From positions 22,307-86,306 of the forward strand of contig JBDRDJ010000028.1 of assembly GCA_043820815.1 (NCBI GenBank): 64,000 nucleotides of DNA. The letters are read 5' to 3'. A program made the position numbers and the translations under genes. How positions within the stretch are numbered: the stretch's first letter is position 1; every line of letters begins with the position of its first letter. Positions 1 to 64,000 of this stretch are shown in pieces. The notes beneath the pieces were generated by a model, which made no database searches, was not told the DNA's origin, and worked only from the letters and a program-made list of their open reading frames with translations. The stretch comes from Candidatus Omnitrophota bacterium (GTDB lineage: Bacteria; Omnitrophota; Gorgyraeia; Duberdicusellales; 4484-171).

Positions 1-299
1 TGAATGACCCGGATTTACTTTTACTGGATGAACCGACCGCATCTTTAGACCCGGCAGTGGCATTCAATATCCGTGCTAATCTTCGTGAATTTGTAGCTAG
101 GCGTGACTGTGGAGTGCTTTGGACTTCACATAATATGTATGAGGTTGAGACGGTGTGTGACCGTGTGCTTTTCCTTTCTCACGGGAAAATCCTTCTTAAA
201 GGTAATCCAAGAACCTTACCGAAAGAATACGGTAAGGCTAATTTGGAGGAACTTTTTATCATGATAGCGCGTGAACCGCTTCCTAAAGAGGCAGGGTAA
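1..299 (+). CDS. ABC transporter ATP-binding protein, C-terminal fragment (5' end outside window)
   Basis: The frame is open from the window edge. Translation starts NDPDLLLLDEPTASLDP (Walker B/D-loop) and contains WTSHNM (H-loop). Stop TAA 297-299 abuts the permease ATG at 300. Confidence 0.85.
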   Translation, partial: NDPDLLLLDEPTASLDPAVAFNIRANLREFVARRDCGVLWTSHNMYEVETVCDRVLFLSHGKILLKGNPRTLPKEYGKANLEELFIMIAREPLPKEAG

Positions 300-1106
300 A
301 TGATTTGTTTCATTCGTGTGTGGGCAATTTTGTTGAGACAGTATTATCTGATACGCGCCAGTTTTTCGCGCATTTTACCCTTATTTATCTGGGTAGCGGT
401 GGATATTGTTCTTTGGGGATTCCTTACGCGTTATCTGAATGCTGTAGCTTCTGTGAGTTTTAATTTTGTGCCGGTCATGCTGGGTGCAATTTTACTTTGG
501 GATTTTTTTATCCGTATCATGCAGGGGGTAACCATGGCTTTCTTTGAAGATGTATGGGCCAGAAACTTCATTAATGTCTTTTCTACACCCATACGTATCA
601 GTGAATATTTAATAGGGCTTGTTTTTTCAAGTATTGCTACCAGCTCTGTAGGAATTGCCGTAATGTTTTTTTTAGCCATTGTGGTTTTTGGCCTACAATT
701 TTTAAGTTATGGAATAGTTATTCTGCCATTTTTATTAGTGCTTTTTATGTTTGGCATAGCTTTAGGTATTGCCGCAAGTGCTCTTGTTCTTAGGCTGGGC
801 CCGGCAGCTGAGTGGTTTATTTGGCCTATACCGGCTATTATTTCACCATTTGCCGGCGTTTTGTATCCGATTGATATTTTGCCTAAATGGATGCAGTTTA
901 TTTCACGCTTTTTGCCGCCGTCTTATGTTTTTAAGTCTCTTAGGGCCGTTGTCTTAGGCGGTCGCGTTTCCTGTACAGCTCTATCGTGGGGCCTGGGGCT
1001 TGCTTTATTATATATTTATCTTGCCTGTTTACTTTTCGTGTATACCTACAACCATGCTGTGCGCAGTGGCCTTATAGCCCGTTACAGCGCAGAAAGCTTA
1101 AGCTGA
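300..1106 (+). CDS. ABC-2 type transporter permease
   Basis: 268 aa with about six hydrophobic helices. It directly abuts the ATPase gene, a typical ABC-2 exporter arrangement. Confidence 0.75.
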   Translation: MICFIRVWAILLRQYYLIRASFSRILPLFIWVAVDIVLWGFLTRYLNAVASVSFNFVPVMLGAILLWDFFIRIMQGVTMAFFEDVWARNFINVFSTPIRISEYLIGLVFSSIATSSVGIAVMFFLAIVVFGLQFLSYGIVILPFLLVLFMFGIALGIAASALVLRLGPAAEWFIWPIPAIISPFAGVLYPIDILPKWMQFISRFLPPSYVFKSLRAVVLGGRVSCTALSWGLGLALLYIYLACLLFVYTYNHAVRSGLIARYSAESLS

Positions 1107-1252
1107 ATTTCTCTCTGAATATAAGAAGCTGCAAAACTAATCTAATACAGGGAGTTTACATTTTCTAAAAATCCCGCCCATTTCTTTGATCAGGATTATT
1201 TTCTTTAGGATATGTGTTAATAAACGGATTCTGTTTATTTTTTAAAAATAGC

Positions 1253-1281
1253 TTGCATATTTTGCATAATTATGGTATATA
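1253..1281 (+). promoter_or_regulatory. sigma-70-type promoter candidate for the RRM protein gene
   Basis: TTGCAT (1253-1258), 17-nt spacer, TGg-TATATA (1273-1281, extended -10). This implies a 5' leader of about 245 nt before ATG 1535. Confidence 0.4.
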
Positions 1282-1534
1282 TGATAGATAACGTATAGTT
1301 TCCTGCTTTAGCCTCACGTCTAATGTTAGTTAACACGTTATAAGATGGGGTTTATTATATTAGCCAGAGGTTAAATTTTGGCATTACTAAACCTTCATAA
1401 AAAGCTCATTGAAAAAAAGGAAGAATCGGCCAGGGGTTAAAAATGGTATGTTGCTAAAAATCCTGGCTAAAGAGGGATGCGGTGTTACGCTGATTGGAAT
1501 TTTCTGTGAGAGCATTCATTAGGAGAAAAAAGAG

Positions 1535-1867
1535 ATGGAAGAACAAAAGAAATTGTACATTGGAAATTTAAGTTATGACACCAGCGAAAGTGACCTGAGA
1601 GGGTTCATCGAAGAGAAAGGGGTAACCCCAACAGAAATAAAAATTATTTCTGATAAATATACTGGAAAATCAAAAGGTTTTGGTTTTGCAGAGTTTGAAA
1701 CTGAGGAACAGGCTCAAGCCGCTATCGATGCTTTAAACGAGCAAGAATTCAGCGGCAGAAAGTTAACCGTAAACAAAGCAAAGAAAATGCAGCCCAGAAA
1801 AGACAACTTTGGCGGCAGTGGCGGTGGCGGCGGACGTAACTCAGGTTATCGTAATAACAGATATTAA
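1535..1867 (+). CDS. RRM-type RNA-binding protein with Gly-rich tail
   Basis: RNP-2 LYIGNL and RNP-1 KGFGFAEF motifs, with a C-terminal GGSGGGGGRNSGYRNNRY tail. RBS AGGAGAAAAAAGAG lies upstream. Confidence 0.85.
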   Translation: MEEQKKLYIGNLSYDTSESDLRGFIEEKGVTPTEIKIISDKYTGKSKGFGFAEFETEEQAQAAIDALNEQEFSGRKLTVNKAKKMQPRKDNFGGSGGGGGRNSGYRNNRY

Positions 1868-1973
1868 TTTAAAGTAGAATGCAATCGCAATCAACGGACG
1901 ATGGTATAAAGGCGAACCATTATTTTTACCATTAGCGTCCCTTTTTCTTTCTTATAGAGGTAATTTTTTTAGT

Positions 1974-2013
1974 CCGCGGGGTAATAATTATTTACCTTGC
2001 GGGGTTTTTGTTT
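1974..2013 (+). terminator. Rho-independent terminator candidate
   Basis: CCGCGGGGTAA (1974-1984) pairs with TTACCTTGCGG (1992-2002), including two G-U pairs. It is followed by GGTTTTTGTTT. Confidence 0.6.
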
Positions 2014-2052
2014 GTAAGGATTTTATTACAATGTATTTAAAGGAGGGCTAAA

Positions 2053-2262
2053 ATGCATACGGGAAAGATTAAGAAGTTAATTCTTGATAAAAGTTTTGGT
2101 TTTATTGCCGATACGGACGGTAATGATGTATTTTTCCACAAAAATAGCCTTGTTGGTATTGATTTCAGTGATTTGGCAGGGGATGAAGAAGTCCAATTTG
2201 ACGTTGAGAAAACCCCCAAAGGGCTTAATGCTACCAACGTAAGCCTTGTAAGCAAATCTTAA
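2053..2262 (+). CDS. cold-shock domain protein (CspA family)
   Basis: 69 aa. GKIKKLILDKSFGFI and VFFH match the RNP1/RNP2-like motifs of CSD proteins. RBS AAGGAGGG lies upstream. Confidence 0.85.
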   Translation: MHTGKIKKLILDKSFGFIADTDGNDVFFHKNSLVGIDFSDLAGDEEVQFDVEKTPKGLNATNVSLVSKS

Positions 2263-2336
2263 TCGGATTTTTTGAAGTCAGCAGCCTTCCGATTAATATA
2301 GCATTAAATTTTCTGGAGAAAATACTTTTGAATATA

Positions 2337-2375
2337 CCCCCTCTGTAATGTAATCCATTGCAGAGGGGTTTTTTA
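2337..2375 (+). terminator. Rho-independent terminator
   Basis: CCCCCTCTG (2337-2345) pairs with CAGAGGGG (2361-2368), followed by TTTTTT. Confidence 0.7.
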
Positions 2376-2495
2376 TTTTAAATAAAGCTAAAAAGAATAT
2401 TAAAATGATAACAATTTTCCAAATAACCGTAACTTTACATATTTGTTTGAACCTTAAGTGTAAAGTTAGGGAACTTTGCTTTTAATCTTTCCCGT

Positions 2496-2993
2496 ATGCC
2501 AGTAAAACAAGAACCAATAAATATCAAGATAAGAATTTCTAAACAGAAGCTGTATCTTTGTAAGAGCAAAAGGATGATTAAGCAATACTCAATATCAACA
2601 TCAAGATACGGCATTGGCAATAAGCTCAACAGCAATAAAACACCATTTGGCCTGCACAGAATTTACAGCAAAATCGGCAAAAATGCGTTGATAGGAGCTA
2701 TTTTTAAAAAGAGGCGCTTCAGGGGAAAATATTCCAAGATATATAAGAAGTCAGCTCCAGATAGAACTGATTTTATTACAACACGCATCATAAGGTTAGA
2801 AGGCTTAGAGAAGGGCATTAATAAGGGTATGGGCATTGATTCTTTAGAGAGGTGTATTTATATTCATGGCACCCCTAATGAAGCTTTAATCGGTAAGCCG
2901 GTATCTTGCGGATGCATAAGATTGAAAAACAAAGATATAATCGAGTTGTTCAATTTAGTAAAAAGAGGCAATTTAGTTAAAATTGAAAGGTAG
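2496..2993 (+). CDS. L,D-transpeptidase catalytic (YkuD) domain protein
   Basis: Active-site motif HGTPNEALIGKPVSCGCIRL (His ... Cys-x-Arg). No signal peptide is seen at the N-terminus. Confidence 0.75.
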   Translation: MPVKQEPINIKIRISKQKLYLCKSKRMIKQYSISTSRYGIGNKLNSNKTPFGLHRIYSKIGKNALIGAIFKKRRFRGKYSKIYKKSAPDRTDFITTRIIRLEGLEKGINKGMGIDSLERCIYIHGTPNEALIGKPVSCGCIRLKNKDIIELFNLVKRGNLVKIER

Positions 2994-3120
2994 ATGTGTA
3001 AGCAACGGGATTGGTTTTCGAATCTGATAATGATTTTTTTAACGGGAACCAGCTGATCATTTCTTCCTGCCGGCCTCAAAATAAACAATTAAAAAGGCGA
3101 TAATGCTGGAGATGTATTCT

Positions 3121-3221
3121 TGGACATTCCCCAAAATTAATATATTGTTTTTCATAACGAGTTTAACCATAAACAGTTAAGAAAAATAATATCTGAATTC
3201 CTGTATTTTGGGGAATGTCCA
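3121..3221. repeat. perfect 17-bp inverted repeat pair, part of a MITE-like repeat-dense region
   Basis: TGGACATTCCCCAAAAT (3121-3137) and its exact reverse complement (3205-3221) are separated by 67 nt. A third copy lies at 23273-23289. Confidence 0.6.
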
Positions 3222-3308
3222 TAATCTCAGTAATCTTTCCCCAATCTCAGTAATCAATTGGGAGTTTCTTAGATTTCAAAAATGGGGAAACTCCCGATGT
3301 ATTCTGTT

Positions 3309-3336
3309 TTACTTTCTACTTTAGATATGGTACAAT
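3309..3336 (+). promoter_or_regulatory. sigma-70-type promoter candidate for the sigma-54 activator gene
   Basis: TTACTT, 16-nt spacer, TGg-TACAAT (extended -10, 3328-3336). Confidence 0.4.
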
Positions 3337-3433
3337 ATTTTTTCTTTTTGGCTTAGGCAGCAAGAGAGCGATGAGCCACAGTCTTATTAGAGATGTCCGA
3401 TTTAAACCCTAACGCATTCCCCGCAATAAAGTT

Positions 3434-4813
3434 ATGGTAAGCGTCAATAAACAACCTGTTATTTTAGTTGTGGATGATGACCCTTCAGTTTTAGAGGCAT
3501 TCAAGGTTATTTTAGACGAGCAATTTAAGATTTTGACTGCTCAGAGCGGAAAGAGCGCATTGGATACGGTTTCTAAAGAACCGGTTGATCTGGTTTTCTT
3601 AGACATTGCCATGCCCGATATAGACGGCATGAAGATTCTGCGTACGATGAAGGAATTGGATGCTAATTTATCAATAATTATCGCAACCGCAACCGACAGC
3701 GCGAAAATGGCTGTTGAGGCAATGCGGCTGGGAGCCTGTAATTATATCACAAAGCCTTTTGACCCTGATGAAGTGGTAGCTGTGGCCCAGAAGGCCCTGG
3801 AACGGGAAGAACTGCTGAAAGAAGTTGCTTATTTTCGGTCTCAAAGAGAAGAAATAAAGTTTGATAATATTGTGGGCAAAAGCAAAAGCATGGAAGAGAT
3901 ATACGGCATTATCGAAAAAGTCGGCAAAAACGATACCACCATTATTATTACCGGCGAAAGCGGAACAGGAAAAGAATTAATCGCCCAAGCAATACACTGG
4001 AACGGCCTGAGGCAGCAGAAACCGTTTATTCCCGTTAATTGCGCAAGTATTCCTGAAAACTTGCTTGAAAGCGAATTTTTCGGCTACGAAAAAGGCGCTT
4101 TTACCGATGCCGCTTCTCAGAAATTAGGCATGCTGGAACTGGCTGACCAAGGCACGCTGTTTATGGATGAGATCTCAAGCCTCAAGTTAGATATGCAGGC
4201 AAAGCTTCTGCGCGCTTTGGAAGAGAAGGAAATTAGAAGGGTTGGCGGAACCAAGATAGTTAAGGTAGATGTACGCATTATCTGCGCTGCTAACGTTGAC
4301 TTAAAAGCTTTGGCACAGGAAGGAAAGTTTCGCTATGACCTATATTATCGCTTGAATGTCGTGCCTATACATTTGCCGTCACTTAGAGAACGCAGGGAGG
4401 ATATCCCTTTGCTGGTCGCGCATTTCTTAAGAAACTTTAACAAGGCGTTCAGAAAAGAGATAGAAGGGTTTACGGATGATTCTTTAGAGTACTTAATTAA
4501 TTATGATTGGCCGGGTAATATCCGGGAGCTTAAGAATGTTATTGAGCGTTTGGTTGCCTTAAAGGATAAAGGAGTTATTACATCTAAGGAACTGCCTTTT
4601 GATATTTTTATAAAAAATAAGCTGATAAAGAGCTTCCGGGCCGAAGGCGGGCTCAAAGAAGCACGCCGGGATTTCGAGAAACAATACATAGAAGCTGTGT
4701 TAGAAAGAGTCGGCGGCAATCAAATTAAAGCGTCTAAGATATTGAGTATTCACCGTAATGCACTTTTTAACAAGATAAAGAGTTTAGGGATAGGAGGGCG
4801 AAGATGCGGCTAA
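3434..4813 (+). CDS. sigma-54-dependent response regulator (NtrC family enhancer-binding protein)
   Basis: N-terminal receiver (VVDDDPS ... FLDIAMPDIDG). AAA+ domain with GESGTGKE Walker A and the GAFTDA sigma-54 contact motif. C-terminal Fis-type HTH (QIKASKILSIHRNALFNKI). Confidence 0.9.
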   Translation: MVSVNKQPVILVVDDDPSVLEAFKVILDEQFKILTAQSGKSALDTVSKEPVDLVFLDIAMPDIDGMKILRTMKELDANLSIIIATATDSAKMAVEAMRLGACNYITKPFDPDEVVAVAQKALEREELLKEVAYFRSQREEIKFDNIVGKSKSMEEIYGIIEKVGKNDTTIIITGESGTGKELIAQAIHWNGLRQQKPFIPVNCASIPENLLESEFFGYEKGAFTDAASQKLGMLELADQGTLFMDEISSLKLDMQAKLLRALEEKEIRRVGGTKIVKVDVRIICAANVDLKALAQEGKFRYDLYYRLNVVPIHLPSLRERREDIPLLVAHFLRNFNKAFRKEIEGFTDDSLEYLINYDWPGNIRELKNVIERLVALKDKGVITSKELPFDIFIKNKLIKSFRAEGGLKEARRDFEKQYIEAVLERVGGNQIKASKILSIHRNALFNKIKSLGIGGRRCG

Positions 4814-6651
4814 TCAGATTTATATCTTTTTTTGCATTGTTAGTCACTATAGCCGTTGGCGCAGAGGCGGCGGCTGGAGAAACCAGCACAATTGAATTAC
4901 AGCCTATAGTTATAACGCCAAGAAGAACACCTGTTGGGCTAAGCGCAACAACAGAGAACGTAATCGTAATCAATGAAGAAGAAATAAGCCGGCTGCCTGC
5001 AAGGGACTTAGGCGAAGTTTTGGGGTATACCGCAGGTGTTGATATTGATCCTCGCCAGGGATTTGGCAGGGCAACATCAATCAGTATCCAGGGCTCTGAC
5101 TCCCGCCATGTAAGGGTAATGATTGACGGCATACCTTTAAATAACCAGGCTTCCGGCGAGGTTGACCCTTCCCGCTACTCAATTGAGAACGCAAAAAGGA
5201 TAGAAGTTATTAAAGGGTCAGCTTCGAGTATTTGGGGTTCAAGCTTAGGCGGAGTGATTAATATTATTACCAAGGATACGGGAGATACTTTAATTCCCAA
5301 GGGCAATTACACAACCTCTTTTGCAGAATTCGGCACTAAGAAAGACACTCTTGACTTGTCGGGTAAATTAGGGCAATTGGGTTATTATGTTTTCGGGAGC
5401 TTGATGGAATCAGGGGGCAAGGATTCAAGGGATGATGTTATTGAGAAAAAAACATTCGGCAAGCTATCATACGATTTTAAGGATGCCGGCAAATTAACCG
5501 CTTCTTTCGGTTATAACAAAGCAGATGTAAACAGCGGTGTTTGGCCTGATGGAACCTGGTGGGGCCAGCCTTACCGCATACATTACGGCAAGGCCGGCTG
5601 GGAGGCTGAATTAGGCGCAACAGCCGTGAGCGCTGAATTAAAACATTCCCGTCAGGATATTATTACAGAAATTTACCTTGATGCCGCTGATCAAGAGCCG
5701 TTTTCTACGATTAAATCCAAAGATGCGCTTTATCAGCTAAGTTTAAATTCAACCACTCATATTGGAAAAGATGACCTATTAGTTTTAGGGTTCGATTCCG
5801 ATTGGGATAATTTAAAATCTACTTATCTTACCAAAGCAAAGGGTCTAAATGTACAGGCTCCTTATGCTAATTATGCGTTGAAATTAGAGCCATGGGATTT
5901 TAATTTTGGATTACGTTATGACCATACCAGTGAATTTGGAGATGAACTTAGCCCTTCTTTGGGTGCGATATACCATGTTAAAAGCATTCCCGATACTCTT
6001 GTGCGGGCAGGAGTTTCCCGGGCATTTAATGCTCCGCCTCTTCTTTGGAAGTACTATGACTTCAGCCTAAGCGGCTTGACTATTAACCCTGATATTACAC
6101 CTGAACGTGCCCGGGTGTATGAGCTTGGATTGGAAAGTATGCCGCTACCTGAATTATGGCTTAAGCTTTCTTTATACAGAGCGGATGTGTCTGATGCTAT
6201 CAGCAATGCCCAAAGCGGGAGCGGCCAGTGGTATAAAAAGAACTTTGAGAAGTTCCGGAGGCAAGGGGCAGAGTTACAGTTTAATGCCGGCCTTTTTGGC
6301 GGGTTAAGTTTATTTGGAGGCGGCGCTTTTAACGATATTGAAGATAGAGCTACAAGACAAACCGTAGAAGGCGGAGGTAAACCCCGCTATAGTTATGATT
6401 TAGGGCTGTCATACAACAGTGAAAACGGGCTGAATGTGTTAGTTCGCGGTTATTATAATTACTGGAACGAACCGGCATCAAGCGAGCCTAATGATAGAAA
6501 AATGCTTTGTGACATAAAGATTTCTCAAAAATTCAAAAACGCAGATTTTTTCTTAAATGTACACAATTTTACTAATAGCAAATACTGGAGAGATTATTAC
6601 TTTCCTGTTCCCCAGAGGTATTTTGAGGGAGGAGTCACTTTTAAATGGTAA
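4804..6651 (+). CDS. TonB-dependent outer-membrane receptor
   Basis: Signal peptide, TonB-box-like IELQPIVITP, plug-domain motifs (IEVIKGSASSIWGS), and a beta-barrel ending in an aromatic residue (VTFKW). The start overlaps the activator stop by 10 nt. Confidence 0.85.
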   Translation: MRLIRFISFFALLVTIAVGAEAAAGETSTIELQPIVITPRRTPVGLSATTENVIVINEEEISRLPARDLGEVLGYTAGVDIDPRQGFGRATSISIQGSDSRHVRVMIDGIPLNNQASGEVDPSRYSIENAKRIEVIKGSASSIWGSSLGGVINIITKDTGDTLIPKGNYTTSFAEFGTKKDTLDLSGKLGQLGYYVFGSLMESGGKDSRDDVIEKKTFGKLSYDFKDAGKLTASFGYNKADVNSGVWPDGTWWGQPYRIHYGKAGWEAELGATAVSAELKHSRQDIITEIYLDAADQEPFSTIKSKDALYQLSLNSTTHIGKDDLLVLGFDSDWDNLKSTYLTKAKGLNVQAPYANYALKLEPWDFNFGLRYDHTSEFGDELSPSLGAIYHVKSIPDTLVRAGVSRAFNAPPLLWKYYDFSLSGLTINPDITPERARVYELGLESMPLPELWLKLSLYRADVSDAISNAQSGSGQWYKKNFEKFRRQGAELQFNAGLFGGLSLFGGGAFNDIEDRATRQTVEGGGKPRYSYDLGLSYNSENGLNVLVRGYYNYWNEPASSEPNDRKMLCDIKISQKFKNADFFLNVHNFTNSKYWRDYYFPVPQRYFEGGVTFKW

Positions 6652-6690
6652 AAAGAGTGCACAATATAATGAATTGCACTCTTTTGTGTG
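6651..6690 (+). terminator. terminator hairpin after the TonB-dependent receptor
   Basis: AAAAGAGTGCA (6651-6661) pairs with TGCACTCTTTT (6675-6685), an 11-bp stem with a 13-nt loop. Confidence 0.55.
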
Positions 6691-6854
6691 CATAAAATCC
6701 GCCGCATAAAACCATCTGCGCAAGTTGTTTCGCAAATTGAAAAATAATAAATTAGTTTATTCATGCATCCGCATATCAATGATTGTCTTTGTTTTTACAG
6801 CCCGCCGCTTTAAAAGTTTCCCTAAAAAATTCCAAAATGCAAAAATGTAATTAA

Positions 6855-6870
6855 TGGCACGATACTTGCT
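6855..6870 (+). promoter_or_regulatory. sigma-54 (-24/-12) promoter
   Basis: TGGCACGATACTTGCT matches the consensus TGGCACG-N4-TTGCW at every defined position. It lies 20 nt upstream of the signal-peptide ATG at 6890. Confidence 0.6.
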
Positions 6871-6889
6871 TAATCAAAGATGTAACCGG

Positions 6890-8491
6890 ATGAACAAGAG
6901 AACGCTATTTATTTTATTAACCATTTTGCTTTTAGTTATGTTACTCGTTGGTATTAAAAAACGTTCGCATGTGCTCACTTCTTCTAATTTGTATGGCGGT
7001 ACTCTTGTATGGGGAGCGGTCAATAAGCCTACAATAATAAACCCGATTTTAACCACTCAGAGCATTTCTATGGGGGTTATTAATTTAATATTTAACGGCT
7101 TGGTTAGAATTAATTCAAAAGGGGAAATAGAGCCTGATTTGGCACAGTCTTGGGATATTTCCCAGGACGGCCTTGTGTATACCTTTCATTTAAGGGAAGG
7201 CATAAAGTTTCACGACGGCAGAGAGTGTACTGCTTATGATGTAAAATTTACTTATGATAAAATCGTTGATCCGGATATTAATTCGCCCTTTAAATCTTTT
7301 TACCAATTAGTCAGGGAATTTAAGGCGGTTGATAAATTAACTTTTCAGGCAGCCTTAAGAAAACCTTTGTTTTCTTTTATTTACAGGTTTACCAGAGAGA
7401 TAGTTCCTAAGCATATCCTGGAAAATAAGGATTTGAGCAGATGTGCATTTAATTATCATCCTATAGGAACAGGGCCGTTTAAGTTTAAAGAGTGGAAACA
7501 AGACGGCCGGATTGTCCTTGATTATAATCCTGATTATTACGAGGGAAGGCCGTATTTAGACAGGGTTATCGCTAAAACTTATACTGATTCCCGCAATCTC
7601 TGGGCGGCTCTTATGCGCGGCGAAGTGGATTTTGTGCTTTATATAGGGCGGCAAGATTATGAAATTGTAAGGGATGACCCGGCATTTAAAGCTTATAACT
7701 ATTTTTTTGATTTCTATTATACCTTAATTTACAACCTTAACGATCCCGTGCTGGCCGATAAAAGGGTAAGATACGCACTTGCTTATGGCATAGACAGAAA
7801 GGAGTTGATTGAGAAAGTGGCTTTCGGCTATGGTTTAGAATGTAACGGCCCTTTTTATCCGGATTCTTTAGGTTTTAATCCCGATGTTGAGCCTTTTAAA
7901 TATAGCCCCCAGCGCTCACGCCAGCTATTAGCCCAGGCAGGCTGGGAGGATACTGACGGTGATGGTATTTTGGGAAAAGAAGCAAAAGAGTTGGAGTTGA
8001 GCATTTTGGTTGACGAGAGAAATGACATCTACAAAAATATAATAATGGTTTTAAGGCAGCAGCTTCAGAGAATTGGAGTAAAGACACAAGTACAGCTATA
8101 CAACGACGACAGTGAACTTACCGATAAGTTTCTTGCCCAAAACAAGCCGCAGGCGCATTTAAAAATGCTTATGGCAGGGATGGACCCTGATCAGCAGGCG
8201 CCGCACGATTGGTGTTCCGAAATGCCCCGTGGCCTCGGTAAATTGTGGATATATAGAAACGATGAAGTAAACAGGCTTTTTATGACAGGGAAAGTCAGTC
8301 GTGATAAAGAACAACGGGATTTGATTTATCGAAGAATTCACCGCCTTATTTATGAAGACCAGCCGGCATGTTTTTTATATTTCCCATTTATTTTTCACGC
8401 AGTTTCCAATAAGTTTGAAAATACAGATGATTTCTTTACGGTGAATATGCCTTTTTATACAATAAAAGATTGGCGCCTTAAATCTAATTAA
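6890..8491 (+). CDS. periplasmic solute-binding protein, family 5 (OppA/NikA/DppA-like)
   Basis: The N-terminus MNKRTLFILLTILLLVMLLV is a signal or anchor sequence. Family-5 hallmarks follow (GGTLVWG ... PDLAQSWDISQDGLVYTFHLREGIKFHDG). The track start at 6854 falls inside the sigma-54 promoter, so I moved the start to the in-frame ATG at 6890. Confidence 0.8.
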   Translation: MNKRTLFILLTILLLVMLLVGIKKRSHVLTSSNLYGGTLVWGAVNKPTIINPILTTQSISMGVINLIFNGLVRINSKGEIEPDLAQSWDISQDGLVYTFHLREGIKFHDGRECTAYDVKFTYDKIVDPDINSPFKSFYQLVREFKAVDKLTFQAALRKPLFSFIYRFTREIVPKHILENKDLSRCAFNYHPIGTGPFKFKEWKQDGRIVLDYNPDYYEGRPYLDRVIAKTYTDSRNLWAALMRGEVDFVLYIGRQDYEIVRDDPAFKAYNYFFDFYYTLIYNLNDPVLADKRVRYALAYGIDRKELIEKVAFGYGLECNGPFYPDSLGFNPDVEPFKYSPQRSRQLLAQAGWEDTDGDGILGKEAKELELSILVDERNDIYKNIIMVLRQQLQRIGVKTQVQLYNDDSELTDKFLAQNKPQAHLKMLMAGMDPDQQAPHDWCSEMPRGLGKLWIYRNDEVNRLFMTGKVSRDKEQRDLIYRRIHRLIYEDQPACFLYFPFIFHAVSNKFENTDDFFTVNMPFYTIKDWRLKSN

Positions 8492-8509
8492 AGGAAGGAG
8501 GTGAGAAAG

Positions 8510-8608
8510 ATGAAAGTTATTAAAAAAGGCTCGGATAAGATTTTTAACGGTGTAGATCCCAAAGGCTGCTGCTGGCCGGCAGGGACTATCGGTGCACGCC
8601 CCTACTAA
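8510..8608 (+). CDS. 32-aa candidate RiPP precursor peptide (MKVIKKGSDKIFNGVDPKGCCWPAGTIGARPY)
   Basis: ATG 8510 is preceded by GGAGGTGA (8497-8504) with a 5-nt spacer, and TAA is at 8606-8608. It sits immediately upstream of the rSAM/SPASM gene. It is too short for the ORF track. Confidence 0.6.
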   Translation: MKVIKKGSDKIFNGVDPKGCCWPAGTIGARPY

Positions 8609-8762
8609 TGGTTGAGGGAGGGTAATTAAAATATCCTGAAAAAGAGATGTTTTGCAGTAAGTTTATGGGCGGCCGACCAGAACTTGCTGCAACCATAGTT
8701 GTAAAAGCCACCGATTTATCAACATCAGATAACGGATTGGATCATATTGTTAGGAGCGGGAA

Positions 8763-10127
8763 ATGAAACTGTCGAAATTCAATTTATTGGTTAAAGATTA
8801 TCCTGTCAAAGGCGAATACCTTTTGTTTAATACACGCACTCAGGCGTTGATTACCGTAACTAATAAATTTAAGGAGTTTTTAGACAGCCTTGAAGCCTCA
8901 AACGTTACGGTTTACGGTATGGCGATAAAAGAAAAAATAAATGCATTGAAAGAAAACGGAATTGTAGTTGAGGACGAAAAGGAAGACCAGGATAAATTAA
9001 GTGATTTTTTTCGGCAGCTAAAATATGAATCAAATGTCTTGCCTTTTGAGGCGACAATTCTAACCACTTACAATTGTAATTTTAAATGCGTGTATTGTTT
9101 TGAAGAATCGGTCAGGGATAATATATTCTTAGATATCAAGACCAGCGAGGCAATAATAAACTGGCTAAAGAGAAGAATTCAGCAGAGAGGCTATAAACGG
9201 ATTTATCTGGTTTATTACGGAGGAGAGCCCTTGCTTAATGTCAAGCCGGTTTACGATATATCCTGGCATATGCAGGCATGGGCTGATAAGAATGGTGTTG
9301 AATTCGGTTTCGGTATAATTACCAACGGAAGCCTTGTAAATCCGGAGTTAATTGATAAATTGTTAACCGTAGGCTTAAAAGAAATCCGTGTCAGTTTAGA
9401 CGGCGACAGAAATGCACACAATAAGAAAAGGCCGTTTTCTGATGGACGGCCTACCTTTGACCTTATTGTTAATAATATAAAAAGAGTTATGGGAAAAGTC
9501 AATGTGGGAATTTCGGGGAATTTTGACCGCAAGAACTACAAGAGTATCTACAAACTTTTAGATTATTTAGAAGAACAGGGAATCTTGCGTAAATTACACA
9601 GGATTAATTTTGCACCCTTGACTCCCCGGTTCGGGCCAAAGAATAATCCCGGAGCAGTTGAATTAAAAGAATGCTTTTCTTTTGTGGGAAAAGAGGGATT
9701 ATTTAAGGAAGTGACAGCTATTACAAAAGAGCTAATGCGGCGCAGGCTGACATTGACTACCGGTTTATCGGTTAATATCTGCCCTTTGATTATGCAGGAC
9801 GGAGGTATTACCATTGACCCCGGGGGCGTAATTTACAAATGTAACGCTCTGGTAGGTTATCGGGAATTTTCCATCGGTAATGTCGCCGATGAGGGGTTTA
9901 ACGAAAAGTTTAGTGAATTCTTAAATATTGACGCCTGGAATAAATGCCCACGTGATTGCCCTTATATTCCCATGTGCCAGGGGGGATGCAGATTTTTTTC
10001 CTATTTAGAGAATAAGAATTTTTGTGCGTTATCCTGTAAAAGGGATTATTTTGATAAGATTACTCCCGAATTGATTAAGCTGGAGTACGATAAACTTACA
10101 AACGACTATCAAAGCAGTTTGCAATGA
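8763..10127 (+). CDS. radical SAM/SPASM-domain peptide-modifying enzyme with N-terminal RRE-like domain
   Basis: CNFKCVYC is the CX3CX2C radical SAM motif. The C-terminal SPASM signature is present (CPLIMQDGGITIDPGGVIYKC ... CPRDCPYIPMCQGGC ... C). About 95 aa precede the rSAM core, typical of a PqqD-like recognition element. Confidence 0.9.
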   Translation: MKLSKFNLLVKDYPVKGEYLLFNTRTQALITVTNKFKEFLDSLEASNVTVYGMAIKEKINALKENGIVVEDEKEDQDKLSDFFRQLKYESNVLPFEATILTTYNCNFKCVYCFEESVRDNIFLDIKTSEAIINWLKRRIQQRGYKRIYLVYYGGEPLLNVKPVYDISWHMQAWADKNGVEFGFGIITNGSLVNPELIDKLLTVGLKEIRVSLDGDRNAHNKKRPFSDGRPTFDLIVNNIKRVMGKVNVGISGNFDRKNYKSIYKLLDYLEEQGILRKLHRINFAPLTPRFGPKNNPGAVELKECFSFVGKEGLFKEVTAITKELMRRRLTLTTGLSVNICPLIMQDGGITIDPGGVIYKCNALVGYREFSIGNVADEGFNEKFSEFLNIDAWNKCPRDCPYIPMCQGGCRFFSYLENKNFCALSCKRDYFDKITPELIKLEYDKLTNDYQSSLQ

Positions 10128-11875
10128 AGAGAGCAAGAGAGCTTTTATCTATTTTACGGCCGCATAGGAAAAAGATCATTTTCGCCGGCATATCGATTCT
10201 TGCTGTCAACTTAACGGGGTTGGCTTTTCCCTGGGGTATTAAGATTATCATTGATGAAGTTCTGGTTAAAAAAGATTTCTTTTTGCTAAATAGCTTGGCA
10301 GGGGCACTTGTTCTGATTTTCTTGATACAGTTCTATTGCGGATTTATGCGCGAATACTTAGTTTCTTCTGTGGGTGAAAATGTAGTTTGTGAGTTGCGTA
10401 ACAGGCTCTACTGGCACATAGAGAGATTATCGGTGAAATATATAGAGGATACGCCTATAGGTAAGATTATATCGGGAGTTATCGGCGATGTTGAGAGTAT
10501 ACGGAATTTCCTGTTTGGCGGGCTTATAGATTTTATTTACTCTTTCCTTAACGTATTTTTCGTCCTTATCATCTTGCTGTTTCTGGATTGGAAGCTAACC
10601 CTGGTTTCTTTAATATTTTTGCCCGCGTTCGGGCTCACCTTCTTTAAGCTTACCCCCCGCCTGCAGAAGAAGTTTGGGGCAGTGAGGGAAAAATACGCGG
10701 AGTTAACCGCACACTTAAACGAAGTATGTATTGGTATCCGCGTTGTTTGCGGTTTTGGCAAAGAAAGATACGAGGCAGACAGGTTTAATTCTACTCAGAG
10801 CAAAATTCTCAAAAACTCTATGGCAGGCCACAGGCTGACGATAGGGTTATGGATGGGGTCAGAGTTAGTCAGTTCTTTAGGGCTTGTTACCATTATATGG
10901 TTTGGAACCCGGGCCGTATTTTCCGGGCGTATAACCCCGGGGACATTGATGGCGTTTTATTCCTATACAGGAATGCTTTTTTTCCCCGTAATTAAGATGA
11001 CGATTATTAACAATTTTTATCAAGAAGCTGCTGTTGCAATGGAGCGGATTGATAGAATTTTAGCCGAAGAGCCGGCAGTAAAAGAATCTCTAAATCCCGT
11101 TAAGATTAATAAGGTAAAAGGAAATGTAATATTTGACGGGGTAAGTTTCAGCTACGATGGAAAAAGGGAAGTTCTCTCTGGAATTGACATCGGCGTAAAA
11201 GCATCCCAAACCATAGCCCTAGTGGGTAAAAGCGGCGCCGGTAAAACCACCATGATAAATTTGCTACTTAGATTTTACGATCCCGATAAAGGAGGAATTT
11301 TTATTGACGGATACAACATCTGCGATTTGGATTTGAATTCGTACCGTTCTAGTATTGCTATGGTTCTTCAGGATGATTACCTCTTTAACTTAAGCGTTAG
11401 AGAGAACATTCTCTATGGCAAGCCGCAGGCTTCTTTTGATGAAGTTGTCAGAGCCGCCTGTTTAGCAAACGCTCATCAGTTTATTACTGAATTAGCCGAT
11501 GGTTACGATACAGAGATAGGCGAAGGAGGGGTTAAACTTTCTTTCGGGCAAAGACAAAGGATTTCTATCTCCCGGGCAATAATAAGAGACCCGGCCATTT
11601 TAATTCTGGATGAGGCGACATCGTGCGTAGATTCAGAAACTGAACGCCTTATCATCGAAGGAGCTTATAAAAATGTGATATGCGGCCGTACCACGTTCAT
11701 AATTGCCCATAGGCTTTCAGCAATAACGTATGCTGATAGAATTATTTTTATCGAAGGCGGCAGAATAATTGAGGAGGGTGCTCACCAGCACCTTTTAGAT
11801 AAAAAAGGCCGATATTGGAAAATGTGGACAGAACAAACCCGATATAGCTTTACATCGAAGGTGCCGGCTGCATAA
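10124..11875 (+). CDS. ABC exporter, fused permease/ATPase (MsbA/type I exporter fold)
   Basis: A six-helix TMD is followed by an NBD with GKSGAGKTT (Walker A), LSFGQRQR (signature) and ILILDEATS (Walker B). An ATGA overlap with the rSAM stop suggests translational coupling. There is no N-terminal C39 peptidase domain. Confidence 0.9.
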   Translation: MKRARELLSILRPHRKKIIFAGISILAVNLTGLAFPWGIKIIIDEVLVKKDFFLLNSLAGALVLIFLIQFYCGFMREYLVSSVGENVVCELRNRLYWHIERLSVKYIEDTPIGKIISGVIGDVESIRNFLFGGLIDFIYSFLNVFFVLIILLFLDWKLTLVSLIFLPAFGLTFFKLTPRLQKKFGAVREKYAELTAHLNEVCIGIRVVCGFGKERYEADRFNSTQSKILKNSMAGHRLTIGLWMGSELVSSLGLVTIIWFGTRAVFSGRITPGTLMAFYSYTGMLFFPVIKMTIINNFYQEAAVAMERIDRILAEEPAVKESLNPVKINKVKGNVIFDGVSFSYDGKREVLSGIDIGVKASQTIALVGKSGAGKTTMINLLLRFYDPDKGGIFIDGYNICDLDLNSYRSSIAMVLQDDYLFNLSVRENILYGKPQASFDEVVRAACLANAHQFITELADGYDTEIGEGGVKLSFGQRQRISISRAIIRDPAILILDEATSCVDSETERLIIEGAYKNVICGRTTFIIAHRLSAITYADRIIFIEGGRIIEEGAHQHLLDKKGRYWKMWTEQTRYSFTSKVPAA

Positions 11876-11897
11876 CTTTTTTAATGGAGGAATCGCC

Positions 11898-12428
11898 ATG
11901 GTATTTAAGAATCTGAACATTTTAGTTATTGATGACAGTATTTCAGTAAGGATTTCAATGGCCGAAGAATTAGCGATGCTCGGCTATCAGGTGTATACGG
12001 CTGCAAGCAGGGAAGAAACAGAGAAAATTCTCGAAAATCATATCGTTGATATTGTCTTTCTTGATTTAAAGCTGCCCGGCGTTACAGGGCTTGAATATCT
12101 GGAGCAAATTAGGCGCAGAGAAGAAAACATTGTAGTAATTATAATGACTGCTTATGAATCCATGCCAACAGCTGTTGAGGCTATTGAAAAAGGCGCTCAT
12201 GAGTATATCATAAAACCAATAAGCCCGGGGCATCTTGAACTGGTGATGAAACAGGCGTTGATGCGCTTTTGCCTTGAGCAGGAAAGAGATATGGCTAACG
12301 ATAAGAGGATGGACGTAATAAAGAGGTTTAACAGTGACCTGAAAGACGCGGAAGCACTTAAGCAGGCACTAAAAGCCCAGGTGAACAGCCTTCTTGGGGA
12401 GTTAGGCAGGCCGCCCAAATATAAATGA
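11898..12428 (+). CDS. response regulator, receiver domain with short helical C-terminal tail
   Basis: ILVIDDS ... FLDLKLPGVTG ... YIIKP receiver motifs. RBS GGAGG lies upstream, 22 nt after the ABC exporter stop. Confidence 0.85.
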   Translation: MVFKNLNILVIDDSISVRISMAEELAMLGYQVYTAASREETEKILENHIVDIVFLDLKLPGVTGLEYLEQIRRREENIVVIIMTAYESMPTAVEAIEKGAHEYIIKPISPGHLELVMKQALMRFCLEQERDMANDKRMDVIKRFNSDLKDAEALKQALKAQVNSLLGELGRPPKYK

Positions 12429-12496
12429 CACGATGAGCCTTCCTGCGGAATAATACCGGCGGCCAAAAATAATGGATTAAACAATAAATTATTATT

Positions 12497-14290
12497 ATGA
12501 CGGAAAGGTCTAAAAGGAAATTCAAACGGTTTTTACTAAATTTATTTTACCACAGGCTGTGGGTGCAGATTGCGGCAATTCTTCTTGCGTTAGTTACTGT
12601 TCCGGTGATTACCTTAGGGACGTTACTCATCAAAACATCAGAAGAGGCAGTGCGCAGTTCAGTGCTTAACAATCATAAGGAGATAGTAAAGAGAGCCTCG
12701 GGAGAGATTGAGCTCTTTGCCAGAGGAGCAAAAAGTGTTTTGTATGCTGCGGCAGCGATTATGGGAGAAGTTTCTTCTGCTGAATGGAAACAGGAGACAG
12801 TGCTGGTAGAATTAGTTTTGAACCAGCCGGTTTTTATAAGAGTTTCTTCTGTGGATTTATCCGGTAAAGAAATAGCCAGTTCTGAACTGGGAAGAGAGTC
12901 AAAACGCTATTATTCTAATGAGGTGCTTGAAGAGATTCAGAAGGGAAAAGTTTATATTTCTCAGGTTAAATTCCTCGATAATAATAATCCTTATGTAACC
13001 ATGAGTGCCCCGGTAAAGAAAGACGGCCAAATCGCAGGGGGGATAATTGCTGATGTAAACTTGCGGGGGATATGGGATATTGTGGATAATATCCAGATAG
13101 GCCATACCGGAAAAGCTTTTTTAGTAACAGATAAGGGCGTATTAATTGCCCACCATGATAAGAAACGGGTTCTTAAAAAAGAGAACTTTAGCAGTTATAA
13201 AGATGTCCAATTGGTTTTATCTTCAGAAACCGGCGCAATTGAATTAGAAGATGCATCGAAAGAAAGATGGATTAGTTCTTACGCTCCTATTTCTGATTTA
13301 AGCTGGGCTATTGTATTAAGGCAGAAGCAGGACGAAGCTTATTTATTTTCTAAGGTGATGAGGATGCAGGCGTGGGTAATTATAGGCATAAGTGAATTGC
13401 TGGCGGTTGTTGTTAGTATTTTTATGGCGCGGTTTTTGGTAAGGCCGGTTAAAACTTTAGCCTCGAGAATGAAGAGTGTAGCCGCCGGCGACTTAGACCA
13501 TAAAATCGGCTCAAGAAGGCGAGATGAAATCGGGGAATTAATAAGGTCTTTTAACGATATGATTGAGAAGTTAAAAAGAGCCAGTGCGCGCGAGCGGCTC
13601 TCTGCAATCGGAGAAGCAGCTGCCTGGATAGCACATGAGCTTAAGAACTCTTTAGTTTCCATAAAGACTTTCATCCAGTTGTTTCCTCGAAAATATAAAG
13701 AAAAGAATTTTGTGGATAAGTTTAGCAAGCTGATCCCTGAAGAAATTAAGCGCTGGGAGAATATGCTTAAAGAGCTGTCTGACTTTTCATACCATTCTGA
13801 CCTGCGCAGGCAAAACGTTGATGTGAAGGATTTATTAGATAACTTATTGCAGATAATGGGGGGAAGGCTTCTTGAGAAACGAATAAGCGTTGATTACAAC
13901 ACCGAGGGTGATAATTTTATTATATGGGCTGATAGTGAAAGGTTAAAGCAGGTCTTTATGAATTTAATTATTAATGCCGTAAACGCGATGGCGGACGGCG
14001 GTGCGCTCAGGATATCTTTACGCTCAATAGAAGGCAGCGGCCAGCTTGCAGACAGCTCTATAGAAGCAAGAGTCCAGGATACAGGATGCGGGATACCCAT
14101 GGAAGAACTGGATAAAATATTTGAACCGTTCTATACTGCGAATAAAGGCGGGATGGGCTTAGGGCTTTCAATAAGCCAAAGGATTGTTGAACAGCACGGC
14201 GGGAAGATTAAGGCAGAAAGTAAACTAAATACCGGTTCTGTCTTTACCGTAATATTGCCAAAAGATCCGTTATTGTTAAGGGCTGTGTAA
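12497..14290 (+). CDS. sensor histidine kinase with large extracytoplasmic (Cache-like) domain, HAMP, HisKA, HATPase_c
   Basis: Two TM segments flank a loop of about 270 aa. HAMP region (RPVKTLASRMKSVAAGDLD), H-box HELKNSL, N-box NLIINAVNA, G-boxes DTGCGI and GGMGLGL. Confidence 0.85.
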   Translation: MTERSKRKFKRFLLNLFYHRLWVQIAAILLALVTVPVITLGTLLIKTSEEAVRSSVLNNHKEIVKRASGEIELFARGAKSVLYAAAAIMGEVSSAEWKQETVLVELVLNQPVFIRVSSVDLSGKEIASSELGRESKRYYSNEVLEEIQKGKVYISQVKFLDNNNPYVTMSAPVKKDGQIAGGIIADVNLRGIWDIVDNIQIGHTGKAFLVTDKGVLIAHHDKKRVLKKENFSSYKDVQLVLSSETGAIELEDASKERWISSYAPISDLSWAIVLRQKQDEAYLFSKVMRMQAWVIIGISELLAVVVSIFMARFLVRPVKTLASRMKSVAAGDLDHKIGSRRRDEIGELIRSFNDMIEKLKRASARERLSAIGEAAAWIAHELKNSLVSIKTFIQLFPRKYKEKNFVDKFSKLIPEEIKRWENMLKELSDFSYHSDLRRQNVDVKDLLDNLLQIMGGRLLEKRISVDYNTEGDNFIIWADSERLKQVFMNLIINAVNAMADGGALRISLRSIEGSGQLADSSIEARVQDTGCGIPMEELDKIFEPFYTANKGGMGLGLSISQRIVEQHGGKIKAESKLNTGSVFTVILPKDPLLLRAV

Positions 14291-14309
14291 TTCATAAAGC
14301 GGGGGATGT

Positions 14310-14957
14310 ATGAGCAAGAAAATTCTGATAGTTGATGACCACAGCATTATGCGTGAGGGCCTGCGTGCTTTGCTTGAAGAGGTACAGGATTTCAAAGTAA
14401 TCGGAGAGGCGGAAAACGGGCGTGTGGCATTGCGAATGGTACAGGAGTTTTTACCTGATGTAGTGATTATTGACATTGCAATGCCTCATTTAAACGGAAT
14501 CGAAGCAACACGCCAGATTATTTCCAAGTTTCCCGCTGTTAAGGTCATTATGCTTTCAATGCAGTCCGGCAGGCAGTTTGTGGAAGAGGCGCTTAAGGCC
14601 GGCGCTTCAGGTTATCTCTTGAAAGATAACATTTTTAATGAGTTAATCCTTGCCCTTCATACGGTAACTGAAGGCAGAATATATCTATGTCCGGAAATAG
14701 CCAAAGTGGTAGTTAAAAACCTTGTGCACCGGCTAAAAAACGATGTCCCTTCACAAATTAATATACTTACACCGCGGGAACGCGAAGTGCTTCAGCTCTT
14801 AGCAGAAGGTAAATCGACTAAACAGATTGCCCGCTGTCTGGGTGTGAGCATAAAGACCATTGAAACCCACCGTCAACAGGTTATGCGTAAATTAGACATC
14901 TATAGTATAGCCGAGCTTACAAAATTCGCTATCCGTGAGGGCATAACATCTCTTTGA
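14310..14957 (+). CDS. NarL/LuxR-family response regulator
   Basis: Receiver (ILIVDDH ... IIDIAMPHLNG) plus a C-terminal LuxR HTH (LTPREREVLQLLAEGKSTKQIARCLGVSIKTIETHR). Confidence 0.9.
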   Translation: MSKKILIVDDHSIMREGLRALLEEVQDFKVIGEAENGRVALRMVQEFLPDVVIIDIAMPHLNGIEATRQIISKFPAVKVIMLSMQSGRQFVEEALKAGASGYLLKDNIFNELILALHTVTEGRIYLCPEIAKVVVKNLVHRLKNDVPSQINILTPREREVLQLLAEGKSTKQIARCLGVSIKTIETHRQQVMRKLDIYSIAELTKFAIREGITSL

Positions 14958-15091
14958 AGTTTTCTTAGAAATTCTAAAAACCTTTCTCTTTGCAAATCAG
15001 GTATTTATAACCATAGTATCAGGGTTTCCCCGATTGTTTTTTATGTTGACATGGGATATCATAACGTAAATCTTAGCAAGGACATTAGATT

Positions 15092-16294
15092 ATGGATATG
15101 TATGAAGGTTTTATAGAGAACATTGATGTCTTTTTCTTTAAGCTGGATAGCAAGGGGCGCTGGGTTTATTTAAACAGATTATGCACTGATATTTTTGGCT
15201 GGCCAAAAGAAGAAATGGCAGGAAAGAAATTTATTGATTATGTATCCGGCGGCGCCGGCCTTAAGTTTTCCTCACTGATTAAAAATATACTCAATACTAA
15301 GAATCCACAATGCCGCCTTGAAGCGGAAATCAGAACCAAAACCGGCATAAAGAAGATTTTTGGTTTTAGTCTATACCCGGACAAAGATACTGGCGGCAAA
15401 GCTGCCGGCATACTGGGAATAGGCAGAGATATAACCAGGAGGAAACGGGCTGAGCAAAGAGAGAAAGAACTCTTAAGCTTAGAGAAAAAAAGGTCAGCAC
15501 AGCTTAAAAAAGCTTATAATGATTTAAGAAAAACTCAAAACCTGCTGTTTCAAGCCGAGAAGATGGCAGCTGTTGGGCAATTGGTCAGCGGCATAGCCCA
15601 CGAAGTAAAAAATCCCTTATGTCTAATCGTTCAAGGCGTAAATTTGTTAGAGAACGAAATAGCCATGGATAATACAAGCCAGCGTGAGACACTGTCTCTC
15701 ATTAAAGAAGCTGCATACAGAATCGATATTGTTGCCCGCGGCCTGCTTAATTTTGCAAAGCCGGCCCCTTTAGAACTTACACGCTGTGAGATAAACAAAG
15801 TTATCAAGGCTGCAGTTGAATTGATGAAGAGGAATTTGTTCGTTAAGAATATAGAAATAACCCAGAATTTATCAGCAGGGCTTCCTTTAGCTTTGATTGA
15901 TGCTAATCAGATGGAGCAGGTTTTTATAAATATTATTTTGAATTCTTCGCAATCTATGCCTGAAGGAGGAGAGATAGTAATCAAAACATACACGGGAAAT
16001 TATGGAGTTTTGCAATCCGGCACAGAAAAACAATCATTAAATTCTCGCGCGGCCGGCAATACTGTTATAATTTGTGAGGTTATAGATACAGGAATTGGTA
16101 TACCCAAAAATTTTCTAAGCAAGGTATTTGAGCCGTTCTTTAGCACTAAACCATCGGGAGAAGGCACGGGTTTAGGCTTGGCTATTACAAAGTCAATATT
16201 GAAAAAGCACAAAGGAACAATAAATATTGAAAGCGAAGAAGGAAAAGGCACAAAAGTTACCATAGCTTTGCCTTTACCTAAGGAAAACGGTTAG
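15092..16294 (+). CDS. cytoplasmic PAS-domain sensor histidine kinase
   Basis: N-terminal PAS-like region, H-box GIAHEVKNPL, and HATPase motifs (DTGIGI, GTGLGLAI). No TM segments are seen. Confidence 0.85.
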   Translation: MDMYEGFIENIDVFFFKLDSKGRWVYLNRLCTDIFGWPKEEMAGKKFIDYVSGGAGLKFSSLIKNILNTKNPQCRLEAEIRTKTGIKKIFGFSLYPDKDTGGKAAGILGIGRDITRRKRAEQREKELLSLEKKRSAQLKKAYNDLRKTQNLLFQAEKMAAVGQLVSGIAHEVKNPLCLIVQGVNLLENEIAMDNTSQRETLSLIKEAAYRIDIVARGLLNFAKPAPLELTRCEINKVIKAAVELMKRNLFVKNIEITQNLSAGLPLALIDANQMEQVFINIILNSSQSMPEGGEIVIKTYTGNYGVLQSGTEKQSLNSRAAGNTVIICEVIDTGIGIPKNFLSKVFEPFFSTKPSGEGTGLGLAITKSILKKHKGTINIESEEGKGTKVTIALPLPKENG

Positions 16295-16355
16295 GTGAGT
16301 GTGTCTAAACTTAAATAATTTTGACAATACGCAACATTACACCGGGGGAGATAAT

Positions 16356-16769
16356 ATGAATAGGAAGAAAATTTTGATAGCTGATGACGATATGGTTTTT
16401 TTGAAGTTTTTAGAGCAGAGTTTAGCAGCTCAAGGGTATGCTGTAATCAAAGCCGTTAACGGCAGAGAAGCTTTTCTTCTTGCCAAGAGCCGGCATCCGG
16501 ATTTAGTTGTACTTGATATTTCTATGCCGGTTATGGACGACTACACTGTATCGGAAATATTTAGCCAAGATTCTGATTTAGAAAACATTCCGATTATTTT
16601 TCTGACGGCCATGGTATCAGAACAAGAGGAACAAGCAATGGGAAAAGAGATAGGGGGCTGTTGTATTATGGCAAAGTCTAAGGATACTGCCCGGTTATTA
16701 TCAAAAATAAAAGAAATGTTGGCCCCAGGGATTTCTATCCAGAATAAAGATAACGGCGTCAGCTCTTAA
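16356..16769 (+). CDS. single-domain response regulator
   Basis: MNRKKILIADDD ... VLDISMPVMD receiver motifs. ATG 16356 has GGGGGAG upstream. The track start at 16299 adds a 19-aa extension that I consider unlikely. Confidence 0.8.
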   Translation: MNRKKILIADDDMVFLKFLEQSLAAQGYAVIKAVNGREAFLLAKSRHPDLVVLDISMPVMDDYTVSEIFSQDSDLENIPIIFLTAMVSEQEEQAMGKEIGGCCIMAKSKDTARLLSKIKEMLAPGISIQNKDNGVSS

Positions 16770-16889
16770 AATGTGTAAATGGTTGTAAAGTGCCTTCCTG
16801 AGCCTTTCTGATTTATTATTCCGCCAATATTATCGGAAACTATGTTTTATGCTTTGACAATAGCCTTTAAATTGTGATATAGTTATATC

Positions 16890-17741
16890 ATGAAAAATAA
16901 CACAAAATCAAAACCTAAAGATGTCCGGGTTAAAAAGGCCTATAACAATTATGATTTTTTAAACAGCCCCAGCGCAAGGTCAATACGCGTACTGGCAGAG
17001 TTTATCGAACCGCAAGTGCGCTTCAGAAAACAGAATGTGCACAATACCGTTGTTTTCTTCGGGTCGGCGCGGACAATTCCAAAGCATGCCGCGTTAAGAA
17101 ATGTTAGAGATACTGGCGCGAAAGTAAAAAAGGCAGAAAAGCCAGACACCAGATTACTTAAGCGCATGGAGTCGGCAAAGCGTGACCTTATAATGTCTAA
17201 TTATTATGAAGACGCGGCCCGCTTGTCGGAGAAATTAACCGCATGGTTTAAAGAGGTAAAGAATGCCCACAAGAACTTTGTTATTTGTTCAGGCGGCGGC
17301 CCGGGAATAATGGAAGCTGCCAGCCTTGGCGCAAGAAAAGCAAAAGGCAAATCAATAGGCCTCAATATCAGCCTGGCCATGGAGCAAAAGCCTAATCCTT
17401 ACCAGTCAAAAGAATTGTCTTTTGAATTTCACTATTTTTTTATCCGCAAATTCTGGTTTTTTTACCCGGCAAAAGCGATTGTTGTTTTTCCCGGAGGTTT
17501 CGGCACATTGGATGAGCTTTTTGAACTGTTGACTCTTGTCCAGACTAATAAATCGAGAAAGTATATGCCGATAATATTATATGGCCGCGAATATTGGGAA
17601 AAAATCATAAATTTTAATGAAATGGTTAAATACGGCGTAATTTGCCCCAAAGATCTGAATTTATTTAAAATGTTTAGCAGTGTTGAGGAGGCTTTTAACT
17701 ATTTAAAAGCCAAACTCACCAAGCATTATATAAATATTTAA
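16890..17741 (+). CDS. LOG-family (TIGR00730-type) nucleotide-binding protein
   Basis: GGGPGIMEA and PGGFGTLDELFE motifs are diagnostic of the LOG / lysine-decarboxylase-like family. Confidence 0.8.
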   Translation: MKNNTKSKPKDVRVKKAYNNYDFLNSPSARSIRVLAEFIEPQVRFRKQNVHNTVVFFGSARTIPKHAALRNVRDTGAKVKKAEKPDTRLLKRMESAKRDLIMSNYYEDAARLSEKLTAWFKEVKNAHKNFVICSGGGPGIMEAASLGARKAKGKSIGLNISLAMEQKPNPYQSKELSFEFHYFFIRKFWFFYPAKAIVVFPGGFGTLDELFELLTLVQTNKSRKYMPIILYGREYWEKIINFNEMVKYGVICPKDLNLFKMFSSVEEAFNYLKAKLTKHYINI

Positions 17742-17781
17742 TTATTCTTAAACAATACAGGCGCAACATAAAAAAGCTTGC

Positions 17782-18954
17782 GTGGATATATTTAAAAAAG
17801 AAATTTTACTTATTACCTGTGCCCGGGCAATTGCGCCTTATTTACGCAAAGAGGTTGAGGCCTTAAACTACACAATTAAATCCGAACACAATACAGGCAT
17901 TGAGTTATCAGCATCTTTTGCCGACAGCATGAAACTTAATCTTTGCCTGCGTACTGCCTACGGTGTCCTTTATCTTCTTAAACAATTCAGCTGTCGAGAT
18001 GCGAAAGAACTTTATGAAGAAGTTTTCGCAATTCCCTGGGAAGAGCTTATTGAACCGTCTGAATACTTGAGTGTTGTTTCCCGCGTTGATACCCCCAGCA
18101 TTAATAACTCTGTTTTTGCCAGTCAAAAGGCCAAAGATGCTATTGTTGACAGAATAGCTAATAAATGCGGCAGCCGTCCTTCGGCAGGTGCCAGTCGGGA
18201 AAATGTAGTTGTTAACCTGTATTGGAAAGATAGAAATTGCTGGATTTATATTAATACTTCCGGACGTAAGCTTTCAGACAGAAATTACCGAAAAATTCCT
18301 TATAAAGCTCCGTTGCAGGAAACTTTAGCGGCTGCTTTGCTCCAAGCGGCAGGCTATGACGGAAGAAAGCCGCTTGTAAACCCTATGTGCGGCAGCGGCA
18401 CAATTGCAATTGAGGCGGCATTAATTGCCCTGGCAAGGCCGCCGGCAGAACTGCGCAGAAATTTTGGCTTCATGCATATTAAGGGTTTCGATGCCCAGAA
18501 CTGGCAGAATTTACGCAAGAAAATATGCGCCGCCTCGAAAAAGAATACCGCTTTTAAGATCATCGCTTCAGATATTGACAAAGAAGCAGTTGAATCTGCC
18601 AAAAAGAACGCTAAGGCCGCCAAAGTTGAAGACTGTATAGAATTTCACATTTGCGATTTTAAGGAAACACCCATACCTTGCGAAAAAGGAATAGTTTTCT
18701 TTAATCCCGAGTACGGCCTTAGAATGGGTAACCAGCGCAAATTAGAAAATACCTATAAAGAGATCGGAGATTTCTTAAAGCAAAAGTGCAGCGGGTTTAA
18801 AGGCTATGTTTTTACCGGCAATAAGGATTTAGCCAAATGTGTTGGGTTGAGGGCAAAGCGGCGTTTAACCTTTTTTAATGCTGAAATAGAATGCCGCCTG
18901 CTTGAATATGAGATGTATGAGGGAAGCGTAAAAAAATCAAAAATCAAAAATTAA
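17782..18954 (+). CDS. THUMP-domain class I SAM-dependent RNA methyltransferase (RlmL/YpsC-like)
   Basis: N-terminal THUMP-like region, SAM motif NPMCGSGTIAIEAA, and catalytic FFNPEYG (an NPPY-type motif). Confidence 0.8.
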   Translation: MDIFKKEILLITCARAIAPYLRKEVEALNYTIKSEHNTGIELSASFADSMKLNLCLRTAYGVLYLLKQFSCRDAKELYEEVFAIPWEELIEPSEYLSVVSRVDTPSINNSVFASQKAKDAIVDRIANKCGSRPSAGASRENVVVNLYWKDRNCWIYINTSGRKLSDRNYRKIPYKAPLQETLAAALLQAAGYDGRKPLVNPMCGSGTIAIEAALIALARPPAELRRNFGFMHIKGFDAQNWQNLRKKICAASKKNTAFKIIASDIDKEAVESAKKNAKAAKVEDCIEFHICDFKETPIPCEKGIVFFNPEYGLRMGNQRKLENTYKEIGDFLKQKCSGFKGYVFTGNKDLAKCVGLRAKRRLTFFNAEIECRLLEYEMYEGSVKKSKIKN

Positions 18955-19016
18955 ATATTAAAAATATTTAAACACACAATATCGGTATAATTTTGTGTTT
19001 TTAAAATGGGGGTGGC

Positions 19017-19547
19017 ATGAGAAAAATAGCGGTTTTGGTGGAGGATTATTATCAGGTTTTAGAGGTTTGGTATCCGTATCTTCGCCTTAAGGAAGCAGGA
19101 TTTGAAACAGTTCTTGTTGGCACGGGAAATAAAAAAACCTATTCAAGCAAAGAAGGGTATCCGGCAGATGCCGAAATTTCAATAAAAGAGGCAAAAGTTT
19201 CTGAATTTGATGGTGTAGTAATTCCCGGCGGCTATGCTCCGGATATATTGCGAAGATACCCTGAGGTAAACAAGTTCGTAAAAGATATCCATGATAAGGG
19301 CAAACTCGTTGCGGCAATTTGCCATGCAGGATGGGTGCTGGTTTCCGCAGGGATACTTAAGGGCAAGAAAGCAACCTGTTTTTATGCCATAAAGGATGAT
19401 ATGGTAAATGCCGGCTGTGAGTTTATCGATAAGGAGGTTGTGGTTGACGGCAATCTGATAACTTCCCGCAACCCCTATGATTTGCCGTATTTCTGTGCAG
19501 AAATAATCAAGTTTTTGAGCAACTCTAAAGATTATAAACATAAATAA
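19017..19547 (+). CDS. DJ-1/PfpI family protein
   Basis: Nucleophile elbow AAICHAG and IPGG motifs. 176 aa. Confidence 0.85.
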   Translation: MRKIAVLVEDYYQVLEVWYPYLRLKEAGFETVLVGTGNKKTYSSKEGYPADAEISIKEAKVSEFDGVVIPGGYAPDILRRYPEVNKFVKDIHDKGKLVAAICHAGWVLVSAGILKGKKATCFYAIKDDMVNAGCEFIDKEVVVDGNLITSRNPYDLPYFCAEIIKFLSNSKDYKHK

Positions 19548-19629
19548 TTGGTTAAATTATAAGAACTTTAGTATGCATTGTAAAAGCGGCAGGCGTATAA
19601 TATAATGAAATTAAGAAAAAGGTGTTGTT

Positions 19630-19971
19630 GTGAAAATAATAGATGATAATTTAACAATAGGCGAATTGAAGAAAATGGCTTCGGCTATGTTTGGCGATTT
19701 TGTAAAGGCCGTAGTTGATATCGAGAGAGAGGCTTTGGCAGTAGATGCAGAGCTGCATTCGGATTTAGAAGCCTTGCTTCTTGAGAACGGTTCAAGGCAA
19801 GAGAAACTCTGGGGTATTAATTTGTATCCGGATGAGGCAGGGGGCGGAAATTTCATTGAATTTGATTCTATGATTAATATGCGCCCGTCAAATGGCAATC
19901 GAAGCCGTGGAGTCGATAACCCAGAAATAATAAATAAAATAGCTGAAATAGTTCTAAAAAAAATCATATAA
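19630..19971 (+). CDS. conserved hypothetical protein
   Basis: 113-aa ORF with a GTG start. No motif is recognised with confidence. Confidence 0.5.
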   Translation: MKIIDDNLTIGELKKMASAMFGDFVKAVVDIEREALAVDAELHSDLEALLLENGSRQEKLWGINLYPDEAGGGNFIEFDSMINMRPSNGNRSRGVDNPEIINKIAEIVLKKII

Positions 19972-20312
19972 TGAGTTATCAACATAAAGATTTGGCAAAG
20001 GGGCGGTGGGCAGAGATGCCGTTTGTTGAGCAAATGGCAAATATAGGGAGTGAGGTTGAGCGCGCTATTAAGTGGAAAGAAAAGGGTAATGAAAATTATT
20101 CAAATAAGGCTTTTGAGCGCGCCCTTGAACTATTAGATTTAACTCTGGATAGCCACAGAAGCTTTCCCCGGCTTAAAGAAGTTGCCCGATTAAGAGAGGC
20201 GGTTGTTGATTATTTTTTCGGAGATAACCGGTTTAAATCCACGAACGAACTGTTTAGAAAGTATTTTCTTGCATTTGCGTATGCTGCCCGCAGAAATTAT
20301 GAAATTAAATAA
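19971..20312 (+). CDS. hypothetical helical protein
   Basis: 113-aa ORF. A TAATG stop/start overlap with the previous gene suggests co-translation. Confidence 0.5.
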   Translation: MSYQHKDLAKGRWAEMPFVEQMANIGSEVERAIKWKEKGNENYSNKAFERALELLDLTLDSHRSFPRLKEVARLREAVVDYFFGDNRFKSTNELFRKYFLAFAYAARRNYEIK

Positions 20313-21024
20313 GCCGGAAACCCGGATAATTCCTGAGGATGTCCCTCCTAAATTTTTTGCCAAGCATTTTAAGCCTTATGAATTCATGGCCGAATCAGCC
20401 CGCGGTAAAAAAGTTTTAGAAATCGGATGCGGCGACGGGTATGGTTCATTTTATCTCTCAAAGTATGCCTCGGAAATAACAGGGATAGATTATGAAGAAG
20501 AAATTATTCTAACAGCAAAGAATAAATATAGAAAAGATAATCTAAATTTCAAGTGCATGGATACCGGAAGCCTTGAATTCAATGACAAGGAATTTGATAT
20601 AATATGTTCGTTTCAGGTAATTGAGCATATTCCCGAAGGTAAACTGATTAATTTTCTAAAAGAGGTTAAGCGGGTGCTGAAAGAAACGGGAAAGTTTTAT
20701 GTTTCAACCTTAAATGTAGAGTATGATATGAAGCCGAATTCCCAATATCGTAAAAATCCCGCACATTGTAAGGAATTTAATTTTGTTGAGCTTGAAAGTT
20801 TGCTTAGAGAGGTTTTCACTGATATTGAGTTTTGCGGGCTTCATTTAACAAAAAAACATACTGTTTATCAAAGGCTAAAGAAAATAGGATTAGATAAACT
20901 GCTTCCATACGCTATTAATCCGGTTAAAAGGTTTTATTCTTCGGTTACAACCGAAGATTTTGTTATATCAAAGGATAAGCTCAATAAAGCCATAGATTTT
21001 ATTTGTCTTTGCATCAAAACTTAA
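20299..21024 (+). CDS. class I SAM-dependent methyltransferase
   Basis: Motif I VLEIGCGDGYG and post-I GIDYEE. I placed the start at ATG 20299 (MKLNKPE); ATG 20281 is also possible. The track start at 20203 lies deep inside the upstream gene. Confidence 0.75.
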   Translation: MKLNKPETRIIPEDVPPKFFAKHFKPYEFMAESARGKKVLEIGCGDGYGSFYLSKYASEITGIDYEEEIILTAKNKYRKDNLNFKCMDTGSLEFNDKEFDIICSFQVIEHIPEGKLINFLKEVKRVLKETGKFYVSTLNVEYDMKPNSQYRKNPAHCKEFNFVELESLLREVFTDIEFCGLHLTKKHTVYQRLKKIGLDKLLPYAINPVKRFYSSVTTEDFVISKDKLNKAIDFICLCIKT

Positions 21025-21059
21025 TTTTGACAATACGCGAAGCATAATAAGGAGGAAAC

Positions 21060-21215
21060 ATGGAAAACAAAGATGAAAAACAGAAGAAAAGCAAAGGTTT
21101 CTTGACAAGGTTAGTTGATAAGATCGGCAAAAAGTTAAAACAATGTGCCGAATCCCAGCCTTGCTGCGGCGGGGATACTAAAAAAAACGGAGATAAACCT
21201 TGCTGCAAGGAATAA
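21060..21215 (+). CDS. 51-aa Lys- and Cys-rich small protein (two CC pairs)
   Basis: ATG 21060 is preceded by AAGGAGG. Translation: MENKDEKQKKSKGFLTRLVDKIGKKLKQCAESQPCCGGDTKKNGDKPCCKE. It overlaps the permease start by 16 nt and is too short for the ORF track. Confidence 0.45.
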   Translation: MENKDEKQKKSKGFLTRLVDKIGKKLKQCAESQPCCGGDTKKNGDKPCCKE

Positions 21216-22144
21216 TTGACTGGTTAGTTTATTCGGTTTTCGGCTTTAGCGCGGAGCCTAAACTTGCAGAGGTGTTTAATTTCTTTTTATATGATTCCAT
21301 AAAAATACTGCTTCTTTTATTTTTTATGATTTCGGTCATAGGCTTTATCAGAAGCTATATATCTCAAAATAAAGTTAAAGCCTGGATAGTTAAAAAGAAA
21401 GCATTCGGTAACCTTTTTGCCTCGCTTTTTGGCGCAATAACCCCTTTTTGCTCATGCTCGTCAATACCGATTTTCTTAAGTTTCTTAGAGGCAGGTATCC
21501 CCTTAGGCGTTACTTTTTCTTTTCTTATAACCTCGCCGTTGATAAATGAATACGTAGTAATTATAATGATTGGCTTTTTTGGGTGGAAAATCGCCTTATT
21601 ATATGTGTTGAGCGGTATTTTATTGGGTGTATTATCAGGGGTTATTTTGGGCAAGCTTAATTTGGAAAGGTACCTTGTTAAAGGGTTAGTTTCTACGGAT
21701 AAAGAGCAGCCCCGGGAAAGAATTTACAGGGGCTTAAAAGAAAGGCTTGCCTTTGGAATCACAGAAGCAAAGTCTATTACAAAAAGATTATGGCTTTGGG
21801 TTTTGCTTGGGGTAGGTATAGGAGCATTCATGCATAACTATATCCCTCAAGAGGCCATTGAGTCGGCCATTAAGAAAACCGGGCCGTTTTCAGTTTTGAT
21901 CGCAACTATTTTAGGAGTTCCCATGTACGGAAGCTGTGCGGCAATTGTCCCGATTGCTGTTGTGTTGTTTAGAAAAGGCGTCCCTTTGGGGACTGCCCTT
22001 GCGTTTATGATGGCAACTGCGGCACTTAGTTTCCCCGAAGCGGTAATTTTAAGACGGGCGATGAAATTGAAGTTAGTCGGGATATTCTTTGGTATTACTA
22101 CAGTTGGAATAATTATTACAGGGTATATATTTAATCTATTTTAA
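21200..22144 (+). CDS. COG0701/ArsP-like permease
   Basis: Multi-pass membrane protein with the family-typical TPFCSCSSIP cysteine motif. It has a TTG start per the track, so the exact start is uncertain. Confidence 0.75.
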   Translation: MLQGIIDWLVYSVFGFSAEPKLAEVFNFFLYDSIKILLLLFFMISVIGFIRSYISQNKVKAWIVKKKAFGNLFASLFGAITPFCSCSSIPIFLSFLEAGIPLGVTFSFLITSPLINEYVVIIMIGFFGWKIALLYVLSGILLGVLSGVILGKLNLERYLVKGLVSTDKEQPRERIYRGLKERLAFGITEAKSITKRLWLWVLLGVGIGAFMHNYIPQEAIESAIKKTGPFSVLIATILGVPMYGSCAAIVPIAVVLFRKGVPLGTALAFMMATAALSFPEAVILRRAMKLKLVGIFFGITTVGIIITGYIFNLF

Positions 22145-22176
22145 CACAAAGAATACTTGTGCATTCTTAGGGTTAA

Positions 22177-22217
22177 AATAAAGAACCCGCCTCTTTTTAA
22201 TAGGCGGGTTCTTTATT
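22177..22217. terminator. bidirectional terminator between convergent genes
   Basis: AATAAAGAACCCGCC (22177-22191) pairs perfectly with GGCGGGTTCTTTATT (22203-22217), a 15-bp stem with an 11-nt loop. Confidence 0.75.
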
Positions 22218-22240
22218 CCGAAATCATTTCAGCCCGATTA

Positions 22241-22603
22241 TTACTTCTTCATATGATCGCTTCCGTCGGCTTCGGTCTTTTCTTCCGGGTTTCCGCCGAC
22301 TCCCCAGCCAATACCATTGTTGCTTTTTTCTTTCTTTTCTTTGCCCCCATCTTCTTCCTCTTCTTCTGCCGGTGCTTCGGCAACATCACCGGGCTCTTCA
22401 GCGGTGATTTCTTCACCGGCTAAGAAGTCCTGTGATTGTTCGAAGGTAAGATCGTCGACCTTAGGCGCTACAGAGCCGGAACCGGGATTATAAAAGTAAC
22501 CGGTAATGTAGCCGTCACTTTCGATGACGCCTTCCTGGGCATGAGCAACAAATACTGGGGAGAAAAGAAGCAGCAACGCGATTAGTAAAACATATTTTTT
22601 CAT
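22241..22603 (-). CDS. secreted acidic hypothetical protein
   Basis: Signal peptide MKKYVLLIALLLLFSPVFVAHA, then a Glu-rich low-complexity region. RBS AAGGAGGAGG lies upstream. Confidence 0.6.
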   Translation of the reverse strand: MKKYVLLIALLLLFSPVFVAHAQEGVIESDGYITGYFYNPGSGSVAPKVDDLTFEQSQDFLAGEEITAEEPGDVAEAPAEEEEEDGGKEKKEKSNNGIGWGVGGNPEEKTEADGSDHMKK

Positions 22604-22852
22604 GGCCTCCTCCTTTTTTTATTCACTGTTTTTATCTTCCCTCCACCTTAATAATAACATATTTTCATCCCGATTGCCATGCGATTGCAGAAAAATATTA
22701 ATTATTCTGAAAAATATTCAATTATTTGCATAACCTGTTATATTTTAGGAGATTGCAAAGCTTGACAAAATATGTCAGCAATTAACGGCAAAGTTTAAGC
22801 CAAGGTTAATTTAAAAAGGTTGTAAAAGTGTAAAAGTATAAAATGGCAATAA

Positions 22853-23221
22853 TTAAGGATTTGTGCAAATATAGGTTCCGTTAGCGGGATCATAATTGCA
22901 GCCGCCGATATGGTACCATACAGGAGGAGATTGCAGAAGGCTGTTTTCGATTTCAAAAGTGCTTGCCGGATAACAGGGGTTTGTTGTGTTGGTTGAGCGG
23001 TAGGGATTTGCAGTTGTGCAAAGCCATGCTTCTTCATCAAGGGCAGTTCTACCGTAATACATCAATATTGCCGAGCGGATAGCCGCAAGATTTCCATACG
23101 CAGATGCATTCTGGGCTTCTCTTCTTCTGCTGATAAACCTTGGTATGGCGATAGCGGCAAGAATTCCGATAATAACTATAACCATTATTATTTCTATTAA
23201 GGTGAAGCTCTTTTTATTCAT
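22853..23221 (-). CDS. prepilin-type N-terminal cleavage/methylation domain protein (type IV pilin or pseudopilin)
   Basis: MNKKSFTLIEIIMVIVIIGILAAIAIPRF is a class III signal sequence with Glu at +5. Confidence 0.8.
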   Translation of the reverse strand: MNKKSFTLIEIIMVIVIIGILAAIAIPRFISRRREAQNASAYGNLAAIRSAILMYYGRTALDEEAWLCTTANPYRSTNTTNPCYPASTFEIENSLLQSPPVWYHIGGCNYDPANGTYICTNP

Positions 23222-23272
23222 ATTGAGGTAATTCTATCAAAACAAAAACCATCTTGCAAGATTAAAATTATC

Positions 23273-23311
23273 TGGACATTCCCCAAAATAAAGATATTCA
23301 GATATTATTTC
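23273..23311 (+). repeat. 39-nt repeat copy (35/39 identical to the reverse complement of 3183-3221)
   Basis: TGGACATTCCCCAAAATAAAGATATTCAGATATTATTTC compared with TGGACATTCCCCAAAATACAGGAATTCAGATATTATTTT (reverse complement of 3183-3221). Confidence 0.6.
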
Positions 23312-23488
23312 AAGAAGGTTTAAAAACCAGCTTGATATATTCTGGGTGTTCTAAGTCCCGATGCCGCACGTTTGATTGCCTATGAAAACGCAAAGAAAAT
23401 ATTCTGCTTACAGTAAAATAACCAGTGTAATTAATTTGTAAATCTTAAATCCTGCAGTTTCAAGTAAGGAAAATTTTTCAAAAAAAAG

Positions 23489-23518
23489 TTGACAAATAGC
23501 CTGTTTATATGGTATCAT
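23489..23518 (+). promoter_or_regulatory. sigma-70-type promoter candidate for the Rrf2 gene
   Basis: TTGACA (23489-23494), 18-nt spacer ending in TGG, then TATCAT (23513-23518). Confidence 0.5.
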
Positions 23519-23553
23519 TACTATGGTTATCAAGTTAGTAATGTCAAAATATT

Positions 23554-23979
23554 ATGAAAGTTACGGCAAAATGCGATTACGCTTGCAAGGCATTGCTTGA
23601 ATTGGCATTTCATTGGCCACAGGAAATGCCTTTGCAGATTCACTATATTTCCGAGAAGCAGAAAATACCTGAACGTTACTTGGTTCAGATATTAATTCAG
23701 CTAAAAGGTAGAGGATTAGTGGCCAGTTCCCGCGGCCAGCACGGAGGATATTTGTTAGCAAAATCTCCTAAAGAAATCAGTTTAGGCCAAATTGTTCGCA
23801 TGATGACCGGCGAATCGTTAGTTTCTTTAGCAGAGTCTGTTGAATTGGAGAAAACAATATTTACTGATATCTGGGCAGAGGTTGAACGTGCCATATCGAA
23901 GATCCTTGATTTAGCTACTTTCGACGATATACGTAATAAATTCTACAGCAAAGAGAAAGCTATATTCTACCAGATATAA
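23554..23979 (+). CDS. Rrf2-family transcriptional regulator
   Basis: N-terminal MKVTAKCDYACKALLELA and a wHTH region (ISEKQKIPERYLVQILIQLKGRGLVASSRGQHGGYLLA) are typical of Rrf2/BadM. Confidence 0.85.
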   Translation: MKVTAKCDYACKALLELAFHWPQEMPLQIHYISEKQKIPERYLVQILIQLKGRGLVASSRGQHGGYLLAKSPKEISLGQIVRMMTGESLVSLAESVELEKTIFTDIWAEVERAISKILDLATFDDIRNKFYSKEKAIFYQI

Positions 23980-24033
23980 TTTTTTTTCGCTATAACATTA
24001 CTATGTTGATAAACATAGTAGGAAATGAATTAA

Positions 24034-24255
24034 ATGGAACATCCAAAAAGATCATTTGTTAAATCACTAACCTGGCGGGTAATTGCGATTGTAACAACAA
24101 TGGTTGTGGTCTATTTATATAGCGGTGATTTTAAAAGTTCACTTATGATTGGCTTAGGGGCTAACTTTATTAAGTTTTTTCTATATTATGTGCATGAGAG
24201 GATTTGGAATAAAGTATCGTACGGCAAAGCAAAGGATCTGGAGTATCAGATTTAA
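24034..24255 (+). CDS. small two-helix membrane protein (DUF2061-like)
   Basis: KSLTWRVIAIVTTMVV ... FIKFFLYYVHERIWN. This family is often linked to sulfate-assimilation genes. Confidence 0.6.
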   Translation: MEHPKRSFVKSLTWRVIAIVTTMVVVYLYSGDFKSSLMIGLGANFIKFFLYYVHERIWNKVSYGKAKDLEYQI

Positions 24256-24318
24256 TGAGCACGTGACTTATGTCGCCTGTGGTTACATAACCCGTGGCGT
24301 TATCAAAGGAGGTTTGAG

Positions 24319-25038
24319 GTGGAGTTCTTGTTAAATGCTCAAGACGATGTTGGAAAATTAGTTGAAAGCTTGAATTTTAAGCAAAAGGTTGATAGGTCGC
24401 TTACACTTATTGAGGAGGCGTATAAGAAATACGGTGAATCATTGGTAGTTGCAAACAGCTTAGGCAAGGATTCTGTTGCTGTGTGGGATTTAGTAAAAAA
24501 GGTTAGCCCTAAGATTAGAGGATTTATCGTAACAACGCGGTTTAAGCCAAAAGAGACTGTTCAGTTTATGGATGAGACCGTTAAAAAATACCCAGAGCTT
24601 AAGGTGTTTAAAAATGATTCTCAAATACCTGAAAAGCTTTACGAAACCGAGCCGGATAAATGCTGTGATATTCTCAAAGTTGAACCCACTAAGCGGGCAG
24701 TAAAAGAAATGGGGGTTGAGTGCTGGGTTACTGGTTTACGCTGTACCGAAGGCAGGACAAGGACTGATTTTAAAGAGGTTGAAGAGCGGGATATCGGGCT
24801 CCTGAAACTTAACCCGATTCTTGCATGGAAAGAAAGAGAAGTTTGGCAGTATTTAGCTCTGTACGGAGTAAAAGTAAATCCTCTATATAACGAAGGTTAC
24901 CGTTCATTAGGGTGTGCACCCTGCACAAAAATATCATTCGATGACAACGAGCGTGCCGGCCGCTGGATAGGCACAAGTAAATGCGGCGGTGAATGCGGCA
25001 TACATACAAGGCCTCTTACAGAAGAGGGTAAAATCTAA
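24319..25038 (+). CDS. cysH: adenylylsulfate/phosphoadenylylsulfate reductase (CysH family, Fe-S type)
   Basis: PAPS_reduct fold. The CC pair (KCCDILK) plus CAPC suggest the 4Fe-4S APS-reductase subtype. The C-terminal catalytic ECGIH motif is present. Confidence 0.85.
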   Translation: MEFLLNAQDDVGKLVESLNFKQKVDRSLTLIEEAYKKYGESLVVANSLGKDSVAVWDLVKKVSPKIRGFIVTTRFKPKETVQFMDETVKKYPELKVFKNDSQIPEKLYETEPDKCCDILKVEPTKRAVKEMGVECWVTGLRCTEGRTRTDFKEVEERDIGLLKLNPILAWKEREVWQYLALYGVKVNPLYNEGYRSLGCAPCTKISFDDNERAGRWIGTSKCGGECGIHTRPLTEEGKI

Positions 25039-25060
25039 GAATTTTTTAACCACGAGCCTT

Positions 25061-25534
25061 ATGAAATTCTTTCCGATTGCCTTGTCGCTTAATGATAAGA
25101 ACGTGCTGGTCGTGGGGGCAGGCGAAGTATCTCTTCGTAAAACAAAAAGCTTCTTAGCTTCCGGAGCAAAGGTTGAAGTTATCGCGCCTTTGGCTTGTTC
25201 GGGAATTGTCAGATTGTCTAAGAGTAAGAAGATAAGGTGGATTCGGCGTAATGTTAAAAGGTCAGATGTTAACGCAAGAGACCTTGTTGTATCTGCGGCT
25301 GACAATCGTATTACAAATAATAAAGTAAGCATGTGGGCTAAAAAGCTTGGTGTTTTGGTTAATGTAGTTGATGCACCTCTCATTAGCGATTTTATATCTT
25401 TGGCTGTGATACGAAAGCAAAAGGCCATAGTCGCAGTTTACACAGATGCAAGAGACCCCGTGCTGCCGCGTGATTTAAAGAATTTTCTAAAGGAGAAGCG
25501 GGATGAATTTCTATCTTATAGGTGCCGAATTTAA
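25061..25534 (+). CDS. sirC: precorrin-2 dehydrogenase / sirohydrochlorin ferrochelatase (SirC/CysG N-terminal-like)
   Basis: MKFFPIALSLNDKNVLVVGAGEVSLRK is the NAD-binding N-terminus of siroheme synthase N-domain proteins. Start chosen at ATG 25061. Confidence 0.75.
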   Translation: MKFFPIALSLNDKNVLVVGAGEVSLRKTKSFLASGAKVEVIAPLACSGIVRLSKSKKIRWIRRNVKRSDVNARDLVVSAADNRITNNKVSMWAKKLGVLVNVVDAPLISDFISLAVIRKQKAIVAVYTDARDPVLPRDLKNFLKEKRDEFLSYRCRI

Positions 25535-26516
25535 GAATATCCCGGAGGCTTTGCGCGATAGCATCTTTAGAAACCGGCAGGCAATTTGTTATTTTTGCCG
25601 GAGTATAAATTTTAATTCAGCAGTTTTATTTACTTGTAACAGAGTCGAGATATACGGAGTCTGCGAAGATAGTTTCTCGGCCGACAAACAGGTTGATTTG
25701 TTAACCGCTGCTTACAGAAGGTTGTTTGCTAATGGCTATGTTGTAAGGAATAATTTATCTTTTGTTGAAGCTGCTTTGAATTTAGCTTGCGGCTTAAAAT
25801 CGCAGATTTTAGGTGAAGAGGAGATTATAAAACAATTAAAGGACTGGATAAGCCAAGATGGGTTTTCCGCGGCGGTTAAGAATTTCTGGCAAAGAGTTTT
25901 GCCTAGCGCTTGGCGTATAAGAGATTCTTCGGGGATTACAGAGAGTAAATACAATCTTGCTGCCTTAATTCAGGAGGATTTAAACAATAAAAATAATGTA
26001 AATGAGAAAAGGAAGATAGCGATAATAGGGACAGGTAAAGTCGCCCGGATGTTTTCCGATAATAAACTTAGTAAAGAAGAATTGTTTTTTGTAACCCGTA
26101 AGAATAAAAAGAGAGCAAGAAAACTTGCCGAAAAAGTAAAAGGTAAAACCGTGCTTCTCGATAATATAACCGGCCTGCTTTCCAAGATGGATGCGGTAGT
26201 AAGTGCCACATCGAGCCCGCACGTGATTTTACGAAAAAGGCATCTTGAGCCGGCATTAAAACAAAGAAGAAAAACTCTCTATATTTACGATTTAGCCGTG
26301 CCGCACGATGTATCATCTGAAATTGCGACACTGCCCGGTTTATCAGTTATAACTTTAAATGGCCTTTCAAAAACAATTGCCGAAGCGAACAGACTGTTAT
26401 CAATACCCGCGGAAAAGGCAAAGGTTTTAATCGGCGAAGAAAAGTTTTGGCTTCTTGGGGAGATTATAAAAGATGCGCATAAAAGTAGGAATCCGCCCCA
26501 GTTTGTTAGCCTTTAA
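25503..26516 (+). CDS. hemA: glutamyl-tRNA reductase (short form, C-terminal dimerisation domain apparently absent)
   Basis: Catalytic TCNRVEIYG motif and NADPH-binding IAIIGTGKVA. It is 337 aa, versus about 400-420 aa in characterised enzymes. Confidence 0.8.
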   Translation: MNFYLIGAEFKNIPEALRDSIFRNRQAICYFCRSINFNSAVLFTCNRVEIYGVCEDSFSADKQVDLLTAAYRRLFANGYVVRNNLSFVEAALNLACGLKSQILGEEEIIKQLKDWISQDGFSAAVKNFWQRVLPSAWRIRDSSGITESKYNLAALIQEDLNNKNNVNEKRKIAIIGTGKVARMFSDNKLSKEELFFVTRKNKKRARKLAEKVKGKTVLLDNITGLLSKMDAVVSATSSPHVILRKRHLEPALKQRRKTLYIYDLAVPHDVSSEIATLPGLSVITLNGLSKTIAEANRLLSIPAEKAKVLIGEEKFWLLGEIIKDAHKSRNPPQFVSL

Positions 26517-27117
26517 GCAGGCTGAGGAAATCGAGAGTAAATTAGAAGGGGTTTCTTTTGAGTTTGTCTTTATAGCTACAAAAGGAGACAAAGACAAACA
26601 GACCCCCTTAAGCATAATAGAAGATAGCGATTTCTTCACCCGTGAAATTGAGATGGCTTTGCTTTGCGGCCGGATAGATGCGGCTGTGCACAGTGCCAAA
26701 GATTTAGAAGAATACCCGCCTTCAGATTTAGTTACTGCTGCTTTAACTAAATCAGTAAGCCCTTATGACTGTCTTGTATCGCACCAAGGTTACAATTTGC
26801 AAGATATCCCTTCAGGCGCTGTCGTGGGCACAAGCAGTAAAAACAGAAAGGCATCAGTAATAAAAAACAGGCCTGATATCATAACCAAGGATATAAGGGG
26901 AAACATTGATGAGCGGCTTGTGAAATTAGACAGGGGCCAGTATGATGCAGTAGTTATGGCAGAAGCTGCGCTTTTAAGGTTGGGTTGTACCAGGCCCAGA
27001 TGGATTGTGCCTTTTTTTGTGATAAGTCCGCACCTTCTTCAGGGCAGGCTTGCTGTGCAAATCCACAAAAAGAGAAAAAAACTCTCTGATATTTTTAGGA
27101 GAATTCATGGAGCTTGA
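26473..27117 (+). CDS. hemC: hydroxymethylbilane synthase core (domains 1-2 only)
   Basis: Aligns by eye to E. coli HemC through the motifs RPS, AVHSAKD, VGTSSKNR, RGNIDER and QGRLAVQ. It stops after 214 aa, where domain 3 would begin. Confidence 0.75.
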   Translation: MRIKVGIRPSLLAFKQAEEIESKLEGVSFEFVFIATKGDKDKQTPLSIIEDSDFFTREIEMALLCGRIDAAVHSAKDLEEYPPSDLVTAALTKSVSPYDCLVSHQGYNLQDIPSGAVVGTSSKNRKASVIKNRPDIITKDIRGNIDERLVKLDRGQYDAVVMAEAALLRLGCTRPRWIVPFFVISPHLLQGRLAVQIHKKRKKLSDIFRRIHGA

Positions 27118-27853
27118 TAACGGTAAAGTTTATATTGTAGGCGCAGGCCCCGGGGATCCTGAGTTAATTACCGTTAAAGGATTAAAAGCCTTAAAAAAAG
27201 CAGATTGCGTTTTATATGATTTTTTATCCGCGCCCGAGCTATTAAATTATGCAAAAGATTCTTGTGAGAAAATTTGTGTGGGCAAAGCAGGCGGTTTTCA
27301 CTTAAAAGAGCAGGATGAGATAAACCTTTTGCTTTACGAAAAAGCTTTGGTTTACCGAAATGTGGTCAGGTTAAAAGGGGGAGACCCTTTTGTCTTTAGT
27401 AGAGGCTGCCAGGAGGCTCAATACCTTTATGAAAGAGGTATAAAGTGTGAGGTGATACCGGGAATAGCCTCTGCGATGGCGGCGCCTTTGAGTTTCGGTA
27501 TACCTTTAACTGTTAAAGACAGAATACAATCAGTATCGATAATCACCGGAAGGGAAAAAGACGTAAACGCTGAAATTTATGCCCCTAACAGGGGGACTTT
27601 GATATATCTTATGGCAGTAGCAAACATAAGTAACGTGGTAAAAGCTCTGAAAAAAAGTAAATGGGAAGGCACAACCTTATGCGCCTTTATTGAGAGGGCA
27701 ACGCGTCCTAATCAGCGTATTATTCAGGCTACCGTCGATACAATAGAAGAAGAAACGTTTAAGATGAAAGTCAAGCCTCCGGCTGTTCTGGTTGTGGGCG
27801 ATGTGCTAAAGGAAGTATGGAGAAACAATAGTGTCTACGCAGAGAAAATTTAA
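27107..27853 (+). CDS. cobA: uroporphyrinogen-III C-methyltransferase (SUMT)
   Basis: VYIVGAGPGDPELITVKG and VVRLKGGDPFVF motifs. ATG 27107 has AGGAG upstream. There is no fused HemD domain. Confidence 0.85.
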   Translation: MELDNGKVYIVGAGPGDPELITVKGLKALKKADCVLYDFLSAPELLNYAKDSCEKICVGKAGGFHLKEQDEINLLLYEKALVYRNVVRLKGGDPFVFSRGCQEAQYLYERGIKCEVIPGIASAMAAPLSFGIPLTVKDRIQSVSIITGREKDVNAEIYAPNRGTLIYLMAVANISNVVKALKKSKWEGTTLCAFIERATRPNQRIIQATVDTIEEETFKMKVKPPAVLVVGDVLKEVWRNNSVYAEKI

Positions 27854-28775
27854 AAAAAACAATAAAATTCCGCTTAAGCTGGATGATTTAATATACCCTC
27901 TTTTTGTAAGAGAAGGGATTAAGCTTAAAGAGGAGATCCCTTTAATGCCTAATGTTTTCAGATTATCAATAGATAAGATTGAGCAGGAGGTTGGGTTGCT
28001 GCAAAAAGACGGTATCAGAAAGATTCTTTTATTCGGGATTCCTCAATCAAAAGACGCCCGCGCAAGTCATGCTTACAAGAAAGACAACATTGTGAGCAAA
28101 GCAGTTAAAGTGATCAGGGCTAAATATCCCGATGTCATAATTTTTACTGATGTATGCCTTTGCGCTTACACCTTAGATGCTCATTGCGGCGTTATTAACG
28201 GTAAATCCGGAGGTATTGATATTGATAAAACGCTTAATAAGTTATCTCTAATGGCTCTTAGTCATGCAGAAGCCGGTGCACATTACGTTGCGCCTTCGGC
28301 TATGGCTGCCGGCCAGGTAGGCGCAATCAGAAACAGCTTAAATATTGAAGGCCACAGGCATGTTAAGATTATGGGTTACTCTGCCAAATTTGCTTCGTCT
28401 CTATACGGGCCTTTTCGGGCAGTTGCTGATTCAGCGCCGCGCTTCGGTGACCGGAAGGGATACCAGTTAAATTTCACCGGTAAAGGCCCTGCGCTTAGAA
28501 AATTAGAAGAAGACATAAATCAGGGTGCTGATATTATCATGGTTAAGCCGGCGCTATGGTATTTGGATGTTATAAATGAGGCTAAAAAACGGTTTAACCG
28601 GCCGCTGGCAATATATAGTGTGAGCGGTGAGTATGCGATGATAAAAAACGGCATAAAGTGCGGGATATGGGATGAAAAAGAAATAGTTTTTGAAACAATG
28701 GCGGCTTTTAAACGTTCGGGGGCCGACTATATTATTACGTATCATGCTAAAGAAGTAGCTAGGTGGTTTGCGTGA
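27831..28775 (+). CDS. hemB: porphobilinogen synthase (delta-aminolevulinate dehydratase)
   Basis: DVCLCAYTLDAHCG (Cys-rich metal site) and the active-site Lys context (IIMVKPA). 314 aa. Confidence 0.9.
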   Translation: MSTQRKFKKNNKIPLKLDDLIYPLFVREGIKLKEEIPLMPNVFRLSIDKIEQEVGLLQKDGIRKILLFGIPQSKDARASHAYKKDNIVSKAVKVIRAKYPDVIIFTDVCLCAYTLDAHCGVINGKSGGIDIDKTLNKLSLMALSHAEAGAHYVAPSAMAAGQVGAIRNSLNIEGHRHVKIMGYSAKFASSLYGPFRAVADSAPRFGDRKGYQLNFTGKGPALRKLEEDINQGADIIMVKPALWYLDVINEAKKRFNRPLAIYSVSGEYAMIKNGIKCGIWDEKEIVFETMAAFKRSGADYIITYHAKEVARWFA

Positions 28776-30037
28776 AAGTAAAGAGTACTTTTAAGATTTC
28801 TAAAAGTAAGCAACTGTTTAAAAAGGCCAACGAAGTGCTTGTGGGAGGGGTTAACAGTCCGGTTAGGTCTTTTCGATATACCGGATGCTGCCCATTATTA
28901 ATTAAGAATGCAAGCGATTCCAAAGTATATGATTATGATAACAGAGAGTATATTGACTATGTGCTTTCTTACGGCGCCCTTATTTTAGGGCACGCTCATC
29001 CTGAGGTTGTAGAAGATGTTACAGAAACATTAAAAAGCGGTTTTTCTTTCGGGGCAACCACGCATTTAGAAGTAAGCCTTGCGCAGGAAATAATAAGAGC
29101 GATTCCTCTGATAGAGAAGCTCAGGTTTGTTAATTCCGGCACTGAAGCAACGATGAGCGCGGTCAGGTTAGCCAGAGGCTATACTAAAAGAGACAAAATA
29201 GTTAAATTTACCAACTCTTACCACGGCCACGCAGATAGTTTTTTAGCCAAAAGCGGCTCAGGGCTTGCTACGTTAAATATTCCTTTAAGTAGAGGGGTGC
29301 CTTTTGATTTTACAAAGCATACTATATCTCTTGATTATGGCAACAATGCCCAGATTGAAAAAACATTCCGGCTGCACGGTTCAGAGATAGCAGCGGTAAT
29401 CGTTGAGCCGGTAGGCGGAAACCACGGGGTTATTCCTCTTGATATAAATTTTCTTAAACATTTAAGAATTATAACCAGTGAGTACAACACATTGCTGATT
29501 TTTGATGAAGTAATTACTGCTTTTAGATTTTCCTATGGCGCGGTTTCCAATGAATCAGAGGTTGTCCCTGATTTGATATGCCTCGGTAAGATAATCGGTG
29601 GCGGTTTGCCTGTCGGCGCTTACGGCGGCAGAGAAGAGATAATGAATAACCTTGCTCCTGAGGGAGAAGTGTATCAGGCATCCACCTTTGCGGGAAACCC
29701 CGTGGTTATGCAGGCAGGTATTTCAACTTTACGGGTTTTATTTTCCCGGAGAGAAAAGTACTCTTGTTTATTTAAAATGGCAGAAGGCATTGCCGGGTTT
29801 ATTAAGAAGCAGGCTGAAATGCGGGGCCTCAGCGTTAATGTTCTTTCTTACGGGCCGATGTTTAGCATAAAGTTTTCTGATAAGGGATTGTTTAGGAAAT
29901 TCTACAAAGGTTTACTCGTTGGCGGCATATTCTTTGCACCGTCCGAATACGAAACCAATTTTGTTTCTTTTGCTCACACCAGCCGCGACATAGATAAGAC
30001 AAAGAAAGTAATTAGAGAGGCATTAGAAAGAATATAG
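28763..30037 (+). CDS. hemL: glutamate-1-semialdehyde 2,1-aminomutase
   Basis: GGVNSPVRSF, NSGTEATMSAVRLARG, and the PLP-lysine context LGKIIGGGLP. Confidence 0.9.
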   Translation: MVCVKVKSTFKISKSKQLFKKANEVLVGGVNSPVRSFRYTGCCPLLIKNASDSKVYDYDNREYIDYVLSYGALILGHAHPEVVEDVTETLKSGFSFGATTHLEVSLAQEIIRAIPLIEKLRFVNSGTEATMSAVRLARGYTKRDKIVKFTNSYHGHADSFLAKSGSGLATLNIPLSRGVPFDFTKHTISLDYGNNAQIEKTFRLHGSEIAAVIVEPVGGNHGVIPLDINFLKHLRIITSEYNTLLIFDEVITAFRFSYGAVSNESEVVPDLICLGKIIGGGLPVGAYGGREEIMNNLAPEGEVYQASTFAGNPVVMQAGISTLRVLFSRREKYSCLFKMAEGIAGFIKKQAEMRGLSVNVLSYGPMFSIKFSDKGLFRKFYKGLLVGGIFFAPSEYETNFVSFAHTSRDIDKTKKVIREALERI

Positions 30038-30053
30038 GGTAAGAAGTAAAAAA

Positions 30054-30776
30054 ATGAGCTCAAAAGGCCGCATAGATTACGATGCACTTAAAAAAAGAGG
30101 ATTTCTAAGAGCCAGGCAAGACGGTTTTTTCACTCTTAGGACGAGGATGCCGGCGGGAAATTATGATGCAGGGCATTTAGAGAAACTTTCCGAAATTGCG
30201 AAAGAATTCGGAAAAGGGAAGGTTCATTTAACAGTCAGACAGGGGGTAGAAATTCCTTTCATTAGGCATAAGGACATAGATGCTGTTGAGTTTAAGATAA
30301 AAACCGCAGGTATACAAACAGGCACTTCCGGGCCGCGGCTTCGGGCAACAACGGTATGCCCGGGTAATAACTGGTGTAAGCGCGAACTGGTTGATACGTT
30401 TAGATTATTCGAACGCATTGAAAACGAACGCGGTATAAAATGCGCAACTGACCTCCCTCATAAATTTAAAATTGTTATATCCGGCTGCCCTAATGCATGT
30501 ACGCGCGCCCAAGGTTCAGAAATCGGCATTCACGGCGATGTTGATATTAATCACCCTGATAAGAAAACAGGATATGCAGTATATTTAGGAGGCTGCGGCG
30601 GAAGAACGCCTCGTATGGGATTTAGGCTAAGCAGAATATACACCGAAGATGAGGCTCTGGATATTATAGAAAAAGTAGTAAGTTATTATCGAGAGAATGC
30701 CAAGCCAAGACAAAGATTGGCTTTACTTATAGAGGAAAAAGGAAAAGAAGAATTTATTAAGGCTTCAGGTATTTGA
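30054..30776 (+). CDS. small (240 aa) siroheme/[4Fe-4S] sulfite reductase-like protein
   Basis: CPGNNWC (CX5C) and CPNAC (CX3C) form the siroheme-coupled cluster motif of nitrite/sulfite reductases. Its size matches low-molecular-weight assimilatory-type sulfite reductases. Confidence 0.75.
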   Translation: MSSKGRIDYDALKKRGFLRARQDGFFTLRTRMPAGNYDAGHLEKLSEIAKEFGKGKVHLTVRQGVEIPFIRHKDIDAVEFKIKTAGIQTGTSGPRLRATTVCPGNNWCKRELVDTFRLFERIENERGIKCATDLPHKFKIVISGCPNACTRAQGSEIGIHGDVDINHPDKKTGYAVYLGGCGGRTPRMGFRLSRIYTEDEALDIIEKVVSYYRENAKPRQRLALLIEEKGKEEFIKASGI

Positions 30777-30874
30777 CCCGCAGAGCTAACCGCTAAGATC
30801 CTTATTCATCAGGATTTTCCTGTCAAGCAAAGCGTCACTTTCGAAACAAGAGAACTAATTAATGATAGCTATTC

Positions 30875-30892
30875 TAGTGAAATAATTCACTA
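30875..30892. promoter_or_regulatory. Rex operator candidate 1
   Basis: TAGTGAAATAATTCACTA is a perfect 7-bp palindrome with 4-nt spacing. It matches 12 of 14 defined positions of TTGTGAA-N4-TTCACAA. Confidence 0.55.
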
Positions 30893-30972
30893 ATATTTAA
30901 GTGGATACAGCCATCGAAGTTCCTATGAGGCAGTATGTTATAGAATCGGCTCAATTTATTGCTAAATTATGC

Positions 30973-31002
30973 TTGACAATAAAGAGTTCGATATGGTATA
31001 AA
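30973..31002 (+). promoter_or_regulatory. sigma-70-type promoter candidate for rex
   Basis: TTGACA (30973-30978), 18-nt spacer ending in TGG, then TATAAA (30997-31002). Confidence 0.5.
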
Positions 31003-31012
31003 CTATATGTTA

Positions 31013-31030
31013 TGGTGAAAAAAATCACAC
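31013..31030. promoter_or_regulatory. Rex operator candidate 2
   Basis: TGGTGAAAAAAATCACAC has a GTGA-N6-TCAC core with Rex spacing and matches 11 of 14 positions. It lies just downstream of the -10 element. Confidence 0.45.
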
Positions 31031-31049
31031 AATGTAAACATCCAAAACT

Positions 31050-31661
31050 ATGAAATTGTCAAATAACAGCCTTGAAAGAATATGTAAAATATTTGGCTAT
31101 CTGGATGCTTTAGAGAAAAAGGGAATTCATCTTATCTCTTCATGCGGTTTAGCCCAGGCGGCTGGAACAACAGATTATACGGTAAGAAAAGACATAAGCC
31201 TTTTAGGGGTATCGGGTTTTACCCGCAGGGGATACGAAGTTAATCTTTTAAAGCATGAGTTAGGGTATAAATTAAATTTGAATAAAAACAGGAAAGCCTG
31301 TATCGTGGGGCTGGGACGTTTAGGAACAGCATTGCTCGACTATGAGAAATTTCAGGAAGACGGCTTTGAAATAGTTGCCGGTTTTGATAAAAGTGTTAAT
31401 AAAATTGAAAGAATTCGCACAAATATCGATGTTTTTGAAGTCAGCCAATTAGAGCATGTTGTTTCACAGCGAAACATAGAATTGGGTATAATTGCCGTTC
31501 CTGCCGAGTCTGCTCAGGAAATTGCGGATAAGTTAGTTAATGCAGGAGTTAAAGGTATTTTGAATTTTTCTCCAGTGAAAGTTAACGTGACAAGTAAGAT
31601 AATTCATCTTGATTTGGATTTTACAAGCGCTTTGCGGTTCATCGCCGCTAGGATTGAGTAG
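31050..31661 (+). CDS. rex: redox-sensing transcriptional repressor Rex
   Basis: N-terminal wHTH (ISSCGLAQAAGTTDYTVRKDISLLG) and a Rossmann domain (ACIVGLGRLGTAL). About 200 aa, as expected. Confidence 0.85.
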   Translation: MKLSNNSLERICKIFGYLDALEKKGIHLISSCGLAQAAGTTDYTVRKDISLLGVSGFTRRGYEVNLLKHELGYKLNLNKNRKACIVGLGRLGTALLDYEKFQEDGFEIVAGFDKSVNKIERIRTNIDVFEVSQLEHVVSQRNIELGIIAVPAESAQEIADKLVNAGVKGILNFSPVKVNVTSKIIHLDLDFTSALRFIAARIE

Positions 31662-31743
31662 GTTGTAGGGTGCAGTCGTATGACCGAAGGGAACCCTGAG
31701 TATTCCCGAAGGGGCTGCACCGTTAAAATTCAAGGAGGGAAAC

Positions 31744-32841
31744 ATGGCAAGAATTTACAATTTCAGTGCCGGGCCTGCGGTTTTGCCCGAGGAAGTTTTA
31801 AGAAAAGCAGCGAGTGAAATGTTGAATTATAAAGGATGCGGCATGTCGGTCATGGAGCTTTCACACAGAGGAAAGGAGTTTAAAGGAATAATTGAAACTG
31901 CTGAGGCTAATCTAAGAGAGATTATGGCAATTCCTGATAACTATAAGGTTTTGTTTTTGCAGGGCGGGGCAAGTTTACAATTTTCCATGGTGCCTTTAAA
32001 TTTGATGGTTAAAAACAAAAAAGCCGATTATGTTCATACGGGCGAATGGACGAAAAAAGCAATATCTGAGGCAAAAAAGTACGGAGAGGTAAATATCGTT
32101 GCAAGCTCCGAGAAAGATAATTTTACTTATATTCCAAAGCTTGACCCTAAAACGTTTTCCAAAGACGCTGATTATTTCTATATCGCAAGCAATAATACTA
32201 TTTACGGGACCTCTTATAAAGTTATACCGGACACAGGCGATATCCCGCTTGTGGCTGATATGTCATCTAATATTTTATCTGAGCCCGTTTATGTATCAAA
32301 GTTTGGCATTATTTTCGCAGGCGCCCAAAAAAATATCGGCCCGGCAGGATTAACTATCGTAATTATCCGCCAGGATTTAATCGGTAAAGCTAATGAATCG
32401 GTTCCCGCGCTTCTTAATTACAAGACTCAAGCTGATGCCGGCTCGCTTTATAATACGCCGCCGTGCTATTCTGTTTATATGGCAGGTTTGGTTTTTGAGT
32501 GGATTAAAGAGAAAGGAGGGCTTTTGGCTATTAAAGAGGCTAATATTAAAAAGGCCCGATTATTATATGATTATCTGGATAAATCAGAGCTTTTTAAAAG
32601 CCCGGTTGAAAAAGAAAGCCGTTCTATAATGAATATTCCTTTTGTGACAGGTAACGGTGACCTTGATGCTAAATTTATCGAACAAGCTTCCTCCAAAGGG
32701 CTTAAAACTTTGAAGGGGCACCGGAGTGTCGGAGGCATGCGGGCAAGTATTTATAATGCTATGCCAATGGATGGTGTTAAGGTTTTGGTTGAGTTTATGG
32801 AGGAGTTTGAGAAAAAGAACGCTTGCGTCGGGAAGAATTAA
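31744..32841 (+). CDS. serC: phosphoserine aminotransferase
   Basis: MARIYNFSAGPAVLPEEVL N-terminus and the PLP-lysine context FAGAQKNIGPAGLT. Confidence 0.9.
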   Translation: MARIYNFSAGPAVLPEEVLRKAASEMLNYKGCGMSVMELSHRGKEFKGIIETAEANLREIMAIPDNYKVLFLQGGASLQFSMVPLNLMVKNKKADYVHTGEWTKKAISEAKKYGEVNIVASSEKDNFTYIPKLDPKTFSKDADYFYIASNNTIYGTSYKVIPDTGDIPLVADMSSNILSEPVYVSKFGIIFAGAQKNIGPAGLTIVIIRQDLIGKANESVPALLNYKTQADAGSLYNTPPCYSVYMAGLVFEWIKEKGGLLAIKEANIKKARLLYDYLDKSELFKSPVEKESRSIMNIPFVTGNGDLDAKFIEQASSKGLKTLKGHRSVGGMRASIYNAMPMDGVKVLVEFMEEFEKKNACVGKN

Positions 32842-32853
32842 AAGGAGGAAGAG

Positions 32854-34032
32854 ATGTACAAAGTAATGAAGCTTGATAAGATTTCTTCAGAAGGGCTGGC
32901 GATGTTTCCTTTGGACCAGTACGAAATAGGCACTGAGATTTCGCAGCCCGATGTGATAATCTTAAGGAGCTTTAAAATGCATGATATGGAGTTGCCCGGT
33001 TCTTTGCTCGCTGTTGGCCGCGCCGGAGCAGGGGTAAACAATATTCCCGTAGATAAGTGTTCAGAAAAAGGAATAGTTGTTTTTAACACTCCCGGTGCTA
33101 ATGCAAATGCCGTAAAAGAGCTTACTATCGCGGGGTTGTTACTTTCGTCCCGTGATATTTCCGGAGGAATTAACTACTCGGAGTCGGTTAAAGGGAAAGG
33201 CGCTGATGTTCCCGGCCTGGTTGAGAAAAACAAAAATAATTTTGCGGGTGTTGAAATTATGGGAAAAACTCTCGGTGTTATCGGGCTTGGAAAAATCGGA
33301 GTGATGGTTGCAAACAGCGCCTTGGATTTGGGCATGAAGGTAATTGGTTATGACCCTTTTATATCGGTTGAGTCAGCATGGGGGCTTTCGCGTGAAGTTG
33401 AGCGTGCCGCAGGATTGGATATGCTAGTTTGTGGGTCTGATTACATAACGATACACACGCCTTTAACTGATACTACCAAAGGCATGATTAACGCCGAGAA
33501 GTTTAAAAGAATGAAAAAAGGCGTGCGAATTTTAAACTTTTCCCGCGGCGGCATAGTAAATAACGATGATTTAGCAGCTGCCGTTAAAGAAAAAATAGTG
33601 GCAAAGTATGTTACGGATTTTCCTGACGATGAACTTCTGAATATGGAAAATGTAATCGCCATACCCCATTTAGGCGCATCCACCGAGGAGGCAGAGAAGA
33701 ATTGTGTGGTTATGGTTGTTAAACAAATACGTGATTTTATTGAGAACGGGAGCATTAAAAATTCCGTTAATTTCCCTGATTGTAAGCTTGAGCATAATTC
33801 CGGCTTCCGCCTGGTGGTTATGAATAAAAATATTCCCAATATGGTAGGCCAGGTTTCTGCGATTCTTGCCGGTGCCGATATTAACATTGCTGAGATGTTA
33901 AATAAAAGCAAAGGAGACTATGCCTGCACGATCATAGACATATCAGATGAGCCATCTAAAGATATGGTTGCCGCCATAGGTGCCATAAAAGGAGTTGTCA
34001 AGGTAAGGCTTTTAAACCTGAAAAATAGATAA
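32854..34032 (+). CDS. serA: D-3-phosphoglycerate dehydrogenase with C-terminal ACT-like domain
   Basis: GVIGLGKIGVMVA NAD motif, and the 2-hydroxyacid dehydrogenase catalytic region (NFSRGGIV ... PHLGAST). Adjacent to serC. Confidence 0.85.
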   Translation: MYKVMKLDKISSEGLAMFPLDQYEIGTEISQPDVIILRSFKMHDMELPGSLLAVGRAGAGVNNIPVDKCSEKGIVVFNTPGANANAVKELTIAGLLLSSRDISGGINYSESVKGKGADVPGLVEKNKNNFAGVEIMGKTLGVIGLGKIGVMVANSALDLGMKVIGYDPFISVESAWGLSREVERAAGLDMLVCGSDYITIHTPLTDTTKGMINAEKFKRMKKGVRILNFSRGGIVNNDDLAAAVKEKIVAKYVTDFPDDELLNMENVIAIPHLGASTEEAEKNCVVMVVKQIRDFIENGSIKNSVNFPDCKLEHNSGFRLVVMNKNIPNMVGQVSAILAGADINIAEMLNKSKGDYACTIIDISDEPSKDMVAAIGAIKGVVKVRLLNLKNR

Positions 34033-34069
34033 ATAGCAGAAATGAATTTACCGGAGGTAATTTTTATCT

Positions 34070-34399
34070 ATGGAAATAAAAGAAATTGCTGATAAGTTTC
34101 TAAATCTAAACATTTACGATAAAAGGTGCATTGAGAAAGATTATCTCGAGCTGGTTTTTTTAAGCAGTGAAAAGGAAAAGTGGGATCAGATTTTCCTTAA
34201 TATTTTTGGCGCACCGTTAAAACCACAAGGCACAAAGCCTACCAAAGAGGATTTACGCCTCACGGATGATTATGGAGGAATACTTACCAACCAGACATTG
34301 TTTAAGAAAGAAGACATTGACAGAATTGTAATTGCAATGCTCTGGCCATGGCAAGATGGAAAATATATTACTCTAAAAATTTCAACTGTAAAAAAATAA
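34070..34399 (+). CDS. hypothetical protein
   Basis: 109-aa ORF in an otherwise empty gap. No recognisable motif. Confidence 0.45.
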   Translation: MEIKEIADKFLNLNIYDKRCIEKDYLELVFLSSEKEKWDQIFLNIFGAPLKPQGTKPTKEDLRLTDDYGGILTNQTLFKKEDIDRIVIAMLWPWQDGKYITLKISTVKK

Positions 34400-34562
34400 A
34401 GGCCGGTGTAATAAATTGCCCGGCTTAAGAAAACGGTTATTTTTTTGTATCCAGAGTTTTAACTTGCTGTTATAATGTTTTAGTCTAGAATAATCTGTGC
34501 CGGCAGGCTCGGCAAACCCAGGCCAATTCTACAAACAGCCGTAAGACGAGGTATTTTTTAAT

Positions 34563-36143
34563 ATGAAATCATTTAATGAATTAGGTTTATCCAGGGATGC
34601 CCTTTGCGTTATTGAACAAAAAGGGTTTGAGTCGCCTACCCCGATTCAGGAGAAAGTTATCCCCGCCATACTCTCTGATAATAAAGATATTGTAGGCCAG
34701 GCTCAGACCGGCACCGGTAAGACCGCGGCTTTCGGCCTGCCTCTTATCGAGCTTATTAAAGAAAACGCTGGCTTTGTTCAGGTGCTTGTCCTTACTCCTA
34801 CCCGGGAACTTGCCATACAGGTAGCAGAAGAGATTGCCTCATTAAAAGGAAAAAAGGCCATAAATGCCATTCCTATTTACGGGGGCCAGTCAATTAACCT
34901 GCAATTAAGGCAGCTCCGTAAAGGCGTTGATATTGTAGTGGGAACTCCCGGCAGAGTGCTCGATCACATCAGGCGTAAAACATTAATACTGGATAAAATA
35001 TCATATCTTGTAATCGACGAAGCCGATGAGATGTTAAATATGGGGTTTATCGAGGATGTTGAAACAATATTAAAAACTACCGCAGCTGATAAAAGGACTT
35101 TTTTATTCTCCGCTACAATGCCTCATGAAATAATGCAAATCGCAAAAAAATACATGAATGAATATGACATGTTCAGAGTGTCTAAGGGCCAGCTCACTGT
35201 AAGTTTAACAGACCAGATTTATTTTGAAGTCGCTTCCGCTGACAGATTCGAAGCCTTATGCAGAATCATAGACATTGAGGAAGATTTTTATGGTTTGATT
35301 TTTTGCAGGACCAAGATAGACGTTGATGCCGTGGCGACCCGCTTAACCGAGCGGGGCTATGACGCAGACGCCCTGCATGGCGACATGTCCCAAGGCTTAA
35401 GAGAAAAAATACTGGGTAAGTTTAAAAAACGCCTGATTAATATTCTTGTTGCCACTGACGTTGCGGCAAGAGGAATAGATATTCAGAATTTAACACATGT
35501 AATAAACTATTCTCTTCCCCAGGATCCCGAGTCATATGTCCACAGGATAGGGCGCACCGGACGTGCGGGCAAAGAGGGCAACGCCATAACTTTTATTACG
35601 CCCCAGGAATACAGAAGACTTCAGTTTATAAGGAGAATAGCGCAGACTGACATACGCAAGGCAAGGCTCCCTATGGTTAAGGATGTTATTAACGCAAAGA
35701 AGCTGAGAATTAAATCTCGCCTTGAGGATATCATAAAACAGGATTTAAAAAGCGAATATCTTAAAATGTCCAAAGATCTTCTTGAAAATAACCCGGCCGA
35801 AAACATGCTCGCGGCTTTATTGCAGTATTCCTTCCAGGATGAGCTTGATACCAAGCGCTATACAGAGATAGAAGATGCTGGCCTTGACATGAAAGGCAAA
35901 ACAAGGTTATTTGTGGGACGCGGCAGAAATGACGGGTTAACACGTAAAAACCTGGCTAACATCATTAAGGAGGAATGTAGTATCAATGACGAAAAAATAA
36001 GGGATATTCAAATTTTAGACAAATTTTCCTTTGTTACCCTGCCTTTTCATGAGGCTGAGGCAGTATTGGCTTACTTTAAGAAAAGAGACAAAAAACAGGG
36101 TTTGTTCATAACAAAAGCTAAGAAAAGCAGGGCAAGAAAGTAA
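34563..36143 (+). CDS. DEAD-box ATP-dependent RNA helicase (DeaD/CsdA-like with C-terminal RNA-binding extension)
   Basis: Q-motif (FESPTPIQ), AQTGTGKT, DEAD, SAT and HRIGRTGRAG motifs, with a basic C-terminal tail. Confidence 0.9.
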   Translation: MKSFNELGLSRDALCVIEQKGFESPTPIQEKVIPAILSDNKDIVGQAQTGTGKTAAFGLPLIELIKENAGFVQVLVLTPTRELAIQVAEEIASLKGKKAINAIPIYGGQSINLQLRQLRKGVDIVVGTPGRVLDHIRRKTLILDKISYLVIDEADEMLNMGFIEDVETILKTTAADKRTFLFSATMPHEIMQIAKKYMNEYDMFRVSKGQLTVSLTDQIYFEVASADRFEALCRIIDIEEDFYGLIFCRTKIDVDAVATRLTERGYDADALHGDMSQGLREKILGKFKKRLINILVATDVAARGIDIQNLTHVINYSLPQDPESYVHRIGRTGRAGKEGNAITFITPQEYRRLQFIRRIAQTDIRKARLPMVKDVINAKKLRIKSRLEDIIKQDLKSEYLKMSKDLLENNPAENMLAALLQYSFQDELDTKRYTEIEDAGLDMKGKTRLFVGRGRNDGLTRKNLANIIKEECSINDEKIRDIQILDKFSFVTLPFHEAEAVLAYFKKRDKKQGLFITKAKKSRARK

Positions 36144-36193
36144 ATTCTTTACAAAATGATTTCAAGCCATTCGATAACCTCAAGGAGGCTAAG

Positions 36194-37114
36194 GTGATAG
36201 AGAGGAGAAAGTTCGTAAGGATTGAATCTTCGATAAAAGTTACCTACAGGATACTGGAGAAAGCGGCTCAAGATAAGGCAGCCATAAGCAGAAATATAAG
36301 CGCCGGCGGTATAAGAATGATTTTTGGCGAATATATTGAGCCGGGCGCTAAATTAGAGCTTAAAGTATTTTTGCCCAATGAACTTAAACCGCTGACTGTA
36401 ATAGGAGAAGTGGTATGGCAGAGTTCTATAAAAGGGGCAAGCGGCAATATGATGGATACAGGGATAAAATATATAAAGGCTGAAGGGCCGGAGATTCTGA
36501 AAATTACTTCTTATGTTATGAACAAACTTCGTAAAGACCTCACAAAGCATAAAGATAGCTCCCTTAAAGACGTTAAGCTAAGTGGTTCAATTTCTAAATT
36601 TCTGTCACGTGATATTACCGACCTTAAAGGGGTAAAAAATACACCGGAGCCTGAGAGTGAGGTTCCCCTGCCCGATGGCCTCGTAGATGAGATTAATTTG
36701 CCTTTTGACTGTATCAGATATGCGTATGTTAAATCATCTCTGAGCATTAAATTTAGAATGCTTGACGGAACAAAGTTTGAGAGAAAGTCTTTGAGCCAGT
36801 ATATCAGCGGAGGCGGTGTTTGGCTGCTTTCCGATAAAGAGCTCCCCAAAGATACATTAATCGAGTTAACAATAGAGCTGCCGGGGTCTAAAGATCCGAT
36901 TATTGTCATGGCTAAAGTTGCGGATTTTAGGGTTACGACGCGTTACGGAGATAAAGGCGCAATCACTTATTACGAAACAAACGCGAAATTCGTTTCAATA
37001 TGTCCCAATGAGAGGAAGAAGATTATACGTTTCGTTTATGCCTGCCGTTCTGATTTTATGTTGTTAGGCAAAAAGCCCCCTCCCGGCTGGTTAGATATGA
37101 TTGATGAAAAATAA
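36194..37114 (+). CDS. tandem PilZ-domain protein
   Basis: The first domain has RKFVR (RxxxR) and NISAGG (D/NxSxxG). The second has ISGGG but lacks RxxxR. Confidence 0.7.
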   Translation: MIERRKFVRIESSIKVTYRILEKAAQDKAAISRNISAGGIRMIFGEYIEPGAKLELKVFLPNELKPLTVIGEVVWQSSIKGASGNMMDTGIKYIKAEGPEILKITSYVMNKLRKDLTKHKDSSLKDVKLSGSISKFLSRDITDLKGVKNTPEPESEVPLPDGLVDEINLPFDCIRYAYVKSSLSIKFRMLDGTKFERKSLSQYISGGGVWLLSDKELPKDTLIELTIELPGSKDPIIVMAKVADFRVTTRYGDKGAITYYETNAKFVSICPNERKKIIRFVYACRSDFMLLGKKPPPGWLDMIDEK

Positions 37115-37203
37115 ATATGTTGAAGATGTTGACAAGTAAGAGTATAATAAATTATGCAATTTCAGTTGTTATTTTTTCCGAAATGAAGAGGTAAATTAAA
37201 CCA

Positions 37204-37584
37204 ATGGATCAAGAAGGAAATAAAACAATTTTGATTGTCGAAGACGATGACAGCGTCCGTACGCTTGAAAAAGATTTCTTAAAAAAGCGCGGATATGAGA
37301 TTCTTGAAGCGGCAACGGCAAAAGACGGAATAAATCTCGCCCTTAGTGAAAATCCCGATCTTATACTCATGGATGTAAGGTTACCCAATAAAAAAAGGGG
37401 AATCGGCGCCGCACGTATCATCAGAAATAACGAAAAAACAAAAGGCGTTCCGATTATTTTTGTAACAGCGTATGAAAAAGGCAATTATACAAAAGAGATA
37501 ACAAACATTCCGAATTGCGCTTATATAACCAAGCCGTTTGAAGTAGGGGAACTGCTTAAACTAATCAAGGAATTTATTGGTTAG
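37204..37584 (+). CDS. single-domain response regulator (CheY-like)
   Basis: ILIVEDDD ... ILMDVRLP ... YITKPF receiver motifs. Confidence 0.8.
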   Translation: MDQEGNKTILIVEDDDSVRTLEKDFLKKRGYEILEAATAKDGINLALSENPDLILMDVRLPNKKRGIGAARIIRNNEKTKGVPIIFVTAYEKGNYTKEITNIPNCAYITKPFEVGELLKLIKEFIG

Positions 37585-37627
37585 AAAATCCACCGATAAT
37601 CAATCCTTATAGATATTGCTTAACTGC

Positions 37628-37657
37628 AGCCGGCAAATGATTATGCGGCTATTTTTT
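37628..37657 (+). terminator. weak terminator candidate
   Basis: AGCCG (37628-37632) pairs with CGGCT (37646-37650), followed by ATTTTTT. The stem is short. Confidence 0.3.
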
Positions 37658-37710
37658 AATCTCCTACCTCAAAAAACTTTATATTCTATTAGTTCTAATT
37701 TAACTTAAAG

Positions 37711-38520
37711 ATGAAAAAGGCCAGCGTGGGCATAATCGGATGCGGTGCGATTGGGAGTGAAGTTGCCTTTTTTTTAGAAAAGGAGCTTTCAGGTAAAACT
37801 AACATTTCTGTTCTGGCTGACATATATGAGGAAAAAGCGCAATCCTTGCGGGAAAAATTATCCTCGCGGCCGAAGATTTACAGCCTCAAAGATACCGTTT
37901 CCAAGGTTGACCTTATAATTGAGGCTGCATCGGTTGATGCAGCGAGGTGTTGTTTAAAGGAAGTATACGGCAAGAAAAAGGATATAATAATTTTAAGTAT
38001 AGGGGCGCTTATCGGTGAGAATGAATTCTTAAGGAAGGTTCAAGAAAACGGTACGCGCGTCTGGGTTCCTTCAGGAGCAATATGCGGAGTTGACGGTTTA
38101 GGCGCTCTGAGCATGGGGAAGATCCAGTCAATTAAATTAATTACGTCTAAGCCGCCGGCCGGCTTGATCGGCGCTTCTTATTTGGAAGAAAACAAGATTG
38201 ACTTATCCTGTTTAACTGAGGAAAAAATTATTTTCAAAGGAGGCGTTAAAGAGGCCATTTCTTGCTTTCCCAGAAATATTAATGTAGCCGCAACTCTTCT
38301 TTTGGCTTCATCTTCCGAAAAAGTAGAAGTTATTATAAAAGCTGACCCACAATTGAAGCGGAATATTCATCGAATCGAAATAAAATCTTCGCATGCCTCG
38401 GTAGCAATAGAGGTTCAGAATATTCCTTCAAAAAATAACCCTAAGACAAGCGCATTGGCTATTCTTTCCACACAATACCTGCTTAAGAAGATGTTTTCGT
38501 CTTTGAAGATCGGAAGCTGA
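37711..38520 (+). CDS. nadX: L-aspartate dehydrogenase (NadX family)
   Basis: VGIIGCGAIGSEVA Rossmann N-terminus. The 269-aa size and C-terminal region are typical of the NadX family, and nadA is in the same window. Confidence 0.7.
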   Translation: MKKASVGIIGCGAIGSEVAFFLEKELSGKTNISVLADIYEEKAQSLREKLSSRPKIYSLKDTVSKVDLIIEAASVDAARCCLKEVYGKKKDIIILSIGALIGENEFLRKVQENGTRVWVPSGAICGVDGLGALSMGKIQSIKLITSKPPAGLIGASYLEENKIDLSCLTEEKIIFKGGVKEAISCFPRNINVAATLLLASSSEKVEVIIKADPQLKRNIHRIEIKSSHASVAIEVQNIPSKNNPKTSALAILSTQYLLKKMFSSLKIGS

Positions 38521-38626
38521 TTTATCAGGCCACAGGCTACAGAGACATCTGTGATAATTCGTACATACGGTAACCTATTGTAACCTTGTTAAATAATAAC
38601 GAACCACGAATCACTAACCGCGAACA

Positions 38627-41449
38627 ATGACAGATTATATTTATGTAAAAGGTGCGCGTGAGCACAACCTCAAAAATATAGACGTAAAGATTCCTAAAAA
38701 TAAACTTACCTGTGTAACCGGCCTTTCCGGTTCGGGAAAGTCGTCCCTTGCCTTTGATACTATTTATGCCGAAGGCCAAAGGCGTTATGTTGAGAGCCTT
38801 TCCAGTTACGCCCGCCAATTCTTAGAACAGCTCGATAAGCCTGATGTTGAGCATATTGAAGGTTTGTCGCCTTCCATAGCGATTGAACAGAGAACAGCAG
38901 GCGCATCGCCCCGTTCTATCGTCGCGACACAGACAGAAATATACGATTACCTCCGCCTGCTTTATGCTCGAATAGGCAAGCCTTATTGTCATATTTGCAA
39001 GAATCCGATCACAAGCCAAACTTCCCAGGAGGTAATTTCTAAAATACTTAGCTTGCCCGAAGATAGCAGAGTATATATATTATCACCTGTAGTGAGAGGG
39101 AAAAAAGGCGAGTACTCGGCTCTATTTAAACGCCTGCTTAAAGAAGGTTTTGTCCGGGTTCGTGTTGACGGTAAAGTTTATGATTTAGAAGAGGAGATAA
39201 AATTATCCAGGTACAAGGTGCATACAATTGAGATTGTTGTAGACAGGATTATAGTAAATACCAGTAGTAAGACAAGGATTGCCGACTCAACCGAAGTTGC
39301 CATCAATTATTCGGATGGTTACGTTGGCGTATATGATGAGACCGCCTCCAATAGCTATCTTTTTAATACCAAACTTATCTGTCCGTCATGCGGCATTTCC
39401 TTAAGCGATATGGAGCCAAGAATGTTTTCCTTTAATTCTCCCTACGGAGCCTGCCTGGCATGTAATGGTTTAGGCACTAAATTAGAATTTGACCCTGACT
39501 TCATTGTTCCCGATAAGGTCAAAACCTTAAGAGACGGGGCAATTGAGGCCTGGCGGCGCGGCAGCAAGGGGTTTATACTTTATTACAGGGCACTGCTTAA
39601 GCAGTTAGCTTACGATTTGGATATTTCTCTCGATACCCCTTATAGGAAACTGCCCAGGAAAATACGCGATATCATTCTTTACGGAAGCAGCAAGGTTATT
39701 GTCTGGGATAAGCCGTTCGAAGGAGTTGTCGGTAACCTTGAAAGAGTTTTTAAAACAACCGACAGTGAATACAGAAAAGGAGAAATAGCAAAATATATGT
39801 CTAAACTGCCGTGTTCTGAGTGTCATGGTAAAAGGCTTAAGCCTGAAAGCCTGCATGTTTTTATCAAGGATAAATCGATATGGGATGTGTCGCGGATGAG
39901 CATAAAGGAATGTTTAGATTTCTTTGTCAGCCTTAATTTAACGCCATACGAAGAAAATGTTGCCAGGCACATCATTAAGGAAGTAAGGCATCGCCTTGAA
40001 TTCTGTTTTAATGTAGGATTAGGGTATATTACGCTAGACCGTTTGAGTTCTACGCTTTCGGGGGGCGAAGCCCAGAGGATCCGCTTGGCTACGCAGGCCG
40101 GGTCGTCTTTAAGCGGAGTTTTATACATACTTGATGAACCTACCATAGGGTTACACCCCAGAGATGACAAGAAATTAATCCGCACTCTTACGAATCTTAA
40201 AGAACTCGGCAACACAATTATTGTAGTAGAGCACGACAAACAGATGATTGAGCAAAGCGACTGGGTTGTTGACTTAGGCCCCGGCGCCGGATTAAAAGGC
40301 GGCAGGGTTGTTTATTCGGGGCCCAGAGAGGATATTCTTGGCGCTCAAACTTTGACTGCAAGGTATTTAAAAGGAGAAGAGTCGATAGCTGTCCCTTTAG
40401 AAAGGAGAAATTACAGCAAAGCCCCGCGCCTTACGGTAAAAGGCGCTTGCGAGCATAATTTAAAAAGTATTGACATTGATATTCCTTTAGGGTTATTTGT
40501 TTGCGTTACGGGAGTTTCCGGGTCAGGCAAATCTACGTTTGTAAATGATATATTATTTAAGGCTCTTTCGCGTATTTTTTATAACTCAAGAGAGAAAGCC
40601 GGTAAGCATAAAGCGATAGAGGGTATAAAAAATATTGATAAGGTGATTATTGTAGACCAATCTCCCATAGGAAGAACTCCCCGTTCTAACCCGGCTACTT
40701 ACACAGGGGTATTTACCAATATTCGGAGTTTATTCAGCCAGCTGCCTGAGTCAAAAATCAGGGGCTATAAGCCGAGCCGGTTCAGTTTTAACGTATCAGG
40801 GGGAAGATGCGAGGCTTGCCGGGGAGAAGGGACCAAGAAAATCGAGATGCACTTTTTGCCTGATGTTTATGTGCCCTGCGAAGTATGCAGGGGAAAACGT
40901 TTTAACGCCCAGACCTTAGAGGCGTCTTTCAAGAAATGTAATATATCGGATGTCCTTAAAATGAGTGTTGATGAAGCTTTTGATTTATTTAAAAGTTTTC
41001 CTCAAATAGTCAATATTCTTAACACGCTAAGAGATGTTGGTTTGGGTTATATAAGTTTAGGCCAATCCGCTACTACTTTATCGGGGGGCGAAGCACAGCG
41101 GATAAAATTAGCTTCCCAATTACGAAAAAAAGCAACCGGCAGGACTCTTTATATATTAGATGAGCCGACAACAGGGCTTCATTTTGATGATGTAAAAAAG
41201 TTATTATCTGTCTTACAAAGGCTTGTTGATAAAAAAAATACAGTTTTAGTTATCGAGCACAACCTAGATGTTATTAAATGCGCTGATTATGTTATTGATT
41301 TAGGCCCTGAAGGCGGCCAGGATGGTGGCCGTATCATTGCCCATGGCAGCCCTGAGGAAATAGCAGCGTGTAAAGATTCTTATACGGGTAGTTTTCTTAA
41401 AAAAGAATTGCCTTATTTTAGAAAAAATAAACAACCGTGCAAGAAATGA
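38627..41449 (+). CDS. uvrA: excinuclease ABC subunit A
   Basis: Two ABC modules ([25 protein letters not shown]), zinc-finger cysteines, LSGGEAQR twice. 940 aa. Confidence 0.95.
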
Positions 41450-41556
41450 TGCGTATAAAATATTTTCTATTTCTAATGTTTACAGGGTACAGTATAAGAG
41501 TTTTAATGAGCAAATTTCTTTCGATTATTAAGCTTTTTTTCAAGTTTAACAAAATC

Positions 41557-43983
41557 ATGGCAAAGGTGCCTGTTTTTATTTTGGTTTTTCTGTTTTTATT
41601 TTGCCGCATAAGTTACTGTTTAGATTCGGAAGATGAAAGGTTTTTTGTAGCCGAGCAGGCGTTTTCTGATGATTTTTACGATGCCGCGGCCACCCTTTTT
41701 GAGAGGTTTATCAAAGAATACCCTCAGAGCGAAAAAATTTACCAGGCAAAGCTCTATTTAGCCAAGTCATGCTACTTTAAAAAAGATTATCAAAAGTCTC
41801 TTTTGCTGCTTAGCGAGCTTGCAGAAAATGATCATCCGGTTAATATAGCAGATGAAGTTTTCTACTGGCTGGCAGAAGTTAACTTCCAGGGGAAAAATTA
41901 CAAAAAGGCATTGGAACTCAGCCAGAAAGTAATCAGCGGTTACCCTGATTCGAAAGTGTACTGGTGGTCTTACTATATGGTTGCGGCATCTTTGGGTAAG
42001 CTTGGCCAGAGCGATAAAATGGGTAAGGCTTTCGACAAAATCATCAAAGAGTGCGAAAATATGGAAATTGTTCAAGACAGCTATTCAGAACTTTTAGATT
42101 TTTACTACACAACTAATATTTCACCGGAAAAATTAATATCTGTATCTAAAGAATTTATCACCCGTTTTAAAGACAGCAAATTAGTGCCTAAGGCAATGTT
42201 TTATATAGCAGAGGCATACGCCGCAAACAAAGATACCGGCAAAGCCATTGACAATTACCGTTTAACTATTGAGTTAGCAAAAAACCAGCAGATAAAAGAT
42301 CAAGCGAATCAAGCCTTGGCCCTTAACCTGCTAAAGTTAGGCGATAAAAAAGAAGCTCTTTCTGCCATTGGAAGCATTGCAAACAAAGAACTTAAATTGT
42401 ACGCTTTGGCAAATTACTACTTTAAATCTAACGAATATAAAATAGCGCTTGAAAGCATAGATAGTTTCTTGGATAAATTTCCTTCCAGCCAATTAGCAGC
42501 TAATGTTTATCTGGTTAAAGCAGATATTCTTTATGAGATGGGCAGAGTCAATGATTCATTGTCGGTATATCAGAAAATATTGGCAGCATCTAATCAATCC
42601 GTAAAAGATGATGTTATAGACAATGCACATTACGGACTTGCCTGGTGCTATCTTAAGAACGGCGATTTTAAGAAAGCAATCAAAGAATTTGAAAGTACTA
42701 TTGAATATACGGAAAATCCTATTATTAAGATAAGTTCGCGAATTCAAATAGCCGATGCCTATCAGGAAGCGGGAAACTTTGATTCAAGCCTTGAGATTTA
42801 TAAGGATATTTTAAATTCTTACCCGTCGACTATTTACGCCGATTATATCCAATTTCAGATAGGTATGGCTTTTCTTAAAATGAACGAGTTAGAGAATGTC
42901 CACCTAGCTTTAAGGAGCTTGAAAAGCAATTATCCTAATTCCAGGCTTATCTCAAAGGCACAATATTATTTGGCTGTGGCTTATTTTTCTCAGGAATCTT
43001 ATGAGCAGGCAAAAAGTTTGTTAAATGATTTTATGAGTAATTTTCCCAAAGACGATTTAAACGCCGAAGCCGACTATCTTTATGCTAAATGTTTTTATAA
43101 CGACGGTGATTATAACGAGTCTTTAAAGGTCTTTAACCGCATTATAAAGAAATGCAGCGATAAGAAAATCAAAGAGTTGGCATTTATTGACATAGGTAAT
43201 ACCTATATGAGCTTATCTGAATTTGATAAGGCTAAAGAGGCATGGGAAGTTTTTTTAAAGAAATTTCCTAATTCAGAGCATGCAGGTTTAGTTCTTCTTC
43301 ATCTGGGAGGTATCTATGAGAAAGACGGAGATTGTATCCAGGCAGAGAAATATTACAATGATGTAGTTAAAAAATACCCTAGAAGTATGTGGGTTCAAGA
43401 AGCATGGATATCGCTTGGGCACTTATACTGGTATAAAGGAGATATCAATAAGGCACATGAGAGCTTTGAAAAAGTGCAAGATAACGATTCGGCTATCACG
43501 CTTAAATCAAAACTTTACCGGGCAAAACTTTACAGTTCTCAAGGGGACACAGATCAAGCGTTTAAGCTATACGACGAATTAATTGCGTCAAGCCAGCCCA
43601 TAAGAACGGCTGCACTTATTGAAAAGGCATTTTTGCTCATGGAAGAGAAAGATTACGCTAAAGCAGTAACATTTTTCCAGCAAGCTCTTGATGACGGGCT
43701 TGATTCGGCTAAGATAAGATTTTCATTGGGCAGGTGCTTTGAGAAAATCAGCAGGAACGAAGAAGCAACCAATGAATATTTTAAAGCCATATACGGATTT
43801 AATGAAACTGATTACCGGGTGAAATCATTTTTTCGTATAGCTAAGATGTACGAAAGAGACGGAAGTATTGATTCAGCAAGGGAAATATACAATAAAATCA
43901 TAGAACTTGGCGTGGATGAATCGAAGATAGCTAAAGAGAAGCTTGAGCAACTTAGAATCAGAGGCCAGGTGACAGAAAAGTAA
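41557..43983 (+). CDS. large secreted TPR-repeat protein
   Basis: MAKVPVFILVFLFLFCRISYC is a signal sequence. Many TPR-like repeats follow (YxxAxxxYxxGdyxxAi pattern). The track start at 41437 overlaps uvrA and precedes the signal peptide. Confidence 0.75.
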   Translation: MAKVPVFILVFLFLFCRISYCLDSEDERFFVAEQAFSDDFYDAAATLFERFIKEYPQSEKIYQAKLYLAKSCYFKKDYQKSLLLLSELAENDHPVNIADEVFYWLAEVNFQGKNYKKALELSQKVISGYPDSKVYWWSYYMVAASLGKLGQSDKMGKAFDKIIKECENMEIVQDSYSELLDFYYTTNISPEKLISVSKEFITRFKDSKLVPKAMFYIAEAYAANKDTGKAIDNYRLTIELAKNQQIKDQANQALALNLLKLGDKKEALSAIGSIANKELKLYALANYYFKSNEYKIALESIDSFLDKFPSSQLAANVYLVKADILYEMGRVNDSLSVYQKILAASNQSVKDDVIDNAHYGLAWCYLKNGDFKKAIKEFESTIEYTENPIIKISSRIQIADAYQEAGNFDSSLEIYKDILNSYPSTIYADYIQFQIGMAFLKMNELENVHLALRSLKSNYPNSRLISKAQYYLAVAYFSQESYEQAKSLLNDFMSNFPKDDLNAEADYLYAKCFYNDGDYNESLKVFNRIIKKCSDKKIKELAFIDIGNTYMSLSEFDKAKEAWEVFLKKFPNSEHAGLVLLHLGGIYEKDGDCIQAEKYYNDVVKKYPRSMWVQEAWISLGHLYWYKGDINKAHESFEKVQDNDSAITLKSKLYRAKLYSSQGDTDQAFKLYDELIASSQPIRTAALIEKAFLLMEEKDYAKAVTFFQQALDDGLDSAKIRFSLGRCFEKISRNEEATNEYFKAIYGFNETDYRVKSFFRIAKMYERDGSIDSAREIYNKIIELGVDESKIAKEKLEQLRIRGQVTEK

Positions 43984-44044
43984 CCAAAATAGAAAAGGTT
44001 GCTAAAGGTTGCTAAAGGTTGTATTAAAACGTAGGAGGTAACAA

Positions 44045-44689
44045 ATGGGATTGCAGCTATTAGTTAAAGGCGGTTGGTTAATGATTCCGATACTCATCTG
44101 TTCGTTTTTTTCGCTCATGATTATAATTGAGCGGTTACTTTTTTATATTTTTGGTATTAGTTTAAAATATAATTTTTCTGAAATTAAGAAGCGTATTTTT
44201 GAATCAGTGCGGCAAGACCGTATTTCTGAAGCTATAGAAATTTGCGAAAATAACCCCTTTTATCTAGCAAATATTTTAAAAATCGGCCTTCAGCATTACG
44301 AAGAGCCTAAGGAAATAATAAAAGAAGCAATGGAAGATGCATCGTTATATGAAATTCCTAAATTAGAAAAGAATCTCCACTTCTTAAGTACATTTGCCCA
44401 TATTTCACCGCTCTTAGGGCTTTTGGGAACTGTAGTCGGGCTGGTTAAGTGCTTTTCCGCCATTAAAGAAACAGCCGTTAATGCCGGGGTGGTTAACCCG
44501 TCAGTGCTGGCTCAGGGTATTGAAGAGGCCCTTTTTACAACGGTTTTCGGTTTAAGCGTAGCTATACCGAGTTATCTTGCATACAATTATTTCGTCCACA
44601 AAGTAAATTTATATATCCTTGAGTCTGAACGTGCGGCAACAGAATTGCTTGAGTTGCTCTCTGAAAGGAGGTATAGCCGTGAGATTTAA
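44045..44689 (+). CDS. MotA/TolQ/ExbB proton-channel family protein
   Basis: Three TM helices and the conserved region ISPLLGLLGTVVGL ... ALFTTVFGLSVAIP. Confidence 0.85.
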   Translation: MGLQLLVKGGWLMIPILICSFFSLMIIIERLLFYIFGISLKYNFSEIKKRIFESVRQDRISEAIEICENNPFYLANILKIGLQHYEEPKEIIKEAMEDASLYEIPKLEKNLHFLSTFAHISPLLGLLGTVVGLVKCFSAIKETAVNAGVVNPSVLAQGIEEALFTTVFGLSVAIPSYLAYNYFVHKVNLYILESERAATELLELLSERRYSREI

Positions 44690-45077
44690 AAAGCGCCTGA
44701 GAACCGATTCAGGCCTGCGTCAAATAGACATCGCTCCTCTTATCGATTGTATTTTTTTGCTGCTCATATTTTTTATGCTTACTTCGAGTTTTGTTGTTAT
44801 GCCCGGTATAAACGTAAGATTACCCAAGGCAGTGACATCGGAAGAAATAAGCGTGCAAACTTTAACTATAACCATATCAAGCGAGGATATTATTTACCTA
44901 AACGGAGAGGCAATAACCATAGAAGAGGTAGCTGAATTTGTAAATGAAGGAGATTATTCTTCGATATTTATAAGGGCAGACAGAGACTCTTCTCTTGGTA
45001 CTGTTGTTGCGATTTGGGACTCGTGTAAAAAGGCAGGAATTGAGAAGATAAGTATCGCCTCTACTTATCAAGAATAA
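44679..45077 (+). CDS. ExbD/TolR family protein
   Basis: GTG 44679 has AAGGAGG 7 nt upstream. IDIAPLIDCIFLLLIFFM is the ExbD TM signature with Asp. Confidence 0.8.
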   Translation: MRFKKRLRTDSGLRQIDIAPLIDCIFLLLIFFMLTSSFVVMPGINVRLPKAVTSEEISVQTLTITISSEDIIYLNGEAITIEEVAEFVNEGDYSSIFIRADRDSSLGTVVAIWDSCKKAGIEKISIASTYQE

Positions 45078-45150
45078 AACGTAGATATCCGCGGAGTTCT
45101 GCTTCTATTGTCAGCATAGTCTATATCCAATTGCCGGAATCATTAAAAAA

Positions 45151-45723
45151 ATGGCTATGATGAAAAAAAGCCGGTCAAAGCAAAGTGTTTATTTTACAAT
45201 TTCGGCTTTTGTTATATCAGCGTTAATATTCGGGTTTGCCTTATCTTTCGTTAAGGTTCATATTGACGCAGAAAGAAATCCTGTAATATACAACTGGGGA
45301 AATATATTAAGCAAAGACGATCTTTTTGCCGGTAAAAAGAAAATAAATATTCCTGATTGGATAGATTTATCTTCAGGAGCGATCCGCCGCCAGTACCTTT
45401 TCCCGGCTATCACTCCCCAGCGCCGTATCCCTGTTAGTTTTAAGCGGCACCTACACATGTCAGAGAAAACTTCTAATTATCAAAATGACCATGAAGAATT
45501 ATTGTATCTATGGCAAAGGCAGTCTTTTTTCGTCTCAGGCAAGGCAGAGCCGGTAACTTACCGGGTTTTAATTTCACCTAAAGGAAAAGTCCTCCTAAGC
45601 TACCCCCGGAAATTGTCCTTAGATTCACGAAAATCCATAAGTGCTCAGCGTTATATCAATAATGCGGCTTTCTTTTTCAATGACAAATTATTCTGGACAA
45701 ATTTAAAAGAGGTGGTAAAATAA
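45151..45723 (+). CDS. N-terminally anchored hypothetical protein (possible degenerate TonB-C-like partner of ExbBD)
   Basis: One N-terminal TM helix. Position after exbB-exbD is suggestive. There is no Pro-rich linker and only vague C-terminal similarity to TonB. Confidence 0.35.
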   Translation: MAMMKKSRSKQSVYFTISAFVISALIFGFALSFVKVHIDAERNPVIYNWGNILSKDDLFAGKKKINIPDWIDLSSGAIRRQYLFPAITPQRRIPVSFKRHLHMSEKTSNYQNDHEELLYLWQRQSFFVSGKAEPVTYRVLISPKGKVLLSYPRKLSLDSRKSISAQRYINNAAFFFNDKLFWTNLKEVVK

Positions 45724-45743
45724 ATATCGGTTTATCTCTATTA

Positions 45744-45950
45744 TTGGGAATTTTAATAGGGGTATTTTTCTTTTTTTTATCTTTCTTTATATTTATTCAC
45801 GAGAGGCGCGTTCTAAAAGATCATAGAAAATCAGGCTTAACAAAAAAGAAATGCGAGGTTTGCTCATCTATTTATTTTATATCGGCCTTTAAGAGTTATT
45901 GGCGTTGTCCTTTATGCAGGAGCATCAACACATCTGCTAAGAAAACATAA
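45744..45950 (+). CDS. small membrane protein with C-terminal zinc-ribbon (CxxC...CxxC)
   Basis: An N-terminal TM helix, then CEVC ... CPLC. Confidence 0.4.
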   Translation: MGILIGVFFFFLSFFIFIHERRVLKDHRKSGLTKKKCEVCSSIYFISAFKSYWRCPLCRSINTSAKKT

Positions 45951-46008
45951 ACCGTATTTGAAAAGTTAGTTAATTTTTTCAGAAAAATCTTAAAGGGGAG
46001 ATGGTTAG

Positions 46009-46227
46009 ATGATAACAGAAATCGGGATAGTGGCAGGAGAAATCTGGAATTTCTTAGATAAAAACGGAGAGGTTACGTTAACCGAGATCATTGACGGTAT
46101 TGACCGTTCCCAGGATATTGTTCTGATGAGCATGGGGTGGCTTGCCCGCGAAGGCCATGTGCGGGTTAATAAACATGAAGGAAATTACAGGGTAAATTTA
46201 AGGACACCAAGCGAGGTAATAACATGA
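46009..46227 (+). CDS. small winged-helix protein
   Basis: 72 aa with a wHTH-like pattern (GEVTLTEIIDGIDRSQDIVLMSMGWLAREGHV). RBS GGGGAGATGG lies upstream. Confidence 0.55.
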   Translation: MITEIGIVAGEIWNFLDKNGEVTLTEIIDGIDRSQDIVLMSMGWLAREGHVRVNKHEGNYRVNLRTPSEVIT

Positions 46228-46583
46228 AGAGAGCAGTAGCTTTATTAGTGGTCATGTCTATCATGGCGGTCATAGCTGTTTTTACTTTAATTGCACTCTA
46301 TGTTATGACTCAGGAAGCGCGCCTTGCCGAGCATAAGATAAAGAGGATGCGGGCTTTTTACGCGGCCCAGGCAGGAATGATTCATGCCCAGGAAAGATTG
46401 CGCCGGGAGAATAATACCGATGTTACTGCCGCCGATATCAGCAGCGCGGATCTTTTAGTCGGCGAAGGCCTTAACATTCGCGGCTACCCTATTCCTGTGA
46501 ACATTACAGTCGGCCCTATTATTGACAATAGTCCCGGAATAGAAAACGCGACACGTGAAATAAATATCACAGTTGACTACTAA
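46224..46583 (+). CDS. minor pseudopilin-like protein (PilX/GspK N-terminal-like)
   Basis: N-terminal hydrophobic helix followed by a RAFYAAQAGM motif, as in PilX_N/GspK-type proteins. ATGA overlap with the upstream gene. Confidence 0.45.
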   Translation: MKRAVALLVVMSIMAVIAVFTLIALYVMTQEARLAEHKIKRMRAFYAAQAGMIHAQERLRRENNTDVTAADISSADLLVGEGLNIRGYPIPVNITVGPIIDNSPGIENATREINITVDY

Positions 46584-46609
46584 AATCTTTTTATAACCTT
46601 CCTAAAAGG

Positions 46610-47548
46610 ATGAAAATGCCCTTCCTGCCCGCAGCACCTTCAAATATGGATATTTCTGATAAAATAAAAGGGATTAAAGAGCGAAAAAGAATAACTGTTT
46701 TTGCCCATAATTACCAAATACCTGAGGTTCAGGAAAGTGCTGATGTGCTTGGTGATTCTCTCGAACTTGCCAAGATTTCTACACAACTTGATGCCAGAAT
46801 TATTGTATTGTGCGGCGTTAAGTTTATGGCTGAGACAGTAAAAATTCTTTCCCCTCAGAAAAAAGTGCTGCTGCCTGTTACCGATGCCGGATGCCCTTTA
46901 GCTGACACTATAACTCCTGATCAGCTCTTAGAGCTTAAAAATAAATACCCTGATGCATGGGTAATAAGTTATGTAAATACTTCTGCCAGCATAAAATCAT
47001 TGAGTGATGTATGCTGCACATCGGCTAACGCGGTAAAGGTTGTTAGGAATGTCCCCGTAAAGCAGGTAATTTTTATCCCTGATAAGAATTTAGGGTGGTG
47101 GGTTAAGAAAAATGTTCCCGAGAAAGATATTATCCTTTGGGACGGCACTTGTTATGTCCATGACAGGTTCAACTTAAAGGAATTGCTTGACGCGAGAAAG
47201 AAATTCAGCGATGCAGAAATTATTGTTCATCCAGAGTGTCCGAGCGAGGTTCTTGAACATGCCGATTTTGTTTGTTCTACTTCCGGGATGCTTAGCAGGG
47301 CAAAAGAATCCCAGGCTAAGAGGTTTATAATAGGCACCGAAGTTGGGCTCATCCATAGATTGAAGAAGCAGAATCCCCGCAAAGAGTTTTATTCTCTGGG
47401 TTCTGTCAAGGTCTGCAGTAATATGAAGAAGATTACCCTGAATGAACTCTGCTTTTCGCTGGAAAATGAAGTTAATTCTGTTGAAATAAGCCAGGATGTC
47501 CGTAAAAACGCATTAAAAGCCCTTGAGGCAATGATGAAATACGTATAG
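46610..47548 (+). CDS. nadA: quinolinate synthase
   Basis: Conserved NadA blocks (VFAHNYQIPEVQ, GVKFMAETVKIL, HPECP) with three Fe-S cysteine contexts. Confidence 0.9.
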   Translation: MKMPFLPAAPSNMDISDKIKGIKERKRITVFAHNYQIPEVQESADVLGDSLELAKISTQLDARIIVLCGVKFMAETVKILSPQKKVLLPVTDAGCPLADTITPDQLLELKNKYPDAWVISYVNTSASIKSLSDVCCTSANAVKVVRNVPVKQVIFIPDKNLGWWVKKNVPEKDIILWDGTCYVHDRFNLKELLDARKKFSDAEIIVHPECPSEVLEHADFVCSTSGMLSRAKESQAKRFIIGTEVGLIHRLKKQNPRKEFYSLGSVKVCSNMKKITLNELCFSLENEVNSVEISQDVRKNALKALEAMMKYV

Positions 47549-47555
47549 AGCTTAA

Positions 47556-48614
47556 ATGAAGCGTAAAGTTGCTGTTGGTTTAAGCGGCGGCATTGATTCC
47601 AGCGTTGCCGCTTTTTTTTTAAAAGAACAGGGTTACGAAGTAACCGCTTTTACTTTGAAATTTTACCCCCAGGAAAACCGTTGCTGCGATTCCGAAAGCA
47701 TATATCAAGCTCAGCGGTTGTGCCACAAATTAAACATCCCTCATTACATAATACCCGCCGAGAATCTATTCAAAAATAAAATTGTCCAGTATTTTATTGA
47801 GAGCTATCTTAAGGGGTTGACGCCTAATCCTTGCACAATGTGCAACCGCTTTATTAAATTCGGATTTATGCATGATGAGATAAATAATTTAAACGTTGAT
47901 TATCTCGCAACCGGACATTACGCAAGAATTATTAAAAAAGGGGATAATTTCTTTATCGCTAAAGCTAAGGATGCCGTTAAATCGCAAGATTATTTTCTCT
48001 CTTTAGTCGAGCCGCCGGTGCTTAAATGCCTTGTATTTCCGCTGGCAGAATTTACCAAAGCGGAAGTTAAAAGTTTTGCGGGAAAAAATAAAATTATTTT
48101 CCACAAAAGAAAAGAGAGCCAGGATATATGCTTTGTAGAAGACATGCCATATCCGGCTTTCATCAAAGGTTTTATCAAGGAAAAAGCAAAGTATCTTGGG
48201 CAGATAAAGCATATCCGGGGAGCTGTGCTCGGCGAGCATAAAGGTATTTACAATTTTACTTATGGGCAAAGGCACGGGCTCGGTGTTTCCTGGAAAGAGC
48301 CATTGTATGTTGTTGATATTGACAGTATAACCAATACGGTTTTTGCCGGTGAAAGGAAATATTTAAAGAGAAAGTTTTTTTATGTGAGCCTTATCAATTT
48401 GTTCAGCTCTTTAAAGGATAGAAAACATCTTAAGGTTCAGATTCGCTATAATTCACCTTTATTTGATTGCAGCATTAAACAGCAGGGTGATTTCTGTAAG
48501 GTTATACTGGACAATGAAATCGAAGGGGTTGCGCCGGGTCAAGTTGCTGCGTTTTATCATGACGATATGATTTTGGCCGCCGGCATAATAGAGAAGTCAG
48601 ATATCAGAAAATAA
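47556..48614 (+). CDS. mnmA: tRNA 2-thiouridine(34) synthase
   Basis: PP-loop VAVGLSGGIDSSVAA, catalytic NPCTMCN, and ATGHYA blocks. Confidence 0.9.
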   Translation: MKRKVAVGLSGGIDSSVAAFFLKEQGYEVTAFTLKFYPQENRCCDSESIYQAQRLCHKLNIPHYIIPAENLFKNKIVQYFIESYLKGLTPNPCTMCNRFIKFGFMHDEINNLNVDYLATGHYARIIKKGDNFFIAKAKDAVKSQDYFLSLVEPPVLKCLVFPLAEFTKAEVKSFAGKNKIIFHKRKESQDICFVEDMPYPAFIKGFIKEKAKYLGQIKHIRGAVLGEHKGIYNFTYGQRHGLGVSWKEPLYVVDIDSITNTVFAGERKYLKRKFFYVSLINLFSSLKDRKHLKVQIRYNSPLFDCSIKQQGDFCKVILDNEIEGVAPGQVAAFYHDDMILAAGIIEKSDIRK

Positions 48615-48666
48615 ATGGCGTTGTAGTGGCCGGGCCTGCCCGGCCCTTTACAGCCAGAGGTCAGAG

Positions 48667-49686
48667 ATGAAGAAGAGCATTGATTTATCGAATATACCCG
48701 AAGAAGAATTGCTTGAGCTAAGAATATGTGATTTACCTATAAAAATATCAGGCTCTTGGCTTGAGGCTTGTATTGATGAGCTATATAAAGAACTTGATTC
48801 TAAAGGAATTTTATTTAAGCCTTTTTGCTATCTTGCAGATGAGTGGTTGTCTCCTGATAACGAGCCCATAATCGGGCTGCCCTTTTATTTAGCCCACCCG
48901 GCGCTGGTGAAACTTGAAAAAAAGTTTATGCTAGATGTCGAAGGCTCAACTAAGCCCTGGTGTATGAAGCTCCTTAGGCATGAAGCAGGCCATGCCATAA
49001 ATTACGCTTATAAACTGTACAAACGCAGGAAATGGAAAGAAGTTTTTGGAAGTTTTCAAGAGGAGTATGCCGAAACCTATAGATTCCGCCCTTACAGCAG
49101 AAGTTTTGTCAAGCACTTAGAGGATTATTATGCACAGTATCATCCCGATGAAGATTTTGCTGAAACATTCGCCGTATGGCTTGCTCCAAATTTTGACTGG
49201 GAGATTCAATACCGGGGTTGGAAAGCTTTGAGCAAACTTCGCTATGTCGATTCTTTAATGCGGGAAATAAGCAGTAAAGAACCTCTTCTCAAGAGAGGCA
49301 AAAAATACTGGCAGGCTTCCCGTATGAAAATAACTTTGATGAACTTTTATAAAAAGAAAAGGCGCGACTACAGAGAAGATTTTCCTGACTTTCACGACAT
49401 TAACTTAAAGAAAATATTTCAGGCCCAACCGCATAACAGTAAAAACCAGAAAGCCAGCGAGATATTGAAGCGTTATAGAAAGGAGATTTTAAGCAGTGTG
49501 TCGGCCTGGACCGGAGAAAAAAAATATATAATTGACGATTTAATGCGCAAGCTTATTTGCAGGTGCCGTGGTTTGCGCCTGGAAACCGATGACAATGAAC
49601 CTGTGACTGTGCTTAAGATTTCCGCCTATATTACAACCTTAGTTATGAATTATTTGCATACAGGGTGGTTCGGAGGAGACAGGTGA
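48667..49686 (+). CDS. putative zinc metallopeptidase-like protein (HExxH)
   Basis: An HEAGH motif with a downstream acidic region (HPDEDFAETFA). The gene overlaps the ATP-grasp gene by 22 nt. Confidence 0.6.
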   Translation: MKKSIDLSNIPEEELLELRICDLPIKISGSWLEACIDELYKELDSKGILFKPFCYLADEWLSPDNEPIIGLPFYLAHPALVKLEKKFMLDVEGSTKPWCMKLLRHEAGHAINYAYKLYKRRKWKEVFGSFQEEYAETYRFRPYSRSFVKHLEDYYAQYHPDEDFAETFAVWLAPNFDWEIQYRGWKALSKLRYVDSLMREISSKEPLLKRGKKYWQASRMKITLMNFYKKKRRDYREDFPDFHDINLKKIFQAQPHNSKNQKASEILKRYRKEILSSVSAWTGEKKYIIDDLMRKLICRCRGLRLETDDNEPVTVLKISAYITTLVMNYLHTGWFGGDR

Positions 49687-50699
49687 AAAAGAAATTAAAA
49701 GTTTTATTTGTTTTTGACTGTCCTTTCCACGCGGCGCGCGGTTATGATTTTAAAGAAGAATTTAAAGATTTAGACTGGGCTGCCGAAGATGAGGTCAGCA
49801 AGGCTCTTAAGGCCAACGGCCATCAAGTAATCCTGCTCGGCTTATTTAAAGATATTCGTATTCTTCTTGACGAGATCAATGAGAGTAAGCCGGATGTAGC
49901 ATTCAATCTTACCGAAGTTTTTAAACAGCGTTCTCAGCTTGATAAAAATATCGCCTGGCTTCTTGAAATACTCGGTGTTACTTACACGGGGGCTTCTCCG
50001 GGGAACCTTTTAATCTGTAACAATAAAGCTCTTACTAAGAAAATACTTACTTATCACCGTATAAAGACCCCCCGTTTTTATACATTTTACCGCGATCACA
50101 AAGTATGGCTGCCTAAGAGGATAAAGCTTCCGGTGGTTGTTAAGCCTTTAACCGAAGAGGCTTCGCGGGGGATTTCTCAGTCTTCGGTTGTTGATAGCGA
50201 AACAGCGTTTATCGAGCGTGTGCGCTTTATTCATGAAAACATGAAGTTAGATGCTATAGCCGAAGAATATATTGAAGGCAGGGAGTTTTATGTAAGTTTG
50301 CTCGGCAATAAAAGAATTAAGGCGTTTCCGATTCGAGAGATGAAATTCGGTCAATTCTCCGAAGATGAGCCAAGGATTGCTACTTATAAAGCAAAGTGGG
50401 ATTATGATTACCGCCAAAAGTGGGGGATTAAGAATGTATTTGTGGGCAGATTGGCCGAGGGGCTTGAGAAAAAGATATCGGAAACGTGCAAGCGTGCTTA
50501 CCGTGCTTTAGACATTAAGTGTTATGCGAGGTTTGACATACGTGTCACTAAAGATAATGCCGTATATATAATTGAAGCGAATGCTAACCCTAATCTTGAT
50601 AAGTATGACGAGCTTGCTCAGTCTGCCGAGAAAGCTCAAATGCCCTACCCTAAGCTGATCCAGAAAATAATACGCCTTGCCTTTCAAAGAAAAGAGTGA
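49665..50699 (+). CDS. ATP-grasp enzyme (D-Ala-D-Ala ligase superfamily)
   Basis: LPVVVKPLTEEASRGI, EEYIEGREFYVSLLG and IIEANANPNL blocks are typical of ATP-grasp ligases. Confidence 0.8.
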   Translation: MVRRRQVKKKLKVLFVFDCPFHAARGYDFKEEFKDLDWAAEDEVSKALKANGHQVILLGLFKDIRILLDEINESKPDVAFNLTEVFKQRSQLDKNIAWLLEILGVTYTGASPGNLLICNNKALTKKILTYHRIKTPRFYTFYRDHKVWLPKRIKLPVVVKPLTEEASRGISQSSVVDSETAFIERVRFIHENMKLDAIAEEYIEGREFYVSLLGNKRIKAFPIREMKFGQFSEDEPRIATYKAKWDYDYRQKWGIKNVFVGRLAEGLEKKISETCKRAYRALDIKCYARFDIRVTKDNAVYIIEANANPNLDKYDELAQSAEKAQMPYPKLIQKIIRLAFQRKE

Positions 50700-50839
50700 T
50701 ACTGCTTATAGAGATATTTTTTCGGTAGAATAATTACCGTGGCAGTGTTTTAAAAAGCTTGCAGTCGGCTAAAACCATAGTAAAATAAATAACTAAGGAA
50801 ATAATCATTTTGTTTGTTAAGAAATACGAGGAGGTAATA

Positions 50840-51451
50840 ATGGAAGAGGTATTGGATCTTCTTAAGGAGGTAGGGAGTATCGCTTCATGCCATGGCGGGA
50901 TTGCTTTGTCGGAAATTTTAGGTAAAAAAATTAAGTTATCCGTTCCGGCTATAGATCTTATTCCCTCGCGCCAGAGGCCGGAAAGTATTAATGTAAAACA
51001 AACAGGATTAGCAGTATTTTGTAAGATTTTAGTAGGCCTTGAAGGAGAAGTTGCCTTTATTCTTGATGAGGCCAATGCGTATAAGCTTATAACTTCTTCT
51101 TATAAAATGAAGAATGAATCATCAAGTATAGGCGTTATTACTGAAATGGGGCTTTCAATAATAAAAGAGGTTGGGAATGTCGTTATCGGGTCATATCTTA
51201 ATGCGCTCAGCCTTATGTTAAAGCGCATGATTATCCCGCCGATGCCTACCCTTATCAGCGGTTCGATAGATGATATTCTTGATATTGTTTTTTCTCCGTA
51301 CGGACAGGATGATCCCAGCTATCTTATAGAGGCTGTTTTCCAAGAATTGGGAAGCGGTTTAAAGGGAAGTTTTTTTCTTGTTTTAACTCCTTATGCAGCC
51401 AAAGATATCGAAGAATCATGCAGGAAGACGCTGGAGGATTTAAGAAAATAG
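50840..51451 (+). CDS. CheC/CheX-family phosphatase-like protein
   Basis: Two CheC-type repeats (LLKEVGSIASCHGGIALSEIL and IIKEVGNVVIGSYLNALSLML). ATG 50840 has GAGGAGG upstream. Confidence 0.7.
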   Translation: MEEVLDLLKEVGSIASCHGGIALSEILGKKIKLSVPAIDLIPSRQRPESINVKQTGLAVFCKILVGLEGEVAFILDEANAYKLITSSYKMKNESSSIGVITEMGLSIIKEVGNVVIGSYLNALSLMLKRMIIPPMPTLISGSIDDILDIVFSPYGQDDPSYLIEAVFQELGSGLKGSFFLVLTPYAAKDIEESCRKTLEDLRK

Positions 51452-51570
51452 TGCCCATACGGTTTCACGCCTTAAGCTTTAACAAAACCAAAGGTTAAAG
51501 ACAGAAAATCGATAGATTAGCTATCTTTTGTTTCTTGTTTTTCAATTTTTGGTTTTTAATTTTCCGTTAC

Positions 51571-52200
51571 ATGAATGACCTGCGTTTATTTGAATCAATA
51601 CCAATACCGGCTGTTGAAGAACGTATTTTTAAGAGATTAGGTTACGTAAAGAAGACAGCTGATACCGCAGATAATATTATAAGCATTGTTAAGAAACATA
51701 TCGAAGAAACAAAATTGTTTATAAGCCCGAAAGGGTGTGTTAAACGGATGCAGTTTACTGTAAGCGGCGGCGATACAATAATTATTCCTTCAGGAGTTTC
51801 GATAAAAAGCAGGAGCATTTTTAATTTTTTAGAAAGTTCTCGCGAAATTATTTTCATGGGTGCTACTTCAGGGGCAGAGATTTCAACAGCTATTGAAAGG
51901 GATTGTAGAGAAGAAAATGTTACTCGGGCCGCTGTTTATGATGCTTGCGGCAGTGAAATAGTAGATGCTTGTTTAGACTGGATTATAGGTTATATCGGTA
52001 AAGAGATTTCCAGGGAAAGGTGTTTTCTAACCAGAAGGTTTTCTGCAGGATATGGAGATTTTTCACTTTCTAACCAGAAGATTATATATGATGAACTTGA
52101 ATTCGGGAAATTAGGTGTTAGGTTAACCGATAGTTTTATGTTAGTGCCTGAGAAATCGGTACTGGCTCTGGCTGGTATATATGAGGAGCCGGACATATAA
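51571..52200 (+). CDS. stand-alone methionine synthase reactivation (AdoMet-binding) domain protein
   Basis: RRFSAGYGDFSLSNQ ... LTDSFMLVPEKSV matches the MetH activation-domain signature. The stop abuts the metH start. Confidence 0.75.
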   Translation: MNDLRLFESIPIPAVEERIFKRLGYVKKTADTADNIISIVKKHIEETKLFISPKGCVKRMQFTVSGGDTIIIPSGVSIKSRSIFNFLESSREIIFMGATSGAEISTAIERDCREENVTRAAVYDACGSEIVDACLDWIIGYIGKEISRERCFLTRRFSAGYGDFSLSNQKIIYDELEFGKLGVRLTDSFMLVPEKSVLALAGIYEEPDI

Positions 52201-54603
52201 GTGATGAAGCCAAAATCAATACAGAACATTCTGAAATACAGGCCGGTTGTGCTTGACGGTGCAACAGGAACAGAGTTGTATAAAAGAGGCATGCCTTGCG
52301 GGATTTGTCCTGAAATTTGGGCACTTGATAACTACAGTATTGTTTCATCCTTGCAGCGTGAATATGCCGATTTAGGGGCGGATGTTGTATTTGCACCGAC
52401 TTTCGGCGCTAACCGCATTAAGCTGAAGAATTACAAATTAGATAAAGTAGAAGAGATAAACAAGAATTGTGCATTGCTTTCGCGCAAAGCTGTAGGGAAA
52501 AATACCCTTGTTGGGGGTGATATCGGCCCAACAGGTAAATTTATCGAACCTTTCGGCAGCCTCTCTTTTGACGAGGCTGTCGATATTTTTAAGGAACAGG
52601 CCCGCGGCCTGCTAAAAGGCGGAGTCGACTTTTTTATTATCGAAACCATGATTGATATACAGGAGGCGCGTGCAGCGTTACTGGCGGTAAAAGAGCTGAC
52701 AGATAAATTTGTCATGGTAAGCATGACGTTTGAGGCTGACGGCCGTACATTAAACGGAAATTGCCCTGAAGCAGCGGTTGTTACCCTTCAAGGGCTAGGT
52801 GCAAACGCAGTAGGGTGTAATTGCTCTGTGGGCCCGCAAGCCATGGTTTCGATTATTAAGAGGATGAAACCTTATTCAAAAGTCCCTCTGCTGGCAAAGC
52901 CTAATGCCGGCATGCCAAAAGTAATGAAATCTAAAACAGTTTTCCCTATGGGGGCCAAAGAATTTGCATCATTCGCAGCGCCCATTGTATCATCGGGAGC
53001 CGGCTTAATCGGAGGCTGCTGCGGAACTACCCCCCGGCATATCTCTCTGCTAAAAAGGGCGGTTTCCCGCAAGAAGCCAAAAAAAGTTTTTCCTGAATTC
53101 TTAAGCGTGTTAAGCTCAGCAAGCAGCTTTTTACCTTTAGACCGTTCAGCTGCCTTAGGCATTGTAGGCGAATGCATTAACCCAACGGGTAAGCCCCGCC
53201 TTAGGAAAGAGCTTTCTAAAAGGAATTTTTCTTATGTCCGGGAAATTGCTGTTGAGCAAGAGAAAAATAACGCATGCCTGCTTGATGTTAATGTGGCTTC
53301 CGCCGCAGGGGATGAGGAATCGTTACTTTGCGAAGCTGTTAAGAGTATAGCGCAAATAACCGGACTGCCTCTTGTCATTGATTCTTCTAACATAAGTGCG
53401 GTTGAGAATGCTTTAAGGGTTTATCCGGGCAGGGCCTTAATTAATTCTATCCCCTGGCAAAAAGGAAAAACCGATAAATTACTTAAAATTGCCGCTAAGT
53501 ACGGAGCAATGTTTATTGTGCTTCCCATTGATCACAAAAACGTTCCCTTAACCAGCACCCAACGTCAAGAAGTAGCCCGGAAAATACTCGCTAAAGCAAA
53601 AGATTACGGATTAAATAAAGAGGACGCAGTTGTTGATGCTTTGGTGATGGCTCTTTCAACCAGCCATGATTCGGCAAAAGAAACATTGAGTATGATTGAA
53701 TGGTGTTCCCGCAAGCTGGGTATGTTGACAATAATCGGGCTTTCGAATGTTTCTTTTGGTTTGCCCGGGCGGCAGTGGTTGAATGCGGCTTTTATGGCAG
53801 CAGCTTACTCAAGGGGTTTAAGGCTTGCTATAGCTGACCCTTCTCAGTACGAGGTTACAGCCATAAAAACAGCATTAAATGCAGCGTATGGGTTAGACCC
53901 GGATGCTAAAGAATATATTGATTTTTTTAGAAAAAGTTCCTTAGATAAAGGCGCGGCTTCAGCGAATAAAGATGCAAAGCAAGGTTTATTCGATGCTATT
54001 TTGCATGGAGACCGCCAAAGGGTTAATTATTTTATAGATAAAGCCATAGCCCAAAATCATTCTCCCTCGGATCTTGTAAGCAATACGATGATACCTGCCA
54101 TTAAGAGGGTAGGCGAGCTGTATGAGCAGAGATCATATTTTCTTCCTCAGCTAATCGCAAGCGCAGAAACCACCAAAAGAGCCTTTTTGCATTTAAAGCC
54201 GCTTCTTTCAAAAAAAGAGAGAGATAAAGATCATTTTATCTGCCTCATGGCGACTGTTGAGGGGGATGTCCATGATATCGGTAAGAATATAGTTGGGTTG
54301 ATTCTTGGCAACCACGGTTTCAAAATAGTTGATATGGGTAAAGATGTAAGTGCTAATAAGATTGTCAGTGAAGCTAAGCGCCTGGGCGCTCATTTGGTCG
54401 GCCTTTCTGCGCTTATGACTACAACTATGCTTAAGATGAATGACGTCGTTAAGCTTGCCAAGAAAGAAGGCCTTAAATGTAAATTTATCGTAGGAGGAGC
54501 CGCGGTTAGTTCTCATTACGCTGATTCAATTGGTGCAGAATACGCAAAAGATGCAATTGAGGCGGTTAAGGTTGCAAAGAGGATGATTGGGAAGAAGGGC
54601 TAA
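52201..54603 (+). CDS. metH: cobalamin-dependent methionine synthase (Hcy, pterin and B12 modules; no activation module)
   Basis: Homocysteine S-methyltransferase N-terminus (VLDGATGTEL, GGCCGTTP), pterin-binding module (GLSNVSFGLPGR), and the B12 motif DVHDIGKN with GLSALMTTT. Confidence 0.9.
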   Translation: MMKPKSIQNILKYRPVVLDGATGTELYKRGMPCGICPEIWALDNYSIVSSLQREYADLGADVVFAPTFGANRIKLKNYKLDKVEEINKNCALLSRKAVGKNTLVGGDIGPTGKFIEPFGSLSFDEAVDIFKEQARGLLKGGVDFFIIETMIDIQEARAALLAVKELTDKFVMVSMTFEADGRTLNGNCPEAAVVTLQGLGANAVGCNCSVGPQAMVSIIKRMKPYSKVPLLAKPNAGMPKVMKSKTVFPMGAKEFASFAAPIVSSGAGLIGGCCGTTPRHISLLKRAVSRKKPKKVFPEFLSVLSSASSFLPLDRSAALGIVGECINPTGKPRLRKELSKRNFSYVREIAVEQEKNNACLLDVNVASAAGDEESLLCEAVKSIAQITGLPLVIDSSNISAVENALRVYPGRALINSIPWQKGKTDKLLKIAAKYGAMFIVLPIDHKNVPLTSTQRQEVARKILAKAKDYGLNKEDAVVDALVMALSTSHDSAKETLSMIEWCSRKLGMLTIIGLSNVSFGLPGRQWLNAAFMAAAYSRGLRLAIADPSQYEVTAIKTALNAAYGLDPDAKEYIDFFRKSSLDKGAASANKDAKQGLFDAILHGDRQRVNYFIDKAIAQNHSPSDLVSNTMIPAIKRVGELYEQRSYFLPQLIASAETTKRAFLHLKPLLSKKERDKDHFICLMATVEGDVHDIGKNIVGLILGNHGFKIVDMGKDVSANKIVSEAKRLGAHLVGLSALMTTTMLKMNDVVKLAKKEGLKCKFIVGGAAVSSHYADSIGAEYAKDAIEAVKVAKRMIGKKG

Positions 54604-54761
54604 CATAGGCATTACCAAGGTTAATTTTCGGGTATTGATTATTCAGTTTGAAAAGTAGGGTTTTAAGATCTCTCGCTTCGCTCGAGATCAATTCGGACAT
54701 ATGACTTATGTTTGCTCGCTTCGCTCGCTCCATAAGTCAGTCCTCATGGAGGTAATCCAAA

Positions 54762-55712
54762 ATGTTTAGGGAGAAGATTAAGGTTTTTGATTGCACAATT
54801 AGAGACGGAGGCCTTATAAATAACCATGATTTTGACGACCGGTTTGTCAGGGAGGCTTATAAAGCGCTCTCTGCATCGGGAGTTGATTACATGGAAATTG
54901 GCTATAAGAATTCAAAAAAGTTATTTTCGGAAAAAGAATACGGTAAATGGAAATTTTGCGATGATGATGTTATCAAAAGGATTATCGACGGCATTGAATC
55001 CAAAACGAAAATATCCGTCATGGTTGACGTGGGGCGGGTTGATTTAGATGAAGTTAAGCCGGCCCAGCAGAGCCCCGTTGATATGATACGCGTTGCTTCA
55101 TATGTAAAAGATATCGATAAGGCTATTTATATGGTTAACGACTTTGCCGATAAAGGATATGAGACCACAGTCAATATTATGGCAATTACCAGAGCTTTAG
55201 ACAACGAATTAACAGAAGCCCTTACGCAGCTTGAAGAGGAAAGTAAAGCTAATGTTATTTATGTGGTTGACAGCTTTGGTGCACTTTACCAGGAGACAAC
55301 GGAATTCCTGGTTAAGAAATTTAAAAGTATTTTAAAAACCAAAGAAGTAGGTATCCATGCCCACAACCATCAGCAGCTTGCTTTCTGTAATACCATCGAG
55401 GCTATAATTCATGGTGTTAATTATGTTGACGGGACCGTTTATGGCATAGGCAGAGCTGCGGGAAACTGCCCCCTTGAGCTTCTAATTGGATTTTTAAAAA
55501 ACCCCAAATTTGACATACGGCCTATACTTGATTTGATATCAAATGAGTTTATCCCTCTTAGAAATAAAATCGAATGGGGCTATATTATCCCTTACGCAAT
55601 AAGCGGCATGTTTAATGAACATCCAAGAGCCGCAATAGCCTTAAGAAGCAGCGACAAAAAAGAGAATTACAGGGAGTTTTACGAATCTTTAACCGGCACA
55701 GATATGGATTAA
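54762..55712 (+). CDS. HMGL-like (DRE-TIM metallolyase) aldolase/carboxyltransferase-family protein
   Basis: FDCTIRDGG N-terminal motif and the HAHN metal-binding motif. 316 aa. Confidence 0.7.
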   Translation: MFREKIKVFDCTIRDGGLINNHDFDDRFVREAYKALSASGVDYMEIGYKNSKKLFSEKEYGKWKFCDDDVIKRIIDGIESKTKISVMVDVGRVDLDEVKPAQQSPVDMIRVASYVKDIDKAIYMVNDFADKGYETTVNIMAITRALDNELTEALTQLEEESKANVIYVVDSFGALYQETTEFLVKKFKSILKTKEVGIHAHNHQQLAFCNTIEAIIHGVNYVDGTVYGIGRAAGNCPLELLIGFLKNPKFDIRPILDLISNEFIPLRNKIEWGYIIPYAISGMFNEHPRAAIALRSSDKKENYREFYESLTGTDMD

Positions 55713-55713
55713 C

Positions 55714-56352
55714 ATGGATATTAAAGAATTTAAGAAATTACCTTTGCTGGCGATAGTAAGAGGAGCCAGCTCTGATTGTATTGAGCCTATTATTGATTGC
55801 GCTGTATCGGCAGGCCTTAAGACGCTTGAAATAGCCATGAATACAGATGGCGCGCCTGATTTAATTAAGAAAGCGGTTAAGGCTTCAAAAGGCAATTTAA
55901 CCATAGGGGCAGGCACGGTTTTGTCCCGCGATTCGCTAAACCTTGCCTTAGATGCCGGTGCCAGTTTTATCGTAACTCCGGTTTTGGTTAAAGATGTTAT
56001 GAGGCGCTGCCGGAAAAATAATATACCCGTATTTGCCGGCGCCTTAACGCCCAATGAGATATGGCAAGCCTGGAGCGAAGGGGCAAGCATGGTAAAGGTG
56101 TTTCCCGCTAAAGTTTTTGGGCCGGATTATTTCAAACAGGTAAAAGCTCCCATGCATGATGTTGAACTACTTGCCTGTTCAGGGGTAACTGCGGAAAATC
56201 TTTCTGAGTATGCAACTTGTGGCGCCAGCGCTTTTGCTTTTGGTTCCAGTGTATTTAAAAGGGAGTGGCTTTCTCAAAATAATTTTTCTGCTATTACAGG
56301 CCGCATACGCCAGTTTATAACTGCTTACCAGGGTTGGGTTGGCAACGCCTAA
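55714..56352 (+). CDS. eda: KDPG/KHG aldolase family protein
   Basis: Class I aldolase blocks (LLAIVRG, GAGTVL, VKVFPA). 212 aa. Confidence 0.8.
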   Translation: MDIKEFKKLPLLAIVRGASSDCIEPIIDCAVSAGLKTLEIAMNTDGAPDLIKKAVKASKGNLTIGAGTVLSRDSLNLALDAGASFIVTPVLVKDVMRRCRKNNIPVFAGALTPNEIWQAWSEGASMVKVFPAKVFGPDYFKQVKAPMHDVELLACSGVTAENLSEYATCGASAFAFGSSVFKREWLSQNNFSAITGRIRQFITAYQGWVGNA

Positions 56353-56465
56353 GAAAAAAGCATGAGTTTATCCAGCAGGCCAGAAGTATTCTCACCAAAA
56401 AACCGCATTTTTTCCTTTTGAATCATTCAATCTTTCGAAATAAAGCCTTTAAGCGCTAATTAATC

Positions 56466-56494
56466 TTGCATATTAGCCGGATGGATTATAGAAT
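56466..56494 (+). promoter_or_regulatory. sigma-70-type promoter candidate for the extended EF-G gene
   Basis: TTGCAT (56466-56471), 17-nt spacer, TAGAAT (56489-56494). Confidence 0.45.
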
Positions 56495-56641
56495 ATTATA
56501 ATCAGGCATCAGACAGAATATAGCCATGATTGATGGTTCAGGGCTGCCCAGCAATGACAAAATCCCAATGGTTAAACGCAATACTCAATACGGGTTTTCG
56601 TTCGTGGCAATTTGTTTTTAATTCGTGATTAAGGAGAGTAA

Positions 56642-59600
56642 ATGATATTATTCGTATGGATGGGGTCTTTTGTTTGTATAGCGATACTTGTTGCTGTATC
56701 TTTGCCTTCCGATAAAGGCCGTATGGAAAAAAAACTAGAAGAAGCCGAGCAATATTCCAAGAAGCAAGCCCAACGCATGCAGAGTAAAGTTTATTCTTTA
56801 AAAGGGCATATGTCCGGCCTTAAGCAGGAACTAAGTGCCGAGAAGGACAATATTATAAGCCTGCAAAATCAACTTAAAGCCGTTCAAGAGAAGGAAGAAG
56901 AGCTTAAGGAAAAATTACGCAAGCATAAAACATGGGTTGATGAGAGCCAGGAGCATGTCGATAAGGCAAAATCCAGCCGCGAAGAACTAAGACAGCAGTT
57001 AATTAGCAAAGAAAAGGAGCTTGAGAATGAGTTTTCCAAGAATGTCGCCTTAACCAGGCAGATCGAAGAAAGCCATAGGCATTTTGATGAATTGGAGAAA
57101 AAGAACGGGCGTTTGCTTGATAATATTATGTCTCTCGAGAAGAAGATAATGGGCTTTGAGTCAAAATTAAAAGAAAATAAAGCTGAGTTGAACAGGCATA
57201 TTGATATAGCCGCGCAGCTTAAGAAAAAGGAAGAAGAGAGTGAATGGGTAGCTAAAGCAGAGTACGTAAAATTAGCTGAACAGTGCAATGAGCTCAAAAA
57301 TAAGCTTGAAACAAGAAATAAAGAATTAGAAATTAAGGAACAGGCGATTAAAGATCTCGATATCGAAAGAATCAGGTTTAAAAACAAACTACGCGGTATA
57401 GGCCTTATGGAGGGTTTAGAGGATCCTTTTGATTCTACGGCTGCTCTTGAAGTGCCCGGGGCCGGGGAGCAGATATCCGCAGATCAGGCAACGAAAGAGG
57501 AAGCTGGGGGGATTGAAGAAGAGCCTAAAGCAAATGATTCGAGTATTACCGAGTCAGAAAAAGAGGATAAACCCGAAGATTTTGAAGGGGTAACGGCCGC
57601 TGAACCTAAGAAACAGGTTAAAGGGAAGCTGCTTGTCCACGAAGTACCTTCCGGTATAGATTTATCGAAAATAAGAAATATAGGAATCATAGCCCATATT
57701 GATGCCGGAAAAACCACTTTAACCGAGAGGATTTTATTTTATACCGGCAAATCTCACAAAATCGGAGAAGTCCATGACGGATGCGCCCAGATGGACTGGA
57801 TGAAACAGGAGCAGGAAAGGGGCATAACAATTACTTCCGCCGCCACCATGTGTCAGTGGAACGGGTATAATGTGAGCATTATCGATACTCCCGGACACGT
57901 TGATTTCACGGTTGAGGTTGAGAGAAGCCTTCGGGTTCTTGACGGGGCTGTTGTTGTTTTTTGTGCAGTATCAGGTGTTGAGGCTCAGTCTGAAACTGTC
58001 TGGCGCCAGTCCGATAAATATAAAGTTCCCAAAATTGCATTTATTAACAAGATGGATAGAGTCGGCGCTAATTATTTCAGTGTGTATAAAGATATTAAGG
58101 AAATGCTCCGGGCCAATGCCGTCCCCATCGAAATACCAATGGGGTCTGAGAGTGAATTTAAAGGGGTTATAGATCTAATTAAAAAGAAGGCTTATTTTTA
58201 TGAAGATGAGTCTTTGGGGAAAGATTTCCGCGAAGAGGAGATTCCGTCTCAATATACGGAGCTGGCCACAGAATATTATGAAATTATGGTTGAAAGAACT
58301 GTTGCTTGTGATGAAAACTTAATGCAGAAATATCTTAAAGCAGAGGATCCGATTACGCCTGAAGAATTGATGGCAGCAATAAGAAAAGGCACGCTTTCTA
58401 ATAAAATAATTCCTGTTCTTTGCGGTTCGGCATTGAAGAATAAAGGTGTTCAAAAATTGCTCGATGCGGTTACTCAATATCTGCCTTCTCCCTTAGATAT
58501 TCCGGCTATTGAGGGCAATCTTGCAGATGATCCTCAGAAAAAGATCCAAAGGCGCCCTGACCTGCATGAACCTTTTTGTGCCCTTGCTTTCAAGGTTCAG
58601 GCTGATGCGCATATAGGAAAGCTTGTTTATCTCAGGGTTTATTCAGGTTGTGCTTTTGCCGGTTCGTATCTCTTTAACGCTACCAAGGGAAAGAAAGAAC
58701 GCATATCAAGGATTGTGCGTATGCATGCTAATCAAAGGGAAAGCCTGAAATATATGTGTGCCGGCGAGATTGTTGCTTGCATTGGATTAAATCACACGGT
58801 AACAGGCAACACTATTTGCGACCCGGAAAACCCGGTAATTTTAGAATCAATAGAATTTCCAACGCCTGTTATTTCGGTAAGCATAACTCCTGCCAGCCGC
58901 TCTGATCAGGATAAATTGAACAAGGCTCTTTTTAAGCTGTCAGAAGAAGATCCCACGTTTTCTGTTGATACCGATTCCGAGAGCGGAGAAATTATCTTAT
59001 CAGGCATGGGAGAACTTCATCTTGAAATTATTGCCGAAAGGCTTAAAGATGAGTTTAAAATTAACGCCGAGATAGGCAAACCAAAAGTTTCCTACAGAGA
59101 AACAATTCAATCTGAAGTGAAACAGGAATATAAGCATGTAAAGCAAACCGGCGGCCACGGCCAATACGGCCACGTAATTATGGAAATTTCGCCAAAGGCA
59201 AGGGGTGAAGGGTTTGAATTTAAGGACAGTGTTACAGGAGGAAGAATACCCAAAAATTACATATCTTCTATTGAAAAAGGCATTATCGAAGCATTAAAGA
59301 AGGGTTCTTTTGCAGGATTTCCCGTTGTTGATATTAATGTAAACTTAATTGACGGATCATTTCATGAGGTTGACTCATCAGACATTGCTTTCAGGTTGGC
59401 TGCAATAGGCTGTTTCAGGGAAGCTATGCTTAAAAGTTCTATTGTATTGCTTGAGCCTTTTATGTCGCTTGAAATTTCTACTCCGGAAGAATATACTAGT
59501 AATATTGTGGGCGATATATGTTCGCGCCGGGGCAGGATAATCAATATGGAGCAGAAAGTAAATCAGAAAATAATATCCGCAGAGGCCCCTTTGACGGAGT

Positions 59601-59743
59601 TATTCGGCTACGTTACCAGTGTCCGGTCTTTAAGCAGCGGCAGGGCAAGCTGTTCCATGGAGTTTAAGAAATATACAGAAGTCCCCCGCGAACTTGCCGA
59701 GAAGATCGCCGAAGAACAAAAAGAAAAACGTGCTAAACCGTAG
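56642..59743 (+). CDS. elongation factor G homologue fused to an N-terminal TM anchor, coiled coil and acidic linker (1033 aa)
   Basis: Residues from about 344 to 1033 form a complete EF-G ([29 protein letters not shown], domain IV HEVDSS). Residues 1-22 are hydrophobic. Residues from about 28 to 250 are heptad-like and Lys/Glu-rich. Residues from about 255 to 330 are acidic low complexity. The whole is a single uninterrupted ORF. Confidence 0.8.
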
Positions 59744-60899
59744 GTTTATAGTCCATATAGACATGGATGCGTTTTTTGCGGCTATTGAACAGCGTGATAA
59801 CCCCTCATATCGTAACAAACCGGTTGTTGTAGGCGCAGACCCAAAAGGCGGCTGCGGACGCGGTGTTGTTTCAACCTGCTCCTATGAAGCGCGCAAGTTT
59901 GGTATTCATTCAGCAATGCCGATTTCAAGCGCTTACAGGCTATGCCCCAAGGCTGTATTTATCCCTCCTTCTATGGATAAATATTGCAGAGTTTCCCATG
60001 AAATTTATACGATATTAAATGATTTCAGCCCCATTGTTGAGCCGGCCGGTATTGATGAGGCTTTTTTAGATATCACAGGAAGCTTTCACTTGTTTGACAC
60101 ACCGCTTGAAACCTGCGAGCTTATTAAATCAAAGATACTTAAACAAACAAAATTAACCTGTTCGGTTGGCCTTGCCCCTACAAAAATGGCGGCAAAAATC
60201 GCCTCTGATTTAGAGAAACCCGATGGATTGGTCATTGTAGCCAAAGAAGGGTTAAATGATTTCTTAAATCCGCTTGATATTGGTAAGCTCTGGGGCCTGG
60301 GCAAGAGAACAAAAGCTATTCTAAATACAAGAGGCATTCATACTGTAGGCGGCCTTGCCCGGAGAAATCCGGTTGAACTTACTGCTTTGCTGGGGAAAAA
60401 CGGTCAGCATCTGTGGCAGCTTGCTCAAGGTATAGATAACAGCCCGGTTTGTAATAGCGAAGAGGTTAAATCTCTAAGTAATGAGCATACATTTAGCGAA
60501 GATACCCGAGATTACAATGAAATAAACGGTGTTTTAATTTCGCTTTGCGAAAAGGTTTCCTGCCGCCTTCGCAATGAGGCGGTTAAGGGCCGCACAATCA
60601 CCTTAAAAATCCGCCTTGAAGGTTTTATGACTTATAGCAGAGCGATGACTCTTTCAAAAGCAACTAATTATGCCGATGTTCTTTATAGGGCGGTAGATAA
60701 GCTTTATAATAATTTTGATAAAAAGAAAAGAAAAATAAGGCTTTTGGGGGTAAAAGTTTCAGGCCTGCTTCCTTCCCTGCAGAGAGACAGTATTTTTGAC
60801 AAGAGCCCGGACGTAAAAAGGGAAAAAGTCCATTCAGCCGTCGATAAAATAAGAGGAAAGTTCGGCGATAACGCTATCAAAAGGGCGGGGATGATTTAG
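59694..60899 (+). CDS. dinB: DNA polymerase IV
   Basis: [20 protein letters not shown]-terminal catalytic motif and the [16 protein letters not shown] block. The true start may be GTG 59730, which would overlap the EF-G stop by 14 nt rather than 50 nt. Confidence 0.9.
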
Positions 60900-60946
60900 T
60901 TTATTGATACAAGTATTGTATGAATCAAAATTTTATCCCGCAGGAA

Positions 60947-62389
60947 TCATTTTCCGCCAGCTTTCTTAAACCACAAAAATCCCCCGGCGTATCCGGAATA
61001 ATCATCTGCCAGGATATAGCCTTTTAAGCCTTTATCTGCTATTGAGGTGATTAATTCATTTTTGCTGAAAGGATAAAGTACGAATATGGATTCATAATCT
61101 GTTAAGCGTATTTTATTATAGAAGCCATTCCTGTTTGAAAATTGTAAGATTTGATGCCCTTGATTGTAGTAACCGGCGTAATCAAGAGGCAGGCTTGTCG
61201 CGACAACAGAATTCCCCCCAGCCTTAGCGCATAAAGTACCCATAATGTTTCTAAATCTGTTTTTTTCGTTTGCGATATAGGGATACAAAGGTATGATCCT
61301 TACGGAAAAGATTAATGCAATTAACAGGAGTGTTATATAAGGCCTGATTCTTGGGCTATACTTTGTTATTCCGTAACCCGCAAGAATAATCATGGGAATG
61401 TGTATGAAGCCAATGTATCGCAGTGTGTTTTTGTGAATAATCGGAAATAAGGACAAGTTAATTATTATATATATTATGGCCGGAATTATTATCCAGGCAA
61501 TGAGTACAAGGTGCGGCTTTGAAAAATATAATTGTATTTTCTTTCCGGTATTTTTTGAGAAAGTTAAGAAGGATGAGGCGATAAGAAGATAATACGCTAT
61601 TATGTCGTCAAAAACATGCCCTATAGGGATTTTTATTATTGTTCTTGTAAATATGGCGCCCATTAGTGCTGTGTAATTTGTCGTTTCTTTAATCCATTCG
61701 ATGCCTGTCCCTCGGTAAGCGTTATATAGAAATATTCTTATCCAGGGCAGATACATTACCAGCAAAACTAATTGTGCAAAAACCCACCATTTTATTTGTT
61801 TTTTCTTATGATAAAAAAGAATAATCGCGTTCTGGATTATAACAAAAATGAACCCTATGTACATCGTATAGAGAGATAGCGAAGTAAATATAATATACTT
61901 TGTTAGATGGCGCCGGTTGCAAGATATTAAGAATTTATGGAAATAGAGAAAAGATATAATCATAAAAAACCACAGCATAGAATACATTTTTGCTTCTTGA
62001 GCATAATAGATGCTGAAAGGGCATATACTTAAAAGGGCCGCTGAAAACAGCCCCGCGTTTCTATCGAACATTTCTTTCGCGAGATTGTAAATTGCAATTA
62101 TTGACAAAACAGAGAATATTAATGATGGCAGCCGTATTGCCAATTCGCTTCTGCCGAAGACAGGTTCCCAAATATTCATTAGCATATAATAAAGAGGAGG
62201 GAAAGAAGAAGTGGACAGATTTCTTATTACGGTTACGAAAGGATAGCTGATTCTGCTTATTGTCATTAACTCGTCATGCCATAAACCTGCAGCTTCCAGG
62301 CGGTATATCCTGAGAAGAAAACCAAAAGCAAATATCGCAAAGAGAACAATATTATTTCTTCTAAGAAGACCGGCAAAGAAATATTTCAT
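60947..62389 (-). CDS. GT-C fold membrane glycosyltransferase (family 39 / ArnT-PMT-like)
   Basis: About 12 TM helices. The first-loop GLWHDELMT motif (acidic DE) is typical of PMT_2/ArnT-type enzymes. Confidence 0.7.
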   Translation of the reverse strand: MKYFFAGLLRRNNIVLFAIFAFGFLLRIYRLEAAGLWHDELMTISRISYPFVTVIRNLSTSSFPPLYYMLMNIWEPVFGRSELAIRLPSLIFSVLSIIAIYNLAKEMFDRNAGLFSAALLSICPFSIYYAQEAKMYSMLWFFMIISFLYFHKFLISCNRRHLTKYIIFTSLSLYTMYIGFIFVIIQNAIILFYHKKKQIKWWVFAQLVLLVMYLPWIRIFLYNAYRGTGIEWIKETTNYTALMGAIFTRTIIKIPIGHVFDDIIAYYLLIASSFLTFSKNTGKKIQLYFSKPHLVLIAWIIIPAIIYIIINLSLFPIIHKNTLRYIGFIHIPMIILAGYGITKYSPRIRPYITLLLIALIFSVRIIPLYPYIANEKNRFRNIMGTLCAKAGGNSVVATSLPLDYAGYYNQGHQILQFSNRNGFYNKIRLTDYESIFVLYPFSKNELITSIADKGLKGYILADDYSGYAGGFLWFKKAGGK

Positions 62390-62443
62390 GCTATTATACT
62401 TTCTGTTATAATTAACTGTGCAACGGTAAATTACAAAATTAAT

Positions 62444-64000
62444 ATGTATTTTCTAAAAAAAGGCGATTATTTAACGCTTATCAAATCATTTTTTTACCCG
62501 TTCCTTATACTGTTTTCATTTTACCTTACCTTTAAGTCAGGACAAAGAGGTTTTTTTCCTTTTGACCAGTCAATTGTTTTTGACGGTGCTTACCGGATAA
62601 TTTGCGGCCAAATACCCTACCGCGATTTTGTCATTCCAATAGGGCCGGTAACATTTTATATACAAGCGTTGTTTTTCCGAATTTTTGGTGTCAACTACTT
62701 TTCTTATATTTTAAGTGCCGCATGCCTTAATGTGGCGGGCGCGGTTTGCGCGGCGCTAATCTTAAGAATACTTTTCCCCGAAAAGCGCATACTTTCCTAT
62801 ATCGCCGGAATTATTACGTCGATATGGTTTTGTCCGATACACGGAACATTTTATTATGACCAGCTTGCTTTTTTCTTTTGCTCATTAACCGTGGTTATCA
62901 TGCTTTATATATCGAAATTGTCAGACATTAATCTGGCACAAAAAAAAGTTCTGGTATTTCTCTGCGGGTGCATTTCTTTTATTGCATTTATCACCAAGCA
63001 GAACGCCGGCCTAATATCTCTTATTTTTTGTATAATATTTTTTGTGGCTATTTCTTTCCCTTTTGCGAAAAAATCCTGCAGGAACATTTTAATATTCTTT
63101 TCAGGCTATGCATTGAGCGCAATAGTTTTTATAGTTTGGTTGTTTCGGGTAAGCCGTATCGATATCTTTATGCGCCATTTCTTCGCCATACCTGCCCGCA
63201 CGGGCTTTCTTAGGATTTTTGACAACCCTTACGATTTCTTAAAAATTGTTATATTCGGCGCCGGCCAGTTACTAGCCGCCAATATTATTTTTGTATCGAT
63301 GATTATTTCAGTATTTATAATATTTTATCATTTTAAAATTCCCGGCAAGCATTCAGCTAACCGCCGGCGCAATATAACCGCATGTTTTATTTGCATTTAT
63401 TTTGTATTATTTCAGAATTTATTTATTGCAACAACCTATAATGAGCCGGAAAATTCCCTTGTCTTTATGGGTATAATCTTTGCCGTTGCACTCGGGGTTC
63501 TTATTGATAATTATTCTTTGTTAAGCAGTACCCGGAAGGATACAAGGCCGGTGCCAGGTTTTATAATTATCGGGATACTGGTTTTAGGTATTTGTGCCGA
63601 GGGCATGTACGTGTCATTAAGCCGCTATGTTCAAAATGGGTTCAAGGGGTCAAGTTTCCCTAAAAATGTTGCAATTAAGAAGTTATCAAATTTGAAGTGG
63701 GGCAAGCCTACCCGGATTAACGGAGAGGGCGTTACCGTAGATGAAGCAGATTTCCTTAATACCCATAATTTTTTAAAGAAAAGCAAAAAGAATTTCTTTA
63801 TTTTTCCCGACTACACAATTTTTTATGGATTGTTAAATGTCCCTTCTCCGCAGCCGCTTGTTTGGTTTCACAGGGGGCTTACCTATCCGTTTGATTATGA
63901 TGTGAAAGTTGATAATTGGATTGTTGGCGGCTTGAAAAACAATAGCATAGAATTTATCATTATTGAAGAAGATTCGTTTATAGGGTCGCAAAAGAGGCTC
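62444..64000 (+). CDS. multi-pass membrane protein, putative GT-C-like glycosyltransferase (3' end outside window)
   Basis: From ATG 62444 the frame stays open for 519 codons to the window edge (MYFLKKGDYLTLIKSFFYPF ... FPFDQSIVFDGAYRII ...). It is absent from the ORF track because there is no stop in the window. It is divergent from the GT39-like gene across a 54-bp spacer. Confidence 0.55.
   Translation, partial: MYFLKKGDYLTLIKSFFYPFLILFSFYLTFKSGQRGFFPFDQSIVFDGAYRIICGQIPYRDFVIPIGPVTFYIQALFFRIFGVNYFSYILSAACLNVAGAVCAALILRILFPEKRILSYIAGIITSIWFCPIHGTFYYDQLAFFFCSLTVVIMLYISKLSDINLAQKKVLVFLCGCISFIAFITKQNAGLISLIFCIIFFVAISFPFAKKSCRNILIFFSGYALSAIVFIVWLFRVSRIDIFMRHFFAIPARTGFLRIFDNPYDFLKIVIFGAGQLLAANIIFVSMIISVFIIFYHFKIPGKHSANRRRNITACFICIYFVLFQNLFIATTYNEPENSLVFMGIIFAVALGVLIDNYSLLSSTRKDTRPVPGFIIIGILVLGICAEGMYVSLSRYVQNGFKGSSFPKNVAIKKLSNLKWGKPTRINGEGVTVDEADFLNTHNFLKKSKKNFFIFPDYTIFYGLLNVPSPQPLVWFHRGLTYPFDYDVKVDNWIVGGLKNNSIEFIIIEEDSFIGSQKRL

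Follow-up and report, generated by a model that had tools for sequence, protein, structure and literature searches.

Several described systems bear on the locus reported here. In sactipeptides the Cys sulfur is linked to the C-alpha of the acceptor residue, and in ranthipeptides to its C-beta or C-gamma. Methanobactin systems include MbnT, a TonB-dependent receptor, and the family-5 binding protein MbnE, whose operon has no permease. Genome mining for such operons is covered by PMC3621798. LuxP/LuxQ provides a precedent for a relay from a binding protein to a kinase, and nonapeptide-binding AppA is a precedent for peptide capture by a family-5 protein. Lantibiotic clusters bring together a precursor, a modification enzyme, an ABC transporter, a two-component system, and a membrane-bound binding protein, and local hypervariability of the kind described below is seen in the pherotype loci comQXPA and agr. 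A relay that runs from an outer-membrane receptor through a periplasmic binding protein to a kinase has also been documented (PMC10570129). The locus that we analyzed belongs to an uncultivated Omnitrophota bacterium and lies in a window of 64 kb, by which we mean the whole stretch of DNA under analysis. It joins elements of these systems in a combination that appears to be undescribed: neither the searched literature nor the curated family libraries contained a description of the cassette, in keeping with the preliminary description, which had recognized no RiPP class with this set of genes. Its features are as follows.

3434 to 4813, + strand: NtrC-type sigma-54-dependent response regulator (Pfam REC, AAA+, and HTH_8)
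4804 to 6651, + strand: TonB-dependent outer-membrane receptor, 615 aa (Pfam plug and barrel domains)
6658 to 6693, + strand: putative upstream activator site TGCAC-N12-TGCAC-N7-TGTGCAT (motif conservation)
6855 to 6870, + strand: sigma-54 (-24/-12) promoter TGGCACGATACTTGCT (zero-mismatch consensus match)
6890 to 8491, + strand: orphan family-5 solute-binding protein, SBP5 (SBP_bac_5, E = 5e-86)
8510 to 8608, + strand: 32-aa precursor peptide (ORF, RBS, and orthologues)
8652 to 8692, + strand: RNA hairpin 3' of the precursor (fold conserved in related loci)
8763 to 10127, + strand: radical SAM (rSAM)/SPASM peptide maturase (Pfam Radical_SAM, E = 1.6e-15)
10124 to 11875, + strand: MsbA-type ABC half-transporter, TMD-NBD (Pfam ABC_membrane and ABC_tran)
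11898 to 12428, + strand: stand-alone receiver-domain protein (Pfam)
12497 to 14290, + strand: membrane-bound histidine kinase with a periplasmic dCache sensor (Pfam dCache_1, HAMP, HisKA, and HATPase)
14310 to 14957, + strand: LuxR-type response regulator (Pfam)

The five genes from the receptor to the ABC transporter had been proposed earlier, and ORFs place all five at the proposed coordinates on the + strand. We compared them with 55 related loci, nearly all from Omnitrophota; the co-occurrence counts refer to informative loci. SBP5 accompanies the rSAM gene in 33/33 loci and the TonB-dependent receptor is in the cassette in 17/17, lying either before SBP5 or after the kinase, so that it is kept within the cassette even where it has been relocated; the ABC transporter is present in 39 of 41 and missing in L023 and L024. 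The gene-neighborhood comparison called for by the preliminary description therefore gives co-occurrence with the rSAM gene of 100% for the receptor and SBP5 and 95% for the ABC gene, and the transport and peptide-maturation genes do not part company. Even the most distant family members, with 54-58% identity, keep the gene set together. The rSAM and ABC genes share 4 nt at their junction, and the last 10 nt of the regulator gene at 3434-4813 lie within the receptor gene. The dCache histidine kinase, found alongside the rSAM gene in all 28 informative loci, is a core member, and the five genes together with this kinase form one conserved RiPP-type cassette that includes a receptor and an orphan binding protein. 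The genes first proposed are thus real, but a set ending at 11875 leaves out the kinase and the response regulators, and the sigma-54 promoter, the NtrC-type activator, the hairpin, and the hypervariability centered on SBP5 and the peptide had also been overlooked.

The promoter TGGCACGATACTTGCT is the sole zero-mismatch sigma-54 match in the 64-kb window and lies 20 nt before the SBP5 ATG. This SBP5 start, 6890, is also the NCBI start; a mechanical ORF start at 6854 would engulf the promoter and was rejected as an artifact. In 18 related loci SBP5 is likewise immediately preceded by such an element, with no more than one mismatch. The locus has both the -24 GG/-12 GC pair at consensus spacing and the adjacent enhancer-binding protein that characterize a sigma-54-dependent operon. 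In 15/23 informative loci the gene next to the receptor on its 5' side encodes an NtrC-type orthologue, and the promoter is present in 14/15 loci with this regulator versus 0/8 without it (Fisher p = 2e-5). The TGCAC repeats found about 160-200 nt before the promoter may be bound as an activator site: the strict motif TGCAC-N8-16-[TCG]GCAC occurs at -220 to -100 from the promoter in 9 of the 18 promoter-bearing loci (background, 0.02 per kb), and the others contain degenerate TGCAC-type copies. The kinase gene sits within the operon of this promoter, which the kinase presumably activates. The LuxR-type protein, whose gene begins 19 nt after that of the kinase, is likely its cognate regulator; regulators of this type are found in L001, L004, L017, and L053, and an AraC-type REC-HTH protein is found in most other loci. 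The receiver-domain insertion at 11898-12428 is specific to the window, as in related loci the kinase gene comes right after the ABC gene, with no orthologue in between.

The ORF at 8510-8608 is preceded by the RBS GGAAGGAGG and encodes MKVIKKGSDKIFNGVDPKGCCWPAGTIGARPY, with a leader that begins MKVIKKGSD and the core CCWPAGTIGARPY. It is absent from the NCBI annotation and protein numbering, and an NCBIfam search with its product gave no hit even at E = 10. Chance cannot account for this ORF, which is a real gene. All related loci that extend far enough 5' of the rSAM gene (48/48) have a single copy of the motif CC[FYW]P.G....R, the entire 64-kb window also has just one, and in each of the 48 a distance of 60-290 nt separates the precursor from the rSAM gene that follows it. 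Leader and scaffold residues are conserved (consensus MEIIRKGSD…CC[FYW]PxG[TS]xxxRxx), and M1, G7, CC, P, G, and R are invariant among 45 distinct orthologues. The core has only two Cys residues, which are adjacent, and beyond this pair the orthologues have no conserved His, Asp, Glu, or Cys. The precursor stop is followed by the hairpin TTGCAG...CTGG-GCGGCCGA-CCAG...CTGCAA. A strong hairpin is found at this place in 42/44 loci, 23 of the 44 have a common loop motif, and 7/10 consensus pairs show compensatory changes. Most copies are without a U-tract, and an Rfam search gave no match for the hairpin.

In the maturase, the radical SAM motif CX3CX2C (C105, C109, and C112), the seven SPASM cysteines (C340, C360, C395, C399, C405, C409, and C425), and G355 are invariant in 30 orthologues. 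The enzyme thus has the complete SPASM pattern of C-x9-15-G-x4-C ... CxxxCx5Cx3C ... C, which denotes two auxiliary clusters. In an AF2 model (pLDDT 85.7), residues 7-88 form three strands followed by three helices. Among PDB entries CteB ranks first both by sequence and by fold; the fold search aligned it over the full length of the maturase, RRE included, and the SPASM region of CteB and anSME is among the parts matched. The N-terminus had no Pfam PqqD match, so the domain is called RRE-like by fold only; as modeled, and with the precursor gene adjacent, it would be the leader-recognition domain. The maturase is a CteB-like rSAM/SPASM enzyme with a recognition domain, an rSAM core, and a full SPASM domain. 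Identity as a geopeptide maturase was rejected: TIGR04280, the best NCBIfam match, scores 282.5 bits versus a cut-off of 400, the precursor has no NCBIfam match, and the cut-off of every named family lies above the score of the maturase. The nearest relatives are CteB, PapB, and CefB, with bacteriocin maturases also among the close ones. Homology to CteB, PapB, and CefB and the two invariant Cys residues make a sactipeptide- or ranthipeptide-type linkage the candidate chemistry, Cys-derived thioethers being most likely. Function prediction within the rSAM/SPASM superfamily is unreliable, which counts against the reading that we favor below.

The receptor has a plug (residues 48-151) and a barrel (206-588) by Pfam, with a signal peptide and then the TonB-box-like segment LQPIVITP, as a TonB-dependent transporter should, and ExbB and ExbD are encoded elsewhere in the window. 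It is BtuB-sized, with BtuB as its closest solved structure, and has no N-terminal signaling extension; its score is far below every NCBIfam cut-off, with PqqU among its weak matches. SBP5 has an N-terminal hydrophobic anchor or signal. Its closest solved structure is AppA (1XOC, E = 2e-74), with NikZ next, and the best matches after AppA are nickel or metallophore binders (NikA, Opp5A/NikA, CntA, and NikZ). An Opp/Dpp/Nik-type importer would need two BPD_transp_1 permeases and two ATPases besides SBP5. As the preliminary description had noted for the vicinity, an Opp-type permease is lacking, both in the whole 64-kb window, where the polytopic membrane ORFs include no BPD_transp_1 permease, and among the genes conserved across related loci. 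Its remarks that the exporter has no C39 peptidase domain and the locus no protease also hold: the ABC protein begins at its transmembrane domain, and the gene clustering of related loci revealed no protease. The ABC half-transporter presumably exports the modified peptide across the inner membrane.

A comparison of close strains, based on four or five pairs from metagenome contigs, revealed a divergence hot-spot in which dS is up to 30-fold higher. It comprises SBP5, the core of the peptide, the N-terminus of the rSAM enzyme, and portions of the receptor, whereas the ABC transporter, kinase, and regulator are nearly identical. SBP5 is the most divergent gene (dS 0.78-1.31 versus 0.03-0.34 for the regulator). 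In L064/L038, dS is low for the regulator (0.03), kinase (0.09), ABC gene (0.19), and receptor (0.17) and high for rSAM residues 1-95 (0.77) and SBP5 (0.89), with dN/dS of ~0.1 throughout; the pattern recurs in L062/L040 and L053/L016. In L044/L029 there is a breakpoint early in the ABC gene, with 66-80% identity upstream and 94-99% downstream. L023 and L024 differ at 2/13 core residues versus 8/1039 residues in rSAM and kinase (p = 0.005). In all pairs the leader is identical and the changes fall on variable core positions. SBP5 and outer-membrane proteins generally outpace cytoplasmic ones, a point against the favored reading that nevertheless fails to account for the elevated dS. The sensor half of the kinase is not hypervariable (dS 0.09 versus 0.89 for SBP5), nor is the ABC transmembrane domain, as would be expected if SBP5 is what reads the identity of the peptide, and we propose SBP5 as the candidate specificity receptor for the mature peptide. 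Since receptor and binding protein vary between close strains, the system is probably a strain-specific signal or a shared-goods system. Because alleles are patterned in this way in pyoverdine/FpvA types as well, what the hot-spot proves is specific recapture and not signaling.

Our leading explanation, to which we give somewhat less than an even chance, is that a small cross-linked peptide is made, exported, taken up again, and sensed by one self-contained circuit and serves diderm Omnitrophota as a strain-specific autoinducing signal for quorum or kin recognition. The 32-aa precursor would be made in excess, with the hairpin behind it probably stabilizing or partly terminating a short transcript. 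The conserved leader MEIIRKGSD would dock on the RRE-like domain of the CteB-like enzyme, which may then add one or two intramolecular cross-links, most likely thioethers to judge from its homologs, on the invariant CC[FYW]PxG[TS]xxxR scaffold. The MsbA-type half-transporter would carry the product over the inner membrane. A peptide of 1.5-3 kDa would be too large for porins, and the TonB-dependent receptor of the cassette could bring it into the periplasm for capture by the membrane-anchored, AppA-like SBP5, which, as there is no permease, would act as a co-receptor. The dCache kinase would read loaded SBP5 as in LuxP/LuxQ or PahP/PahK and phosphorylate both the LuxR- or AraC-type regulator downstream and the NtrC-type regulator upstream, and the latter would fire the sigma-54 promoter before SBP5-precursor-rSAM-ABC-kinase, closing a positive feedback loop. 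Specificity would reside in the variable core positions and SBP5, plus receptor loops, with alleles either exchanged or kept as old alleles among otherwise near-identical strains. Gene content, promoter logic, and the specificity hot-spot would fit an autoinducing quorum-sensing locus. The contact between SBP5 and kinase is a proposed relay, and dCache domains usually bind small ligands themselves, which argues against it. The signal reading also has against it that an outward route across the outer membrane and a leader-removal step are both missing and that one lineage, L023/L024, is without the ABC gene.

Less probable than such a signal, although still a serious contender, is a peptide metallophore or shared-goods shuttle, in which the secreted peptide would capture Ni, Co, Cu, Zn, or another scarce nutrient and the receptor would re-import it and hand it to SBP5. 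Entry would then require a permease encoded elsewhere or the exporter-fold ABC protein of the cassette working as an importer, like YbtPQ and IrtAB. The kinase would sense the loaded compound and induce the system as PfeS/PfeR do, and siderophore sensing by that pair, which responds to a re-imported compound, counts against a signal-only reading. Allele diversity would block piracy as in pyoverdine/FpvA types, and avoidance of cheaters would explain the hot-spot just as well. Methanobactin operons have a parallel parts list, the best SBP5 matches after AppA bind nickel or metallophores, the receptor is nearest to BtuB-type transporters, and the adjacent Cys pair is invariant. However, permease genes are found in 0/55 loci, the Rfam search gave no riboswitch or other element, and the genes conserved across cassette loci include neither MbnB/MbnC nor a Fur-, NikR-, Zur-, or CsoR-type regulator. 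The promoter is of the sigma-54 type with positive feedback rather than metal-repressed, the other invariant precursor residues (aromatic, P, G, and R) are not metal ligands, and the closest enzymes, CteB, PapB, and CefB, use up Cys thiols for thioethers. The preliminary description had put a metallophore first and a peptide signal with a sensor SBP5 second; the kinase, regulators, sigma-54 promoter, hairpin, and hypervariability tilt the balance toward the latter.

An autoinduced antimicrobial peptide, bacteriocin- or microcin-like and following nisin-cluster logic, seems improbable. Precursor, maturase, and ABC exporter would make a toxin under autoinduction by kinase and regulator, anchored SBP5 would sequester it as self-immunity, the receptor would be the entry gate on conspecific targets, and toxin and immunity would co-diversify. 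The layout does resemble lantibiotic clusters, bacteriocin maturases are among the close rSAM relatives, and peptide and SBP5 co-diversify like toxin/immunity pairs; in its favor, too, PMC9389541 mentions an uncharacterized rSAM cluster of Parabacteroides in which a two-component system accompanies a TonB-dependent receptor. Yet a producer gains nothing by retaining and co-varying a dedicated importer of its own toxin, SBP5 belongs to an uptake and sensing family, and the loci have a single precursor each and no LanFEG-type immunity transporter, C39 domain, or leader protease. The scaffold is moreover invariant across a phylum-level family, whereas bacteriocins usually turn over. A redox cofactor or prosthetic-group precursor with salvage, its invariant CC-aromatic residues excised and the product scavenged by receptor and SBP5 (compare PqqA/PqqE with the PqqU receptor, or mycofactocin), is very improbable: rSAM/SPASM enzymes make PQQ and mycofactocin, PqqU is among the weak receptor matches, and the core scaffold is invariant, but a universal cofactor needs neither strain-specific receptor alleles nor variable core residues, and the related loci have no PqqB/C/D/F-like or MftD/E/F-like tailoring genes and no conserved partner enzyme.

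Set beside the described systems, the maturase shares its N-terminal RRE, CX3CX2C core, and 7-Cys SPASM domain with the CteB/SCIFF, PapB ranthipeptide, and geopeptide (TIGR04280) enzymes, whose genes likewise adjoin a short Cys-containing precursor. It differs in scoring below all family cut-offs and in having a precursor core with only two adjacent Cys residues, and none of these families is known to be accompanied by the combination of TonB-dependent receptor, orphan SBP5, and dCache kinase. Methanobactin operons, to which the locus had been matched at the outset, resemble it in their parts list, with a small precursor, an exporter, and a TonB-dependent receptor and permease-less family-5 binding protein encoded with the precursor, and in the logic of re-uptake of a self-made peptide. 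The match goes no further: MbnB (DUF692/MNIO) and MbnC are absent both from the Pfam-annotated cassette genes and from the genes conserved across the 55 loci, and domain assignments confirm rSAM/SPASM and ABC proteins in place of MbnB/MbnC and MATE, as had been pointed out. Where methanobactin systems have an extracytoplasmic sigma/anti-sigma pair, the cassette has a histidine kinase with sigma-54 and a receptor lacking the signaling extension; its precursor has no sequence similarity to methanobactin precursors and no conserved metal-ligand set beyond CC, and the cassette gives no sign of metal control.

LuxP/LuxQ and PahS/PahP/PahK (PMC10570129) offer a parallel to the proposed relay, in that a transporter-less periplasmic binding protein informs a membrane kinase and, in the Pah system, is supplied by an outer-membrane receptor. 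Their ligands are AI-2 or aromatic hydrocarbons and not a self-made RiPP, their binding proteins belong to other families, and their loci are without biosynthetic genes. In pyoverdine/FpvA types the secreted compound co-diversifies with the TonB-dependent receptor that recognizes it, and PfeS/PfeR sense a re-imported compound as the cassette kinase may; these are non-ribosomal siderophore systems under Fur control with an inner-membrane uptake or release route, unlike the cassette. Bacillus comQXPA and staphylococcal agrBDCA, as is proposed for this locus, unite a modified peptide signal, its maturase, a kinase, and a regulator in one autoinduced locus, in which a hypervariable block spans the peptide, the peptide-handling part of the maturase, and the receptor while the signaling output is conserved. 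In these Gram-positive systems the variable receptor is the kinase sensor itself, whereas the cassette kinase is conserved and variation falls on a binding protein distinct from it and on the importer in the outer membrane, an arrangement that a diderm would require.

The five genes singled out in the preliminary description, from the TonB-dependent receptor to the ABC exporter, form a real unit, but that description did not see the histidine kinase, the sigma-54 promoter or the RNA hairpin that belong with them. The ORF list and Pfam agree with the coordinates of all five, including a start at 6890 for the orphan family-5 solute-binding protein (SBP5).

Genes of the cassette in the window
4804-6651, + strand: TonB-dependent receptor (ORF list; Pfam Plug and barrel)
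6890-8491, + strand: SBP5 (ORF list and Pfam; start as in NCBI protein MFH1772499)
8510-8608: 32-aa precursor ORF, MKVIKKGSDKIFNGVDPKGCCWPAGTIGARPY, with ribosome-binding site GGAAGGAGG 7 nt upstream
8763-10127, + strand: radical SAM (rSAM) protein (ORF list and Pfam)
10124-11875, + strand: ABC_membrane plus ABC_tran half-transporter (ORF list and Pfam)
11898-12428: stand-alone receiver, peculiar to the window among the compared loci
12497-14290: dCache-HAMP histidine kinase, a core member of the cassette

A mechanical ORF call began SBP5 at an ATG at 6854, a 12-codon extension (6854-6889) that we rejected because this start falls inside the sigma-54 promoter; the longer ORF is also absent from the protein collection. 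With the true start at 6890, the 5' UTR is very short. The window comes from a Candidatus Omnitrophota MAG, and its NCBI accessions leave room for just one protein from SBP5 (…499) to the ABC transporter (…501), which means that NCBI did not annotate the precursor. The transporter begins directly with its transmembrane domain and thus lacks a C39 peptidase domain, as had been noticed, and all-against-all ORF clustering found no leader protease among the genes conserved across related loci.

We compared 55 loci encoding rSAM orthologues (48-71% identity; 4 from genomes and 51 from metagenomes), placing the window proteins in them by tblastn and restricting partner counts to loci whose contig extends far enough. 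A scan of the genome collection with a single protein gave 4 true orthologues; a further eleven loci (L005-L015) carry distant rSAM families and were left out. The receptor and binding protein proved to be co-conserved with the peptide, rSAM and ABC genes: the rSAM gene is accompanied by SBP5 in 33/33 informative loci, by the receptor in 17/17 and by the ABC transporter in 39/41. The dCache-HAMP kinase is present in all 28 informative loci, and the NtrC-type sigma-54 regulator, at 3434-4813 in the window, in 15 of 23. The commonest order is [regulator]-receptor-SBP5-precursor-rSAM-ABC-kinase-[regulator]. Five loci (L003, L020, L024, L030 and L046) have the receptor gene after the kinase and not before SBP5, a rearrangement that leaves it within the cassette. 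Two additional checks among the most distant family members found the identical gene set followed by an AraC-type response regulator. The response regulators differ by locus, being LuxR-type or AraC-type 3' of the kinase and NtrC-type, HTH_17-REC or receiver-only 5' of the receptor. All-against-all clustering of the ORFs of these loci revealed no further conserved gene, and specifically no permease, membrane-fusion or outer-membrane factor, TonB or ExbBD.

Some loci depart from this pattern. One lineage (L023 and L024) has lost the ABC transporter gene, so that the kinase lies ~100 nt after the rSAM gene (e.g., L024:11320-11428); both loci keep the precursor, rSAM and kinase genes, and L024 additionally has SBP5 and the receptor. 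The first 125 nt of L023 (L023:1-125), with stops in all frames, are unrelated to the SBP5 3' end found at the matching position of the otherwise ~99%-identical L024; either the contig end is an assembly artefact, or this strain has lost SBP5 or carries a replacement for it. In a few loci (L029:13243-14793 and L024:15449-16930) an outer-membrane barrel protein with weak likeness to Alginate_exp lies just 3' of the cassette; it is not conserved family-wide, but is a possible candidate for the channel by which the peptide leaves.

The related loci yielded 45 distinct precursors of 28 to 37 aa, a family that we followed within the fetched loci. Invariant residues are M1, G7, an adjacent Cys pair (CC) and, counted from that pair, Pro CC+3, Gly CC+5 and Arg CC+10. 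Position CC+2 is aromatic throughout (F in 32, Y in 9, W in 4) and CC+6 is Thr or Ser in 40/45, while CC+4, CC+7 to CC+9 and a tail of two to three residues vary freely. The N-terminal MEIIRKGSD hardly varies and presumably serves as the recognition element of the leader. The pattern CC[FYW]P.G....R occurs exactly once in each of the 48 loci that cover the region, and the precursor matched no NCBIfam model at E values up to 10. Among curated models, the maturase scores highest against TIGR04280, "geopeptide radical SAM maturase" (282 bits, below the cut-off of 400), followed by CefB, TIGR04463, FlmE/OhkG, Clo7bot and PapB, all subthreshold. The nearest solved structure by sequence is the SCIFF thioether synthase CteB, and an AlphaFold model (pLDDT 85.7) has an RRE-like N-terminal domain of three strands and three helices and aligns from end to end with CteB, followed by TigE and anSME. 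Across 30 orthologues, neither the CX3CX2C motif nor any of the seven SPASM cysteines varies. The subthreshold scores, the CteB-like fold and the invariant Cys motifs together indicate that the maturase represents a new family of RRE-rSAM-SPASM RiPP enzymes, a type already known. The most likely chemistry, as predicted from these similarities, is thioether formation from both Cys residues.

Expression of the cassette from SBP5 onward appears to be governed by a sigma-54 promoter. The element TGGCACGATACTTGCT at 6855-6870 is the sole perfect -24/-12 match in the 64 kb, with the SBP5 ATG 20 nt downstream, and in 18 related loci SBP5 is immediately preceded by the same element (at most 1 mismatch). 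It is present in 14/15 loci with an NtrC-type regulator vs 0/8 without one (Fisher p = 2e-5). Right after the receptor stop codon, some 160-200 nt ahead of the promoter, is a TGCAC-N12-TGCAC-N7-TGTGCAT array (6658-6693), whose position about 100-220 nt upstream of the promoter is conserved in promoter-bearing related loci and whose motif is nearly missing elsewhere in them; it is plausibly the enhancer or binding site of the NtrC-type regulator. The first two TGCAC repeats can form a hairpin followed by TTTT, a structure that might also terminate transcription of the receptor gene. The predicted transcription unit is SBP5-precursor-rSAM-ABC-(receiver)-kinase. The operon would be positively autoregulated if the activator is under the control of the kinase, a link that we infer.

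A second putative regulatory element lies within this unit. An RNA hairpin lies 8-30 nt 3' of the precursor stop in 42/44 loci (z < -2 vs shuffles; 8652-8692 in the window). It is conserved in sequence at its base (TTGCAG/CTGCAA) and apex (CTGG-GCGGCCGA-CCAG) around a variable middle stem, shows compensatory changes at 7/10 consensus pairs, and in most copies has no U-tract. Rfam searches found no riboswitch or known RNA in positions 1-20000, and the hairpin was without a match even at E = 1. The conservation of the apex suggests that it may have a specific binding partner. Hairpins after precursor genes usually increase the precursor:enzyme transcript ratio, and we infer by analogy that this one would do the same. 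The apex includes the palindrome CGGCCG.

The receptor is BtuB-sized, with a signal peptide and a TonB-box-like LQPIVITP, and inspection of its sequence and domains found no N-terminal signaling extension. The closest solved relative of SBP5 is the nonapeptide binder AppA of B. subtilis (E = 2e-74), and its structure matches continue with NikZ and then other peptide, nickel and opine binders. Its N terminus is a hydrophobic segment without a lipobox, so it is likely anchored in the inner membrane. It had been noted that no Opp-type permease lies near SBP5; this holds for the whole 64-kb window and for the conserved genes of related loci, which contain no inner-membrane uptake route for the peptide. 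Four consecutive ORFs of 310-350 aa (46610-50699) were considered as the missing OppBCDF and rejected, as Pfam identifies them as NadA, MnmA, a weakly Peptidase_Mx-like protein and an ATP-grasp ligase. The polytopic membrane ORFs of the window are an ABC-2 permease, an ArsP permease and PMT_2 glycosyltransferases.

Elsewhere in the window, ExbB and ExbD genes lie 33 kb downstream. The region 41437-45723 encodes an 848-aa multi-TPR protein, then ExbB, ExbD and a 190-aa protein without a Pfam match that may be a divergent TonB; it is likely the energy-transducing system for the cassette receptor. At 48667-50699, two adjacent genes that overlap encode the weakly Peptidase_Mx-like protein and the ATP-grasp enzyme, which is of the D-Ala-D-Ala-ligase type; they may be a small pair of their own for ligating or modifying peptides. 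At 56642-59743, a 1033-aa EF-G-like protein has its GTPase domain from residue ~343, preceded by ~340 residues without a Pfam family.

Comparisons between related loci locate a divergence hot spot within the cassette.

dS by gene in three pairs of related loci
L064/L038: regulator 0.03, kinase 0.09, ABC 0.19, receptor 0.17, SBP5 0.89, rSAM 0.77 (residues 1-95) and 0.32 (rest)
L062/L040: regulator 0.34, kinase 0.27, ABC 0.36, receptor 0.71, rSAM 0.52, SBP5 0.78
L053/L016 (compared through per-gene dN/dS): regulator 0.16, kinase 0.55, ABC 0.89, receptor 1.57, rSAM 1.27, SBP5 1.31

In L064/L038, nucleotide identity is 99-100% in the regulator and 96-100% in the kinase, falls to 76-85% over a stretch made up of SBP5, the precursor and ~450 nt at the 5' end of the rSAM gene, and is low in two more patches inside the receptor gene. 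Another pair, L044/L029, has a breakpoint early in the ABC gene, with 66-80% identity upstream and 94-99% downstream. L023 and L024 are ~99% identical from the precursor ribosome-binding region through rSAM and kinase, and differ at 2/13 core residues vs 8/1039 residues in rSAM and kinase (p = 0.005; gapped comparison). All close pairs have an unaltered leader and changes at variable core positions. Relaxed constraint was rejected because dN/dS is ~0.1 in all genes of the compared close pairs; the hot spot resembles a set of long-standing functional alleles within otherwise young sequence, as recombinational exchange or balancing selection would produce. The sensor half of the kinase and the transmembrane half of the ABC transporter are not hypervariable between close strains. 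We read this joint divergence as recognition of the mature peptide's variable face by SBP5 and, in part, the receptor, and not by the kinase or exporter. The co-divergence signal is visible only in close-strain comparisons; across 21 loci, peptide-core distance correlated weakly with the distance of every protein (r = 0.10-0.26), a global measure that is uninformative. Together, the co-occurrence, the shared promoter and the joint hot spot rule out chance adjacency of two unrelated modules.

One unit thus combines peptide and maturase genes, a co-varying importer and periplasmic binder, a promoter of the positive-feedback type and a kinase that faces the periplasm. Read most simply, it serves a peptide signal that is autoinduced and strain-specific, an interpretation that we favor tentatively, giving it not quite an even chance of being right. 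A metallophore, as raised in the preliminary description by likeness to methanobactin, or a private nutrient shuttle is a serious though unlikely alternative. Its parts list does parallel that of methanobactin, relatives of SBP5 bind Ni and metallophores, the receptor is BtuB-like, the alleles of siderophore/receptor pairs are patterned in the same way, and two-component systems are known that sense siderophores after re-import. However, MbnBC is absent from the Pfam-annotated cassette genes and the conserved genes of the 55 loci, locus clustering and Rfam revealed neither a metal regulator nor a riboswitch, the conserved ligand set is limited to the CC pair, the closest enzymes would use up the thiols, and there is no permease. 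We consider it improbable that the product is an autoinduced bacteriocin in the manner of nisin, with SBP5 sequestering it to confer immunity, a scheme that would account for the co-diversification but not for a producer's retention of an importer for its own toxin. A PQQ-like cofactor is very improbable, being hard to square with strain-specific alleles.

Whichever function holds, the CC[FYW]PxG[TS]xxxR scaffold apparently defines an undescribed, conserved RiPP family, one that is invisible to routine pipelines because its precursor escapes standard annotation. The earlier impression that no described RiPP class has such a combination stands up in curated family libraries and the searchable literature, where we found no rSAM/RiPP system coupled to a TonB-dependent receptor, orphan SBP5, kinase and pherotype-like alleles. 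The nearest case, an uncharacterized rSAM cluster of Parabacteroides that also has a TonB-dependent receptor and a two-component system, is mentioned in one line of PMC9389541. The cassette is widespread in Omnitrophota, and the variety of its alleles from strain to strain suggests that these nanobacteria interact socially or compete. To our knowledge, hardly any biology of this phylum is established experimentally. The candidate receptor built into the cassette, uncommon for orphan RiPPs, makes its function directly testable.

The signaling reading, if proven, would be considerably more notable than a new maturase family. Peptide signals are seen as a Gram-positive specialty, partly because peptides above ~600 Da cannot passively cross the outer membrane. 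By joining RiPP synthesis to an orphan binding protein, a kinase and a TonB-dependent importer of its own, the cassette would illustrate how diderms can get round that barrier. In such a signal system, the receptor would carry the 1.5-3 kDa peptide, too big for porins, over the outer membrane, SBP5 would act as its specificity receptor, and the conserved kinase would sense the peptide-loaded SBP5. It is quite possible, though on balance we remain doubtful, that this is the first peptide pheromone of two-membrane cells, a RiPP cross-linked by radical SAM chemistry, re-imported by a TonB-dependent receptor, read by SBP5 and relayed by a kinase, with exchangeable "pherotype" alleles of peptide, binding protein and receptor. 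If so, it would mean kin or strain recognition in a candidate phylum, among uncultivated and possibly host-dependent Omnitrophota. LuxP/LuxQ offers a precedent for a relay from binding protein to kinase, and the local hypervariability of the cassette resembles that of the comQXPA and agr pherotype loci. A precedent for the route from receptor through binding protein to kinase is the PahS/PahP/PahK relay (PMC10570129).

Follow-up and report, generated by a model that had tools for sequence, protein, structure and literature searches.

The closest described relatives of this locus include the glnAp2-type, NtrC-dependent sigma-54 promoters of enteric bacteria, which have a -24 GG/-12 GC element with the consensus TGGCAC-N5-TTGC. 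Their activators combine a receiver, an AAA+ domain and a Fis-type HTH, and act from a palindromic TGCAC...GTGCA enhancer located ~100–170 bp upstream, the sites of which are orientation-independent and sometimes present in multiple copies. The NtrC binding site itself reads TGCACC-N5-GGTGCA. The locus analysed here lies in a 64-kb stretch of DNA from a Candidatus Omnitrophota metagenome-assembled genome, and we refer to this whole stretch as the window. It is like the glnAp2-type systems in its promoter consensus, in the architecture of its activator, and in having a predicted upstream palindromic enhancer that occurs in either orientation. It differs in its half-site spacing, which is N6 (TGCACA-N6-TGTGCA) as opposed to N5, and in the GAFTDA loop of the activator. 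A further difference is that no IHF-type bending site (WATCAR-N4-TTR) was found in the enhancer-to-promoter stretch of 19 loci. The start codon, moreover, is 17–21 nt from the -12 GC, with a predicted leader of ~5–9 nt, and the setting is a peptide-maturation cluster in an uncultured Omnitrophota host rather than a set of nitrogen assimilation genes.

Three other systems are useful for comparison. The closest solved structures to the activator, which is encoded at 3434–4813, are Aquifex aeolicus NtrC4 (PDB 4l4u, E 8.4e-103) and NtrC1 (1ny5, E 1.1e-98), both full-length matches that cover receiver, AAA+ domain and HTH. This likeness is by sequence only, and the Omnitrophota activator differs in its targets, its binding site and its GAFTDA loop. 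That loop is shared, as a natural variant, with DVU2106 of Desulfovibrio vulgaris Hildenborough (PMC4641369), although DVU2106 regulates cell-division genes as a single-component protein whereas the activator at 3434–4813 is a two-component response regulator from another phylum. Finally, the genes downstream of the promoter are arranged as in TIGR04280/CteB systems, with a short Cys-containing precursor gene before the maturase and an ABC transporter gene after it. The Omnitrophota cluster adds a TonB receptor, a permease-less binding protein and a dCache kinase to this arrangement. It also differs from the TIGR04280 system in that its precursor (CC[FWY]P-x-G) has no NCBIfam match and its maturase scores below the family cutoff. 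The basic mechanism is that of a textbook sigma-54 switch in a little-studied phylum, and not a new kind of system.

The -24/-12 element and its conservation

The element is found at 6855–6870 on the + strand (TGGCACGATACTTGCT), with the -24 GG at 6856–6857 and the -12 GC at 6868–6869. A preliminary description of this DNA had reported a full match to TGGCACG-N4-TTGCW, which we confirmed base by base: the sequence agrees at 12/12 defined positions, and GG and GC are exactly 10 nt apart. When both strands of the 64 kb were scanned, this was the sole match in the window at 0 or 1 mismatch, compared to a chance expectation per window of 0.03 for an exact match (3/100 shuffles contain one) and 0.39 when 1 mismatch is allowed. 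Matches with 2 mismatches are at chance level, with 8 seen and 6.95 expected. The scoring thresholds for motif matches were our own choice. Two runner-up sites with 10/12 positions and an intact GG/GC were rejected as promoters because both fall within long ORFs in antisense orientation, and the window has exactly one credible sigma-54 promoter and one NtrC-type activator. The promoter sits in a 238-nt intergenic gap, co-oriented with and 5' of the binding-protein gene, and no sigma-70-like site was found on the + strand of this gap.

A full-length alignment of the binding protein against genome contigs returned only paralogs, at 25–37% identity (L001–L080), because its back-translated patterns match the SBP_bac_5 family in general. 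Related loci were instead collected with an alignment of just the N-terminal block of the protein, which is specific to the orthologs, run against metagenome contigs. Ahead of the orthologous gene, 21 distinct Omnitrophota loci carry the -24/-12 element, and their binding proteins are 39–65% identical (39% for the outlier L135, otherwise 49–65%). Column-by-column alignment, which was made for 19 loci, shows that TGG, A and TTGC are invariant in 19/19, and the mean pairwise identity is 80% within the element as opposed to 30% in the 60 nt upstream. When 1.03 Mb of related DNA was scanned on both strands, 19 of the 37 sites that score at least 10/12 fell at exactly this position. It was proposed previously that a real sigma-54 promoter is hidden inside a mis-called ORF start, and this proposal has comparative support from the conservation in 21 related loci, from the co-occurrence of the element with a full activator gene, from a recurrent enhancer palindrome and from the rpoN genes of relatives. 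We consider it highly likely, judging from the sequence comparison, that 6855–6870 functions as a sigma-54 (RpoN) promoter and needs an enhancer-binding activator to do so.

A search for the RpoN box found no rpoN in the 64-kb window. Full-length rpoN adjoins the orthologous activator gene, in divergent orientation, in three related loci (L095, L139 and L140), and in each it encodes the activator-interacting, core-binding and DNA-binding domains. More than 100 rpoN homologs were found overall, ten of them named Omnitrophota or Omnitrophica by NCBI.

The activator gene and a candidate enhancer

The + strand gene at 3434–4813 encodes an NtrC-type enhancer-binding protein with receiver, Sigma54_activat (PF00158, E 6.8e-69) and HTH_8 domains, and it is the only NtrC-type activator gene of the 64-kb window. 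Its translation contains the Walker A motif GESGTGKE, the Walker B motif FMDE and the receiver aspartate in LD57IAMP. The predicted sigma-54 contact loop reads GAFTDA and not the canonical GAFTGA, and the variant is kept in 10/10 activator orthologs examined. For DVU2106, target operons have been listed and the GAFTDA variant was counted as keeping its activation ability (PMC4641369). For VfmH of Dickeya, also a GAFTDA protein, no sigma-54 interaction was detected and the effect of the loop change was left open (PMC10714721). We considered that GAFTDA might disable the Omnitrophota activator, and regard such a loss of function as unlikely because the loop is kept in all of these orthologs and because a known regulator with the same loop has listed target operons.

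The activator gene overlaps by 10 nt with the next gene (4804–6651, + strand), which encodes a TonB-dependent outer-membrane receptor with Plug and beta-barrel domains. Both the domains and the overlap agree with what was described previously, namely a co-oriented NtrC-family activator with a receiver domain whose gene overlaps that of the receptor. In most related loci the receptor gene adjoins the binding-protein gene.

A candidate enhancer (UAS) of the activator is predicted between the receptor gene and the promoter, at 6675–6692, where the palindrome TGCACT-CTTTTG-TGTGCA is centred ~172 bp 5' of the -24 GG. No other site in the window comes as close to TGCACA-N6-TGTGCA, from which it differs by 1 mismatch. 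An extra half-site, GTGCACA, is found at 6657–6663, 17 nt upstream of the left arm of the palindrome, and pairs with 6675–6681 in the previously described hairpin, so that the window contains half-sites at 6658–6663, 6675–6680 and 6687–6692. The same composite, TGCACA followed after 11–12 nt by TGCACA-N6-TGTGCA, recurs right after the receptor stop codon in most related loci. With up to 2 mismatches allowed, the palindrome occurs 20 times in 5.1 kb of promoter-upstream DNA from related loci and 10 times in ~508 kb elsewhere, an enrichment of ~200-fold. It is located 75–175 bp upstream of the promoter, and an array in L135 lies at 190–270 bp. The region 6690–6855, given in the preliminary description, misses this predicted enhancer, and ~6645–6700 covers it.

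In the mechanism that we propose, sigma-54 RNA polymerase would sit on the -24 GG and -12 GC as a closed complex that is unable to open by itself. The activator, presumably turned on when its receiver is phosphorylated (at Asp57, as suggested by the sequence pattern), would bind TGCACT-N6-TGTGCA together with the half-site at 6658–6663, ~170 bp upstream. Its AAA+ ring would then contact the polymerase via DNA looping, and ATP hydrolysis would open the promoter. For a phylum with almost no genetics, this provides a testable module that consists of a promoter, an enhancer sequence, an activator and a probable target operon.

The proposed pairing of the promoter with the activator encoded 2 kb upstream, which was suggested previously, is borne out by the related loci. 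The promoter element is present in 12/12 loci in which the TonB receptor gene is preceded by a full activator gene, the 12 being those whose sequence covers the promoter as well as the DNA 5' of the receptor gene. The element is found in none of the loci with a receiver-only activator gene (L098, L104, L118–L120 and L123), and in none of those from which the activator gene is absent (L084, L086, L112 and L117). We take promoter and activator to be tied together because of this co-occurrence. The promoter-less loci fall in at least three nested clades of a neighbour-joining tree, calculated without support values, and this distribution suggests that the promoter and the full activator gene have been lost jointly and repeatedly. 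Such a repeated joint loss, which would take in the enhancer and the activator's AAA+ and DNA-binding domains along with the promoter, would be unusually clean comparative evidence for a regulator–target relationship.

An alternative is that the promoter is real and serves only as a minor route, with most transcripts reading through from the activator and receptor genes, or that it is driven by some other enhancer-binding protein. In promoter-less relatives only ~10–45 nt separate the receptor gene from the binding-protein gene, and the two must be co-transcribed there. In the window, the hairpin that follows the receptor gene is a weak terminator candidate, as the structure at ~6651–6690 was not called in a terminator scan of the + strand. 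For the second part of the alternative, the locus L083 retains both promoter and enhancer yet has no activator gene within 8 kb, an arrangement which means that the activator can be encoded elsewhere. Against these points, every full-activator locus has the promoter and the listed receiver-only or activator-less loci do not. The palindrome also varies symmetrically between loci, as expected of the binding site of a cognate dimeric protein, and the window encodes just one such activator. Read-through and a dedicated inducible promoter are, in addition, not mutually exclusive. We therefore judge it unlikely that the promoter is a minor route or answers to another protein, and retain the activator at 3434–4813 as its probable regulator.

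The stretch 6651–6692 could also be read as the terminator of the receptor gene, with the activator site located elsewhere. A terminator hairpin had been described at 6651–6685, and a hairpin does fold at ~6651–6690 (-19.3 kcal/mol, z -3.1), with an 11-bp stem and a 13-nt loop followed by UUUUGUGUG, directly 3' of the receptor stop codon. The hairpin is built from half-sites of the palindrome, and what the orthologs keep are the arms as half-sites, and not as a stem with a U-run. Symmetric changes in the arms (TGCCCA/TGGGCA and CGCACA/TGTGCG) would preserve an RNA stem just as they would preserve a dimer site. However, the stem formed between half-sites 1 and 2 is not conserved, these being direct repeats in other loci, and the conserved unit is TGCACA-N6-TGTGCA without a U-run after it. 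The palindrome is found in either orientation (L100 and L135), and L135 has five perfect tandem copies at a 21-bp period, 190–270 bp upstream of its promoter, an array that points to protein binding and not to a terminator. It also resembles the NtrC site TGCACC-N5-GGTGCA. Terminator and enhancer functions could coexist in the window, and we find it very unlikely that 6651–6692 acts as a terminator in place of an enhancer.

Start codon and leader of the binding-protein gene

The first gene after the promoter encodes an SBP_bac_5 solute-binding protein, periplasmic and NikA/Opp-like (6890–8491, + strand; Pfam E 5.2e-86). Its mechanically called ORF opens at ATG 6854 and so overlaps the promoter element, while the in-frame ATG 6890 opens MNKRTLFILLTILLLVMLLVG, with a signal peptide that starts at Met1. 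The NCBI annotation (MFH1772499.1, 533 aa) likewise starts at 6890. This matches the earlier reading, in which the ORF start at 6854 overlaps the element and the signal peptide begins only at 6890. Orthologs do not conserve an in-frame start codon farther upstream, and none is found 5' of the element in L093, L095, L102, L103 and L111. From these sequence features, the true start codon is ATG 6890.

The last alternative to be weighed, that the motif is a chance match or is coding, with translation from ATG 6854 (MARYLLNQRCNR) in which TGGCACG...TTGCT reads Met-Ala-Arg-Tyr-Leu-Leu, has in its favour the open frame from ATG 6854, the one exact match in 3/100 shuffled windows and the equivalent start chosen by JGI callers in L081 and L083, but we regard it as exceedingly improbable given the NCBI start at 6890 with the signal peptide opening at that Met, the five loci without an upstream in-frame start in which the element is conserved and its flanks are not, and the co-occurrence of the element with the activator gene. 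Automatic gene callers repeatedly begin the binding-protein gene on an ATG inside its own promoter, as seen in the ORF track of the window and in the JGI gene calls for L081 and L083.

Sigma-54 promoters have a fixed geometry, with transcription starting ~12 nt downstream of the C in the -12 GC. Because of this geometry, the transcription start is predicted at ~6879–6881, and the leader would be ~9–11 nt long (6879–6889, + strand), without a Shine-Dalgarno sequence before ATG 6890. Strong Shine-Dalgarno sequences are used elsewhere in this organism. The start codon lies 21 nt from the C of the -12 element here, and 17–21 nt from it in 18/21 loci, spacing that implies leaders of only ~5–9 nt across the loci. 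The preliminary description had noted a very short leader of ~10 nt, and the comparison extends this: the very short leader, as predicted from promoter spacing, is a conserved property of the family and not a quirk of one genome. Sigma-54 leaders of ~5–9 nt raise the question of how such mRNAs are translated in Omnitrophota. We found nothing directly relevant in the literature on leaderless sigma-54 transcripts or on sigma-54 in Omnitrophota.

Downstream genes and a tentative peptide circuit

The sigma-54 transcription unit opens with the binding-protein gene. This is followed by a precursor peptide gene (8510–8608, + strand) with a strong Shine-Dalgarno sequence, which encodes the 32-aa peptide MKVIKKGSDKIFNGVDPKGCCWPAGTIGARPY. 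This belongs to a conserved family of ~31-aa precursors that share the motif CC[FWY]P-x-G and are encoded at the equivalent position in at least 25 loci, and a search against NCBIfam gave no match at E up to 0.01. A radical-SAM/SPASM peptide maturase is encoded at 8763–10127 (+ strand). Its best NCBIfam match is the geopeptide maturase TIGR04280, although a score of 282.5 bits against a family cutoff of 400 places it outside this family, and its closest solved structure is CteB (PDB 5wgg, E 8.6e-16). A literature search for "geopeptide" returned nothing directly relevant. The maturase gene overlaps with an ABC transporter gene (10124–11875, + strand), the product of which has fused membrane and ATPase domains and an exporter fold.

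These genes had been described as tightly packed through 11875. The packing is uneven, with a 154-nt spacer between the end of the peptide gene at 8608 and the start of the radical-SAM gene at 8763. The spacer contains a conserved RNA hairpin at 8653–8691 (+ strand), 3' of the precursor gene, with the loop GCGGCCGA at 8669–8676. The loop is identical in 17/17 aligned loci, and compensatory changes are seen in 10/12 stem pairs. A covariance model of the hairpin detects a single copy in each sigma-54-type locus, two loci outside its training set among them, and an Rfam search of positions 2900–16500 of the window gave no match at E up to 1.

The transcript would begin near 6879–6881 and would encode the binding protein, the 32-aa precursor, the radical-SAM maturase and the ABC transporter. 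That the promoter serves these four genes was suggested previously, and now has comparative support across related loci. Two further genes on the same strand, for a receiver-only protein (11898–12428) and a dCache-HAMP histidine kinase (12497–14290), are probable distal members of the unit, and the same sigma-54 transcript would very probably carry them too. In almost every related locus, the kinase gene comes after that of the exporter and has the same orientation. Because of this synteny, we conclude that the transcription unit probably extends past 11875 to the end of the kinase gene (14290), and perhaps reaches the next regulator (to 14957).

A more tentative, and on balance doubtful, proposal is that this sigma-54 promoter controls a peptide circuit that induces itself and is widespread in Omnitrophota. 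In such a circuit, the radical-SAM-modified peptide (CC[FWY]P-x-G) would leave the cell via the ABC transporter and re-enter across the outer membrane through the TonB-dependent receptor. The permease-less binding protein would bind the periplasmic peptide and report to the dCache kinase, which would phosphorylate the GAFTDA activator. The activator would in turn fire the promoter, so that genes for sensor, precursor, maturase, exporter and kinase would be expressed together. The near-leaderless first gene and the invariant-loop hairpin would determine how much of each product is made relative to the others. On an equal footing, the circuit may instead involve a metal-chelating peptide with uptake signalling. 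In L087, the binding-protein and kinase genes are still linked without the biosynthetic genes, and in a distant clade the binding-protein gene lies directly beside the kinase gene; these arrangements are consistent with a peptide circuit, without amounting to proof of one.

A consensus −24/−12 element and the genes around it

Read base by base, window positions 6855-6870 carry TGGCACGATACTTGCT, which agrees with TGGCACG-N4-TTGCW at all defined positions, as the preliminary description had claimed. It is the sole match at 0 or 1 mismatch on either strand of the 64 kb, where chance would yield 0.03 exact matches, or 0.39 when 1 mismatch is allowed. An exact match arose in 3 of 100 shuffles, and matches with 2 mismatches occur in the window at chance level. 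In a scan demanding an intact GG and GC, the runner-up sites score 10/12; both lie antisense within long ORFs and were ruled out as further sigma-54 promoters. By itself the window match is suggestive, and the deciding evidence is comparative. Together, the comparative data support a predicted sigma-54 promoter that, with an enhancer and a cognate activator of the NtrC type, would drive the binding-protein and peptide operon. In each feature open to testing the promoter conforms to the canonical enhancer-dependent sigma-54 type, a kind already known. Less ordinary are the near-leaderless geometry kept across loci, the GAFTDA loop of the activator and the clean pattern of joint loss, as well as rpoN beside the cluster in some genomes, an uncharacterised precursor family and a hairpin with an invariant loop. 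A literature search found no paper describing the present system.

The DNA comes from a metagenome-assembled Candidatus Omnitrophota genome. Upstream of the element, on the + strand, the gene for an NtrC-type enhancer-binding protein (3434-4813; receiver, Sigma54_activat at E 6.8e-69, HTH_8) overlaps that of a TonB-dependent receptor (4804-6651) by 10 nt, and so the co-oriented, receiver-bearing activator reported earlier is borne out. Downstream, also on the + strand, are genes for an SBP_bac_5 binding protein (6890-8491; identical to NCBI protein MFH1772499.1), a precursor peptide of 32 aa (8510-8608; strong Shine-Dalgarno sequence), a radical-SAM/SPASM maturase (8763-10127), an ABC transporter whose membrane and ATPase domains are fused (10124-11875), a receiver-only protein (11898-12428), a dCache-HAMP histidine kinase (12497-14290), a NarL-type response regulator (14310-14957) and a second histidine kinase (15092-16294). 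The order binding protein, precursor, maturase, ABC transporter and dCache kinase, on a single strand with short gaps, is kept in most sufficiently long loci. The tight packing through 11875 proposed earlier is not uniform, with a 154-nt spacer 3′ of the precursor gene. For the maturase, the nearest family is the geopeptide family TIGR04280, although its score falls below the family cutoff, and the closest solved structure is CteB. At 1535-1867, 1.6 kb before the activator gene, a small RRM_1 protein (eukaryote-type RNA recognition motif, E 1.6e-21) is encoded.

Conservation of the element and its predicted short leader

Related loci (L081-L140) were gathered as contigs encoding orthologs and by scanning metagenomes with an aligned N-terminal block specific to the orthologs; a first scan of genome contigs yielded generic paralogs only. 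In 21 distinct loci the binding-protein gene is directly preceded by a site with GG and GC 10 nt apart, which reads TGGCAC, TGGCAT or TGGTAT, N5, and TTGCT (or TTGCA). TGG, A and TTGC are invariant in all 19 loci compared column by column, and in an alignment of the promoter regions (A3) mean pairwise identity is 80% across the 16-nt element versus 30% across the 60 nt upstream. Sites scoring at least 10/12 number 37 on both strands of 1.03 Mb of related DNA, 19 of them at the promoter position.

The mechanical ORF begins within the motif at ATG 6854, and JGI gene calls in two related loci (L081 and L083) contain the same start error. The NCBI protein length of 533 aa places the start at ATG 6890, where the signal peptide also begins, and the upstream in-frame start is not kept in orthologs, being absent from L093, L095, L102, L103 and L111. 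ATG 6854 was rejected on these grounds, in agreement with the earlier remarks that the ORF-track start overlaps the element and that the signal peptide only begins at ATG 6890.

The start codon stands 21 nt from the C of the −12 GC in the window and 17-21 nt from it in 18 of the 21 loci, window included. The distance is 27 nt in L085, which starts with GTG, and ~47 nt in L092 and L100, where TTG starts after a Shine-Dalgarno sequence are probable. As sigma-54 holoenzyme initiates ~12 nt past this C, a spacing of 17-21 nt would leave a leader of only ~5-9 nt. For the window we infer ~9-11 nt, assuming that transcription begins at a purine in 6879-6880, close to the very short leader (~10 nt) first predicted. 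A Shine-Dalgarno sequence is missing before ATG 6890, whereas the neighbouring genes have strong ones; in some orthologs GGTGAG or GAGAGGA abuts the ATG. One of the 18 loci, L097, has ACG (~1454-1456) where all other loci show ATG (...GGTGAG-ATG-CG...); either an error in the sequence or use of a non-canonical start codon might explain this. Its next in-frame ATG is 48 nt away from the −12 GC, and a start there would cut the signal peptide short.

A distant clade (L128, 4481; L133, 2829; L137, 496), with binding proteins 36-38% identical, has the gene order maturase, binding protein, kinase. Here TGGCAC-N5-TTGC precedes the maturase gene by 45-60 nt; the leader is a normal one, and a Shine-Dalgarno sequence is present. 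The upstream repeat differs (TGGCCAA...TTGGCCA-like), and the L133 activator has the canonical GAFTGA loop.

Activator, predicted enhancer and probable joint loss

Window proteins were compared with all loci by tblastn. Wherever a full-length activator gene precedes the receptor gene, in 12 distinct loci (the window, L081, L085, L088, L093, L095, L099, L103, L108, L111, L139 and L140), the promoter is present. The activator position is taken by a receiver-only protein of ~135 aa, which shares 42-55% identity with the receiver of the activator, in L098, L104 (4511-4897), L118, L119, L120 and L123 (4023-4430), and the gene is absent from L084, L086, L112 and L117. None of these 10 loci has the promoter, and in promoter-less loci the receptor-to-binding-protein gap is only ~10-45 nt. 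In a neighbour-joining tree of the binding proteins, drawn without support values, the promoter-bearing state is basal and spread through the tree, and promoter-less loci fall in at least three nested clades. Such a distribution suggests that the promoter disappeared more than once, each time jointly with the AAA+ and DNA-binding domains of the activator; the receiver-only gene looks like an activator stripped of these parts, which would have gone together with promoter and enhancer.

The window encodes exactly one NtrC-type activator, and its sigma-54 contact loop reads GAFTDA, as in all 10 orthologs examined. DVU2106 of Desulfovibrio vulgaris, for which target operons are listed, has the same variant, which is counted among those that would retain activation ability (PMC4641369). 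We did not find rpoN within the 64-kb window, which at the position of the relatives' rpoN carries a YkuD-domain and an RRM-domain gene instead. Full-length rpoN adjoins the orthologous activator gene, divergently, in L095 (481-1851, − strand), L139 (8383-9792) and L140 (9914-11263), so the sigma factor gene is physically linked to the cluster in some genomes. The three sigma-54 domains were seen in a direct Pfam run for L095 and in precomputed Pfam hits for the other two. A search returned more than 100 sigma-54 homologs, 10 of them bearing the NCBI names Omnitrophota or Omnitrophica.

Directly 3′ of the receptor stop codon, promoter-bearing loci carry TGCACA, 11-12 nt, and TGCACA-N6-TGTGCA. 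The window has the half-site GTGCACA at 6657-6663 and, as its best palindrome match, TGCACT-CTTTTG-TGTGCA at 6675-6692. At up to two mismatches there are 20 palindrome matches in 5.1 kb of promoter-upstream DNA versus 10 in ~508 kb elsewhere. The centres of the promoter-upstream sites lie 76-173 bp before the −24 element. Orientation is inverted in L100 and L135, variants alter both arms symmetrically (TGCCCA/TGGGCA, CGCACA/TGTGCG), and L135 has five perfect tandem copies with a 21-bp period (6586-6687), 190-270 bp upstream of its promoter. An enhancer that serves a dimeric Fis-type HTH protein would be expected to behave in this way. The predicted enhancer resembles the NtrC site, TGCACC-N5-GGTGCA, but with N6 in place of N5. 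In L135 two further perfect copies lie upstream of the TonB receptor gene (4353-4390), and the activator gene, whose product has the contact loop GSFTSA, lies 3′ of the kinase gene.

The first two half-sites, when paired, form what had been described as a terminator hairpin at 6651-6685. The window does have an 11-bp stem, followed by UUUUGUGUG, and a secondary terminator role is possible; against this, it is the half-sites that the loci conserve, not the stem. Between the predicted enhancer and the promoter, an IHF consensus was absent from every spacer searched. A partly conserved block in this interval comprises an A/T run, CCGACG(A/G), then ATAATTTAT (A3 columns ~85-135, ~−60 to −25 relative to the promoter; L095, L099, L102, L108, L111 and L114), and the window reads CCCGCCGC at 6800-6812, then semi-phased A-tracts. 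Such a block could be a second factor's site or a bend.

Precursor, intergenic hairpin and proposed circuit

The precursor at 8510-8608 belongs to a family of ~31 aa encoded at the same position in L081-L123. Its pattern, M-E-[IV]-I-[RK]-K-G-S-D...G-P-L-x-C-C-[FWY]-P-x-G-[TS]-x-G-x-R, is kept across Omnitrophota loci and has no match in NCBIfam.

Inside the 154-nt spacer after this gene lies a hairpin (8653-8691) without a U-tail, for which Rfam gave no match. All 17 aligned loci share the loop, GCGGCCGA (8669-8676), unchanged, and compensatory changes are seen at 10 of the 12 stem pairs. A search with a covariance model gave a single sense-strand copy in each sigma-54-type locus, L139 and L140 among them, neither of which had gone into building the model. 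By analogy with other peptide-maturation operons, the hairpin may determine how much precursor mRNA there is relative to enzyme mRNA. The hairpins at this position in promoter-less loci are unrelated to it.

In the proposed circuit, the activator would be switched by phosphorylation of Asp57, with the dCache kinase as the putative phosphodonor. Positive feedback would arise if the peptide were exported, re-imported via the TonB receptor, and sensed by the binding protein and kinase. In L087 (8001-11976) the binding-protein gene is directly followed by dCache kinase and receiver genes, and precursor, maturase and transporter genes are absent. This sensor-only layout suggests that binding protein and kinase act as a pair, a reading also favoured by the adjacency of the two genes in the distant clade. 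Most loci have a NarL-type or AraC-type regulator gene 3′ of the kinase gene, so the wiring may branch.

Follow-up and report, generated by a model that had tools for sequence, protein, structure and literature searches.

A conserved small-peptide gene next to a radical SAM/SPASM maturase in Omnitrophota, linked to receptor, binding-protein and sensor kinase genes

A short gene upstream of a radical SAM/SPASM maturase

The window, the whole 64-kb stretch of DNA analysed here, carries a cluster of genes and regulatory elements around a radical SAM/SPASM peptide maturase (Table 1). Upstream of the maturase gene, across a 154-nt gap, lies an ORF of 32 codons running from ATG 8510 to a TAA stop at 8606–8608, with the translation MKVIKKGSDKIFNGVDPKGCCWPAGTIGARPY. 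The original prediction had picked this out as an unlisted ORF with a Shine-Dalgarno sequence, and both its sequence and its translation are as claimed. The Shine-Dalgarno octamer GGAGGTGA, described there as near-perfect and the best in the window, is present in a single copy in the 64 kb, and the stop codon of the binding-protein gene is confirmed at 8491, 18 nt upstream of the peptide ATG. In every orthologous locus with upstream DNA, either GGAGGTGA or GGGGGTGA precedes the peptide start. A GTG at 8501 was considered as an alternative start and rejected because this codon falls within the Shine-Dalgarno sequence.

Table 1. Features of the gene cluster, with positions in the window.
Feature	Position	Strand	Basis or remark
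Sigma-54-dependent response regulator (receiver, AAA+ activator and Fis-type HTH; AtoC/NtrC-like)	3434..4813	+	NCBIfam, Pfam
TonB-dependent outer-membrane receptor (Plug and 22-strand barrel, BtuB-sized)	4804..6651	+	Pfam, NCBIfam
Palindrome TGCAC-N8-GTGCA	6675..6692	+	about 165 nt 5' of the sigma-54 promoter
Sigma-54 promoter TGGCACGATACTTGCT	6855..6870	+	perfect -24/-12 consensus
Family 5 periplasmic solute-binding protein	6890..8491	+	PF00496 at 5e-86
Shine-Dalgarno sequence GGAGGTGA	8497..8504	+	5-nt spacer to ATG 8510
Peptide gene, very probable precursor	8510..8608	+	ortholog alignment, HMM search, synonymous variation
Conserved intercistronic hairpin (16 pairs; loop GCGGCCGA at 8669–8676)	8652..8692	+	comparative folding
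Radical SAM/SPASM peptide maturase with RRE-like N-terminal domain	8763..10127	+	motifs, NCBIfam, AlphaFold/Foldseek
MsbA/HlyB-type ABC exporter	10124..11875	+	start overlaps maturase stop
Receiver-only response regulator	11898..12428	+	absent from most orthologous loci
Sensor histidine kinase (periplasmic dCache_1, HAMP, HisKA, HATPase; AtoS-like)	12497..14290	+	profile matches
NarL/LuxR-type response regulator	14310..14957	+	conserved in L001 and L004

A homologous ORF of 28–33 codons was found 5' of the orthologous radical SAM/SPASM gene in all related loci for which DNA upstream of the maturase was available (15/15), and the peptide gene adjoins the maturase gene in all orthologous loci. 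Recurrence of a small ORF beside orthologous maturases had been named beforehand as a test of the original prediction, and the outcome clearly favours a precursor. The orthologous peptides share a leader pattern (M-x-[VI]-[IL]-[KR]-[KRY]-G-S-[DNE]) and a core pattern (P-[RLK]-[GN]-C-C-[FYW]-P-x-G-T-x-x-x-R-x-x), the core being about 14 residues long. Different synonymous codons are used among the loci at the conserved Gly, Ser, Cys, Pro, Thr and Arg positions, and beyond the cysteines G7, S8, P17, P23, G25, T26 and R30 are retained at the protein level. The first cysteine, Cys20, is kept in 15/15 peptides and the second, Cys21, in 14/15, which fits the suggestion, offered in the prediction as an alternative, that the vicinal pair is the reactive element; the only ortholog without Cys21 (L021) also lacks Thr26. 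When an HMM built from orthologs only was searched against 32,233 stop-to-stop small ORFs from 95 loci, it retrieved the held-out peptides of L003 and L023 (E 1e-13 and 2e-9). These were the sole matches at E <0.1 besides the training sequences and the L037 peptide, which is identical to the training peptide of L018.

The ORF is therefore a real, conserved small-peptide gene, and its position beside the maturase together with the synonymous variation supports the reading as a RiPP precursor, which we regard as very probable. We infer that it is translated. The exact peptide has no entry in a collection of 15 billion proteins and was therefore left uncalled by gene callers in the source MAG; callers also missed the peptide ORF in L096–L098. 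It has no family match in NCBIfam (E up to 10) or Pfam (E up to 1), and none of 21 related peptides is matched by an NCBIfam precursor model (E up to 10). The HMM searches proposed with the prediction thus yielded a best family for the enzyme, described below, and none for the peptide. Omnitrophota, an uncultured phylum, is the main source of the family, and gene callers overlook the peptide there. To the radical SAM/SPASM RiPPs the family adds precursors whose core has the unusual feature of two adjacent cysteines, with at least 15 loci in which a precursor is present.

The maturase and its closest relatives

The tie between the precursor-type gene and a radical SAM/SPASM enzyme, also part of the original prediction, is borne out by the cysteine motifs of the maturase. 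Its radical SAM motif (CxxxCxxC; C105-x3-C109-x2-C112) is invariant in 25 homologues and PF04055 matches at 1.6e-15, and seven invariant C-terminal cysteines follow (C340-x14-G-x4-C360, C395-x3-C399-x5-C405-x3-C409 and C425), with a SPASM-type spacing of CX3C compared with the canonical CX2C. In fold, the enzyme matches CteB and anSME. Neither the Pfam SPASM model nor the PqqD model matches the protein. The top NCBIfam model is the geopeptide maturase TIGR04280 (282.5 bits, cutoff 400), and the nearest families are Cys-rich-peptide or thioether enzymes (geopeptide, CefB, TIGR04463, PapB, SCIFF and QhpD), including PapB at 126 bits (cutoff 340) and the SCIFF maturase at 87 bits (cutoff 425). 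As the maturase falls beneath all NCBIfam equivalog cutoffs, its chemistry cannot be transferred from any of these families. More than 120 maturase clusters at 54–71% identity were found, mainly from Omnitrophota.

An AlphaFold model of the full-length maturase (pLDDT 88.6) gave CteB (5wgg) as its best Foldseek match (E 1e-20), the alignment spanning 476 columns for 454 and 440 residues and hence nearly the full length of both proteins. The original prediction had described the enzyme as RRE-bearing. The full-length model has a beta3-alpha3, RRE-like N-terminal domain (E7-11, E18-23, E29-33, H34-41, H53-64 and H72-88, pLDDT about 90); the isolated domain gave a weak model (pLDDT 67) with weak matches to the TbiB1 RRE (E 0.7) and CteB (E 1.5), alongside the missing PqqD match. 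The SCIFF/ranthipeptide enzyme CteB is closest to the maturase in both solved structure and sequence, and the predicted fold is compatible with its three-part build of an RRE, a radical SAM barrel and a SPASM domain with two auxiliary clusters. However, the two enzymes are only about 21% identical, and the SCIFF precursor has six dispersed cysteines as against two adjacent ones here. The present system furthermore belongs to a diderm host and is accompanied by receptor, binding-protein and kinase genes, which SCIFF loci in Clostridia are not known to carry.

The family of the best-scoring model, defined in NCBIfam as a hypothetical equivalog, allowed a direct comparison with one geopeptide locus (L040), whose enzyme passes the TIGR04280 cutoff (546.9 bits) and is 28% identical to the window maturase. 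Directly 5' of that enzyme gene is a 32-residue peptide that has VIKKG towards its N-terminus and a CC pair placed 10 residues before the C-terminus; the two peptides are alike in size, position, N-terminal [VI][IV]KKG segment and CC pair, although the ortholog HMM misses the L040 peptide. Further genes at L040 encode a periplasmic binding protein, a Cache kinase and a receptor of the TonB-dependent type. The two differ in the core motif (CC[FYW]PxGTxxxR in the window family, CCPGGVGS in L040), in the binding protein (family 5 as against the non-homologous PF04392) and in the kinase (dCache/HisKA as against sCache/HisKA_3), and the window cluster has an ABC exporter and a sigma-54 activator in addition. 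By these sequence comparisons, we place the window system next to the geopeptide system, itself defined by bioinformatics, as its sister. No publication on geopeptide or TIGR04280 was found in the literature searched, and the peptides described here give a first concrete sequence picture behind this orphan label.

The CC pair recurs in peptides adjoining maturases at 28–40% identity. The ortholog-only HMM does not reach these distant CC peptides, hence their homology to the window-type peptides is statistically not demonstrable and the link rests on position and motif. Several distant sub-families are rich in Trp and Phe (CCWW, WCWW, YCFWF), and in one of them the peptide (MKLQVVKKGS...WCWW...) is encoded 3' of the enzyme gene rather than 5'.

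Regulatory elements and conserved neighbours

The sigma-54 promoter is the sole match at ≤1 mismatch in the 64 kb and the only invariant block of the receptor-to-binding-protein spacer (L002, L004, L016, L017, L019 and L037); the peptide–maturase spacer has no such promoter. The binding-protein ORF was listed from 6854, but its start is probably ATG 6890, 3' of the promoter. A sigma-54 activator gene also lies 5' of the cluster in L002, L004, L017, L019, L037 and L096, but is missing in L097 and L098, and sigma-54 control is not universal. Judging by sequence, the palindrome in the same spacer, unique in the window (chance expectation 0.05), is a tentative candidate for the activator's enhancer site; its left half and a T-run recur in orthologs. 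The hairpin that overlaps it could alternatively be the terminator of the receptor gene.

Between the peptide and maturase genes, a hairpin of 9–19 bp is present in 11/11 folded orthologous spacers, with stems that differ in sequence and covary, and the loop GCGGCCGA is unchanged in nine of the 11. In the window it starts 44 nt past the peptide stop codon. Equivalent hairpins in the distant relatives L023, L028 and L040 are classical U-tailed terminators, whereas in the window clade the hairpin lacks a U-tract, and an alternative antiterminator pairing is likewise absent. Neither the spacer nor the window as a whole matches an Rfam family, and in simple scans for terminators and for sigma-70 promoters no signal rose above background. 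A small ORF at 8647–8766, overlapping the maturase ATG, was also rejected: the orthologous spacers share no conserved ORF, the frame through the conserved motif in L004 ends right after the motif, and the conserved sequence in this region is the hairpin loop.

The genes around the peptide form a stable group. The receptor gene accompanies the maturase gene in every orthologous locus, even where the order is rearranged (L003, L020), the binding-protein gene lies directly 5' of the peptide in every ortholog, and the exporter gene follows the maturase. Translational coupling of exporter and enzyme had been predicted, and the maturase stop and exporter start indeed overlap in ATGA (10124–10127). 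The kinase gene comes after the exporter in all orthologs and adjoins the maturase or binding-protein gene in relatives at 28–40% identity, and kinase and activator have a cognate AtoS/AtoC pair as their best NCBIfam matches. Receptor, binding protein and Cache kinase stay with the maturase in the rearranged loci L003 and L020 and in relatives with as little as 28% identity. The NarL/LuxR-type regulator is replaced by an AraC-type regulator in L096–L098. The binding protein has as its closest solved relative the oligopeptide-binding AppA of B. subtilis (1xoc, 2e-74), with further matches to NikA, CntA and other proteins that bind nickel or metallophores, the nickel-binding proteins at 1e-25 to 7e-30. 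In the exporter (583 aa), Pfam finds only ABC_membrane and ABC_tran and no C39 peptidase domain; weak P-loop/AAA matches overlap these two domains. The cluster encodes no leader-removing protease and no outer-membrane export component. There is no importer permease, Opp-type included, in the cluster or the 64-kb window, and no inner-membrane importer in the orthologous clusters; an Opp/Nik-type importer adjoins the cluster in L028, an arrangement as compatible with the uptake of nutrients or metals as with signalling.

The sigma-54 promoter, the covarying hairpin and the linkage to receptor, binding protein, dCache kinase and activator are new here. The promoter, the intercistronic hairpin and the receptor, binding protein and kinase as one conserved module went unmentioned in the original prediction. 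The cluster appears to be a previously uncharacterised Omnitrophota system with putative export, re-uptake and sensing genes of its own.

Possible chemistry and function of the peptide

From the gene context, the peptide is very probably modified by the neighbouring radical SAM enzyme. The RRE-like domain would bind the short leader segment (MKVIKKGSD...), as the RRE of CteB binds its leader (PMC8326336), and the enzyme would act on the C-terminal core. A Cys-based crosslink there is narrowly favoured, with Cys20 and/or Cys21 as the most likely thioether donor to a nearby residue; the best candidate acceptor is Thr26, five residues after Cys21. CteB and thermocellin offer a precedent, with a Cys donor and a Thr acceptor a few residues off, compatible with C-C-x-P-x-G-T, and Cys32 and Thr37 of SCIFF, likewise five apart, are linked in vitro; in vivo, CteB links Cys32 to Thr34 and not Thr37, which weakens the spacing analogy (PMC8326336).

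The modified product would then be exported by the coupled ABC transporter. Transcription of the binding-protein/peptide/maturase/exporter operon is proposed to start from the sigma-54 promoter through the upstream AtoC-like activator, with the intercistronic hairpin keeping precursor message above enzyme message. The TonB-dependent receptor, the AppA-like binding protein and the dCache kinase could return the mature peptide to the periplasm and report it to the activator, making it a self-produced extracellular signal with positive feedback. Taken as a whole, an exported, radical SAM/SPASM-modified peptide that is re-imported and sensed is the best explanation and a reasonably probable one, while the signalling loop itself is tentative, at somewhat less than an even chance. 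More speculative still is that geopeptide-like clusters generally are peptide-based autoinduction (quorum-sensing-type) circuits of diderm bacteria, in which the binding protein would present the crosslinked peptide of about 14 residues to the Cache kinase and so turn on its own sigma-54 promoter. In the literature searched, no RiPP signal was described as relayed through a receptor, a binding protein and a kinase in this way, nor was the present system described in literature on combinations of RiPP, TonB, sigma-54 and CefB/OhkG/FlmE or PF04392. The locus breaks down into parts that can be tested directly, namely a 32-residue substrate and a single enzyme, binding protein and promoter.

The chemistry could also differ from a thioether, a rather doubtful option in which the conserved aromatic residue is crosslinked (a cyclophane or another C-C, C-N or C-O bond) and the cysteines serve as cluster ligands in catalysis or form a vicinal disulfide. 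The position after the Cys pair is aromatic in 15/15 orthologs (Phe in 12, Tyr in two, Trp in one), the Trp/Phe-rich sub-families include one with a single Cys among Trp residues, hence the aromatic residue could be the real target, and YhhB, AmcB, GrrM/OscB (cyclophane), ChlB, SuiB and TigE are among the weaker sequence or fold matches. In CteB, moreover, a non-crosslinked Cys touches an auxiliary cluster (PMC8326336). However, by sequence as by structure the best matches are enzymes that act on Cys peptides or form thioethers, the NCBIfam scores of cyclophane families are only 49–66 bits, and some distant peptides (CCPGG, CCILIE) have no aromatic residue after the pair. The original prediction had instead favoured a streptide-type (StrB) Lys-Trp C-C crosslink across K18-G-C-C-W22. 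Like the window system, streptide (StrA/StrB, SuiB) has a short precursor beside an RRE-bearing radical SAM/SPASM enzyme and an exporter, its production is reported to be tied to streptococcal cell-cell signalling (PMC9389541), and SuiB is a structural match (E 4e-15). The K-x-x-x-W spacing, however, occurs in the window peptide alone: the Lys18 position is Arg in 10 orthologs, Leu in four and Lys in one, which, with the single Trp, contradicts the prediction. As CteB, anSME and TigE are also structurally closer than SuiB, and the best 25 NCBIfam matches include no model of the streptide family, this crosslink is highly improbable. Just as improbable is that the ORF is a regulatory leader, its tandem Cys codons and the hairpin forming a ribosome-mediated attenuator that senses Cys-tRNA supply. 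In having tandem identical codons late in a short ORF and a conserved hairpin behind it, the arrangement does resemble the trp and his leaders, and the terminators of L023, L028 and L040 would suit such a role, but the protein-level conservation with synonymous changes, the distance of the hairpin from the stop codon, its lack of a U-tract and antiterminator, the peptide gene 3' of the enzyme in the related sub-family and the peptide binding suggested by the modelled RRE-like domain all argue against it.

As to function, the peptide would be a signal or, less likely, a metallophore. On the metallophore reading, which has a low probability, the thiols of its modified Cys-Cys core would, in sulfidic habitats, capture a metal in short supply (Ni, Cu, Co, Zn, Mo or W); secretion would be through the exporter, receptor and binding protein would recover the metal-loaded form, and kinase and activator would tune production. 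The conserved Cys pair, the matches of the binding protein to nickel and metallophore binders and the L028 importer speak for this, as does the methanobactin operon, in which a precursor, a maturation enzyme, an exporter, a TonB-dependent transporter and a binding protein are arranged together and autoregulation has been proposed (PMC3621798). Methanobactin, however, is a RiPP chalkophore with FecIR-type regulation, whereas the window cluster has a radical SAM/SPASM maturase, two-component and sigma-54 regulation, and no MbnB/MbnC genes within 3434–14957, where every ORF is accounted for. The binding protein is also far closer to an oligopeptide binder than to nickel binders, the core has no conserved His, Asp or further Cys ligands, the single Cys flanked by Trp in the related sub-family would make a poor chelator, orthologous clusters lack the inner-membrane importer, and a Cache kinase stands in place of a Fur, NikR or ECF-type metal regulator. 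An exported bacteriocin, with receptor, binding protein and kinase unrelated or serving only immunity or induction, is less probable again. Two-component induction is common in bacteriocin operons. Antibacterial activity is known for many radical SAM/SPASM RiPPs that come with an ABC exporter (PMC8326336). Yet receptor, binding protein and kinase are kept with the maturase through rearrangement and divergence, L040 retains the layout even with a non-homologous binding protein, there is no immunity gene in the cluster and no leader-cleaving C39 domain in the exporter, and the core is very short. That the system has its own outer-membrane receptor, binding protein and sensor kinase points to signalling or nutrient capture rather than antibiosis.

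A conserved precursor ORF upstream of the maturase

The small 32-codon ORF upstream of the radical SAM/SPASM enzyme is real, and its general interpretation as a RiPP precursor, put forward in the original prediction, is correct. A conserved, well-initiated ORF beside a CteB-like enzyme is established, together with a coupled exporter, a sigma-54 promoter and a hairpin. Re-reading the sequence gave the coordinates, translation and Shine-Dalgarno sequence originally predicted, and the GGAGGTGA octamer occurs once in the 64 kb of the window. The ORF lies between a 545-codon ORF (stop at 8491) and the 454-codon maturase ORF (start 8763), whose stop overlaps the ATG of the 583-codon ABC exporter at 10124; the exporter gene is coupled to the maturase gene, as predicted. 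An exact-sequence look-up of the peptide in a 15-billion-protein collection returned no match, hence it was never called as a gene in the source MAG. The orthologous ORF was likewise overlooked by gene callers in three related loci (L096–L098).

Relatives of the 454-aa enzyme were sought in a genome set with a single representative of each species and in a metagenome collection, with three further homologues looked up. The original prediction had proposed checking for a small ORF beside orthologous maturases, and a 28–33-codon ORF was present in the same position in every locus with an enzyme of 54–68% identity and upstream DNA (L001–L004, L016–L022, L037 and L096–L098). This gave 15 distinct peptides including that of the window (e.g. 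MEIIRKGSDQVFAAPEPRNCCFPAGTLGARYH; MEVIKKGSDNVSEVGPLGCCFPVGTENLRIR; MEVIRYGSDTVIGPRSCCFPSGTMGLRLK). In a search of 32,233 small ORFs drawn from 95 loci, an HMM from 11 orthologous peptides recovered the held-out peptides of loci L003 (1e-13) and L023 (2e-9); the only other matches better than E 0.1 were the training peptides and L037, which is identical to the training peptide L018. Either GGAGGTGA or GGGGGTGA lies 4–6 nt 5' of the ATG in 11/11 orthologous peptide genes examined. Synonymous codon choice varies among loci at conserved Gly, Ser, Cys, Pro, Thr and Arg positions, and across two aligned conserved blocks (9 leader and 8 core codons) of ten orthologs there were 264 synonymous vs 213 non-synonymous codon differences, summed over all pairs. 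Judged from these alignments, the pattern is a signature of protein-level selection.

Hairpins of 9–19 bp were found in 11/11 orthologous spacers folded, with differing stem sequences. The loop motif GCGGCCGA is confined to the spacer hairpin, save for one within-gene match in the GC-rich L003, and the L021 loop differs (UUUAAAAU). Nothing in Rfam resembled the hairpin, and its equivalent in L023, L028 and L040 is a classical U-tailed terminator. The hairpin would hold precursor mRNA above enzyme mRNA. A 39-codon ORF spanning it (8647–8766, ATGA overlap with the maturase start) is probably no gene, with no conserved equivalent in orthologous spacers.

Features of the precursor cluster (window coordinates unless a locus is named)
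Feature	Position	Strand	Remarks
Sigma-54 response regulator	3434		first in cluster order
TonB-dependent receptor	4804		after response regulator
Palindrome TGCAC-N8-GTGCA	6675-6692		unique in window; 0.05 expected by chance; partly conserved
Family-5 binding protein	6854/6890		after receptor; then peptide, maturase, ABC exporter, receiver protein
Sigma-54 promoter TGGCACGATACTTGCT	6855-6870		perfect; sole match with <=1 mismatch in window
Shine-Dalgarno GGAGGTGA	8497-8504	+	5-nt spacer to ATG 8510
Precursor peptide ORF	8510-8608	+	ATG 8510 to TAA 8608; MKVIKKGSDKIFNGVDPKGCCWPAGTIGARPY
Hairpin, loop GCGGCCGA	8652-8692		16 pairs; between peptide and maturase; conserved
dCache/HAMP histidine kinase	12497		after receiver protein
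NarL-type regulator	14310		after kinase, last in order
Single-Cys peptide, L026	1964-2041		
Single-Cys peptide, L029	8375-8455		
Single-Cys peptide, L030	2579-2656		
Single-Cys peptide, L048	8404-8478		

The maturase and the geopeptide family

The enzyme possesses a radical SAM motif (C105-x3-C109-x2-C112) and seven invariant C-terminal Cys with SPASM-like spacing. All of its best NCBIfam matches fell below their cutoffs, led by geopeptide maturase (TIGR04280, 282 bits vs a cutoff of 400) and followed by CefB, TIGR04463, FlmE/OhkG, Clo7bot and PapB, with SCIFF and QhpD lower. The closest solved chain by sequence profile was the SCIFF maturase CteB (5wgg, 1.5e-27). The AlphaFold model (pLDDT 88.6) also aligned with CteB over nearly its full length (E 1e-20, TM 0.67), ahead of anSME, TigE, SuiB and ChlB in that order. 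In CteB an N-terminal RRE holds the leader as a beta-strand, and the SPASM domain has two clusters (PMC8326336). The original description of the window enzyme as RRE-bearing is likely but no firmer: the full-length model contains an N-terminal beta-beta-beta-alpha-alpha-alpha unit, whereas this domain modelled alone was poor (pLDDT 67) and gave weak fold matches, including the lasso-peptide RRE TbiB1 and CteB.

Small ORFs also adjoin maturases 28–40% identical to the window enzyme, with peptides ...QCCWPPGTEVFHSPTE (L023), ...SRCC[WF]WIR... (L028 and L031), ...MMCCAFIFGGTGGY (L033), ...GRCCILIEGT... (L051) and MQKRITVIKKGIGRAPNAMRCCPGGVGSMKTN (L040, a bona fide geopeptide locus). The ortholog-only HMM did not reach the L028, L031, L033, L051 and L040 peptides among the small ORFs searched; position, size, an N-terminal [VI][IV]xxG segment and the Cys pair suggest the link. 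A second sub-family, MKLQVVKKGS[RK]..KK[ILV]L[WY]C[WF]W.., in which a single Cys lies between aromatic residues, is encoded downstream of the enzyme (L026, L029, L030, L048; maturases 35–38% identical to the window enzyme). In both long loci, L029 and L048, it is followed by genes for a family-5 binding protein and a kinase.

The L040 enzyme clears the geopeptide cutoff (547 bits) and the window enzyme does not, scores which place the window system as a sister of the geopeptide family, not a member. L040 (1626–7419) encodes, in order, a TonB-dependent receptor, the CC peptide, the maturase, a PF04392 binding protein and an sCache/HisKA_3 kinase, an architecture like that of the window, although the binding proteins are non-homologous (PF04392 vs family 5). 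No mention of geopeptide or TIGR04280 was found in the literature searched. Overall, this is an uncharacterised system related to an orphan database family, and its predicted module for uptake and sensing is both unusual and conserved.

Gene neighbourhood and predicted sigma-54 control

Linkage of receptor, binding protein and kinase is conserved. The window gene order is repeated in L001, L002, L004, L016, L017, L019, L037 and L096–L098, and in L003 and L020 the receptor is relocated downstream of the kinase, still within the cluster. At 28–40% enzyme identity, a family-5 binding protein is adjacent in most loci, and a Cache kinase, sigma-54 regulator and receptor are present in many. The closest solved relative of the binding protein is the oligopeptide binder AppA (2e-74), with nickel binders at ~1e-25 to 7e-30. 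No Opp-type permease was found in the cluster or the rest of the 64-kb window, and the domain scan of the ABC exporter detected no C39 peptidase domain; L033 has an MFS transporter in its place. Beside the CC-peptide/maturase cluster of L028, a second family-5 binding protein and OppB/OppC-like permeases are encoded divergently (1–4110, minus), and the ATPase may correspond to a weak ABC-like match at the edge of the locus. This system may be the inner-membrane importer of the product in that organism.

The TGGCACGATACTTGCT block is the only invariant stretch of the receptor-to-binding-protein spacer in six other loci. As the promoter overlaps the first codons of the listed ORF, ATG 6890 (MNKRTLF...) is the probable start of the binding protein. 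The palindrome is a candidate enhancer. An inverted repeat (AAAGAGTGCA-N13-TGCACTCTTT, 6652–6684) directly 3' of the receptor stop could terminate the receptor gene, or belong to the enhancer of the sigma-54 promoter, which lies 170 nt downstream. The best NCBIfam matches of kinase and activator were AtoS and AtoC, a cognate pair. In L097 and L098 no sigma-54 activator is present and the kinase is followed by AraC-type response regulators, hence sigma-54 control is clade-specific; L096 retains the activator alongside an AraC-type regulator, likewise placed after the kinase. Between clades the dCache kinase is constant and the module varies in its transcriptional output.

Core residues and predicted function

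Numbered from the first Cys (position 0), the 15 peptides share invariant Cys (0), Pro (+3), Gly (+5) and Arg (+10). Position −3 is Pro in 13, +1 is Cys in 14 and Ser in one, +2 is Phe (12), Tyr (2) or Trp (1), and +6 is Thr (13), Ser (1) or Leu (1). All have 11–12 residues C-terminal to the Cys pair, and the first nine residues, M-x-[VI]-[IL]-[KR]-[KRY]-G-S-[DNE], are as conserved as the core. The streptide-type KxxxW crosslink originally favoured is rejected because its Lys and Trp vary among orthologs: the Lys18 position is Arg in 10, Leu in four and Lys in 1/15, and Trp follows the Cys pair only in the window peptide (1/15). The alternative offered with it, the Cys pair as reactive element, is kept (first Cys 15/15, second 14/15). 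The sole orthologous peptide with Cys-Ser for Cys-Cys, L021 (265–360, TCSFPVGL), also has Leu in place of the conserved Thr, a single case hinting that the second Cys and Thr may be crosslink partners. The main chemical rival to a Cys-based link is a crosslink centred on an aromatic residue.

The system is a good lead for experiment, and its chemistry and function are predictions. The leader would be bound by the RRE, and the enzyme would link the thiol of a Cys to a residue close by, for which Thr26 is the first candidate. Cys21 and Thr26 are five residues apart, like Cys32 and Thr37 of SCIFF peptides in vitro; in vivo, CteB is reported to link Thr34 (PMC8326336). The product would leave through the exporter, the receptor and binding protein would return it to the periplasm, and the Cache kinase would report it to the activator. 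Known activities of solute-binding proteins include the stimulation of signal-transduction receptors besides transporters (PMC10443332, PMC9602780). The main functional rival is that the product acts as a metallophore, by analogy with methanobactin operons (PMC3621798). We rank this lower, because the core offers no ligand residues beyond the Cys pair, the Cys stands alone among Trp residues in a related sub-family, and the binding protein resembles peptide binders more than nickel binders.

Elsewhere in the window, the GTPase domain of an EF-G-like ORF (56642–59743, 1033 codons) begins only at residue 343; either the protein carries a long N-terminal extension or the ORF was called too long.
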